A program made the position numbers and the translations under genes. This document shows, piece by piece, positions 1 to 35,218 of a stretch of 35,218 bases of DNA (position 1 is the first letter of the stretch; the number at the start of each line of letters is the position of its first letter). Source of the DNA: an uncultured bacterium (GTDB lineage Bacteria > Krumholzibacteriota > Krumholzibacteriia > Krumholzibacteriales > Krumholzibacteriaceae). The stretch is taken from assembly GCA_965371515.1 (NCBI GenBank), contig CBDUYR010000028.1, positions 1 to 35,218 on the forward strand. The letters run 5' to 3'. Below the pieces are notes generated by a model, which was given only the letters and a program-made list of their open reading frames with translations, did no database searches and was not told where the DNA came from.

Positions 1-156
1 GGCTTTAGCCTTGGTCTTCCTCTTGGCTTTGGCCTTGGTCTTCCTCTTGGCTTTGACCTTGGTCTTCCTCTTGGCTTTGGCCTTCTTCTTGACCTTGGCT
101 TTGACCTTGCGTTTGGTCTTGGCCTTGACCTTGCGTTTGGTCTTGGCCTTGACCTT
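1..156 (-). repeat. 24-nt coding tandem repeats (8-aa units KAKRKTK[A/V] and KVKAKTKR)
   Basis: Repeated plus-strand units such as ccttggtcttcctcttggcttt (three copies) and gaccttgcgtttggtcttggcctt (two copies). Confidence 0.8.
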
Positions 157-225
157 TTTCTTCTTGACCTTGGCCTTGGTCTTGACCTTCCTCTTCGTCT
201 TGGCTTTCTTCTTGGTCTTAGCCAT
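1..225 (-). CDS. Lys/Ala-rich histone H1-like DNA-binding protein (3' end runs off window)
   Basis: Minus strand from ATG at 225 reads MAKTKKKAKTKRKVKTKAKVKKKKVKAKTKRKVKAKTKRKVKAKVKKKAKAKRKTKVKAKRKTKAKAKRKTKAKA with no stop. AAAGGGGTG SD-like sequence upstream. Not in the ORF track because it is open-ended. Confidence 0.85.
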   Translation of the reverse strand, partial: MAKTKKKAKTKRKVKTKAKVKKKKVKAKTKRKVKAKTKRKVKAKVKKKAKAKRKTKVKAKRKTKAKAKRKTKAKA

Positions 226-336
226 CTGCCCACCCCTTTGAAAAGGTTGAAAGCCTACCAGCGAACACCTTCGCTTTCACGTTTCGAGTCATGCACAGAT
301 GCAAGAGTGAAAGCAATCTGCCTTAATTAAATTCAA

Positions 337-364
337 GTTATAAACATGGTGAAAAAAGTGTCAA
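337..364 (-). promoter_or_regulatory. sigma70-type promoter for the histone-like gene
   Basis: Minus strand TTGACA (364-359), 16 nt, TATAAC (342-337), in an AT-rich intergenic region. Confidence 0.6.
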
Positions 365-434
365 GGCTTTTCATTCTTTTTTTCAAATTAATTCAATTTA
401 TTTTTTCATCATAATTCACGTTTGCAAGCGCGCA

Positions 435-463
435 TTGACACAGAATATTCACGTTGCTATCAT
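435..463 (+). promoter_or_regulatory. sigma70-type promoter for the DUF362-NhaC pair
   Basis: TTGACA (435-440), 17 nt, TATCAT (458-463), with a TG-n extended -10. Confidence 0.7.
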
Positions 464-515
464 TGCCGACGAATCAACACCCTTACTTCGGATAAATAAA
501 GGAATCAACAGCACC

Positions 516-1517
516 ATGACAAGCGACGTCACACACATTAAAAACGAAGATGATCTTGTTGCATTTCTCGAGAAAGAATTCAGCGCCATATTTTCCGAAG
601 GGGATTCGATACTCGTCAAGATGCACATGGGAGAACCAGGCAACAGGACTCATGTTTCCGCGCCGCTCGCGAAGAACGTAATCGACATACTCGTCTCGCT
701 GGGATGCAGACCCTTCGTATTCGACTCTCCCGTTGTCTATTCGAGTCCAAGAAACAACGAGGCTGGATACCGCGATAGTGCTGCCAGGAACGGATTTACG
801 AAGGAATCGCTTGGCGTGCCGGTCGTCATATCGAACCGGTCGGAAACGCTCAACGGCGAGCTCATGGCGTACGAGCTGTGCTCCGAGCCTCTAGAAGCGG
901 ACGGAGTGCTGCTGCTCTCCCATTTCAAGGGGCACATATGTTCGGGCATGGGAGGAGCGATCAAGAACGTAGGAATGGGATGCATGTCAAAGTCAACGAA
1001 AGGCGCGATACATACCGGAGGCGAACCGGTGTACGGAGATGGATGCACCGAATGCGGCGCCTGCGTAGAGAACTGTCCGACGGACAACATAAGGCTGGAC
1101 AGAGGACGTCCGTTCTTCGACGTCTCGTGGTGTCCGGGCTGCAGCAACTGCGTCATCTCATGTCCGGAGAGCTGCATCTCTCCGAAGACCGCGAAGTTCG
1201 ACTCGCTGCTCGCCGAGGCGGCAACAATCGCCTTTGGAAAATTCGGCAAGAGTTACGCGATCAACGTGATGCAGAATATGACACAGCTCTGCGACTGCGT
1301 CGCTGACTCCGGTCCGGTGCTCGCCGATGATTCGGGATTCGTTTGCGGAGCGGACATGGTATCGGTCGACATCGCATCGCTCGACATCCTGGAGAGGGAT
1401 ACCGGATCGAAAGACCTGTTCGCCGAGTACAACAAAAAATCGTCCCGTCTGCACGTCGAGGAAGCCGCACGCCTGCTTGGCAGAGACATGGAAGTGACAA
1501 TCAAGGAGATCGGCTGA
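516..1517 (+). CDS. DUF362 domain protein with 2x[4Fe-4S] ferredoxin insert
   Basis: Motifs VKMHMGEPGN and SHFKGH...GGAIKNVGMGC, ferredoxin motifs CTECGACVENCP and CPGCSNCVISCP, and CDC. Start moved to ATG 516 (AAGGA SD); the ORF-track TTG start is the -35 box. Confidence 0.85.
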   Translation: MTSDVTHIKNEDDLVAFLEKEFSAIFSEGDSILVKMHMGEPGNRTHVSAPLAKNVIDILVSLGCRPFVFDSPVVYSSPRNNEAGYRDSAARNGFTKESLGVPVVISNRSETLNGELMAYELCSEPLEADGVLLLSHFKGHICSGMGGAIKNVGMGCMSKSTKGAIHTGGEPVYGDGCTECGACVENCPTDNIRLDRGRPFFDVSWCPGCSNCVISCPESCISPKTAKFDSLLAEAATIAFGKFGKSYAINVMQNMTQLCDCVADSGPVLADDSGFVCGADMVSVDIASLDILERDTGSKDLFAEYNKKSSRLHVEEAARLLGRDMEVTIKEIG

Positions 1518-3433
1518 TGAAGCATTCCGCACGCCGGCCCTTTCTGACACTCATTTTCGTCGTCGTCCTGTCACAGATCCTTCCATCAGCCCTGCTCGCC
1601 TCGCCCGGAACGACAGTCCTGAAGGGCGTGCCCTTCAGGTACTCGCCGCCCTCAGGTTACACGGAGGAGTTCGGAGGCATAGACATACCCGTCACCGTTG
1701 CGATAGACGGAGAAACAGTCTATTCGGGCTCGTCGTCCGGGCTCCGGGCCTCACCCCCGATGCTCGAGCTAAAAGGCCCGGGTGCGCACAGAATCAGCAC
1801 GACTGCGGGCGGAAAGACCTGGGACGTCGAGACGAGGGCGATCAACGGGCTGCTTTCGATCCTTCCACCACTGATCGCCATCGTCTTCGCGCTCGCCTTC
1901 AGACAGGTGATAGTCGCGCTGCTCGCCGGAGTCTGGCTCGGATCGTTCATCCTCTGGGATTTCCGGCCGCTCGCCTCACTGCTCCACGTCGTCGACTACT
2001 ATATCGTCGGCGCTCTGTCGAGTCCCAAGGAAGGAGCGGACCACGTCTCGATCGTAGTATTCACACTTCTCCTGGGCGGTATGGTCGGCATCACATCGAG
2101 GATGGGCGGGATGCAGGGTATCGTGAACATGGTGTCCCGGCTCGCAACGACCCCCAAGCGTGGACAGCTGACCACATGGCTCCTGGGAATCCTGATCTTC
2201 TTCGACGATTACACCAACACGCTGATAGTCGGAAACTCGATGCGACCGCTGACTGACAGGCTGAGGATATCGCGTGAGAAGCTCTCATATATAGTAGACT
2301 CCACGGCGGCCCCGGTCACGGTGCTCGCAGTGATAACGAGCTGGATTGGATTCCAGATCTCACTTATCGGCCAGTCATTTGTCGCGCTCGGTGTCGACCG
2401 CAATCCGTTCGGCACGTTCATCTCGGCTATACCGTACAACTTCTATCCTATACTCGCAGTCCTCTTCGTGCTGATAATCGTGCTGTCGGGAAGGGACTAT
2501 TCCCTGATGTACAGGGCCGAGAGACGGGCGAGGAAGACCGGAAAGCTGTCGAGCGATTCGGCCGTCCCGATTTCAGACATGGACGCCGAAAACATCGCTC
2601 CCGCCTCCGGAGCCACCCCTCGATTTTTCAATGGAGTGCTTCCGATCGCGACGGTGATAATCGTCACGGTCGCAGGACTGATCGTGACGGGAAGAGCCTC
2701 ACTCACCGCCGAGGGAATCGCAGGCGCCGGCCTGCTAGACATAATCAAGGAATCGGACTCGTTCAAGGCACTTCTCTGGGGGTCGTTCTCCGGATGCCTC
2801 GTTGCGGCGGCCCTCGCCCTGGGACAGAGACTCCTCAACCTGACACATACAGTCATGGCCCTCGCTAACGGCATCAAGTCGATGGTGCCGGCGATGATCA
2901 TCCTCATGCTGGCCTGGTGCATAGGAAGGGTCTGCTCCGAGATCAGGACGGCCGATTATCTCGTCTATCATCTGTCCGGTCTGATCTCGCCGCGGTTTCT
3001 TCCCATGCTCGTCTTTCTCCTGGCCGTCGGCATATCGTTCTCTACGGGCACATCTTGGGGAACGATGTCGATACTTACTCCTATAGTCATCCCTCTCGTC
3101 TACGGAACGTTTGCCGGAGATGCAGGAGGCAGCGCCATACTCGACCGCGTCCTCTACTCATCGATTGCCGCGATACTCGCAGGTGCGGTGTTCGGCGATC
3201 ACTGCTCGCCGATATCGGACACCACGATCATGTCCTCGATGGCATCTGGAGCAGACCACGTCGACCACGTACGCACGCAGCTCCCCTACGCCCTCACCGT
3301 TGGAGCCGTATCGATCGTGTTCGGGTACCTTCTCCTCGCCGTCGGGATGCCTGCCATCCTGTCGCTCGCCTCCGGCACGGCCTTTCTACTCGCATTCGTC
3401 AGGTTCGCCGGGAAGCCTGTCGATATCGACTGA
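1517..3433 (+). CDS. Na+/H+ antiporter NhaC family transporter with N-terminal extracytoplasmic extension
   Basis: Motifs IFFDDY, SREKLSYIVDSTAAP, FSTGTSWGT and GDHCSPISDTTIMSS; many TM helices. ATG overlaps the upstream TGA (TGATG). Confidence 0.9.
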   Translation: MKHSARRPFLTLIFVVVLSQILPSALLASPGTTVLKGVPFRYSPPSGYTEEFGGIDIPVTVAIDGETVYSGSSSGLRASPPMLELKGPGAHRISTTAGGKTWDVETRAINGLLSILPPLIAIVFALAFRQVIVALLAGVWLGSFILWDFRPLASLLHVVDYYIVGALSSPKEGADHVSIVVFTLLLGGMVGITSRMGGMQGIVNMVSRLATTPKRGQLTTWLLGILIFFDDYTNTLIVGNSMRPLTDRLRISREKLSYIVDSTAAPVTVLAVITSWIGFQISLIGQSFVALGVDRNPFGTFISAIPYNFYPILAVLFVLIIVLSGRDYSLMYRAERRARKTGKLSSDSAVPISDMDAENIAPASGATPRFFNGVLPIATVIIVTVAGLIVTGRASLTAEGIAGAGLLDIIKESDSFKALLWGSFSGCLVAAALALGQRLLNLTHTVMALANGIKSMVPAMIILMLAWCIGRVCSEIRTADYLVYHLSGLISPRFLPMLVFLLAVGISFSTGTSWGTMSILTPIVIPLVYGTFAGDAGGSAILDRVLYSSIAAILAGAVFGDHCSPISDTTIMSSMASGADHVDHVRTQLPYALTVGAVSIVFGYLLLAVGMPAILSLASGTAFLLAFVRFAGKPVDID

Positions 3434-3579
3434 CTCAACCGCTATACCACATTGACAGAAGCGAATGATATCTGCGGATGGAGCTTGCCGGCGACGTTTC
3501 CAACTCGATCAAGATCATCCACCGACCTTCCAATAGCCATTCCCTCGCTCTTCAGCGCCGCTTGATCGCTGCTTCTCCG

Positions 3580-3608
3580 TTGAACGGAAGCGGCGATTCG
3601 ATTATATT
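3580..3608 (+). promoter_or_regulatory. possible sigma70 promoter for the MATE gene
   Basis: TTGAAC, 17 nt, TATATT. Confidence 0.4.
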
Positions 3609-3652
3609 CGTCACTCCTGTTGTCCCAAACAGTCTCGACCGCAAAGGCCACC

Positions 3653-4984
3653 ATGAAGACCGGATCCGAAATGAACAGGGAGATAGTACGGCTGGCCCTG
3701 CCGGTCATCGCCGGCATGATCTCCCACACTATGCTGAACATCGTCGACACAGCGATGGTCGGCCGCCTGGGCGACGTCTCACTGGCCGCCGTCGGGCTCG
3801 GCTCCTTCTTTATACTCGTCGCGGTCCTCGTCTTCGGGGCGCTCAACATCGGCACGCAGGCGCTGACATCGAGACGCCTCGGTGAAAACCGCCCGGAGGA
3901 GTATCCGCGCATAGTAGCCAACTCGCTCCTGCTCGCGTTCGTATTGGGAATCTCCGCTTCGGCCGCCGGTTACTTCCTCACACCGTGGATATTCTCCCTT
4001 CTCTCCAGAGACCCTGATGTTGTCGCCACTGGGGTCCCCTATCTCGAGATCAGGTTTCTCGGCCTCTTTACGATGGTCATGATCTTCACTTTGAGGGGAT
4101 TCGTCTTTGGAATCGCCAGGGTGAGAATAGACATGACAGTATCGTTACTGGTCAATCTGTTCAACGTACTGCTCAACTGGATACTGATATTCGGTAAACT
4201 CGGATTTCCCCGGCTCGAGGTACGGGGAGCTGCGATCGCTTCTGTAGTCTCCACGATAATCGGCCTTATCCTCTACCTCGTCCTCGTCCACTGGCGGATC
4301 CTCGGCAGAATTGCACGCCGCGGGGGCAGCCTGCTCTCGTCGGAGATCATGCGGACGATAGTCCGGATCTCGGCCCCGAGAGCGGTCCAGAGCATATCGA
4401 TCGTCGGATTCATCGTCTTCCTGAGCTTCATCGGAAGGATCGGAGTCAAGGAGCTGGCGATCAGCAACATCATCTTCAAGGCGTTCAACCTCTCGTTCAT
4501 GGTCGGTATGTCGGTCGGTGTCGCCTCGGCAACACTGGTCGGGAGAAGTCTCGGCGAAGGAAACGGAACACTCGCATCGCGTTACGGCTGGAGATCGGCA
4601 TTGATCGGCTCGGTCCTGATGGGAATAACAGGCACTCTCTTCATGTTCTTTCCACGGCAGATAATGGGCATCTTCTCCAGTTCCCCCGAGACAATAGAAC
4701 TCGGAGTGACAGCATTCAGGCTGCTCGGTGCATTCCAGCTGATCGACGGCATCGGCATAGTGCTGTCGCGAACGCTCCAGGGGGCGGGCAGTACGATGTA
4801 TGTGATGTTTTGCGAGATGATATGCATATGGATAGTGATGATCCCCTTCTCCTGGCTGGCAGTGGAACGCTACGGCGGAAACCTGGCCGTCACATGGCTG
4901 GGCCTCTATCTCTATATGATCGTCTTCTCGCTTATGATGGTCTGGAAATTCCGCGAGGGAGGCTGGAAGAAGGTCAGGATCTAA
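3653..4984 (+). CDS. MATE family efflux transporter
   Basis: Motifs LALPVI...NIVDTAMVGRLG, NVLLNWILIFG and GAAIAS; about 12 TM helices. Start is ATG 3653 or 3671. Confidence 0.9.
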   Translation: MKTGSEMNREIVRLALPVIAGMISHTMLNIVDTAMVGRLGDVSLAAVGLGSFFILVAVLVFGALNIGTQALTSRRLGENRPEEYPRIVANSLLLAFVLGISASAAGYFLTPWIFSLLSRDPDVVATGVPYLEIRFLGLFTMVMIFTLRGFVFGIARVRIDMTVSLLVNLFNVLLNWILIFGKLGFPRLEVRGAAIASVVSTIIGLILYLVLVHWRILGRIARRGGSLLSSEIMRTIVRISAPRAVQSISIVGFIVFLSFIGRIGVKELAISNIIFKAFNLSFMVGMSVGVASATLVGRSLGEGNGTLASRYGWRSALIGSVLMGITGTLFMFFPRQIMGIFSSSPETIELGVTAFRLLGAFQLIDGIGIVLSRTLQGAGSTMYVMFCEMICIWIVMIPFSWLAVERYGGNLAVTWLGLYLYMIVFSLMMVWKFREGGWKKVRI

Positions 4985-5002
4985 GCTCCTCCGATTAACC
5001 CC

Positions 5003-5036
5003 TTGACAATTCTATCATATTGATATATTAGTATAT
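5003..5036 (+). promoter_or_regulatory. promoter and palindromic operator of the ArsR operon
   Basis: TTGACA at 5003-5008 followed by AT-rich inverted repeats TATCA-TAT-TGATA (5013-5025) and ATATA-TTAG-TATAT (5023-5036) that overlap the -10 region. Confidence 0.6.
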
Positions 5037-5042
5037 GAACAT

Positions 5043-5459
5043 ATGAAAGGAACGGACTTGGCCGCAAAAAATGATAACGGTACCTTCGACGCAATCGCCT
5101 GCAGGCTCAGGGCAATGTCGGACCCTGCAAGGCTCGCCATAATCCACTGCCTCTGCAGCGGAGAGAGGAACGTATCATGCATCGTCGAGGAGACGGGTTA
5201 CGGCCAGGCCTGCGTATCGAAGCATCTGAGTATACTGCGTCGGCACGAACTGGTCAGTACCCGGCGTGACCACAGGAAGATCTTCTACAGCCTTACCAGC
5301 ACCCTTCCTGAGGACATTTGCCGAATGGTCTGCAGATCAATTGAAGACTCGACATCAGATCGACTGGACGCGCTGCGCAGTTTTTATCCGCGACAGTCGG
5401 CGGGGGGTCCCGGTATACCCCCTGCCGGCCGACCGGCGGCCGGAGGCGATCCTGAATGA
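5043..5459 (+). CDS. ArsR/SmtB family transcriptional regulator, Cys-rich
   Basis: LRAMSDPARLAII...VSKHLSILRR..LV..RR...IFYSL winged-helix pattern; 7 Cys including C-terminal CxxxC. True start may be TTG 5058 (AAGGA SD). Confidence 0.9.
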   Translation: MKGTDLAAKNDNGTFDAIACRLRAMSDPARLAIIHCLCSGERNVSCIVEETGYGQACVSKHLSILRRHELVSTRRDHRKIFYSLTSTLPEDICRMVCRSIEDSTSDRLDALRSFYPRQSAGGPGIPPAGRPAAGGDPE

Positions 5460-5635
5460 GTTACCATATATCGAGGACAGTCGACCTGGATTTCAACGAG
5501 GCGGTCTCGAGGACCATCGAGGAACTGAAGAAGGAAGGGTTCGGCGTTCTGACCGACGTAGTGGAAAACGAGGCCCTCGCGCCGATCGGAACGCTGGTCC
5601 GCGAGAAACTCTCAAAAGTCGTAGAGGGGGTCTGA
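5456..5635 (+). CDS. short DUF302-like protein, apparently internally deleted (59 aa; possible pseudogene)
   Basis: MSYHISRTVDLDFNEAVSRTIEELKKEGFGVLTDVVENEALAPIGTLVREKLSKVVEGV. N- and C-termini resemble DUF302 proteins; the central part is absent. ATGA overlap with the arsR stop and GGAGG SD. Confidence 0.7.
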   Translation: MSYHISRTVDLDFNEAVSRTIEELKKEGFGVLTDVVENEALAPIGTLVREKLSKVVEGV

Positions 5636-5638
5636 GGT

Positions 5639-5806
5639 ATGAGCGAGATCCTGAAACTGCTTCTGTTCCTCGCGGTATGGATCGTGATAATGAGGATAGT
5701 GCTGCCCCGTATGGGCGTCCCCACCTGAATGAGCGGGACTTGCGATACCGGGGACCGGTATGAGGATAAAGAGACGAAGGAAAAAAACGACAGCGGAGGA
5801 GAATAG
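5639..5806 (+). CDS. small membrane protein, candidate selenoprotein (UGA at 5726-5728; 29 aa if UGA is a stop, 55 aa if Sec)
   Basis: MSEILKLLLFLAVWIVIMRIVLPRMGVPT-(TGA)-MSGTCDTGDRYEDKETKEKNDSGGE-TAG. The TAG abuts the next ATG, and a hairpin follows the TGA. Confidence 0.7.
5745..5761 (+). promoter_or_regulatory. candidate bacterial SECIS element 1
   Basis: Perfect stem ATACCGG/CCGGTAT with loop GGA; the loop starts 23 nt after the UGA and begins with G. Confidence 0.55.
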
Positions 5807-5980
5807 ATGCCGATCTACGAATACAGGTGCGAAAAGTGCGGGAAGCACTTCGAGGAACTCGTTATGAACTCCTCGCAGAAGGTCGCCTGCCCCGGCTGCG
5901 ACAGCGAAAGAGTCGAGATGGAGTTCTCTCTCTTCGCCAGCTCCGCGTCCGGTTGCGCCCCGTCGGGAGGTTTTGGCTGA
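5807..5980 (+). CDS. FmdB family zinc-ribbon protein (possible Sec read-through to 5995)
   Basis: MPIYEYRCEKCGKHFEELV...VACPGCDS...GCAPSGGFG-TGA; classic MPxYEYxCxxCG...CPxC pattern; GGAGGAG SD. Confidence 0.9.
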   Translation: MPIYEYRCEKCGKHFEELVMNSSQKVACPGCDSERVEMEFSLFASSASGCAPSGGFG

Positions 5981-5994
5981 AACCCCTTCAGATA

Positions 5995-6013
5995 GGGCGG
6001 CGGTTCGCCGCTC
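5995..6013 (+). promoter_or_regulatory. candidate bacterial SECIS element 2
   Basis: Stem GGGCGGCG/CGCCGCTC (one G-U pair) with loop GTT; the loop starts 22 nt after the UGA at 5978-5980. Confidence 0.4.
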
Positions 6014-6051
6014 GAGAGCTAGACCGGGCCCGACGGCCCGTTCAGTCACGC

Positions 6052-6089
6052 AAAGAACCGGCCGCCATTACGGCGGCCGGTTCTTTTTT
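6052..6089. terminator. intrinsic terminator, probably bidirectional
   Basis: AAAGAACCGGCCGCC-ATTAC-GGCGGCCGGTTCTTTTTT between the convergent ArsR operon and the tRNA genes. Confidence 0.85.
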
Positions 6090-6090
6090 C

Positions 6091-6165
6091 TGGTAGCCCC
6101 TAGGGGAATTGAACCCCTGATTCATGGCTGAGAACCATGCGTCCTGACCACTAGACTAAGGGGCC
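6091..6165 (-). tRNA. tRNA-Glu (CTC)
   Basis: Reverse complement GGCCCCTTAGTCTAGTGG...CATGG-TTCTCAG-CCATG...GGTTCAATTCC...GGGGCTACCA; cloverleaf with encoded CCA. Confidence 0.95.
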
Positions 6166-6176
6166 ATTATATTAAA

Positions 6177-6250
6177 TGGCTGGAGAGGGAGGACTCGAAC
6201 CCCCATCGGCTGATCCAGAGTCAGCTGTCCTACCGTTGGACGACTCTCCA
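6177..6250 (-). tRNA. tRNA-Gln (CTG)
   Basis: Reverse complement TGGAGAGTCGTCCAACGGTAGGACA-GCTGA-CTCTGGA-TCAGC...GGTTCGAGTCC...CTCTCCAGCCA. Confidence 0.95.
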
Positions 6251-6310
6251 GAAAGTACAAGACAAGTTACAATATTTGATGCGCCTGCGCAATATCCTTT
6301 GTGAAATAAA

Positions 6311-7882
6311 TCAGCGTCTGGCAACCCCGGCGGCCTTCCTGAGGCGTTCTACCGTCTTTACCTTGCCGAGAAGGACTATCACCTGGAAGATATCGGGAGA
6401 CACGGTGCCGCCGGTAAGGGCGACCCGACTTGGATGGATCAGTTCGCCTGCCTCTATCTTCATCCCGTCGGCGAGGGTCCTGAGCGTCTCCTCCACCCTC
6501 TCCCTGTCGAAATAGTTCAGATCCTCGAGCGAATCGGCAAGTCTATTGAGGCGCTCCGGCACTTCCTTGCGCATCAGGTGGGTCTCAACGGCGTTATCGT
6601 CCACATCGTAGTCATCCTTGTAGAAATATCCGATATGACCGGGCGCGTCTTTGAGGAGTTTCAGCCTGTTTCCGAGAGCCGAGACAATCAGGTAAAGGCG
6701 CCCCAGCTCGTCGCTTTCCGCCCTTTCGCCACCCTCTGCACCATTTCCGATCAGCGGTTCGGTACCGGGAACGAGCTTCAGATCGACCGGTTTTTCGAGA
6801 TCGACGTGGAAATCGCCTGGGATATACTCATTATCCCTCAGAACGTGATATACATGCATGACCTTCTGCGCCGGAGACAGCTTCTTGAAATGCTCGGCGT
6901 TGATATATTCCATCTTGTCGTTGTCGAACATCGCCGGATTTTTCGACACCTTCTTCAGTGAGAACTTGTCTATCAGCGCCTTTTTCGAGAAGAGTTCCTG
7001 ACGGTCGTCGAACGACCATCCGAGCAGGGCAAGGTAGTTGACCATTGCGTCGGGCAGGTACTGCTGATCGCTGTACCAGTCGATGGATACCGCTCCGTGT
7101 CGCTTGCTCAGCCTCGCCCTGTCGCTGCCCAGTATCATCGGCAGGTGCGCGAACTTCGGCACGCGGTAACCGAGCGCCAGGTAGATGTGGACCTGCCTCG
7201 GCGTGTTGGAGAGGTGATCGTCCCCCCTGATTACATGGCTGATCTTCATCCTCGCGTCGTCGACGACGACGGCAAAATTGTACGTGGGAAGGCCGTCCGA
7301 TTTTATCAGCACGAAGTCGTCGAGCTCGGAATTAGCAACCTTGAAATCGCCTCTGACGATGTCCCTGAACCGCGCCTCGCCCTCCTCGGGCATCCTGAAA
7401 CGGAGAACGTGCGGCTCGCCGGCCTTGATCCTGTCATCCGCCTCTTCGACTGACAGGGACCGGCAGAGGCTGTCGTACCTTATCGGAAGTTTATTTTCTT
7501 TTTGTTCGACCTTGAGTTCTTCGAGTCTTCCGGGGGGACAGAAACAGTAATAGGCCTTTCCCTCCTCTATCAGCCTGGCCGCGTCGGTATGATAGAGCAC
7601 ACCCCTTGCCGACTGTACGTACGGACCGTAGTCGCCGCCGACATCGGGCCCCTCGTCCCAGTCAAGCCCGAGCCAGCGCATCCCCCTGATGATCCCCTCG
7701 TACGATTCACGCGTCGAACGCTTGGCGTCGGTATCCTCGATCCGCAGGACGAAGACGCCGCCCGTCTTTCTCGCGTAGAGCCAGTTGAACAGGGCCGTCC
7801 TCGCCCCTCCGACATGCAGGTGGCCCGTCGGGCTCGGCGCAAACCGTACTCTGATCGTATTTCCGCCGCTGTCATCGATCAT
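6311..7882 (-). CDS. gltX: glutamate--tRNA ligase
   Basis: RVRFAPSPTGHLHVGG (HIGH motif), LRIEDTD, HVIRGDDH, RLSKRHG (KMSKS motif) and a C-terminal anticodon-binding domain. Confidence 0.97.
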   Translation of the reverse strand: MIDDSGGNTIRVRFAPSPTGHLHVGGARTALFNWLYARKTGGVFVLRIEDTDAKRSTRESYEGIIRGMRWLGLDWDEGPDVGGDYGPYVQSARGVLYHTDAARLIEEGKAYYCFCPPGRLEELKVEQKENKLPIRYDSLCRSLSVEEADDRIKAGEPHVLRFRMPEEGEARFRDIVRGDFKVANSELDDFVLIKSDGLPTYNFAVVVDDARMKISHVIRGDDHLSNTPRQVHIYLALGYRVPKFAHLPMILGSDRARLSKRHGAVSIDWYSDQQYLPDAMVNYLALLGWSFDDRQELFSKKALIDKFSLKKVSKNPAMFDNDKMEYINAEHFKKLSPAQKVMHVYHVLRDNEYIPGDFHVDLEKPVDLKLVPGTEPLIGNGAEGGERAESDELGRLYLIVSALGNRLKLLKDAPGHIGYFYKDDYDVDDNAVETHLMRKEVPERLNRLADSLEDLNYFDRERVEETLRTLADGMKIEAGELIHPSRVALTGGTVSPDIFQVIVLLGKVKTVERLRKAAGVARR

Positions 7883-7889
7883 CGTGCTG

Positions 7890-8828
7890 TCAGCTTCCTT
7901 CCTTCTTTCCCCTCTCGGGCAGCGGGCCCGCGCCGTCCATGATGTCAGCCGGCCTTACCGCGGCGACCATTTCCATGTAGCTCATCCCGAATTCTTCCCG
8001 CGACGACTCGTCGAGAGACGCCCCCTCTCCCAGGCGCCTGGCGAACTGCGTCACGTTTGAGAATTCGACCTTCTCGAGGAGATTTTCGAGCATCCTGTAC
8101 GCAAAGAAATACGACGAGCGCGACAGGGCCATGTCGTCGCCCGCAAGGATCGCCCTCTCCAGCTCGTCGAGAGACGGAGAAAAGCCTATCAGTTGTTCGT
8201 CGAACTGATGGATCTGCATCCGCAGAACGGCACGCTCGTCAGCCACGTACGAGGCGACAGCCTCTTTCATCCATATCGGAATCCTGCCCCCCGAGAGCCC
8301 TTCGAGAGCCATCTGCGCCATTCTCTGCGTAAGCCCTATCTCAGCGAGTGTCTTCTCCGTTATCGGATCCCAGCGCTTCAGCAGGATATCGATAGGCTCG
8401 CTGTATATCGTATCCCCCCTGATCCAGGCGTAGTACCACCATTCCTTGCGCGTCATGACAGCATACTCGTCCAGATCCTTCGCCCCGATGATGATGACCT
8501 TGCCCTCAGCCGGCCGGCCTATTTCCTTTCTGACCTTTCTGTACCCTTTGAGGATCTCACGGAAAGATTTGACGGCGACGAAGCGGGCGATCTGACTCGG
8601 CGGATAGTAAAGCGCGATATCGGTGTTTGCCATCAGGCCGCCATCCACAGGATGATAATCGTCGATCGTGAGGTTGTACGTCTCGATCGGCGAGAGAAGC
8701 GAGTCGGGAACCCTGAGCCCCTCATCGTCCACGGCGGAATCTTCCTTCTTGCCGCCACCGCACCCCGCGGACAGGGCCAGGGCCGCTGCAAGAAGAACGA
8801 TTGCTGCTGATCTCCATTCAGGTCTCAT
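7890..8828 (-). CDS. predicted lipoprotein, degenerate peptidase-MA/gluzincin-like
   Basis: Signal peptide with lipobox-like LSAG-C; PIWMKEAVASY resembles the PxWxxEGxAxY motif, but there is no HExxH. Confidence 0.6.
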   Translation of the reverse strand: MRPEWRSAAIVLLAAALALSAGCGGGKKEDSAVDDEGLRVPDSLLSPIETYNLTIDDYHPVDGGLMANTDIALYYPPSQIARFVAVKSFREILKGYRKVRKEIGRPAEGKVIIIGAKDLDEYAVMTRKEWWYYAWIRGDTIYSEPIDILLKRWDPITEKTLAEIGLTQRMAQMALEGLSGGRIPIWMKEAVASYVADERAVLRMQIHQFDEQLIGFSPSLDELERAILAGDDMALSRSSYFFAYRMLENLLEKVEFSNVTQFARRLGEGASLDESSREEFGMSYMEMVAAVRPADIMDGAGPLPERGKKEGS

Positions 8829-9834
8829 CTCGGGCCTCCGTATTCCGGGCGTTACCGCCTCTCTTGAAAAGCTTTCTGACTTCTCTGCCTGCTTTCTCTA
8901 TCGTCAGTTCTTTTTCCTTTTCACTGAGCTTCGCGAGTTCTTTCTTTCCGCCGGCCGCTTCCTCGAGCCATACGCGGGCGAACTCTCCGCTCTCTATCCT
9001 GTCGAATATTCTTCTCATCTCGGCGGCGGTCTCTTCCGTGACCAGCCTCTCGCCGTATTTCAATCCACCGAATGCCGCCGTTCCACTGATGACCTCCCTC
9101 ATCCCGGACAGGCCATTCAGCGAGAACAGGTCGACGATGATCTTCAGCTCGTGCATGCATTCGAAGTATGCCACTTCGGGGCTGAATCCCCTCTCGACTA
9201 GAAGCTCGAAGGCCTCCTTGATCAGCGCCGGCACCCCGCCTACGAGTATCGCCTGCTCCCCGAAAAGATCGCTGAGCGCTTCTTCCCGGAAGGTCGTATC
9301 GAAAGCGCCGACCCTCAGGCAGCCGAGGCCCTTCGCGATGCCGAGAGCGATTTCGCGGGCCAGTCCGGTCGCATCATGTTCGACGGCGAGGAGACAGGGG
9401 ATCCCGGACCCTTCGAGGTACGCCGCGCGCAGCCTTCCTCCCTGTCCCTTCGGAGCTACCAAGACAAGATCGTGTTCCCCGGTCTCGATCTGTCCGAACG
9501 TGACAGCGAATCCGTGGGCGAAGCAGACCGCCGAGCCCTTCGGCAGGTTATCCTTGATATAGCTCCTCCATGCATGCCCCTGCACCTCGTCGGGGAGAAG
9601 ACACATAAGGATATCCGCCGCGGCCGCTCCCCTCTGCGGTTCCATGACTTCGAAGCCGTCACTTTCGGCCTTTTCCCGCGCCTTGCCGCCGGGCCTCGCC
9701 GCTACGGCGACGTCGAAGCCGCTGTCACGGAGGTTGAGCGCCTGCGGCCGGCCCTGGTTGCCGTAGCCAAGGACTACGATCCGTCTGCCGTCGAGGTTCC
9801 CTTCGGGAGCATCATTTTCGGTCAGTACTTCCAC
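8818..9834 (-). CDS. ilvC: ketol-acid reductoisomerase (short class I)
   Basis: Motifs GYGNQG..QALNLRDSG, FAHGF, VAPKG, SDLFGEQ and AYFECMHELK. GTG start at 9834 with GGAAGGA SD. Confidence 0.93.
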   Translation of the reverse strand: MEVLTENDAPEGNLDGRRIVVLGYGNQGRPQALNLRDSGFDVAVAARPGGKAREKAESDGFEVMEPQRGAAAADILMCLLPDEVQGHAWRSYIKDNLPKGSAVCFAHGFAVTFGQIETGEHDLVLVAPKGQGGRLRAAYLEGSGIPCLLAVEHDATGLAREIALGIAKGLGCLRVGAFDTTFREEALSDLFGEQAILVGGVPALIKEAFELLVERGFSPEVAYFECMHELKIIVDLFSLNGLSGMREVISGTAAFGGLKYGERLVTEETAAEMRRIFDRIESGEFARVWLEEAAGGKKELAKLSEKEKELTIEKAGREVRKLFKRGGNARNTEARDET

Positions 9835-9979
9835 GTTCGATTTTCCTTCCAGTTGCACGAAGTATCTATAGCAAACGGGCACCTGTCGGGCAAGTAATAT
9901 AAGGGTTGGATGCTGAGCCGCGCAATCCCGGAACTGTCGGTATTTCAGTGCCTTTCGCCTCCATACGTTCCATTTTCGC

Positions 9980-10007
9980 TTGACATGGCGGCGCATTTTT
10001 ATACTAT
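9980..10007 (+). promoter_or_regulatory. sigma70 promoter of the tRNA-tilS transcript
   Basis: TTGACA, 16 nt, TACTAT, ending 12 nt before the tRNA. Confidence 0.65.
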
Positions 10008-10019
10008 TCACTGGTGCGT

Positions 10020-10096
10020 GGCGGTGTAGCTCAGTTGGTTAGAGCAGCGGAATCATAATCCGCGTGTCCGGGGTTCAAGTCCCTGCACCGCCACCA
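10020..10096 (+). tRNA. tRNA with CAT anticodon (most likely elongator tRNA-Met)
   Basis: GGCGGTGTAGCTCAGTTGGTTAGAGCA-GCGGA-ATCATAA-TCCGC...GGTTCAAGTCC...CACCGCCACCA. G1:C72 is paired, so it is not the initiator. Confidence 0.93.
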
Positions 10097-10135
10097 GTTT
10101 TTTCCGGCTTCTATCATCATATCAGCGGAAATCCA

Positions 10136-11530
10136 ATGAGCTGTACGGAAAAGGTCAGAGACTGGATCATCGAAAACGGGCTCATCAGCCGCGGCGACCC
10201 GGTCACGGCGGCGGTATCGGGCGGCCCCGACTCGATGGCAATGCTCTCGATACTCAACGATCTCTCCGCCGGGCTGGGCTTCGCCCTGTCGGCGGCATAC
10301 CTCGATCACCGTATCCGGAAAGGAACGCAGCGAGAACGGCGGATCGTCGAGAGGTGGTGCATGCGCCTGGGGATCCCGCTCGTATCCGGTGAGACGGACG
10401 TCCCTGCCCTGGCGAAGCGCAAAAGGATAGGGCTGGAAGAAGCTGCCAGGGAGGCCAGATATGGATTCCTCGAGAGGTTCGCCCACCCGGTTTCCGGCGG
10501 ACACGGATCTCTCGTCGCACTGGGGCACAACAGCGACGACCAGGTCGAGACCGTACTTCATCATATCATCAGGGGAACGGGGATCCGCGGGATCGCCGGG
10601 ATGCCGGTGCGCCGCGGAGCGTTCATCAGGCCGGTGATGTGCTGCACTGGCGACGAACTGAAGAGGCACTGCAGGGAGAAGGGTATCGGTTACGCGATCG
10701 ACCGTTCCAACAGTGATATCAGGTTTCTCCGGAACAGGATCAGGCACAGGCTCCTGCCCGCACTGAGAAGGGACTTCAATCCTGCCGTCGACGACGCCGT
10801 CATCAGGCTCGCGGGGAACGCCCGCGACGGGCTTGCCGCCCTGGCCGAGGGTATCGGTAACCTGGTCCCGTTCAAGGATGCGGACGGAAGCGTCACACTC
10901 GATGCTGCCCGAGTCCGGGATCTCTCCGACTATCGGCTCTACCTGATCGTCGATTCGATTCTCAGAGACAGGTTCGGAGTCTACCGGGATATCAGCAGGG
11001 CCCATTTCAACGCGGTCGCAAAGCTTATCCGCGCGGGGCGCTCCGGAAAGAGGACGACTCTCCCCCACGGAATCAGGGTCATCCTGGAGCACGGCTCGGT
11101 CCGGTTTGAGCCGTCTTCGGACTCGACCGGCCCGGTATCTCCTCCGAACGATATCGTTCTTCCCGGCGACGGCGATTTCGACCTGCCGGGCTGGGACATG
11201 TCGGTCTCGGTGAAGACGCTGCGTCGGCCGGACAAACCGTCCGCCAGCGCGTCCGGGATGAAAGCGTCGCTGGCCGGCGTATCGTTTCCCCTCCACGTCA
11301 GGCCGAGGCGTGACGGCGACCGGCTTGTCCCTTTCGGCATGAAGGGGACAAAGAAGCTCAGCGACATCATGATCGATGCGAAGATCCCCCTCCGCGAGCG
11401 CGGCGCCATCCCCGTCTTCGAGGACAGAAAGGGCATCATCTGGGTCCCGGGCCTCGTAACCGCCGAGAGAACGAGAATCACCGGCGCTAGCCGAAGGGTG
11501 ACCGTCTTTCTTCTGTCCGAAAACGATTGA
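10136..11530 (+). CDS. tilS: tRNA(Ile)-lysidine synthetase
   Basis: Motifs AVSGGPDS, EEAAREARY, GHNSDDQVET and RNRIRH, plus C-terminal RPRRDGDR...KKLSD. ATG at 10136, after the tRNA. Confidence 0.96.
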   Translation: MSCTEKVRDWIIENGLISRGDPVTAAVSGGPDSMAMLSILNDLSAGLGFALSAAYLDHRIRKGTQRERRIVERWCMRLGIPLVSGETDVPALAKRKRIGLEEAAREARYGFLERFAHPVSGGHGSLVALGHNSDDQVETVLHHIIRGTGIRGIAGMPVRRGAFIRPVMCCTGDELKRHCREKGIGYAIDRSNSDIRFLRNRIRHRLLPALRRDFNPAVDDAVIRLAGNARDGLAALAEGIGNLVPFKDADGSVTLDAARVRDLSDYRLYLIVDSILRDRFGVYRDISRAHFNAVAKLIRAGRSGKRTTLPHGIRVILEHGSVRFEPSSDSTGPVSPPNDIVLPGDGDFDLPGWDMSVSVKTLRRPDKPSASASGMKASLAGVSFPLHVRPRRDGDRLVPFGMKGTKKLSDIMIDAKIPLRERGAIPVFEDRKGIIWVPGLVTAERTRITGASRRVTVFLLSEND

Positions 11531-11646
11531 CCGCGGCACAATACGGGAAAAAGCGATTCCCTGCACACATTTCCGGAAAATTGCATGTCATATTCCGCAG
11601 GTTGTGCTAGTATTGCCTGGATGCCCTTTGCGGAAGACGGGACGCG

Positions 11647-12195
11647 ATGGAACAGCAGGGATTTATAACGCTCATCGAGGCCGATGACATCCAGCGCCGC
11701 GTGCGTGAGATGGCCGAACGCATTTCCATCGATTACGCGGAGTCGAACCCGCTCATCATCGTCCTCCTGAAGGGCGCCTTCATCTTCACAGCCGACCTGA
11801 TCAGAAACCTCACCATACCGCACGAGATTGATTTCATCACCCTGTTCAGCTACGGAAACGGGACGAAGCGCAGCACCGACGTCGGAGTAATCAATCATAT
11901 CCGCAGCCACATAGAGGACCGCGACATCATCATCGTCGACGAGATCGTCGATACGGGTCACACTCTCTCTCGACTGATCAAGACTCTGGCTGACCACAAC
12001 GCCCGCAGTTTCAGGATATGCACCCTGCTCGACAAGCCCGACGCCCGCGAGGTCGAGATCGATGTGGATTACGTTGGATTCACGATACCTGACGTGTTCG
12101 TAGTCGGTTACGGGCTCGATTACAGGGAGAGATACCGGAACCTCCCCTATATTGCCGAACTGACACCCGAGATTAAAAAAACCATTAACTTGTAA
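11647..12195 (+). CDS. hpt: hypoxanthine phosphoribosyltransferase
   Basis: LLKGAFIF, PRPP-binding IIVDEIVDTGHTL, LLDKP and FVVGYGLDY..YRNLP; tilS-hpt-ftsH synteny. Confidence 0.95.
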   Translation: MEQQGFITLIEADDIQRRVREMAERISIDYAESNPLIIVLLKGAFIFTADLIRNLTIPHEIDFITLFSYGNGTKRSTDVGVINHIRSHIEDRDIIIVDEIVDTGHTLSRLIKTLADHNARSFRICTLLDKPDAREVEIDVDYVGFTIPDVFVVGYGLDYRERYRNLPYIAELTPEIKKTINL

Positions 12196-12344
12196 CGGGT
12201 TATTCGGTTGGACAAACAACCCGTTATCGCTTATCTTGGTTTCAGAAGTCGGAGTACGGCAGATTTCCCTGCCGTATCAGGGGGCAGGTTGTGCGCTGCC
12301 CCTCCAGACCGTTACAACCTATTAATCTACGGAGTAACACACAA

Positions 12345-14480
12345 ATGAACGGTGACAATAAAGACCGTGACAGGAATCCAAAAAAGAAATGGCTCCCGCC
12401 CGGCGGGACTCCCGGACAGCAGAAGCCGTCGAGATCGATGGCGCTCTGGGTGATGGTCATCATACTCTTCTTCCTCGCTTTCCTCCTGTTCAACTCGGGC
12501 AAGGAGAGGGAATGGCCCATCGACTACAGCCAGTTTATCGCCGAGATAGACAACGGTAATATCGCGAGCGTGAAGATCAAAGGGATCGAGGTGCGCGGAA
12601 TACTCGTGAACCCGATAATGATACCTACCGGCGGGGAAGGTACAACGATATCGAGCTTCAAAACGATACTCCCCGCCGAGGACAGCCAGCTCGCCGAGCG
12701 TATCTGGAAAAACAATCCCGACGCGAAGATAGAGGCGGAATACCCTGGTAGCAGCGTCTGGGTGAAGGCGCTCGCGACCGCCCTCCCCCTCATCGCCCTG
12801 CTCGTACTGTGGGTCCTGCTGATGCGCAACATGCAGGCGGGAGGCAACAAGGCCTTCTCGTTCGGCAAGAGCAAGGCGAAGATGATGAGCGACGACATGC
12901 CGCGTGTCACGTTCGACGACATCGCCGGAGTCGATGAAGCCAAGGAAGAGCTCCAGGAGATCATCGAGTTCCTCAAGTCCCCGAAGAAGTTCCAGAAACT
13001 CGGCGGCCGAATACCAAAGGGCGTCATCCTGCTCGGTCCTCCCGGGACGGGCAAGACTCTGCTCGCCAGGGCCGTAGCGGGCGAAGCGAGCGTGCCGTTC
13101 TTCAGCATGAGCGGATCCGATTTCGTCGAGATGTTCGTCGGTGTCGGCGCGAGCCGTGTCCGCGACCTCTTCGACAAGGGAAAGAAGCACGCACCGTGCA
13201 TCCTCTTCATCGATGAGCTCGACGCCGTAGGCCGCCACAGGGGCGCAGGACTGGGCGGCGGGCATGACGAGCGCGAACAGACGCTCAACCAGCTCCTCGT
13301 CGAGATGGACGGATTCGAGACGAACGAGGGAGTCATCCTTCTCGCAGCGACAAACAGACCAGACGTCCTCGATCCGGCGCTGCTCAGGCCCGGGCGTTTC
13401 GACAGGCGCGTCATCGTCGACATGCCCGATATGAGGGGAAGGCTCGGCATCCTCAAGGTCCACACAAGAAACATACCATTGGCCGAAGACGTCGACCTCG
13501 AGATACTCGCCAGGGGAACACCCGGCATGTCGGGCGCCGACCTGGCCAACATGGTTAACGAGGCGGCGCTGCTCGCAGCGAGGCGCGACAATGATAAGGT
13601 CTACATGACCGAAATGGAAGAGTCCAAGGACAAGGTCTTCCTCGGTCCCGAGAGGCGCAGCCGCGTATTCAAGGAAGACACGAGGCGCATGACGGCATAC
13701 CACGAGGCGGGACACGCAGTGGTTGGATCGTTCGTCGAGAATGCCGATCCCCTGCACAAGGTGACGATCATCACCAGGGGCCAGGCCGGTGGTCTGACCT
13801 CATTCCTCACCGACGACGACAACTACTACTACCAGTCGAAGGAATACCTCCTCGACATGATAACCATGGCGCTCGGCGGCCGCGTCGCCGAAGAACTGTT
13901 CATCGGCAGGATAGGCAGCGGCGCCTACGGAGACATCAGGAATTCGACGAGCATCGCGCGCAAGATGGTCATGCAGTGGGGCATGAGCGAAAAGCTCGGC
14001 CCGATCGCCTTCGGCAACAAGGAGGAACAGATCTTCCTCGGACGTGAGATCGCCACGCGCAAGGACTATAGCGAGAAAACCGCCCAGGATATCGACGCCG
14101 AGGTAAAAAGGATCATTTCGGAATGCCACGACAAGGCCCGCAGGATCCTCTCCGAGCATGAGCAGCAGCTCCATGCCGTAGCCAAGGCCCTTCTCGAGCG
14201 CGAAACGCTCGACGCGGAAGATGTAAAAATACTTCTCAGCGGCGGCAACCTTCCTCCGGTGATGAAGAAACCGGAACGCAAGAAGACCGTGGACAAGACC
14301 GAGCCTGCCTCGCCGGGGGAACCGGACCTCCATGCGGAGACGGATATCAGCGATGAGGCACCCTCTTCCGGGGAACCTTCCGCCGTCGATGAAAAGGACG
14401 ACACGGTGAAAAACGAATCGGGCCCGGCAGATCTCTTTTCGGATACGAACAAGAACAGCGACCCCGACCCGAACACGTGA
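12345..14480 (+). CDS. ftsH: ATP-dependent zinc metalloprotease FtsH
   Basis: Two TM helices, Walker A GPPGTGKT, Walker [19 protein letters not shown] and HEAGH. ATG at 12345 with GGAG SD. Confidence 0.98.
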
Positions 14481-15736
14481 CAGATCGCTCCGGAAGGAGG
14501 GGCGCACGGCAGCGGCAGATGCGTTACAAGCTCCACCTTATCTCTTCCACACGCAGGTCAACGCTCGCCGGGCACCTCCGCAGGGCGGGCGTGGATCCGG
14601 CCGGCATCGAAATCATGACACGGAAGGCTGAGACCGTGATCATACGGATCTGCAACCTCTCCGCGGCGGCAGCCAATATCCTGAAACAGCAGATGCTCTC
14701 CATCGGCGGCGACGCAGCCGTCCACAGGGAAGTGATACACGGCGCCCCCGACAATTCATGCGCCTACCTGATCTCGGACGCGAAGAGGCTCGAGATCCTC
14801 GCCGGTAATCTGGCAAGCCAGCCGTTCGGCCTTGGCGAGGCGGGCGCGGAAATCTTTCGGCTGCTGGGGATGAGATCCTCTCCGCCAGCCACTGTAAACC
14901 TTCCCGGAGGCTCTCTCGACCTGACCGGCGGCCCCCTCATCATGGGAATACTCAACGTGACACCCGACAGCTTCAGCGACGGTGGACATTTCAGCGATCC
15001 GTCGGCGGCGGCCGAAAGGGCCGCGCAGATGGTCGAAGAGGGCGCCTCGATAGTCGACATCGGCGGAGAATCGAGCAGGCCCGGAGCCGCCGAGCTCGAC
15101 CCGGCCGAGGAACTCGACCGTGTCGCACCGGTGCTCGAGAAAACGGCCGGCCTGAACGGCGCCGTCATATCCATCGATACCAGGCATGCCACTGTCGCGA
15201 GGGAGGCGGTCCGCCTTGGAGCATCGATCATCAACGATATCAGTGGTTTTACTCACGATCCCGGGATGACTGAAGTCGCCGTCGAGTCCGGTACGGCAGT
15301 CGTAGTAATGCACATGAAAGGCACTCCCGAAACGATGCAGGACGACCCGAGCTACGACAACGCTGTAGACGAAATATCCGCCTGGCTCGAGTCAGCAGCG
15401 GACAGGCTCGCCGAAGGCGGCATCGCACGCGACAAAATAATCATTGACCCGGGAATCGGATTCGGAAAAAGATTGGAAGACAATGTGGAGATCATCGATC
15501 GTATAGGCGATTTCCATACGCTCGGATATCCCGTTCTCGTCGGACATTCCCGCAAGTCGTTCATCGGAACAATCACCGGGCGGGACAGACCCGAGGAAAG
15601 AACGGACGGCGGACTGGCTGTGACGAGCAGGTGCCTCGATGCCGGAGTCCAGATCCTGCGCGTTCACGAAGTACACGAGACGGCCGACTACATCAGGGTC
15701 TGGAAGGCCATCAACGGGAAAGGCGGCTCCTCTTGA
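14477..15736 (+). CDS. folP: dihydropteroate synthase with N-terminal extension
   Basis: Motifs MGILNVTPDSFSDGG, DIGGESSRPG, IDPGIGFGK, SRKSFI and LRVHEV. Start is GTG 14477 or ATG 14519. Confidence 0.95.
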   Translation: MTDRSGRRGARQRQMRYKLHLISSTRRSTLAGHLRRAGVDPAGIEIMTRKAETVIIRICNLSAAAANILKQQMLSIGGDAAVHREVIHGAPDNSCAYLISDAKRLEILAGNLASQPFGLGEAGAEIFRLLGMRSSPPATVNLPGGSLDLTGGPLIMGILNVTPDSFSDGGHFSDPSAAAERAAQMVEEGASIVDIGGESSRPGAAELDPAEELDRVAPVLEKTAGLNGAVISIDTRHATVAREAVRLGASIINDISGFTHDPGMTEVAVESGTAVVVMHMKGTPETMQDDPSYDNAVDEISAWLESAADRLAEGGIARDKIIIDPGIGFGKRLEDNVEIIDRIGDFHTLGYPVLVGHSRKSFIGTITGRDRPEERTDGGLAVTSRCLDAGVQILRVHEVHETADYIRVWKAINGKGGSS

Positions 15737-16509
15737 GCTCTTTTCATTTCAACCTCACGATCGATCTGCTCGACATACTGATCGTTGCATTCCTCTTCTA
15801 CAGGCTTTTCATGCTTTTCAAAGGGACAAGGGCCATCCAGATGTTCATCGGCCTCTTTCTTCTGATCCTCTTCTCCTTCATCGCTCAGTGGCTGAACCTC
15901 AACGCGCTCAACCGTATCCTGAGCAGTCTGAAAACCGTCCTGGTAATAGCGTTCGTCATCCTGTTCCAGCCCGAGCTGAGAAAGGCGCTGACGCAGCTCG
16001 GTCAGAACAGGATCATAGGGATGTTCCTCAAGGTCGAGTCATCGGGAACCGTCTCGGAAACAGTAAAGGCCTGCCAGCTTCTCGCACAGAAGGGACTGGG
16101 CGCAATCATAGTCGTCGAACGCGACGTCGGCCTGAAGAACTACATCGAGACGGGCACAAGGCTCGACGCGAAGGTTACCAGCGAGCTCCTCGTATCGATA
16201 TTCACTCCTCCTGGACCTCTGCATGACGGTGCTGTGATCGTCGAGAAAGACAGGATCATTGCAGCGGGGTGTATCCTGCCACTTTCGCAGAATCCACGGA
16301 TCGGCCGCGCCCTGGGCACCCGCCACAGGGCCGGGCTCGGACTCTCCGAGGAAACGGACGCCATTGCGATCATTGTCAGCGAGGAAACAGGCTCGATCTC
16401 GCTGGCCCGCGAGGGCAAGCTCAAACGCAAGCTCGACCTCAACGCACTGAGAAACGAGCTCGTTGCCATCATCGGAATAAAATCCACCGAGACCGTTCCC
16501 GCCGCGTGA
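15733..16509 (+). CDS. cdaA: membrane diadenylate cyclase CdaA/DacA
   Basis: Three N-terminal TM helices, ILFQPELR, LHDGAV (DGA motif), GTRHRA (RHR motif) and VSEETG. TTG start overlaps the folP stop. Confidence 0.93.
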   Translation: MSSFHFNLTIDLLDILIVAFLFYRLFMLFKGTRAIQMFIGLFLLILFSFIAQWLNLNALNRILSSLKTVLVIAFVILFQPELRKALTQLGQNRIIGMFLKVESSGTVSETVKACQLLAQKGLGAIIVVERDVGLKNYIETGTRLDAKVTSELLVSIFTPPGPLHDGAVIVEKDRIIAAGCILPLSQNPRIGRALGTRHRAGLGLSEETDAIAIIVSEETGSISLAREGKLKRKLDLNALRNELVAIIGIKSTETVPAA

Positions 16510-16826
16510 CAGAACGGGAGCGGAAGCCTTCACCACACACATCTTCCCGTCCGGACCTCCGCTCCCTTCTCCTTCAGGACCGTTCCGTCATGTCAGGATG
16601 GCAAGCATGATGCCCTGAGGAAAAACATGCTTCGCTTCGTGCACAAGTCAAAATGTACATATCAGTTACTGGATCCAGCCGCGGTGAGATCATCGATGCG
16701 GTCGGAGCATGACAGTGTAAATACTGTTCACGGAATCAGCTGGACAGACATGACGATCTGCACTAAAGACTCGTTCGCAGGGGATCTTTCAGATCAATGC
16801 TGTAATGGAAACAGGGTTGGCGGTGT

Positions 16827-18377
16827 CTAGTCTCTTTGCGGTTCCCTGATCATGCCTCTCTCTACCAGCCTGATCAGATGTCCGATGACTTCGGCATCGA
16901 ACTTGTCGGTCTGGAGCTTAAGCTGCTCGAGGGCTTCCCCGTATCCGAAAGCCGTCCGATAGGGCCTGTCGCTCGTCATCGCGTCGAAGCTGTCGGCAAC
17001 AGCCACGATCCTCGCTCCGAGCGATATTTCATCGCCCTTCAGGCCATCGGGATATCCGCGCCCGTCGAGACGTTCGTGATGGTGCCTGACCAGATCGGAT
17101 GCGGCCTCGAGGAATTTCATGTTTTTGATGATGTTCGCACCGACCTCAGGATGGCTTCTCACAATTTCCCATTCCCCGTCGGTCAGTTCTCCGGGCTTGT
17201 TGAGAATGTCCTCGAACACGCCGAGTTTCCCGATGTCGTGGAGCGCGGCGCCGAAACTGACCGTCTCGAGATCCGTCTTTTCCAGATTCATCTCCTCGGC
17301 GATCAACGTGGCGAACATCGCGACCCTGTCTGTATGGCCCCTGGTATAGGAATCCTTGGCCTCTATCGTGGAGACAAGGACCTTGATCGTGGAAAGGTAC
17401 GTGGATTGGAGTTCGGAGTAGAGCCTCGCATTTTCCAGACCCGTAGCGAACGAGCTGCATATCGACCTGAATACGTCCCAGTCGTCTGACGAATATTCCT
17501 GACCGCTTACTTTAGCTCCGAGAAACACTATCCCGATTATGGAAGACTTGACGATCAGTGGATAGCAGTAGTGAAATCCCAGGTCCCGCATGAACTCTAT
17601 CTCGCGACTCGTGCCGTCGGGCATCTCATCGCTTCTCAGATCGAGCGTTCCCTGCTGAGTCAGCAGGAATTGGCTCATCCCTGTCTCTTTGGAAAGCCTG
17701 ACAGTCCTCAGAATGGTGTCCCTTATACCCCTGCCCCCAAAGTACGAGAGATGATTCTTCGTGTCGTTCGGCGCGAAAAAGAGACATGCAGAACCGATGC
17801 CCAGCTGACCGGCTATCGTAAGGAAAAAGACGTTTGTCAGTTCCTCGGGATCTTGCAGCCTGTTGAGGTCCTGGCTCAGATCGAAGATTGAACGCAGGTC
17901 GAGGACCTTCTTCTTCAGCTCCTTGTTGACTCTTTGAATGTCATCTACACTCTTCTGGATCTCGTCTTCGAGATGCTCGTTCTTCTCCAGGAGATCCCTG
18001 CGTCTACTCGCCTGCGACAGGAAGTTGTCGACCTTGGCGATCATCTCTTTGACGGAGAAAGGTTTCTTTATATAATCCTGCGCCCCGGACTTGAATCCTT
18101 CCAGCATGTTTTCGGGAATGGCGTTGCCTGATATCATGATAATCGGCACGTCGCGGTTGATGTCGCGACTCCTTATCTCGTCGCATACGGCGAATCCATC
18201 CTTCCGTGGAAGAACCACGTCGAGTACAACGAGGTCGGGAAGGAATTCATCGTATTTACGCAGCGCCGACTCGCCGTCAAGGGCGTACTCGGTGTTGTAC
18301 CCCCTGTTCCTCAAGGATTCTGTGATTATCTCGACCACGTTGGGATCGTCGTCGACTACGAGAATGTTACCTCTCAC
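16827..18377 (-). CDS. REC-GAF-HD-GYP cyclic-dinucleotide phosphodiesterase response regulator
   Basis: REC motifs ILVVDDD...VLDVVLP...KPF. HD-GYP motifs TRGHTDRV, LHDIGK, HHERLDGRGYP and ADSFDAMTSDRPYR are all intact. GTG 18377 with GAGG SD. Confidence 0.92.
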   Translation of the reverse strand: MRGNILVVDDDPNVVEIITESLRNRGYNTEYALDGESALRKYDEFLPDLVVLDVVLPRKDGFAVCDEIRSRDINRDVPIIMISGNAIPENMLEGFKSGAQDYIKKPFSVKEMIAKVDNFLSQASRRRDLLEKNEHLEDEIQKSVDDIQRVNKELKKKVLDLRSIFDLSQDLNRLQDPEELTNVFFLTIAGQLGIGSACLFFAPNDTKNHLSYFGGRGIRDTILRTVRLSKETGMSQFLLTQQGTLDLRSDEMPDGTSREIEFMRDLGFHYCYPLIVKSSIIGIVFLGAKVSGQEYSSDDWDVFRSICSSFATGLENARLYSELQSTYLSTIKVLVSTIEAKDSYTRGHTDRVAMFATLIAEEMNLEKTDLETVSFGAALHDIGKLGVFEDILNKPGELTDGEWEIVRSHPEVGANIIKNMKFLEAASDLVRHHHERLDGRGYPDGLKGDEISLGARIVAVADSFDAMTSDRPYRTAFGYGEALEQLKLQTDKFDAEVIGHLIRLVERGMIREPQRD

Positions 18378-18390
18378 GACAATACACCTC

Positions 18391-20262
18391 TCAGGAAACA
18401 ACTCCGGCGGGCTGTACCGATTTCGCCATTTCCTTCTCCATTATCGCGGTAAACTGGTTGACGACCTCACGATCGTAACGCAGGCCGTAATTCTCCTTAA
18501 GGGTATCGAGCGCTTCCCTGCCGGACAGGGCCGGCCGGTTCGGCCTCTCGTTTATCATGGCCGCATAACTCTCGACGACGGAAATCAGCCTCGATCCCAG
18601 AGGGATCTCCTTCCCTCTGAGACCTCTCGGGTAACCCTCGCCGTTGAACCGCTCATGATGGCTGAGCACGATCTCGACGACGTGGTCGTCGAATTTCATA
18701 CGCCTGAGCATTTCCGCTCCGTCCTCGGGATGTTTCTTGATTACCTGCCACTCTTCCTTGGACAGCTCGCGCGGACTACGCACGATGAGATCGCTTACCT
18801 TCACCATACCCATATCCCTGAGCACGGTACCGTATATCAGATCCTTGAAGTTCTCTTCGGGGTAATTCATGTTTTTGGCGACTATTCCCACGTAACGGGA
18901 CACGATCTCGGATGTCCCCTTCAACATGGTGTTTTCCTCTATGAGTGATATGAGTGTCTTGACTATGCCGAGAGTCCTCTCGTTTTCCCTTTCGAACATC
19001 ATGGCGTTGCTGTACGCACCCTTCGCCAGGTTGACGAGTATCTGCATGAATTCGAAATCTTCTTTCTGCATATGCCTGCCGACAAGACGCTTGCCGAGTA
19101 ATATCAGGCCGGTCATCTCCTCGCCCTGATTGAAGGGACATACATACTCCAGCCCCACCTCGTTGAGATCGCTTCTCACCTTGTCGCTCAGCGATATGTT
19201 TTTTATCTCGAAAACATCCCTGCCCCAGATGATACGTTCCACCTCGTTGTCGCTCAGCTCGATCGGGGAAAGATCGTCCTCGTCAATGCCCTTGGCTATG
19301 GCGGGCATGAAGACTCCCTCTTTATTCTCGTAGAAGACGGCAGATTCGACTCCGCCCTGAGCTATCGATGTCAGCAGGAAGATATCGAGAAGTTTCTTGC
19401 GTTCCCTGATCGAATTGAAGTCCGCACTGATGGAAAACAGGGTCTTCATTTCTAGGATGCGCCTTTTGAGCCTCTTGTTGAGCTCCTTGACGTCTTCAGT
19501 CTCGATCTCATCGAGGAGACTGAACGGCGATACCGGATCGTCGATCCACTCGGGCGGAGATTCACTCGACTTGGAGCTGAATATCTCCGAAATGATCCCT
19601 TCCTCGCTCCCGACGTCCTCTTCCGCGGCAGCCTGTGGTGTGCTCTCTGTTTCCCTGGCTTCAGCTGACTCCTCGACAGCCGATTCCTCCTGCTCCATGC
19701 CCGATTGCGGCTTGTCACCGCCGGAATCGTACGTCATCAGAATAACCCCGTCCTCACCGGCCGGAGCACTTTCAGGGACAGCTTCCTGCTGCGCGTCGAC
19801 GGGCTCATCTTCCTTTTCGGCCTCCGCCGATCCAGCAGCCCGAGGAGCATCCTGTTTCTTTTTTTCCATCGAGGGTTCGGAAGCCTTCGCAGCTTCCTTC
19901 CCTTTTTTCGCGTCCGGCGGCGCACCGCCGGAGATAGCCTCATCCAGTGTCGAACAGATGCGGATGTTCGTCTCGTCGTCCTCAAGAAAATCGAGTACAA
20001 CACTGTTCGTGACCACGAACGTGGTCTCGCCGCCCATCTCCTTGAGAGTCTTCACAAACTTCCTGAGGATCTTCGCTACACCGCCACCGAGCGACGTGAG
20101 CTCTGAGAAGTCGAAGACGACATGCTTGAGCTCTCTCTTGAGACATTCCTGCGTCAGTTGCTCGACTTTCTTGTTCTCGTGGAATCCGAGTTTGCCCGAG
20201 ACCTGGAATCCGGCGCTGTCGGCAGCGCCGATCTCGAGTTTGTCGAACCTTGTCCTTGCCAT
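18391..20262 (-). CDS. STAS-linker-GAF-degenerate HD-GYP protein
   Basis: N-terminal STAS-like domain (VSGKL...VVFDFSELTSL), acidic linker, GAF, then HHERFNGEGYP, but HD is replaced by RD (LRDMG). Confidence 0.85.
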   Translation of the reverse strand: MARTRFDKLEIGAADSAGFQVSGKLGFHENKKVEQLTQECLKRELKHVVFDFSELTSLGGGVAKILRKFVKTLKEMGGETTFVVTNSVVLDFLEDDETNIRICSTLDEAISGGAPPDAKKGKEAAKASEPSMEKKKQDAPRAAGSAEAEKEDEPVDAQQEAVPESAPAGEDGVILMTYDSGGDKPQSGMEQEESAVEESAEARETESTPQAAAEEDVGSEEGIISEIFSSKSSESPPEWIDDPVSPFSLLDEIETEDVKELNKRLKRRILEMKTLFSISADFNSIRERKKLLDIFLLTSIAQGGVESAVFYENKEGVFMPAIAKGIDEDDLSPIELSDNEVERIIWGRDVFEIKNISLSDKVRSDLNEVGLEYVCPFNQGEEMTGLILLGKRLVGRHMQKEDFEFMQILVNLAKGAYSNAMMFERENERTLGIVKTLISLIEENTMLKGTSEIVSRYVGIVAKNMNYPEENFKDLIYGTVLRDMGMVKVSDLIVRSPRELSKEEWQVIKKHPEDGAEMLRRMKFDDHVVEIVLSHHERFNGEGYPRGLRGKEIPLGSRLISVVESYAAMINERPNRPALSGREALDTLKENYGLRYDREVVNQFTAIMEKEMAKSVQPAGVVS

Positions 20263-20283
20263 CTGGCCGCTCCCGCCCGGACG

Positions 20284-20526
20284 TTACTCCGCGTGTACAA
20301 CCACCTCTTCTTCCTGAGCGAGCCATCTGTCCAGAACGCTCCTCAGGAAGCGCCACTCGCTTCCAACCTTTTTCGCGGGAATTTTCTTTTCCTTCGCGAG
20401 ACGACATACGGTTTTAACATGCATCTTGAGATACTCCGCCGCCTCGACGGATGTCATGACCTCGGTGGCGTCGTCGTTGCCGCCGATGATGATGCTGCCG
20501 TAGTCCCTGTTGTGCTGTTTAACCAT
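20284..20526 (-). CDS. small excisionase-family (HTH_17) DNA-binding protein
   Basis: VMTSVEAAEYLKMHVKTVCRLAKEKKIPAKKVGSEWRF...LDRWL; GAGAGG SD. Confidence 0.88.
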   Translation of the reverse strand: MVKQHNRDYGSIIIGGNDDATEVMTSVEAAEYLKMHVKTVCRLAKEKKIPAKKVGSEWRFLRSVLDRWLAQEEEVVVHAE

Positions 20527-20623
20527 GACAACCTCTCTACGCTTGATGATCTGGAACCGACGGCAGAGAACGCCGGTACCGTTTCAGTCTATACCTGCAC
20601 GCGTTCAGGCACGCGAATTCGTT

Positions 20624-22294
20624 CTAATTTACCTCGACTACTTCATCTACCCAGGAACCGGTCTCCCCCATTTCTTCCTCGAATCCCTGTACCCAGCTGT
20701 AACGATCTATCACCAGCTGGACGTCCAGGACGGGGAATTCCCGTTCTCCGATGTGGAGAAGACGTCCGGACAGCGACGCCCAGTCGTTCTCCGTCACCTG
20801 CTCGATCAGGCCCTCGACCTTCCGGCCTGGCCCCTCTGACAGGATGCCGATCCGTTTTTCAGCCAACCCGAGTATCACGACATGGTTACCCTCGGAACCG
20901 GCGTCGAGCTCATCGGCCGCAAGCTCGTCTATTCTGCAGACAGGGATACGCGAACCGCCTTGTCTGACGGATCTGCCTCCCTGGTCGCTGTCGATCTGAA
21001 TACTGGAGAGATCGATGACATTGTCCACGCTGTGCTTTGGAACGGCAAACGTCATGCCGGCCGAATCGATCAGGTGATAGTCCGTAATCACAGACGTGCG
21101 TGGAAAGGTGAACCTGAAGCGATCTTCGCTCCCATCGCCTGGCTCTACCCACAACAGCGCTCCCCATTTCCTGAGCAGCCCCCTGGCCTGAAGTAACCCG
21201 TGGTAGTATGCCATTGCGTCGTCCCTGTCGATCTCGGAATCATTGAGATAGTCGCTCGCGTCGTCGAACACCCTGGCCGTCAGATACGAGCCCTCGCTGG
21301 ATACATCTATCTTCACACTTATATCTCTTCTGTTGCTTCGTTCGCTCATCCTGCATATATCGAATACACAGTTTTCGAGGATTACGGCCAAGTCTGTCGC
21401 GGCCTCTCTCTCGAGCGAGAAAACATCGGTCCTCGTCTTCAGCTCCGTCTTCCAGTTCCTCAACCTGCTGTGGATCCCTATGAAATCATTCAGCCCGTCC
21501 ATCACCGTCGAGCTCGAGACCTTCGATCTGAAAGTCTTGTGGTTATCTCCAAGCCTGCTCAACATGCTGCCGAGCATAGCCATGAAAAACTCGCTCTCGC
21601 CGATCGCCAGCTCGAGATCTCTGACCGCCGCGTCTCCCCTGTTCCCCTCGCTGAGACATTCTTCCAACCTGTCGTCGATCTTCTTCAGCGAACTCTGGAG
21701 TCTCGTTATGGTCGCGAATCCATTTGTCTTACAGCCTGTGGATTCGCCGGATTCAGCTTCAGCGTTCTGCTGAACTGTCTCTTCGGCACTACTGTCCCCT
21801 GCGGGCATCTCGAAGGGGGACTCCTCCCCCTGCGCGGACTCCTTCTCTATACTCACGCCAGGTTCGGAAGGCGTATCGTCGATATTCCCGAACGGTTCGG
21901 AGAGGATCAGCTCTATCTCCTGCTGAAGTCCCCCGAAATGCGTGAGATCGATCTCCCCGTCCTCGTCGGCAATGATCTCGGCGACCGCCTGCTCCTCCGT
22001 CTCGAGGATCTCGGATACGATCTGCGAGACCTGCTCATCCCAGTGTCTTCCAGCGGAGAAAAATCTTTCGAGAAGTTCCCTGAACATCGTGAGCGTACTG
22101 CACCACTCGTCGAGACCAAGCATCCGCGTACTGCCTTCGAGGAGTCTTCCCGCGAAAGTGGCTTTCTCGACCGGGGTCCTGTCCAGCGGCTGTCCGCAGG
22201 CAAATCCCATCAGATCGTTGAGCTTGGCGATGTGGTCGTTGACCTGCTCGCCAAATAGCTGTCTGTTCTCACTGCTCAGCATCACCACGGACAT
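20624..22294 (-). CDS. CheA-like protein (Hpt-like, HATPase-like, CheW), catalytically degenerate
   Basis: Hpt-like AGRLLEGSTRMLG, HATPase remnants ILENCV and VFDD, then RFTFPRTSVITDYHLIDSAGMTFAVP leading into a CheW-like domain. Confidence 0.75.
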   Translation of the reverse strand: MSVVMLSSENRQLFGEQVNDHIAKLNDLMGFACGQPLDRTPVEKATFAGRLLEGSTRMLGLDEWCSTLTMFRELLERFFSAGRHWDEQVSQIVSEILETEEQAVAEIIADEDGEIDLTHFGGLQQEIELILSEPFGNIDDTPSEPGVSIEKESAQGEESPFEMPAGDSSAEETVQQNAEAESGESTGCKTNGFATITRLQSSLKKIDDRLEECLSEGNRGDAAVRDLELAIGESEFFMAMLGSMLSRLGDNHKTFRSKVSSSTVMDGLNDFIGIHSRLRNWKTELKTRTDVFSLEREAATDLAVILENCVFDICRMSERSNRRDISVKIDVSSEGSYLTARVFDDASDYLNDSEIDRDDAMAYYHGLLQARGLLRKWGALLWVEPGDGSEDRFRFTFPRTSVITDYHLIDSAGMTFAVPKHSVDNVIDLSSIQIDSDQGGRSVRQGGSRIPVCRIDELAADELDAGSEGNHVVILGLAEKRIGILSEGPGRKVEGLIEQVTENDWASLSGRLLHIGEREFPVLDVQLVIDRYSWVQGFEEEMGETGSWVDEVVEVN

Positions 22295-22299
22295 TCACC

Positions 22300-24210
22300 T
22301 CACAGATTCACTTCGGTCTTTTCCACGTACTCTACTGCACCCAGTTCGAAAAGGTCGTGTACGGGCTCCGCGTCGGGATCCGGCACTACCTCAGGCTCTA
22401 TCTCATCAACGTGCGCGTTATCCACTACCGGTTCTACTTCCACCTTTACCCAGTCGTCAGTCTGTTCCTGCATATTATCCCAGTTCTCGTCCGCAGACAG
22501 ATCGGCTTCCACGACTGTTTCCTGCTGAGGAGACGCCTCCTGCTCCACTTCCGCGACCGGGTCGCCGGCGAACAGTTCGTCCACCATATCGGGGGCCTCT
22601 TCGGCCTGTACTTCCTCCTCAGCTTCTTCACTTGTCTCTTCGGGAATCTCTGCCTCCTCTGAGGCAACCTCTTCAGCGGGAACCTCATCCACCTGCGGCT
22701 GATCAGCATCGGACAGCATGGCACTCATCGCTTCCTGGAATCCCGAGAGGGCCTCATCACTGTCGTCAGTGACATCTTCTTCGATAACATCATCAGACGG
22801 AGCGCTCGCGTCGCCCTCGGCCTCCATGCCGTTCTCTGGAGCTGTTTCGGATCCCTTCCATACAGTTCCATGGTCTATCACGAGGTCCGAATCGTCGATC
22901 CCGCCGGGCTCTTCGGCAGATTCATCGGCGTTTGCGCCGAAATTCACGATCGAGCCATCTGTGGCACGGATGCGATCGTCTCCACCTTGATCGGCCTGTA
23001 GCTCTTCGTTTATCTCTTCCACGCCGCTGCCGAGGGCCATTATCTTCTGCTGAAGGGCCTGGCTGCGCGATTCGATCTTTGTAGATATCTCTATTATCCG
23101 ACGTTCCACCTCGGGAGAAGTACCGGAATCGGCGGCAACGGAGCCGCCAGCAGATGATCTTGCGTTCCTGCTGCTGCTGGCCACGGTCCTCACCAGGCCC
23201 TCGAGCTCTCGCCCAAGCTTACCGAACCTCTCGGCAGTCGATCTGACCTTCTCGGCGAGCAGTGCGAGGTCCTTCTCGGTCGCCTCGCCCCTGGCGGCCA
23301 TCAGCGCTATATTGAGAGCAAGGCCATTGCCTTCCTCGGAGAGATCGTGGATCGCTGAGCTTCTCTCCTCGAGAGCGGCGGCGGCGGTCTCGACAGCCGC
23401 AATCGCGTCGGAGGGAGAACCGGCATCTGCGACTGTACCGGATCCGTTGGACCCGAGGCCTTCGGCCACCTCGTTGAGCTCACCTGCCGACTTGACTATA
23501 TCCAGTATGTCCTCACTGGCGCCCGCGACTGTCTCGACAATCTTGCCGCAGGAGAGGGAAGCACGGCCGGCCGCCTGCCTGGCCGCCTCGGACTGTTTCC
23601 TGATCTCTTCTGTTCCACCGACATTCTCATCCGCCCAGCACTGGACCTTCTTCGCGATCGAGACCCACCATTTACCCTCGGCGATCGTCTCGTTCAGCCC
23701 ATTCCCCTCGAGGATCGAATCTATCTCCATCTCGAAATCGACGGAGCTCATCTCCACTTCACGACTCTCAATGTCTTCGGAGATCTCGCGGATCTGGTCG
23801 CCATAGTTTCTCAGGACCTTCTGGAGTCTGGGGTAGTCGGAAAGCCTCGCTATCTGGGCCGGATTGGTCAGATCGTCTATGCTTTTCGCCAGGGAAATCA
23901 TCTTCCGGTAATCCTGTCCGGAATTGAGGTAGTACTTGTATCTGCGTACCGCGGTAGCTATGACAAAATATGTGAACAGTGAGAGAAGTATCACGCCGGC
24001 CGCTGCCGGATATATCTCCCTGAAGAACTGGTACGAATCGACGACCCACCTGCTGACATCGGAACTGAGCCAGTAGAGGTCGATGTCGTATACCCTGACC
24101 ATGTAATAACCGACACCGAAGCTGGTAGCGACGAGCATGAGCGCCACCATGGTACCGATCTTCCACGGAGAAGTGAGTACGGGTCTCTTGTCTCGCTTTC
24201 GCTTTCCCAC
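22300..24210 (-). CDS. membrane MCP-like protein with degenerate signalling domain and acidic tail
   Basis: Two N-terminal TM helices; IHDLSEEGNGLALNIALMAARG...LAEKVRSTAER resembles the MCP hairpin; E/D-rich C-terminus. GTG 24210 with AAGGAG SD. Confidence 0.75.
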   Translation of the reverse strand: MGKRKRDKRPVLTSPWKIGTMVALMLVATSFGVGYYMVRVYDIDLYWLSSDVSRWVVDSYQFFREIYPAAAGVILLSLFTYFVIATAVRRYKYYLNSGQDYRKMISLAKSIDDLTNPAQIARLSDYPRLQKVLRNYGDQIREISEDIESREVEMSSVDFEMEIDSILEGNGLNETIAEGKWWVSIAKKVQCWADENVGGTEEIRKQSEAARQAAGRASLSCGKIVETVAGASEDILDIVKSAGELNEVAEGLGSNGSGTVADAGSPSDAIAAVETAAAALEERSSAIHDLSEEGNGLALNIALMAARGEATEKDLALLAEKVRSTAERFGKLGRELEGLVRTVASSSRNARSSAGGSVAADSGTSPEVERRIIEISTKIESRSQALQQKIMALGSGVEEINEELQADQGGDDRIRATDGSIVNFGANADESAEEPGGIDDSDLVIDHGTVWKGSETAPENGMEAEGDASAPSDDVIEEDVTDDSDEALSGFQEAMSAMLSDADQPQVDEVPAEEVASEEAEIPEETSEEAEEEVQAEEAPDMVDELFAGDPVAEVEQEASPQQETVVEADLSADENWDNMQEQTDDWVKVEVEPVVDNAHVDEIEPEVVPDPDAEPVHDLFELGAVEYVEKTEVNL

Positions 24211-24305
24211 GTCTATCTCCTTCAAACAGATAAAGTACCGGCTATCCGACTCCCGTATGACGCGTAGTCGTCCTCATTAGTCGTTTCCATTCCTCCGGCG
24301 AATCC

Positions 24306-24320
24306 GCAAAGATTATGCCA
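24306..24320 (-). promoter_or_regulatory. sigma54 (-24/-12) promoter upstream of the MCP-like operon
   Basis: Minus strand TGGCAT-AATCT-TTGC, with exact GG-N10-GC spacing. Confidence 0.7.
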
Positions 24321-24451
24321 ATGCTTCTATTACGAAAATCCGGCGTATTTACCGGAAATAACTGGAAATAGAAAGGCGGGGAAAGGGACGAAAGGGACCG
24401 ATTTGCCCGTTTAAAGTGCGATTTGCAAGAAAGTGGAGAAGGGCTCCGCGA

Positions 24452-25261
24452 CTATTTTTTCCTGCTTTTCGCCGTAATCTGCGAGTACAGCCTCGGGAAC
24501 CTGTCGGAGAAGATGTCGTTCGCCGGAGTGACGTGCTTGTCATCCGCCTCAGTGACATCGATCTCGATCACTTTGAGCGACTCGCTGCGGTCGCCCGCCG
24601 AGAGGAGGATCTCGCCCGCAGGACTTACGATCTGGCTTCCACCGGTGAAAGTAAGGTTCAGCGTGCCGCGCCTCTCCATACCAATCCTGTTGGCTGTTAT
24701 ACCGAAGACCCTGTTCTCGATACATCTCAGCTTCATCGCCTGCTGTCCCCACGGCAATACGAGGTTGGCGGGGTGGGCCAGGATACCGGCACCCTTCAGG
24801 GCGAGCGAGCGGGCAACCTCAGGCATTATCCAGTCGAAGCAGATCATCATGCCGATTTTCGCTTCGGATGTGCTGATTGTCTTGAGAGACTTGCCCGGGG
24901 TGAAGAAGAGCTTTTCCCGGTCGAATAGATGTACCTTCTGATAAGACTCCACCTTGCCGTTCGGTGAGACGAACACGGCGGAGTTGTAGACAGCCCTCGC
25001 CTTCTTCTCGGCCATGCCGAATATCAGATTGAGGTTGCACTTCTTGGCAACCTTCTTCATCTCGGAGACCGTGTAACTCCTCAGGAGGGGTTCGGCCAGG
25101 GAGCCGACTTCCTTCTGGTTTTTAAACAGGTAGCCGGTATTGAACAGTTCAGGCAGGATGATGGTGGCGTCGGACATCTTGCCGAGAATTGTAACTGCTT
25201 TTTTTACATTCGCTTTAACTTCCCCGAACTTGACACGGAGCTGAAGGAATCCTACTCTCAT
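24452..25261 (-). CDS. carbon-nitrogen hydrolase (nitrilase superfamily)
   Basis: Catalytic triad motifs LPELF (E), YQKVHLF (K) and ICFDW (C), plus ENRVF..TANR. Confidence 0.92.
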   Translation of the reverse strand: MRVGFLQLRVKFGEVKANVKKAVTILGKMSDATIILPELFNTGYLFKNQKEVGSLAEPLLRSYTVSEMKKVAKKCNLNLIFGMAEKKARAVYNSAVFVSPNGKVESYQKVHLFDREKLFFTPGKSLKTISTSEAKIGMMICFDWIMPEVARSLALKGAGILAHPANLVLPWGQQAMKLRCIENRVFGITANRIGMERRGTLNLTFTGGSQIVSPAGEILLSAGDRSESLKVIEIDVTEADDKHVTPANDIFSDRFPRLYSQITAKSRKK

Positions 25262-25385
25262 TTGCTCCCCCTGAAAGTAATGGTTCGACGGATCGAGTCG
25301 AAATCACAATATCGGCGTATTATATCAGAGAATCGCCAGAAATATAAAGAATTTTTCCTCGTTTAAGATTTATCTGATTTCCCCA

Positions 25386-25401
25386 TGGCATAGACCTTGC
25401 A
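25386..25401 (+). promoter_or_regulatory. sigma54 (-24/-12) promoter
   Basis: TGGCAT-AGACC-TTGCA, with exact GG-N10-GC spacing, about 55 nt before the ATG at 25456. Confidence 0.7.
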
Positions 25402-25455
25402 ATTTCGCCCTCCGGCACCGGGTTCAGCAGATCGAACCACAGCAGAGAGAGCATC

Positions 25456-26235
25456 ATGGAGTCTTCAACAGCGTACAGACCGGTAGGAAGGGGCAGCACC
25501 CGCCCATCTCCAGCCTATTACTACATGATGGACAACCTGCTCGAGTGCAGAAAGGAGAGCGGGTTCCCGTCCAACAGGGAATTTTTCGACGAGGATGTAA
25601 ACGTCTACCTCGCCGGGCTGCTCACCTCTCACGTCTTCGGAATTACTGCAGGCACAACTGGCGGAATAATAACGCCTTACGACATTACTGTATTCGAAGC
25701 GGCTCGCGACGAGGCCGATCCCCGCAGGAGATTCAATATCTACAGGGCGAACGCCGACCATCTTCTCGTAAGGCTCGGGGTGTTCGACAATCCCATCGAC
25801 CGCAGGCCGGGCTCGGCGATTCACATGGCCCTGAGGAGTGATGCATGGATCGGCAGGGGCAAGGCATACTACAGACTCGCGTGGGCATGCGCTGCTGAGA
25901 CATTCAGGCGCCCGACGGCGATCGGCGACATAATGGAGAAACTCTCCAATGGATTCGAGAGGTATATCGGGGTCCTCTCCGCGATGAGGTCCTCCTGCCT
26001 CAACATGATCCCCCACATAAGCGACGGCGAGATGTTCCATCTGGAGAGAAAAGTCCTGGAAGAGGACAGGAAAAAGGAGATCGCCGCCTTGTACGACCGT
26101 TTCCTGGACGCATGGACGGCATACCGCAGATCCCGGGACCAGGATGACAGGAAAAAACTTGGGATGGTATCCGAAGAGTTGAAAAAGGCCGACCCGTCGT
26201 TCTCGTTCGATCCCCTCTCAGCGGATACCTGCTAG
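25456..26235 (+). CDS. hypothetical helical protein
   Basis: 259-aa ORF filling the gap between two minus-strand genes, with an SD-like GAGAGAG and an upstream sigma54 site. No catalytic motif recognised. Confidence 0.75.
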   Translation: MESSTAYRPVGRGSTRPSPAYYYMMDNLLECRKESGFPSNREFFDEDVNVYLAGLLTSHVFGITAGTTGGIITPYDITVFEAARDEADPRRRFNIYRANADHLLVRLGVFDNPIDRRPGSAIHMALRSDAWIGRGKAYYRLAWACAAETFRRPTAIGDIMEKLSNGFERYIGVLSAMRSSCLNMIPHISDGEMFHLERKVLEEDRKKEIAALYDRFLDAWTAYRRSRDQDDRKKLGMVSEELKKADPSFSFDPLSADTC

Positions 26236-27137
26236 ACGGCCTTTATAAAATCACCGCAATAGTCGAAGACTTTCTCGGATCCTTCGCCCTCTATTATGAC
26301 GTGTCCACCCTTCGCCAGAAGGACGAACTTCGACCTCGGACTGGTCGCCCTCTTCTGCAGGAACTGATATCCTCTCGCGGAGATAACTGGATCGTCGGCG
26401 GCCTGTATCACGAGCATCGGGTTGTCTATAGGCACCGACCCCAGACTCGAACGGGTACTCTCGATCATATCGAGCATCATGCTCCGGACCGGCATTACCT
26501 TCCTCGTCATCCCGGGTATAAACCGCCTCGCCGCCCAGAACATCGCGAAACGAGAACCGCCCACTGGAAAAAGGCCCGGTGAGAGCAGGATCGTCCCCTT
26601 GACGGGGAACTTCTGCATGAGGTTCAGCGCAATCGTCCCGCCGAAACTGAATCCCGCCACGTAGGAATCAGGAGAGTAGGCAAGCAACGTATCGAGAGCG
26701 ACTTCCGCCTGCGCAAGGCTTGCGCTCCAGGATCCGCCGCCATTCACCCCACGGCCGTTGCGCCCCTTCCCGCCGCCCCTGCCGACGAGAGCCCTGACGT
26801 ACTCGGTGAATCCCGCGTCCGAGTAGTTCGGATCGATCGGGAGCCTGATCCCCAGCACGGTGAATCCCTGCCTGAAGAGATGCTCGGCCATCGGCCGCAT
26901 CTCCCCGGGAGAGCCGCCCGCTCCATGTATGAGAAGACAGGCTATCGCCTCCTTCTTCTGGAGTTTCAGGAAACTCCTGTCCGGTTCGGGCACACCGCTG
27001 CGTCTCTCTACGAAGACCTTGCTGTCAACCCAGAAATCGAGCAGGTCTTTCCTGTAGTCGTAGGTCTTCGGATGAAGACGCACTCTCTCCTGCAGTTCCC
27101 AGATCGACTGGTTTATTCTCTCCAGTGTCTTTACCAT
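26232..27137 (-). CDS. alpha/beta hydrolase (carboxylesterase/lipase-like)
   Basis: LIHG oxyanion motif, GFSFGG nucleophile, ADDPVI (Asp) and GGHVI (His). Confidence 0.85.
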   Translation of the reverse strand: MVKTLERINQSIWELQERVRLHPKTYDYRKDLLDFWVDSKVFVERRSGVPEPDRSFLKLQKKEAIACLLIHGAGGSPGEMRPMAEHLFRQGFTVLGIRLPIDPNYSDAGFTEYVRALVGRGGGKGRNGRGVNGGGSWSASLAQAEVALDTLLAYSPDSYVAGFSFGGTIALNLMQKFPVKGTILLSPGLFPVGGSRFAMFWAARRFIPGMTRKVMPVRSMMLDMIESTRSSLGSVPIDNPMLVIQAADDPVISARGYQFLQKRATSPRSKFVLLAKGGHVIIEGEGSEKVFDYCGDFIKAV

Positions 27138-27838
27138 CAGTTGTAATCAGCCCCTCGGCAAACCTTGATGCACAGACCGCATATCATCGTGTTTATCTTC
27201 TCCGATTTCGCAAACCGCCTCAGCTGCGCGGCGCATCTGTCGAGGTTAAACTTCTCAGGATCATTGTCGATCGCCTCGACCGGACACATCTTAACGCATT
27301 TGTAGCACGTTCCGCAATCCCCCCCTGCGTGATCTCCGCTCCGCGCGGGCAGTTCCATGTCGGTCAGCACGGTGACAAGTCTCACCATCGAGCCGAATTC
27401 GGGGGTGATCAGGAGGTTGTTCCGACCCATCCAGCCCAGGCCGGCCAGGCCGGCGATCTCCCGGTGGGAAAGGTGCGCCTTCAGAAGCTCCCAGTCAAGT
27501 ATTTGCGACGCCGGTACCGGCATGGCCGCGAACCCCTTCCGCTGGATCTCCCCGGCGACGAAGAGTGCAGCCTGGTCGAGGGCGATGTTGACCTGCCTGT
27601 AATGGTAGTAGTAGGTCCAGTTAGGAGCGGTCAGAACGGTCTCCATTACGGGGTCGGAGAGCCGTATCCCCATCGAGACCGCATATGGAAGCAACTTCGC
27701 TATGTCCCTGATTGATTCGTGGAAGCGGAGCCTGTGCTCCTCGTCGATCATCGCCGTACCGAAAAGGTCGATGCCTCTCCGCTCTGCGGTAGTTCTGAGT
27801 CTTTCGAAATCGATCTCTGATTGAAGCCGCTCGCTCAA
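27137..27838 (-). CDS. QueG/reductive-dehalogenase-like 4Fe-4S protein
   Basis: SHREIAGLAGLGWMGRNNLLITPEFGSMVRLVTVLTD, CGTCYKCVKMCP and CGLCIKVC. Confidence 0.8.
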   Translation of the reverse strand: MSERLQSEIDFERLRTTAERRGIDLFGTAMIDEEHRLRFHESIRDIAKLLPYAVSMGIRLSDPVMETVLTAPNWTYYYHYRQVNIALDQAALFVAGEIQRKGFAAMPVPASQILDWELLKAHLSHREIAGLAGLGWMGRNNLLITPEFGSMVRLVTVLTDMELPARSGDHAGGDCGTCYKCVKMCPVEAIDNDPEKFNLDRCAAQLRRFAKSEKINTMICGLCIKVCRGADYN

Positions 27839-27866
27839 TTCTGCCCCCGGTGTATCGCCGCTGATA

Positions 27867-29333
<1,467 letters not shown>

Positions 29334-29431
29334 TTACGCCGAAGGAGCGCTGACGCTCCCTCTCCCTCCTCTCGAACCAGGCTTCCCTGTCCGTCTATAT
29401 ATTCATCTCATGAAAACCCTGTGTTGACAGG

Positions 29432-29460
29432 AACATACTCCCTGCCACAGGGACTGTCAA
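29432..29460 (-). promoter_or_regulatory. sigma70 promoter for guaB
   Basis: Minus strand TTGACA (29460-29455), 17 nt, TATGTT (29437-29432). Confidence 0.55.
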
Positions 29461-30347
29461 GATTGATTAGCCCTGGACGAATTGCCATTCCCGGGGCCGC
29501 CCTCGCCGGAGAGAAGCTCATAGAGCCGGCTGCTCGCCGCGCCGGACTGGAAATCCGACAGGGGCCTGCGCTCCATCTTTCGCCCCTCGAATATAGCCAG
29601 GTCCTCGATGCCGGCTTCCTCGAGAAGTCTGAAGGCATACCTGAAATCGCGCCCGACATCGGCCGGCGTATGGGCGTCCGAACCGAGCGTGACGGGAACC
29701 CCCTCCGCTACGCAGGCCTCGAGAAGAAGCCTGTCGGGGTATATGGAGCCGGCGCCCCTGCGCAGCCCTGCCGTGTTGACCTCTATCGCCATCGACTGCT
29801 TCGCCAGCAGCCTGGCGAGTTTCACGTATTGTTCGGACGAGCCCGGCCCGGGCACGAAGGCCTCCTTGCGAATCGCGTCGGCATGGGCAAGGACGTCGAA
29901 GAGCCCGCTGCGGATCATGTCTCCGAGAAGTTCGAAATATTTCGGGAATACTTCCTCCGGATCCTCGGATTCGTACCGATGACTCCCCGCCTTGCTGCTG
30001 AAATGCCAGTCTCCCAGGAAATGGAGTGATCCGAGGACGTAATCGAACGGGTATTTCGCCAGAAGATCCCTCGTTTTGTCCTCGAGACCGGGGAAGTAGT
30101 CCGCCTCTATCCCCAGCTTTATGCTGATACTGCCGCGGTATTTCGTCTGGAGATGATCGATCAGGGCGACGTAGTCGGGGAGCTGGTTCTCCAGCATCGC
30201 GTGATAGGGATCAGGATCTACGACCTTGGGAAGATGGGCGGAGAAACCGATCTCGAGGAACCCCTTCCCGAGGGCCTCGAGCACGTACTCCTCCAGCTCG
30301 CCTTCGGCGTGCCCGCAGAAATTGCCATGCATGTGATAATCGATCAT
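29457..30347 (-). CDS. PHP-family histidinol-phosphatase (HisJ family)
   Basis: Motifs DYHMH...GHA, GIEADY, DYVLGSLH, EVNTAGLR and LGSDAH. Confidence 0.88.
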   Translation of the reverse strand: MIDYHMHGNFCGHAEGELEEYVLEALGKGFLEIGFSAHLPKVVDPDPYHAMLENQLPDYVALIDHLQTKYRGSISIKLGIEADYFPGLEDKTRDLLAKYPFDYVLGSLHFLGDWHFSSKAGSHRYESEDPEEVFPKYFELLGDMIRSGLFDVLAHADAIRKEAFVPGPGSSEQYVKLARLLAKQSMAIEVNTAGLRRGAGSIYPDRLLLEACVAEGVPVTLGSDAHTPADVGRDFRYAFRLLEEAGIEDLAIFEGRKMERRPLSDFQSGAASSRLYELLSGEGGPGNGNSSRANQS

Positions 30348-30400
30348 CGTACTGACATGATATACTTTTTGCCGGCATTCGGCAACAACTGCGATGAAAA

Positions 30401-31414
30401 TCAGCAGATCCGCGGCAGGAGGTCTCCGTAAGGCAGGTCGACGACTCTCTCCCCCCCGAAAGATGTCTTCATGATCACACGACCCACGGGTCCGGCGACC
30501 ACCTCGCCTATTATCACTGCGTCCTTTCCCAATTCCATGCCTCGCATAGCCTCGAGGACGGCATCGGCTTCACCTGGATCGACGATTGCGACAAGCTTCC
30601 CCTCGTTGGCGATGTTGAGCGGGTCGTATCCCATCAGCTCGCACCCGTTCCTCACCGCTTCGGCAACCGGTATAAGCTCTTCCTCTATTCTGACGCAGAT
30701 ATTCGAATCGACCGCGATCTCGTTGAGTACTGCGGCGAGCCCTCCCCTCGTTGCGTCGCGCATCGCCCTGATGCTGGCGAAGTTCTCGAGCAACGGCACT
30801 GTGAGTTTCGAAAGAGGCGCGGCATCGCTCTTCAGGTCGCTCCCGAAATCGATCCCCTCGCGCATGCTCAGTATCGCGAGACCGTGATCGCCTATCGTAC
30901 CGCTTACGATGATCCTGTCTCCCTCCACGGCGGAATCGGAAGAGAGGAATATGCCGGCGGGCACGATTCCTATCCCCGCCGTATTTATGAAGATGCCGTC
31001 GGCCTTGCCGCGATCGACGACCTTGGTATCCCCGGTTACCACGGTCACACCAGCCTCTTCGGCGGCGGCTCTGATCGACGACGCGATCCTCTCGAGATCG
31101 GTCACGGGGAATCCCTCCTCGATGATCATCGCGAGTGAGATGAACTTCGGAACGGCGCCGCAGACAGCGAGGTCGTTGACCGTTCCGCAGACGGCGAGAT
31201 GACCGATGTCGCCACCAGGAAAAAAGAGCGGGTGGACAACGAACGAATCGGTAGTAAAGGCAAGCCGGCCGGCCGGCACGTCTAACACGGCGCTGTCCTG
31301 AAGCGCGCCCTCCTGCCCGCCGACCATGTCGACGAGGAAGGAGACGAGTTCCTTCATCATTATCCCACCACCGCCGTGGGCGAGGAGTATCTTCTCGTCC
31401 TCGAGCCTGCTCAT
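30401..31414 (-). CDS. hypE: hydrogenase maturation carbamoyl dehydratase HypE
   Basis: AHGGGG, FTTDSFVV, GTVNDL, GDTKVV, RDATRGG, ANEGK and C-terminal PRIC. ATG at 31414 with SD. Confidence 0.96.
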   Translation of the reverse strand: MSRLEDEKILLAHGGGGIMMKELVSFLVDMVGGQEGALQDSAVLDVPAGRLAFTTDSFVVHPLFFPGGDIGHLAVCGTVNDLAVCGAVPKFISLAMIIEEGFPVTDLERIASSIRAAAEEAGVTVVTGDTKVVDRGKADGIFINTAGIGIVPAGIFLSSDSAVEGDRIIVSGTIGDHGLAILSMREGIDFGSDLKSDAAPLSKLTVPLLENFASIRAMRDATRGGLAAVLNEIAVDSNICVRIEEELIPVAEAVRNGCELMGYDPLNIANEGKLVAIVDPGEADAVLEAMRGMELGKDAVIIGEVVAGPVGRVIMKTSFGGERVVDLPYGDLLPRIC

Positions 31415-31457
31415 CCCTTCAGCTCCCTTTTTGATATGCTGTAAAACATCAGCCGCA

Positions 31458-33776
31458 TTATAGCGTACCCTTGGCGATCCTGGCAGCGGCAATCTGTACC
31501 TGCCCCAGCGAGACTCCGCCGTCGTTCGGAGGCACCATCCTGTGCATCAGAAAATCGATCCCGGTACGGGCTGAAAGCTCCATGACCCGCTCACAGAGCA
31601 ACCTGTTCTGGAAGACGCCCCCGGACAGGACTGCCGCCTGGCATCCGTTCAGCGATGCCAGCCTGACGGCAGTATCCACTATCATCCCGGCGACGCTCTC
31701 GTGGAAAACCGCGGCTATCTCCGCCTGTTCCACCCCCGCGCCAAGGTCCTCCAGTATCCCTGCGATCACCGGAGCGGCGTCGATCTCGACCGGATGGTTC
31801 TCGCCATATCCGAAACTGTATCTCTTCCCGACCGGGCCCTTCTCGAGCGCGAGGCTTTCGAGTGCGATCGCTGCCTGAGCCTCGTAGCTCACCCGCAGAC
31901 CGAGCCCGAGAAGACCTGCCACCGCGTCGAAGAGCCTGCCGGCGCTCGAGGTCATCATCGAGTTTATGTTGCGGTCGGCCATCTCCATGATTATCTCCGC
32001 GGGGAGGTCGCCGAGCGGCAGCCCCTGTGGAGCATTGTCGACAGCCGAGGCCCCGTACAGCTCGCGCAGGTACATCAGCGACATCCTCCACGGTTCCCTC
32101 ACCGCTTTCTCTCCGCCGGGGAGAGGGACACACTTGAGGTGCGCGAGCCTTCTGAAATCATGCGGGTGCGCCAGCAGAAACTCTCCTCCCCATAATGTTC
32201 CGTCGCCCCCGTACCCCGTGCCGTCGAACGAAACGCCGATCACCGGCTCGCTCAGGCCGTACTCGGCCATGACGCTGACCGCGTGGGCATGATGGTGCTG
32301 CACCTCGATTATCCTGTCGGCAGGGAGCAGCTTGGCTATCCTCGACGTGAAATAATCGGGGTGCATGTCCCTCACGATGATCGAGGGCGATACAGAAAGC
32401 ATTTTCTCGAATGAATCGAGCTCGCGGCGGTAGTTCTTCTCGCTCCTGTAATCGCCCATGTCCCCCAGGTGTGGAGAGACAAAGGCCGAATCGCCCCTCG
32501 TCAGTGTAAAAGTCCCCTTTTCCTGTCCGCCCAGCCCGAGGATGCAGACATCGGCGCCGGGGCTGATCGGTACGGGCTCGGGCACGAATCCCCGGGCTCG
32601 CCTCACCGGCACGGGCACTCCGCCCGGGACGAAGAATATCGAGTCGTCGCACTTGTGCGCTATCCGTCTGTCGTTGACGAGCGCCGCGTCGGCCATCGTC
32701 CCGAGTATCCCGAGAAGTTCCTCCTCATTCGAGATAAGCGGTTCGTCGGTAAAATTGGCCGAGGTCATGATCAGAGCTTCGAAATCCTCCATGAGCAGGT
32801 GATGAACCGGCGTGTAGGGCAGGAAGGCCCCGGTGAATGCATTGCCGGGAGCGATCCCGGCAGGGAGAAGCCCCGGTTTCTTTCTGCGCAGGAGGACGAT
32901 CGGCGCCTCCGGCGAGAGGAGCAGCTTCCGCTCGACCTCTCCCGTCTCACAGTACCTCTCGAGAGTATCGATATCGCGGAACATCACGGCAAAAGGCTTT
33001 GCAGGGCGTTTCTTACGCTCGCGGAGGGTGGAGACAGCAGCCACGCTCGCTGCGAGGCAGGCGAGGTGATACCCACCCAGCCCCTTGATAGCGAGTATCT
33101 TTCCGGCAGCGATGAGACGTTTCGCTTCATCGACGGGATCTCCTGAGATCTCCTGCATGTCGGCATCGATCAGCGACAGAGTCGGACCGCAGTTCGGACA
33201 GGAGATCGGCTCGGCGTGGAACCTCCTGTCGGAAGGATCGGCGTACTGCCCGCTGCACAGATCGTCCATCTCGAACTCGCTCATCGTGGTGAGCGGCCTG
33301 TCGTACGGCAGCCCCTCGATTATAGTGAATCTCGGCCCGCAGTTGGTGCAGTTGATGAACGGGTACCTGTGTCTCGGATCCTCGGAATCGCCCATCTCGC
33401 GCAGGCAGTCGGCGCAGACGGCCGTATCGACCGGGTAGAGAGCGTCCGAGCCTCCCGCCTCCTCGCTCTCCACGATCACGAATTCGCTCTCGCCGTTCGT
33501 TTCGACGGCTTCAGCTTCTAGCGAGTCGATCCTCGCAAGCGGCGGCAGGTCGTTCTCGAGGGCCGAGGCGAACGACAGGATCGCCTCGCGCGATCCCTCT
33601 ACCTCTATCAAGACACCGCGCCTGGTGTTCCTCACGAACCCGGCGAGGCCAGCCTCCGCGGCCAGCCTGTAGATCGACGGGCGGAATCCGACCCCCTGCA
33701 CCCGTCCCCTGACGGTCAGAGCGAGCCTTCCGGCTTCTCCCTCGATCTTCGATTCGAATATCTTCCGTATATCCAT
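31458..33776 (-). CDS. hypF: carbamoyltransferase HypF
   Basis: Acylphosphatase-like GRVQGVGFRP, Zn fingers FINCTNCGPRF and CPNCGP, KGLGGYHL, QHHHAH, DGTGYG and NDGGVSLGQ. Confidence 0.96.
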   Translation of the reverse strand: MDIRKIFESKIEGEAGRLALTVRGRVQGVGFRPSIYRLAAEAGLAGFVRNTRRGVLIEVEGSREAILSFASALENDLPPLARIDSLEAEAVETNGESEFVIVESEEAGGSDALYPVDTAVCADCLREMGDSEDPRHRYPFINCTNCGPRFTIIEGLPYDRPLTTMSEFEMDDLCSGQYADPSDRRFHAEPISCPNCGPTLSLIDADMQEISGDPVDEAKRLIAAGKILAIKGLGGYHLACLAASVAAVSTLRERKKRPAKPFAVMFRDIDTLERYCETGEVERKLLLSPEAPIVLLRRKKPGLLPAGIAPGNAFTGAFLPYTPVHHLLMEDFEALIMTSANFTDEPLISNEEELLGILGTMADAALVNDRRIAHKCDDSIFFVPGGVPVPVRRARGFVPEPVPISPGADVCILGLGGQEKGTFTLTRGDSAFVSPHLGDMGDYRSEKNYRRELDSFEKMLSVSPSIIVRDMHPDYFTSRIAKLLPADRIIEVQHHHAHAVSVMAEYGLSEPVIGVSFDGTGYGGDGTLWGGEFLLAHPHDFRRLAHLKCVPLPGGEKAVREPWRMSLMYLRELYGASAVDNAPQGLPLGDLPAEIIMEMADRNINSMMTSSAGRLFDAVAGLLGLGLRVSYEAQAAIALESLALEKGPVGKRYSFGYGENHPVEIDAAPVIAGILEDLGAGVEQAEIAAVFHESVAGMIVDTAVRLASLNGCQAAVLSGGVFQNRLLCERVMELSARTGIDFLMHRMVPPNDGGVSLGQVQIAAARIAKGTL

Positions 33777-33928
33777 AGGGCACTGTCTCAGAATGAAAAA
33801 TGTCATATTAAGATACCGGCGATAGGCGCCTTTTTCCAGCGAAAACGCCCCGAAACGGTCGTGATTTATCTTGCAGCAGGACCCCCCGCGGAAATAGAAT
33901 CGTCCGGAAATCCGGGAAAGGAGATCAG

Positions 33929-34594
33929 ATGACCGAACCGATCACAACTTACATCATGAGACTCGCCATGGCGCTCCTGGTCGGGGGCGTCGTAGGCCTC
34001 GAGCGCGAGTTCAAGGGAAAGCCGGCCGGCATCAGGACGAACATCCTGATCTGTGTCGGCTCGTGCCTCTTTATGATCATCTCGATCGAGGTGGCAAGGA
34101 CGGCCGGCCGTGTCGCCGACCCCGGCCGCATAGCCGCCCAGGTCGTAACAGGTGTCGGATTCCTCTGCGCTGGAACGATCATGCGCTCGAGGTTCACCGT
34201 TTCGGGCCTTACCACGGCCGCTACGATCTGGGTCCTCTCCGCCCTGGGGCTCGCCATTGGAGCGGGATATATAATCCTCGGTGTCGCCGGCGCGGCGATT
34301 ATCACTCTGACCCTGATCGCGGTGAGGTTCTTCGAGGCGGGCATACATTACTTCCACGCCAACCACATCGTCCAGCTCGTTCTCGAAACCCGTGAGGAGA
34401 TAGTTCCGACAGTACTGAGAGAGTTCTCGAAGATGAAGGTCGCGACCGAAGTGCACGACATAAAGCTCGCCGGCGAGACATGGCAGGTTATCATAGAGTA
34501 CAACACCTCGAAAAAGACCCACATAACGCTTCTGAAGGAGCTGTCAAATATTGGCGGGGTCAGCTCAGTGACCGAGCTGGGACACGAGTTTTAG
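33929..34594 (+). CDS. MgtC/SapB family membrane protein
   Basis: GLERE...AGIRT, DPGRIAAQVVTGVGFL and GLTTAATIW; AAGGAG SD. Confidence 0.93.
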   Translation: MTEPITTYIMRLAMALLVGGVVGLEREFKGKPAGIRTNILICVGSCLFMIISIEVARTAGRVADPGRIAAQVVTGVGFLCAGTIMRSRFTVSGLTTAATIWVLSALGLAIGAGYIILGVAGAAIITLTLIAVRFFEAGIHYFHANHIVQLVLETREEIVPTVLREFSKMKVATEVHDIKLAGETWQVIIEYNTSKKTHITLLKELSNIGGVSSVTELGHEF

Positions 34595-34660
34595 CCGAAA
34601 CCTGTCTATTCGAGCACAGCGGCCCCCTCTTCAGGCCCCTGCGGTTAAATTCTTTTCCGT

Positions 34661-35158
34661 TCATACCTTTGGAATCCTGAATGCAGTGAAGACCCTCACG
34701 AGCCACCATGCCGTGTACGCGATATACGATATGAACATCACAAGGAATATCCCCCCGTCCAGTCTGACCGGATCGGAGAGGTTCGCCGCGATGAGCAGGA
34801 TCAGGGCACCGAGCATAAGCAGCCCCGTGGCAATACCGAAGTTGTACATGATGCTTTCCATCCGCCTTATCGCCTCGGGCCTGTTCTCGTCGAGAAGCCA
34901 GAAATCCCTGTTGGGAAGGCTGATATATTTCGGCGGGACTCCATCGAGAAGTCTCGGGGCGAGAGCGAAACTGCCATAGAGCACCGCCATGAGGACCATG
35001 AATATCAGGATATGCGCCCCCTTGGACATCCAGCTGTCGGGCGCTCCGCTCCTGCCGAAATGAATCGCGACGTTGTCGGGCAGTATGAAATACGAAAAGA
35101 GGTTGAAGAGGACCACGAGGATGAAAACGGTGTTCAGAACGGTTCGCGCATTAAACAT
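34661..35158 (-). CDS. DUF1648-type membrane protein
   Basis: LPDNVAIHFGRSGAPDSW pattern, LPNRDFWL and four TM helices; GGAGG SD. Confidence 0.75.
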   Translation of the reverse strand: MFNARTVLNTVFILVVLFNLFSYFILPDNVAIHFGRSGAPDSWMSKGAHILIFMVLMAVLYGSFALAPRLLDGVPPKYISLPNRDFWLLDENRPEAIRRMESIMYNFGIATGLLMLGALILLIAANLSDPVRLDGGIFLVMFISYIAYTAWWLVRVFTAFRIPKV

Positions 35159-35177
35159 GATACTCGCCTCCGGTCAT

Positions 35178-35213
35178 GGGCAGAGGGTCCGCCTGATGGC
35201 GGACCCTCTGCCC
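35178..35213. repeat. perfect 16-bp inverted repeat (terminator-like or REP-like hairpin)
   Basis: GGGCAGAGGGTCCGCC-TGAT-GGCGGACCCTCTGCCC. Confidence 0.8.
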
Positions 35214-35218
35214 GTATA

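Follow-up and report, generated by a model that had tools for sequence, protein, structure and literature searches.

A 55-codon gene at positions 5639-5806 of a Krumholzibacteriaceae contig is, on sequence evidence, very probably a genuine selenoprotein gene. The window analyzed here is the whole 35,218-nucleotide stretch of contig CBDUYR010000028.1 (assembly GCA_965371515.1), and all positions refer to its forward strand. The gene is expected to encode a membrane peptide with one helix, and we consider it highly probable that its single in-frame TGA is read as selenocysteine (Sec) with the help of a conserved hairpin at 5745-5761. We infer that the product is likely a cytoplasm-facing Sec/Cys peptide with a role in redox chemistry, chalcogen handling or metal handling. 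It belongs to a large, unnamed family that is found across several bacterial phyla and that appears to be unlisted in the selenoprotein lists and family libraries we checked.

Layout of the gene and its predicted product

From its ATG at 5639 the gene runs for 29 codons (MSEILKLLLFLAVWIVIMRIVLPRMGVPT) to the TGA at 5726-5728, after which 25 further codons (MSGTC...SGGE) are open up to a TAG at 5804-5806 (Table 1). This TAG adjoins, with no gap, the ATG at 5807 of a gene for an FmdB zinc-ribbon protein. In order, the peptide consists of the helix, LPRMGVPT, the TGA, MSGTC and a charged tail. An initial annotation, made from the letters of the DNA alone, had drawn attention to these sequence elements, all of which were confirmed along with their positions.

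The TGA is not an assembly error, because it is covered by contigs of three independent DNA metagenomes from other studies that agree with the window, with no differences listed there. A contig of an RNA library (151 nt, depth 2.7) also bridges it, although this library may contain DNA and the contig, with 12 differences, is that of a relative; cover by the RNA evidence (X16) is limited to 5117-5289 and 5672-5812.

In the AF2 model of the peptide, residues 3-24 form a helix (block pLDDT 83-93) and the remainder is coil, including the region of the Sec and Cys residues (pLDDT 53-60). The net charge is -0.17 ahead of the helix and +1.9 behind it. Hydrophobicity, charge and the AF2 model together suggest a single membrane span with the N-terminus outside, which would put Sec30 and Cys35 just inside the cytoplasm, before a disordered tail rich in Lys, Glu and Asp.

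Table 1. Features of the peptide gene and its surroundings in the window.
Feature	Position	Strand	Remarks
ArsR/SmtB-family repressor, first gene of putative operon	5043..5459	+	NF033788 71.6 bits (cut-off 55), PF01022
DUF302-like gene remnant, 59 codons, in-frame internal deletion variant	5456..5635	+	Local profile seeded by PF03625 protein
Membrane-peptide gene, predicted selenoprotein	5639..5806	+	55 codons, TAG included
Predicted Sec codon (residue 30), in-frame TGA	5726..5728	+	TGA kept in relatives, Cys in homologs
Cys35 codon, U-x4-C motif	5741..5743	+	T and G invariant, third base C/T (96 distinct sequences)
SECIS-like hairpin, 7-bp stem, GGA loop	5745..5761	+	Conserved place, covarying stem
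FmdB-family zinc ribbon, probable second selenoprotein	5807..5995	+	TIGR02605; read through TGA 5978-5980 to TAG 5993-5995
Second SECIS-like hairpin	5996..6012	+	Conserved core; loop GTT 6003-6005 starting 22 nt past TGA
Intrinsic-terminator-like hairpin, 15 pairs, then T run; putative operon end	6052..6086	+	

Conservation of the TGA and the Sec machinery

Homologs of the peptide (E <= 1e-3) were found in 43 of 61 related genomes, each with exactly one in-frame TGA. The homologous codon is TGA, followed by [ML][SG]xxC, in 45/45 relatives' loci that were read, and it is TGA in all 89 matches of a DNA pattern combining the TGA, the Cys and the hairpin (185,579 species genomes), every one of which is a family member. 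The 89 matches are titled Krumholzibacteriota, Geobacter and relatives, Syntrophobacterales and Acidobacteriota, and they include a cultured, non-pathogenic carrier, Geobacter argillaceus ATCC BAA-1139 (NZ_VLLN01000025.1, locus L100, 2446-2607, minus strand), in which the selenoprotein claim is directly testable. As a match to this IUPAC pattern requires a Sec form and the canonical hairpin top, the taxonomic range is a lower bound; the Sec forms come from anaerobic bacteria of sediment and soil in at least four named phyla.

Three outcomes had been named in the initial annotation as evidence against a selenoprotein: homologs that end in TAA or TAG at this codon, a loss of conservation downstream of the UGA, and a genome that lacks the Sec machinery. 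All three checks favored a selenoprotein. The codon is TGA in every matched genome (43/43), and conservation continues beyond it: the Cys at +5 is retained although its codon varies between TGC and TGT, and the frame stays open for at least 17 codons in 106/106 distinct loci, whereas one of the other two frames is open for 15 codons in only 64 of these loci and the other in only 45.

The genome of the window also has the Sec machinery whose presence was to be checked, as selA (506 bits), selB (362 bits), selD (365 bits) and tRNA-Sec (71.5 bits) all score over their cut-offs; selD itself holds one TGA. SelB likewise scored over its cut-off in all five carriers tested from other lineages. The conservation of the TGA, this machinery and the Cys homologs described below strongly support the proposal of an unannotated candidate selenoprotein with an in-frame UGA. 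A literature search found no report of selenium incorporation, by 75Se label or mass spectrometry, for any family member.

The hairpin downstream of the TGA

The hairpin consists of ATACCGG (5745-5751), GGA (5752-5754) and CCGGTAT (5755-5761), which form seven perfect pairs, and its loop G begins 23 nt after the A of the TGA. In the bacterial SECIS model as given in PMC13188914, the apical loop lies 16-37 nt past the UGA and has a G in its first or second position, and the GGA loop agrees with this model in both respects.

On its own, the hairpin in the window is not beyond chance, as the fold of 5720-5790 has a z of -0.78 and 44 of 200 shuffles folded equally well. Its significance comes from comparison among relatives and not from the single-sequence fold. 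The hairpin positions are paired in 85.5% of cells in alignment A2 (67.1% in shuffles), and the covariation score is 0.517 (0.161 in shuffles), a value reached by none of 500 shuffles and one which collapses once the partner column slides by 1-3. Pairs 24-38, 25-37 and 26-36 of A2 have 50, 53 and 33 double changes, respectively. The TGA, the Cys five codons on and the hairpin are all present in each of the 45 relatives' loci and the 89 pattern matches. For loci L065-L153, an unvarying hairpin top is in part built into the search, since the DNA scan pattern required CGGGGACCG; by our count this sequence is also present in 35/40 protein-found sequences of A2.

A search of Rfam over 5000-6300 (E <= 1) returned two tRNAs and three weak unrelated rows, and no SECIS match. 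The conserved position, the loop with G first and the covarying stem are nevertheless those expected of a SECIS element. By the canonical bacterial mechanism, SelB together with Sec-tRNA(Sec) would attach to the hairpin with the ribosome positioned at the UGA, and translation would continue past it to the TAG at 5804.

Cysteine forms and the extent of the family

A profile search identified 1157 representative relatives (E <= 1e-3), and most of the top matches are natural Cys forms with the motif GVPT-C-MSGx-C. Homologs with Cys aligned to the UGA, which the initial annotation had suggested looking for, were found: 110 of the best 151 relatives have C-x4-C with Cys aligned to the TGA, and homolog P0003 reads GVPT-C-MSGTC, its C falling on the invariant TGA column of alignment A1. 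The second Cys of the motif is also retained in the Cys forms, whereas none of the 110 has GDR, the residues through which the Sec forms encode the top of the hairpin. The Cys forms are a natural control, indicating that U/C-x4-C serves the protein and GDR serves the RNA. Another close database homolog, P0002, has Gly at the Sec position.

The expectation that such a gene would be invisible to standard gene calling was borne out among the best 151 relatives, of which 25 are ORFs truncated at the TGA and 13 have Trp there. This represents an annotation gap, as public gene calls end the ORFs of the family at the TGA or render it as Trp. The only name given to the cluster members of the relatives is "hypothetical protein". 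When read with Cys, the peptide matched no NCBIfam 20.0 family at E <= 1 and gave a sole row in Pfam-A, Arabinose_trans (E 0.026, 13.8 bits versus a cut-off of 25). Curated family models compared with 26 Cys forms produced sub-threshold chance rows only. The ESM Atlas gave one lead, a "hypothetical protein" with a score of 0.85 (bar 0.9), whose commonest phylum is Planctomycetota among five phylum-assigned members; at this sub-bar score, Planctomycetota is a single taxon lead for the Cys forms.

Gene neighborhood and a probable second selenoprotein

Judging from gene neighborhoods only, we infer that an operon with the order arsR-(DUF302 remnant)-peptide-fmdB gives rise to the peptide. An ArsR gene lies within 100 nt and on the same strand in 43 of the 106 distinct loci, and an FmdB gene is directly downstream of the peptide gene in 51. 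The DUF302-like remnant has no match in Pfam or NCBIfam, and contigs from two other samples have 207 extra bases in it, between 5561 and 5557.

The FmdB gene of the window is well supported, with scores of 56.8 bits to TIGR02605 (cut-off 31.3) and 55.5 bits to PF09723 (cut-off 34.4). All 51 downstream FmdB genes have a terminal TGA that is separated from a second stop by 1-4 codons; in the window the TGA follows ...SGGFG and is four codons ahead of the TAG. The second hairpin has a conserved core, CGGC-GGTC(C)-GCCG, and two lower pairs with 12 and 14 double changes. The conservation of the TGA and hairpin at the end of FmdB in 51/51 loci indicates that the peptide and FmdB genes probably make up a two-selenoprotein operon with an ArsR repressor in front, in which the C-terminal TGA of the FmdB protein is probably Sec as well. 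FmdB-family selenoproteins have been predicted before, from Global Ocean Sampling reads, based on two sequences with Sec in a CxxU/UxxU knuckle according to PMC2398784, and an FmdB selenoprotein is entered as UxxU in PMC13188914. While the protein of 5807-5995 belongs to the same family and probably also has Sec, both of its knuckles (CEKC and CPGC) are all Cys and its TGA is outside the knuckle of the published criterion, 1-4 codons before the C-terminus in 51/51 loci.

The neighborhoods of the peptide vary between phyla. Elsewhere the neighbors are C-GCAxxG-C-C, YgaP-like TM, rhodanese, MBL-fold and TlpA/ResA-like genes, and in 19 of the 106 loci the stretch of DNA examined has none of the recurrent partners. 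Separately, the YgaP-like neighbors of the Geobacter-type loci have apparent similarity past their TGA. They were considered as hidden selenoproteins and rejected, as they end in ...CCK and 2 of 13 have a stop other than TGA.

Proposed function of the peptide

Based only on its gene neighborhoods, the peptide would be a selenol/thiol (selenenylsulfide) redox site or a site of sulfur/selenium transfer at the membrane. Its likely partner would be the FmdB zinc-ribbon protein with its probable C-terminal Sec, and a thiol-switch-type ArsR repressor would exert control. We put forward this redox or chalcogen-relay function tentatively, as a serious possibility to which the neighbors point. With the gene for the Sec-tipped FmdB protein, the peptide suggests a small ArsR-controlled selenium-dependent module. 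In its fullest version, which is speculative and somewhat unlikely to hold in every part, the two proteins would be an undescribed two-selenoprotein module in which the membrane Sec/Cys site exchanges selenenylsulfide, diselenide or sulfane sulfur/selenium with the Sec-tipped tail of the soluble zinc-ribbon protein. This module would be switched on by an ArsR thiol sensor, would be a bacterial system dedicated to sensing or detoxifying reactive sulfur/selenium species at the inner membrane face, and would have spread between phyla. If this is true, its components are two of the smallest selenoproteins known.

In a different role for the same genuine selenoprotein, the Sec/Cys pair at the inner membrane face would bind a metalloid or soft metal, namely Hg, Cd, Cu(I) or As(III), or else Zn/Fe held jointly by two peptides. 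The peptide would then serve an exporter as its chaperone or sensor, with control by a metalloregulator of the ArsR type. The upstream regulator does belong to the ArsR/SmtB metalloregulator family, but the ArsR proteins score equally against the sulfite/persulfide-type BigR model and metal sensors, always short of a specific cut-off. Similarly, a MATE exporter gene is upstream in the clade of the window and RND pumps are upstream in 21 of 106 loci, yet these pumps score best as the general multidrug type, not as CusA/CzcA, and so do not tell a redox from a metal role. A metal role is also consistent with the four-Cys zinc ribbon of the FmdB partner, with the small membrane proteins ending in CCK among Geobacter-type neighbors, and with the inclusion of a putative mercuric transport protein and a metal-binding double selenoprotein among the published selenoproteins in PMC13188914. 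However, the recurring neighbors are of sulfur and redox types (rhodanese, MBL-fold, C-GCAxxG-C-C, TlpA/ResA-like and OsmC-like), one Cys form is fused to thioredoxin, and no locus that was read has a known metal-resistance gene next to the peptide gene. We regard metal binding as unlikely.

Alternative readings of the TGA

It is highly improbable that the TGA is a real stop, so that the gene specifies a 29-residue membrane peptide and the hairpin is a regulatory or stabilizing RNA, or that the ATG after the TGA restarts a separate 25-residue peptide. This ATG directly follows the TGA in the window and in most relatives. However, each of the 110 Cys forms among the best 151 relatives is one continuous polypeptide across this point, with M-S-G-x-C after the Cys, and the Met is accordingly a conserved residue and not a start; moreover, several Sec forms have CTG, ATA, GGC, GCC or GTG after the TGA. 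While public gene callers do end the ORF there in 25 of the best 151 matches, the codon is always TGA, and never TAA or TAG, in 134 loci, and the frame beyond it is open in all 106 loci. The unremarkable single-sequence fold favors a stop, but the position of the hairpin and its G-first loop fit the bacterial SECIS model published in PMC13188914, and SelB is present in all carriers tested. That there is no gene here, only a chance ORF and chance hairpin in an intergenic spacer, has a negligible likelihood. The ORF is short, lacks a Pfam or NCBIfam match and is missed by standard gene-calling rules, but the protein is conserved across phyla with 1157 profile-search relatives, conserved synteny and covariation.

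Comparison with known selenoproteins

The recoding of UGA by a SECIS hairpin is textbook; it is the family itself that appears to be unlisted. The predicted gene shares with bacterial SelB/SECIS selenoprotein genes the in-frame UGA, the hairpin inside the coding sequence, the Cys homologs and the Sec machinery. It differs from typical examples in having only 55 codons, a stem of only 6-7 bp and a loop of 3 nt. Read as we propose, the gene would bring a micro-protein with a membrane anchor into a selenoproteome in which soluble enzymes of the thioredoxin fold otherwise predominate.

The Tso selenoproteins were reportedly described by Haft and Tolstoy in 2025. Table 1 of PMC13188914 (2026) comprises 119 prokaryotic selenoprotein families and subfamilies, among which that table has no family with a U-x4-C motif or a one-helix peptide. 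The evidence for the peptide (Sec/Cys pairs, TGA homologs and SECIS) is of the same kind as that for the class "predicted with high confidence" in the same source. By motif, the nearest family listed in its table is TsoA (LULAxC, that is, U-x3-C), which is set apart by this motif and by its NCBIfam model, the Tso families being compared via the review table and their NCBIfam models only. At E <= 1, the peptide and 27 Cys forms had no match to the TsoA model or to any other in NCBIfam.

SELENOK and SELENOS are eukaryotic single-pass membrane selenoproteins that have a 3'-UTR SECIS and Sec near the C-terminus. The predicted peptide resembles them in outline, by analogy only, as one helix would be followed by a disordered cytosolic tail with Sec. 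In the peptide, however, the Sec would be next to the membrane instead of near the C-terminus, and the putative SECIS is within the coding sequence.

The YgaP-like TM domain (PF11127) and the MerT-type mercury transporters (PF02411) are also short membrane proteins, with Cys/Sec pairs thought to handle sulfur or soft metals, and the MerT type is entered as a selenoprotein family in PMC13188914. In 14 of the 106 loci a PF11127 gene is the immediate neighbor of the peptide gene. The peptide matches neither PF11127 nor PF02411, and it differs from both in having one helix instead of two or three and in having its Sec/Cys pair outside the helix.

The TGA-containing gene and its conservation

The comparisons of DNA and protein indicate that the one-helix membrane peptide encoded at 5639-5806 (55 codons) belongs to a real selenoprotein family that is predicted to be decoded in the ordinary way, with Sec at residue 30 and Cys at residue 35. 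The ORF, its in-frame TGA, the open frame to a TAG and the hairpin claimed in the initial annotation are all present as described, and a purine-rich GAGGGGG lies 8 nt upstream of the gene start.

Features of the peptide gene and the region downstream of it in the window
Feature	Position	Strand	Details
Peptide gene, start part	ATG at 5639	+	29 codons, MSEILKLLLFLAVWIVIMRIVLPRMGVPT
In-frame TGA	5726-5728	+	then 25 more open codons, MSGTCDTGDRYEDKETKEKNDSGGE
Hairpin ATACCGG / GGA / CCGGTAT	5745-5761	+	loop starts 23 nt past the TGA
Stop TAG of peptide gene	5804-5806	+	abuts ATG (5807) of the next gene
Hairpin 3' of the FmdB TGA	5996-6012	+	loop GTT, starts 22 nt past the TGA
Terminator	6052-6086		proposed operon end

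The window's genome and 60 relatives, 61 in all, were searched in six frames with the read-through peptide; 43 gave matches at E <= 1e-3, each with exactly one internal TGA. Within the same family 34 of 36 genomes were matched, the two non-matching genomes being 61% and 71% complete. With two weaker class-level matches added to the 43, the TGA position is identical in 45/45 loci, and in none is the codon replaced by TAA or TAG, a replacement that had been named as evidence against a selenoprotein. The consensus of these loci is W-[FI]-V-x-M-[KR]-F-x-L-P-R-x-G-[VI]-[PS]-T-U-[ML]-[SG]-x-x-C-x-x-G-D-R, continuing as a K/E/D-rich tail of variable length. Conservation past the TGA also extends to the frame itself, which has 17 or more open codons in each of the 106 distinct loci (median 25), compared with 64 and 45 loci in which the other two frames run to 15 codons. 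The tail is composed of 21% K, 16% E and 11% D.

AF2 run on A1, an alignment of the family, gave a helix at residues 3-24 (block pLDDT 93, 92, 83), with the remainder as coil (pLDDT 60 and 53). The first 7 residues carry a net charge of -0.17 and the 12 residues past the helix one of +1.9, and thus, by the positive-inside rule, the Sec/Cys side is predicted to be cytoplasmic. From this context, the Sec30/Cys35 pair would face the cytoplasm at the membrane surface and may switch between a selenol/thiol and a selenenylsulfide state, or act as a carrier of sulfane sulfur or selenium. Metal binding by the peptide is the main rival to such chemistry and seems to us rather unlikely; the ArsR proteins encoded near the peptide genes score equally on BigR-type and metal-sensor models, all below the cut-off.

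A covarying hairpin follows the TGA

The hairpin is found at an equal distance in all 45 loci. Folded by itself, the region does not stand out (z = -0.78, with 44 of 200 shuffles folding equally well), and the case is made by comparison. We counted base pairs per column pair in A2, a gap-free alignment of 96 distinct family sequences. The top three stem pairs, CGG/CCG, are invariant or nearly so, an invariance that is by construction in the 56 sequences that came from a pattern requiring CGGGGACCG; by our own count, 35 of the 40 sequences that came from protein search also have it. Covariation was detected between columns 24-38 (CG 43, GC 25, UA 19, AU 6), 25-37 (CG 34, AU 31, GC 22, UG 6) and 26-36 (CG 40, UA 33, UG 23), all of which were unconstrained (N) in the search pattern. 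Paired cells amount to 85.5% versus 67.1% in shuffles, and the covariation score is 0.517 versus 0.161, a value reached by 0/500 shuffles; kin sequences without structure can exceed shuffles, which is met in part by the slid controls, where moving the partner by 1-3 columns lowers pairing to 20-49%. The hairpin is structurally conserved, with covariation in its stem. By the canonical pathway, SelB would bind it and Sec would be inserted at the UGA. An eighth pair, columns 22-40, was unsupported (unpaired in 73 of the 96 sequences).

Cys forms and Sec machinery

Homologues with Cys aligned to the TGA, which the initial annotation proposed to look for, exist: one is the database protein P0003 (GVPT-C-MSGTC), found by word-index search, and others came from a profile of 46 sequences run against 1.84 billion representative proteins. 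The profile returned 1157 proteins with E <= 1e-3, 30 of them reaching E <= 1e-10. Among the best 151 of the 1157, the TGA position is Cys in 110, which also have Cys five residues on, and P0006 is one further Cys form beyond these pattern-counted 110. That the TGA is a true stop or restart site is contradicted by these Cys forms and by Sec forms that have non-start codons after the TGA.

Also within the best 151, 25 proteins end precisely at the Thr preceding the TGA and are truncated gene calls, while 13 (such as P0007, P0031 and P0046) have W at the Sec position, apparently the product of gene callers translating TGA by another code, as Trp. One has G and one has S. Past their second Cys, most W forms have a sequence other than GDR, so the Sec form also exists with other hairpin variants. 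The codons for GDR in Sec forms are GGG-GAC-CGN, the hairpin top; GDR follows the second Cys in 0/110 Cys forms, which argues that U/C-x4-C has its role in the protein and GDR in the RNA.

Two single proteins deserve mention. P0002, an NCBI-record homologue (82% identical), has Gly at the Sec position with CNTGDR kept after it, and may have undergone a TGA-to-GGA change, contain an error or stem from a decaying copy. P0146, a Cys form, has a thioredoxin domain (TIGR01068, 105.7 bits) attached, by fusion or by a frame error.

All the Sec genes on which the initial annotation depended were found in the window's genome (99.6% complete), each above its curated cut-off: selA (506 bits), selB (362 bits), selD (365 bits) and tRNA-Sec (71.5 bits). 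SelB was also above cut-off in 5/5 tested carriers of other lineages. The selD gene (locus L008, G000:C5:35926-36852) contains one in-frame TGA; the selenophosphate synthetase of this genome is presumably itself a selenoprotein, as is found in many Sec users.

Neither the peptide nor 26 Cys forms are matched by any model in NCBIfam 20.0 or Pfam. The 119 prokaryotic families in Table 1 of the 2026 review (PMC13188914) include no U-x4-C motif and no one-helix peptide; nothing resembling the family appears in the available portions of deep-Sep, BSepDB and the GOS paper (PMC2398784), and full-text literature searches found no description of it. The family is apparently unlisted so far.

Gene neighborhood and a candidate second selenoprotein

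Synteny was surveyed in 106 distinct loci using local profiles seeded from Pfam-typed neighbors. An FmdB gene lies 0-60 nt downstream on the same strand in 51 loci, an ArsR gene is present in 51 (within 100 nt and on the same strand in 43), and both occur together in 35. The order in the window's clade is MATE exporter, arsR, peptide, fmdB, tRNA-Glu, tRNA-Gln, with gltX on the opposite strand; in the window's genus a DUF302 gene stands between arsR and the peptide gene. The arsR stop codon overlaps the start of the gene after it, and the next two intergenic gaps measure 3 nt and 0 nt; on this spacing the genes would constitute a single operon, ending at the terminator.

In Geobacter-type loci the peptide gene sits between a C-GCAxxG-C-C gene (within 100 nt in 13) and a YgaP-like TM gene (within 100 nt in 14), followed by MBL-fold (11) and rhodanese (18) genes, with an RND pump upstream (21). 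In a second Geobacter type the order is arsR, peptide gene, rhodanese, and in the "delta" type a TlpA/ResA-like thiol-disulfide oxidoreductase precedes the peptide gene and arsR follows it. These recurrent partners were not found in the examined DNA of 19 of the 106 loci. Several neighbor families are named "(seleno)protein" in NCBIfam.

The window's FmdB gene ends ...SGCAPSGGFG-TGA (5978-5980), followed by AAC CCC TTC AGA TAG (NPFR, stop). A TGA, 1-4 codons and a second stop terminate the downstream FmdB genes in 51/51 loci (3 codons in 27, 4 in 12, 2 in 6 and 1 in 6). The core of the hairpin 3' of this FmdB TGA, CGGC-GGTC(C)-GCCG, is kept in 43/49 distinct sequences, and its lower two pairs show 12 and 14 double changes in those 43, a comparison that omits six "U-G-stop" type sequences whose hairpin looks different. 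Close database homologues of the protein all end at ...SGG(F)G, and the window FmdB query found no Cys homologue of the short extension. Judged from these sequences, the FmdB product, too, is probably a selenoprotein, with its Sec close to the C-terminus, unlike the published FmdB selenoproteins, which, in the accessible portions of their descriptions, have Sec inside the knuckle motif (PMC13188914, PMC2398784). Given this context, the peptide may act with an FmdB protein tipped by Sec, with a Cys-bearing ArsR protein as their repressor.

Other features of these loci were also observed. The window's tRNA-Glu(CTC) and tRNA-Gln(CTG) genes (minus strand, 6091-6250) adjoin the glutamyl-tRNA synthetase gene (6311-7882), an arrangement that occurs beside the operon in 41/106 loci and looks ordinary. 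YgaP-like two-helix proteins beside Geobacter-type copies end ...PKSxCCK (downstream side of L076, L080, L081, L084, L086, L099, L109, L115, L120 and L123); their translated post-TGA sequence is alike between loci, perhaps owing to overlap with the next gene.

Taxonomic range and independent samples

A scan of 185,579 species, one genome each, with an IUPAC DNA pattern (TGA, Cys codon 12 nt later, hairpin top) identified 89 stretches, all 89 encoding a family member. By our own tally of the 80 titles listed for these stretches, they comprise Geobacter, Geobacteraceae, Pelobacteraceae or Desulfuromonad- (27), Krumholzibacteri- (16), "delta proteobacterium" (13), unclassified (11), Syntrophobacter- (4), Desulfobacter-, Acidobacteriota and UBP1 (2 each), and Latescibacterota, Fibrobacteraceae and Patescibacteria (1 each). 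Geobacter argillaceus ATCC BAA-1139 is a cultured carrier, and the peptides closest to the window's are in Krumholzibacteriota records. For Cys forms the single Atlas lead, and a lead only, is Planctomycetota (score 0.85). Three Geobacter-type MAGs have two Sec-form copies each (L074 and L122, L076 and L114, L096 and L126), on separate contigs with differing neighborhoods.

Metagenomes of marine sediment and cold seeps from several studies contain the window's stretch. Contigs from three DNA sequencing runs of other studies cover the gene (X4, 5638-6100; X5, 5695-6050; X8, 5557-5913), with no listed difference at 5726-5728 or 5978-5980. A 151-nt contig from the metatranscriptome X16 (12 differences, depth 2.7) bridges the TGA into the next gene, which hints weakly at transcription in a relative. 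The 59-codon ORF at 5456-5635 in the window resembles a DUF302 gene with its middle missing; the X5 (record 13) and X8 (record 17) contigs have 207 additional bases, an in-frame 69 codons, between 5561 and 5557, with a repeat of 5 nt on the flanks. The shorter form reflects either a deletion at strain level or a collapse in assembly.

Follow-up and report, generated by a model that had tools for sequence, protein, structure and literature searches.

A conserved operon of degenerate chemosensory genes and an active/dead HD-GYP pair in Krumholzibacteriota and Eisenbacteria: a candidate kinase-independent scaffold

The Wsp system of Pseudomonas, one of the chemosensory systems with alternative cellular functions, consists of the receptor WspA, the CheA-REC protein WspE and WspR. 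In Myxococcus, a pilus-bearing and sigma54-rich host, the receptor DifA spans the membrane with two transmembrane (TM) helices, has hardly any periplasmic domain and signals via the active CheA protein DifE. According to the respective reports, the chemotaxis machinery of Pseudomonas aeruginosa provides a scaffold at the cell pole by which the c-di-GMP phosphodiesterase Pch is localised and activated via CheA, an effect that needs His49 of CheA (PMC3861689); Caulobacter DivL retains a histidine-kinase fold that no longer acts as a kinase and serves in protein contact (PMC4211667); and Desulfovibrio DvhD is a metal-free HD-GYP protein that binds c-di-GMP (PMC13090378). The operon described here, from a member of the Krumholzibacteriota, shares features with each of these systems.

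The window (the whole stretch of DNA that was analysed, 35,218 nucleotides) includes five genes on the minus strand: the pseudo-MCP gene (22300-24225; 641 aa; likely start GTG at 24210; weak Pfam MCPsignal), the pseudo-CheA gene (20624-22294; 556 aa; weak CheW), the HTH_17 gene (20284-20526; 80 aa; HTH_17), the STAS-GAF-RD-GYP gene (18391-20262; 623 aa; STAS and HD_5) and the REC-GAF-HD-GYP gene (16827-18401; 524 aa; likely start GTG at 18377; REC, weak GAF and HD_5). The gaps from the MCP to the STAS gene are 5, 97 and 21 bases, and the last junction is either an overlap or a 13-base gap. A sigma54-type -24/-12 site (24306-24320, minus strand), with one mismatch to the consensus, precedes the operon. 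With two matches to the sigma54-type pattern in the window against 1.21 expected, a single site is not above chance; under a relaxed pattern, a site was found at the equivalent position in 37 of the 38 loci of Krumholzibacteriota relatives with upstream DNA. The five genes behind a sigma54-type site, as given in the preliminary description, are thus real by ORF coordinates, Pfam and conserved site position, and the absence of cheW, cheY, cheR and cheB from the window was confirmed among the 28 ORFs scanned. Sigma70 and terminator scans of the locus gave nothing useful. The gene order, the conservation of which had been proposed as a check, was unrearranged in all 40 Krumholzibacteriota neighbourhoods.

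A related operon was found in Eisenbacteria. Its clade C encodes CheW, pseudo-MCP, pseudo-CheA with the Arg substitution, STAS-GAF-RD-GYP and an intact REC-GAF-HD-GYP; both the His-to-Arg and the HD-to-RD changes were present in 6/6 clade-C loci, all of which also carry cheW, with a sigma54-type site 5' of cheW in every one. Both substitutions are thus common to the two phyla, and the age and spread of the system exceed what is visible from a single window. For Coatesbacteria, a comparable STAS-GAF-HD cluster is listed in the Atlas. Neither CheW, CheR nor CheB was detected in the 40 Krumholzibacteriota loci, and cheW was seen in some Eisenbacteria loci only. The reading that we favour, and to which we give an even chance, is a kinase-independent membrane scaffold that would localise or tune the active/dead HD-GYP pair, probably in connection with surface behaviour based on type IV pili.

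The pseudo-MCP is predicted to have two TM helices (residues 25-43 and 75-93) separated by a loop of about 30 residues, the sensor domain being absent. Its homology to MCPs is detectable (E 6e-12), with a Pfam MCPsignal score under the cut-off. Comparison with solved receptors bore out the degeneracy proposed for the signalling tip: its residues have been replaced at the site where receptors pack and bind P5, under a dN/dS of 0.09-0.25. Given this altered tip and the lack of cheW in the Krumholzibacteriota operon, a normal array is doubtful. The tail is acidic (33% D/E) and includes a conserved C-terminal peptide (residues 622-633; 22327-22362, minus strand), which matches a strict pattern in 41 of the 53 orthologues compared and near variants of it in 10 more, is absent in two rows of family f5, and is duplicated in families f4 and f8. 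This peptide is likely a tether. The predicted complex of the tail (residues 596-641) with STAS-RD and HTH_17, run without controls, scored 0.00 and is evidence neither way.

The products of the last two genes form the HD-GYP pair. The first is composed of STAS, an acidic linker, a coiled coil, GAF and an HD-GYP domain found to be degenerate as claimed: the substitutions His to Thr, HD to RD, Asp to Glu and Asp to Ala remove the first metal site, and the second-site residues, the GYP Tyr and RxxR are retained. Arg482, Asp483, His511, His535 and His536 are invariant in 38/38 sequences. This RD-GYP protein is predicted to be a c-di-GMP binder or a regulatory subunit. The second is composed of REC (Asp61 retained), a coiled coil, GAF and an HD-GYP domain that is intact by motif content, in agreement with the preliminary description, since the metal ligands, the N-terminal Glu, the GYP Tyr and Rxx(K/R) were all found; it is a predicted trinuclear c-di-GMP phosphodiesterase. 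Against three same-genus genomes, dN/dS was 0.035-0.10 for the RD domain and 0.045-0.08 for the intact HD domain. Of the non-truncated loci that have the RD paralogue, all 51 encode an enzyme with intact metal ligands; 49 of these were assigned by script, and L093 and L185, which the pattern had misfiled, complete the count. Where the paralogue is missing, the ligands are intact in 6/38 loci. This co-decay reflects few independent events. The pair is not obligate, because six loci carry an intact enzyme with the RD paralogue absent.

Among the alternatives, the one that survives best, and which we nonetheless regard as doubtful, is a complex that reads c-di-GMP: the RD-GYP protein would be the receptor and the REC-coiled-coil-GAF part would signal by contact to targets in pilus function, polarity or transcription, hydrolysis being optional. 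The scaffold genes do outlast the enzyme in f4 and f8, the intact enzyme being missing from most f4 and three f8 loci and not found elsewhere in 5/5 such genomes searched. In most Eisenbacteria the HD-GYP domain of the enzyme is eroded and REC is kept, with the REC Asp in 30/32 rows. The Tyr and RxxR of the RD domain agree with a receptor role, for which DvhD (PMC13090378) is a precedent. However, the RD domain has lost RxxR in the f4 loci where the enzyme is gone, contrary to the need of a receptor, and the RD protein is wholly missing from many Eisenbacteria. What this loss and erosion in lineages keeping the scaffold genes indicates is that the enzyme may not be the sole output.

The pseudo-CheA consists of Hpt, a helical hairpin, GHKL and P5. 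It aligned with 16 intact CheAs at a probability of 99.9% over 520 columns in profile alignment, and the best Foldseek matches of its model (pLDDT 80.6) are CheA; profiles and folds returned both the CheA and the MCP similarity on which the first interpretation depended. The claimed degeneracy of the Hpt and ATP boxes was also recovered in the profile alignment: the Hpt His is replaced by Arg50 and the N-box Asn by Asp312, the ATP lid is about 35 residues shorter, and the G2 box is down to one Gly. The gene is present in 58/58 well-assembled genomes of seven families. A C-terminal REC is attached in f4, f5, f6, f8 and f9 and not in f1-f3, and of the 29 intact CheAs nearest to it, 18 carry REC. 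Against three same-genus genomes, dN/dS was 0.04-0.13 for P3, 0.05-0.08 for P4 (the ATP domain) and 0.10-0.15 for P5, versus 0.40-0.80 for the linker. Since the degenerate ATP domain evolves like the intact HD-GYP domain, purifying selection acts on the degenerate domains. Orthologues are likewise without the catalytic residues.

This residue pattern bears on two further alternatives. In the first, signalling would be reversed as in DivL, the Arg-Hpt docking a phosphorylated REC, or the remodelled pocket binding a nucleotide, and the state being relayed to the membrane protein or partners. The residue replacing His is basic rather than random in both phyla (Arg in 165 and Lys in 47, together 212 of 227 family members; His in one), the pocket residues Asp312, Asp344, Asp/Glu359 and Tyr364 are 94-100% conserved, and trimming to Hpt-REC is seen in some cases in both phyla. 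Other reductions, however, retain P5 only, as in two Eisenbacteria loci where P5 alone remains between the MCP and the enzyme, and Eisenbacteria clade C has lost the pocket residues while keeping the Hpt Arg in 6/6. We therefore consider this reversal unlikely. In the second, the GHKL domain would have a residual or changed kinase activity, such as Ser/Thr phosphorylation of STAS. Anti-sigma kinases phosphorylate Ser/Thr of STAS domains, and here the STAS gene adjoins; moreover, the G1 Asp (Asp344 in this protein) is present in 233/239 members and Asp occupies the Mg-binding N-box position in 236/237. Such activity is nevertheless very improbable: the domain lacks the ATP lid and most glycines of the G2 box, STAS is still present in f4 after loss of the GHKL domain, and the putative acceptor-Ser position is Gly59-Gly60 in Krumholzibacteriota. 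At this putative position, Ser/Thr is seemingly kept in two Eisenbacteria sequences.

A separate, intact che cluster lies on contigs C11 and C47 of the host genome. The dead proteins might be inhibitors or tuners inserted in the arrays of the genome's own chemosensory system, as intact CheA occurs in all f1-f3 genomes and some Eisenbacteria loci have cheD added and intact che genes adjoining; as a general role this is refuted, and hardly tenable otherwise, since the dimerisation domain of ordinary CheA was not found in 24 of the 28 pseudo-CheA-bearing f5, f6, f8 and f9 genomes, including the single-contig genomes G058 and G177. That the genes are decaying remnants retained by chance, as piecemeal erosion in f4, f7 and several Eisenbacteria clades might suggest, is refuted by dN/dS values far below 1 and as low as those of the intact enzyme, by identical substitutions in two phyla, and by the long frames noted from the start, that of pseudo-CheA being open in 58/58 genomes.

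Strict sigma54 sites were detected at 24 positions in the host genome, some of them before pilB-pilT, pilM and genes for an MglA-like GTPase, a Wza-like exporter and GGDEF proteins (names assigned by inspection); flagellin was not found in this genome. In f4, the module and PilT are both present in 36 genomes, both absent in 19 and discordant in 3. This co-loss is one clade in a quick RpoB tree of 29 rows, which does not include G085 and G067 and places G109 and G058 on long branches. PilT is kept and the module absent in 7/11 f7 genomes. Nearly all Eisenbacteria searched have pili and so offer no contrast; of five apparent PilT losses, four are split genes, and PilM is present in all five. 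Pilus co-occurrence was therefore rejected as strong support, and the pilus link is weak.

HTH_17 was rejected as a core part of the module: near-invariant in sequence, it occurs in 127/128 genomes of the phylum, stands alone in f7 and in the pilus-less f4 genomes, was not seen in Eisenbacteria loci, and is thus a separable, phylum-wide regulator. Divergent from the operon, a second sigma54-type site (25386-25400, plus strand) lies before the gene of an all-helical 259-aa protein (25456-26235, plus strand), which keeps its linkage to the operon across both phyla and is present in 145/181 genomes; the site recurs 5' of this gene in 43/44 Eisenbacteria loci. The protein matched no Pfam or NCBIfam family, and its best fold match (Z 7.8, rmsd 1.5, 57 aligned) was not above background and gave no clear fold. 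A functional link to the neighbouring c-di-AMP cyclase gene cdaA was rejected, as this gene is convergent, belongs to ftsH-folP-cdaA and is often apart from the operon; HD-GYP domains, moreover, act on c-di-GMP or cGAMP. The CN-hydrolase was excluded from the module because f4, f8 and the majority of Eisenbacteria loci are without it.

The contact scaffold for a cyclic-dinucleotide phosphodiesterase, already proposed in the preliminary description, is still the best reading, except that HTH_17 is not a fixed part and the enzyme is dispensable in several lineages. In this contact scaffold, an ancestral chemosensory system would have lost its kinase and adaptation chemistry. By homology, the pseudo-MCP would anchor the pseudo-CheA via P5, and the two may localise and tune the predicted phosphodiesterase by protein contact, not phosphorylation. 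Co-decay suggests that REC-GAF-HD-GYP and STAS-GAF-RD-GYP form an active/dead heterodimer, and the motifs point to c-di-GMP as the substrate. The REC of the enzyme would be phosphorylated by some other kinase, and the sigma54 regulon is consistent with involvement in the function of type IV pili or in surface behaviour. More tentatively, as a possible course of events, the core (receptor, CheA and at first CheW) may have been made phosphorylation-free before Krumholzibacteriota and Eisenbacteria split; the sensorless receptor would read the envelope or pilus state, a conformational relay through a pseudokinase with a phosphate-binding Arg would switch the heterodimer, and a local c-di-GMP sink would serve type IV pilus behaviour.

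CheA autophosphorylation defines chemosensory systems, and if the favoured reading is true, the array architecture is also put to use independently of the kinase. A receptor-CheA pair under strong selection without the chemistry is a natural test of the signalling capacity of the scaffold alone, and the conserved dead/active HD-GYP pair is a model for pseudo-enzyme control of c-di-GMP turnover. The operon is also a starting point for the study of signalling in two phyla that are represented by genomes only. As it encodes soluble domains and one membrane protein of two helices, testing in E. coli is feasible.

A literature search confined to papers outside subscription returned no publication describing this operon. 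Like Wsp, it combines an MCP with a single-Hpt CheA, which carries a C-terminal REC in sister families; it also includes cheW in one clade of Eisenbacteria, and its last gene encodes a c-di-GMP enzyme fused to REC. Unlike Wsp, it lacks the phospho-His, the ATP lid, CheR and CheB, its receptor tip is degenerate, and the cyclase is replaced by a phosphodiesterase and its dead paralogue. DifA is likewise a two-TM receptor nearly without a periplasmic domain, but Dif uses the active CheA DifE where a pseudo-CheA is found here. With the CheA-Pch system, our operon shares a scaffold role for a c-di-GMP phosphodiesterase, which here is a proposed one; there a working chemotaxis kinase is used, here a dedicated copy, and the precedent is weakened because His49 is required there and missing here (PMC3861689). 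DivL is a class I kinase, in contrast to the CheA-class protein encoded here beside its own degenerate receptor (PMC4211667). The word STAS is absent from the main text of a survey of HD-GYP proteins, the Figure S1 and Table S1 of which could list RD-type domains (bioRxiv 10.1101/2021.11.05.467447). DvhD and other inactive HD-GYP proteins resemble the RD-GYP protein in having a broken HD motif and in that they may bind c-di-GMP or act by contact (PMC13090378; bioRxiv 10.1101/2021.11.05.467447); the RD-GYP protein differs from these in the loss of just one metal site, in the position of the domain behind STAS-GAF, and in being paired with a paralogue that is intact.

An ORF check and a domain scan recovered the five minus-strand genes and the domains that the preliminary description had proposed: pseudo-MCP (22300..24225; likely start, GTG at 24210), pseudo-CheA (20624..22294), HTH_17 (20284..20526), STAS-GAF-RD-GYP (18391..20262), carrying a degenerate HD-GYP domain, and REC-GAF-HD-GYP (16827..18401). 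The proposed sigma54-type site, at 24306-24320, is some 95 bases upstream of the likely start, and a second, divergent one (25386-25400) lies 5' of a gene whose 259-aa product belongs to no known family. Two such matches in the window against 1.21 expected are not above chance by themselves; the operon site is found at the same position in 37 of the 38 related loci with upstream DNA (relaxed pattern). The host was placed in Krumholzibacteriota by named homologues (genome 3.08 Mb, 99.6% complete). Elsewhere in the window, an hpt-ftsH-folP-cdaA run (11647-16509, plus strand), ordinary housekeeping including a diadenylate cyclase, converges on the operon, and hydrogenase maturation genes, hypF and a hypE-like gene, occupy 30401-33806 (minus strand).

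In the fourth gene RD replaces HD, and this change, like Asp483, His511, His535 and His536, is invariant in 38/38 aligned sequences from two phyla; the first metal site is gone, while the GYP Tyr and RxxR are retained. The fifth gene carries every metal ligand, together with RxxR and the N-terminal Glu seen in the trinuclear type; by the definitions in section 6 of bioRxiv 10.1101/2021.11.05.467447, this points to c-di-GMP as the probable substrate. Its REC Asp is retained in 43/46 rows from Krumholzibacteriota and 30/32 from Eisenbacteria. The metal ligands of the enzyme are intact at all 51 distinct, non-truncated loci with the RD paralogue (49 by script, plus L093 and L185, which carry the paralogue although the pattern had misfiled them) versus 6 of 38 without it, five truncated loci being omitted from the count. 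At loci of Krumholzibacteriota family f4 lacking the enzyme, the RxxR of the RD domain is lost too. This co-decay, which reflects few independent events, suggests that the RD paralogue and the enzyme act as a pair, though not an obligate one. A parallel is V-cGAP3, a tandem dead/active HD-GYP enzyme. The REC-GAF part of the enzyme was not found elsewhere in any of five genomes without the enzyme at the locus.

We put at about an even chance the reading that the operon encodes a sigma54-controlled, kinase-independent membrane scaffold, which would position the dead/active HD-GYP pair without kinase chemistry and tune it through predicted contacts, the activities likewise being predicted. What the sequences demonstrate is the homology, the loss of residues and its age, selection on the genes and their co-retention. 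A c-di-GMP receptor complex with hydrolysis optional would accommodate the retained RxxR of the RD domain and the loci lacking the enzyme; the loss of that RxxR where the enzyme is missing speaks against it, and we regard it as rather unlikely.

Other HD-GYP proteins were also seen. In Eisenbacteria clade B (L168:5585-7183, L163:5704-7293) the first metal site and RxxR are kept and the second site is lost, the reverse of the pattern in the RD domain. A second sigma54-preceded cluster of the source genome (G000 C22:3496-11856, L179) holds a REC with partial GGDEF, a kinase-like ORF and two membrane GAF/HD-GYP proteins of about 1000 aa. In the ESM Atlas, a STAS-GAF-HD cluster has a score of 0.97 against the RD protein; Coatesbacteria, the phylum most often named in that cluster, is a possible third phylum.

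The proposed CheA similarity was borne out by profile search, in which a 30-orthologue profile matched Thermotoga CheA (E 3e-12); the first Foldseek match of the predicted structure (pLDDT 80.6) was also CheA. Alignment with 16 intact CheAs (probability 99.9%, 520 columns) placed Arg50 at the phospho-His, Asp312 at the N-box Asn and Asp344 at the G1 Asp, with an ATP lid about 35 residues shorter and a single G2 glycine left. Among 247 distinct family sequences, 227 cover the His site (Arg 165, Lys 47, His 1); Asp312 is retained in 236/237 and Asp344 in 233/239. A DivL-like reversed sensor, working through the conserved Arg or pocket, appears unlikely; changed kinase activity, with G1 Asp retained but lid and glycines reduced, is improbable. 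A C-terminal REC is present in families f4, f5, f6, f8 and f9, and among the 29 nearest intact CheAs 18 have the CheA-REC hybrid form; a hybrid ancestor, which we take to be of the Wsp-type class, is therefore likely.

The pseudo-MCP has two predicted TM helices separated by a short loop, a signalling tip akin to those of solved receptors yet altered, and a tail that is acidic. It also carries a conserved peptide at its terminus, matched by the strict pattern in 41/53 orthologues; many f4 and f8 rows have this peptide twice, and f5 rows lack it.

Apart from the operon, the source genome has an intact chemosensory cluster, cheR-MCP-cheW-cheD-cheB-cheA (C11) continuing as cheA-cheC-cheY (C47), with gene names partly assigned by inspection. 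Pseudo-CheA is present in 58/58 genomes of seven families (completeness at least 90%), and only 4 of the 28 f5, f6, f8 and f9 genomes carrying it have a CheA dimerisation domain; therefore it is independent of an intact chemosensory system, and a role of the operon proteins as tuner of that system, conceivable where both coexist, is very improbable. The intact cluster (C47:16431-21793, L180, and C11:1-5068) includes cheC and cheD; after it come a TPR protein and one that, by inspection, looks like a PatA/DUF4388-type N-terminus. A search for CheA found the cluster in every f1-f3 genome; flagellin was not found in the source genome.

Pairwise counting against three same-genus genomes gave dN/dS values within pseudo-CheA of 0.05-0.08 (ATP domain), 0.12-0.19 (Hpt) and 0.40-0.80 (linker); the receptor tip had 0.09-0.25, the RD domain 0.035-0.10 and the intact HD domain 0.045-0.08. 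The degenerate genes are under purifying selection. Gene order, put forward for checking, was rearranged in none of 40 neighbourhoods: all five genes were recognised in 33, the first gene was only a positional homologue in two and not clear in one, the last was missing in two, and contig ends cut two. Erosion occurs in f4, where four loci keep all five genes and others retain receptor, HTH_17 and STAS-RD gene, with an Hpt fragment, an Hpt-REC fragment or nothing in place of pseudo-CheA, and in f7, where HTH_17 is the sole remnant; general decay of the operon genes can nevertheless be dismissed.

With the 259-aa neighbour as probe (best 80 of 158 matches), many Eisenbacteria loci were found in which pseudo-MCP, pseudo-CheA-REC and REC-GAF-HD genes are divergent from the 259-aa gene; HTH_17 was not found in the operon loci examined. 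Profile comparison linked the proteins of clade A to the families found in the window (94.5% and 98.3%), and the clade-B receptor via clade A only. The pseudo-MCP profile matched 99/121 sampled Eisenbacteria genomes, and the expected gene context was observed at 20/20 fetched loci. At six of them a sigma54-type site is followed by cheW, pseudo-MCP, pseudo-CheA, STAS-GAF-RD-GYP and REC-GAF-HD-GYP. Arg occupies the His site in 6/6 of these cheW-bearing loci, and on the simplest reading both substitutions (His to Arg, HD to RD) would be older than the split of the two phyla; cheW would likewise be an ancestral component. Pseudo-CheA is reduced to P5 alone at two loci and to Hpt-REC at one. In one clade (L168:4267-5588, L161, L148, L167) cheD and an HDOD gene close the operon, which faces an intact cheY-cheB-cheR-globin cluster.

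HTH_17 (80 aa) does lie in the operon, but its proposed membership of the module did not stand: because it is found in 127/128 Krumholzibacteriota genomes (single-copy, 71-99% identical), it is a distinct regulator, spread across the phylum, that sits in the operon, with its own sigma54-type site at some f8 loci, and may be a master regulator or marker gene. The 259-aa family (25456-26235, plus strand) is helical, with neither family nor clear fold assigned; a sigma54-type site precedes it in both phyla (43/44 Eisenbacteria loci), some Eisenbacteria have two copies, and similar clusters occur in Omnitrophota.

The source genome has about 18 enhancer-binding proteins and 24 strict sigma54-type sites, some preceding pilB-pilT-pilC, pilM, MglA-like GTPase, Wza-like exporter and GGDEF genes. 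In f4 (n=58), the STAS-RD gene and a PilT orthologue are both present in 36 genomes, both absent in 19 and discordant in three. Because the double losses form one clade, f7 keeps PilT in 7/11 genomes despite having no module, and pilus genes give no contrast in Eisenbacteria, an operon-pilus link is a lead only. A complete type IV pilus region (C8:45628-62052, L178) contains pilB, pilT, pilC, a sensor with a sigma54 regulator, pilin, pilMNOPQ and two sigma54-type sites; the MglA-like GTPase with an acidic tail (C19:51809-52757, L177) has one in front.

The operon is real and ancient, and undescribed as far as the literature was searched, where no account of it was found. It is alike to Wsp-type systems in layout and to CheA-Pch (PMC3861689) in proposed role. 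However, it departs from the chemosensory class in kinase, tip and adaptation, the defining features, and so, judged by sequence, is not a member of the class as defined. DivL (PMC4211667) and DvhD (PMC13090378) each provide a precedent for one dead part alone; if contact-only signalling holds true, the operon would be categorically new.
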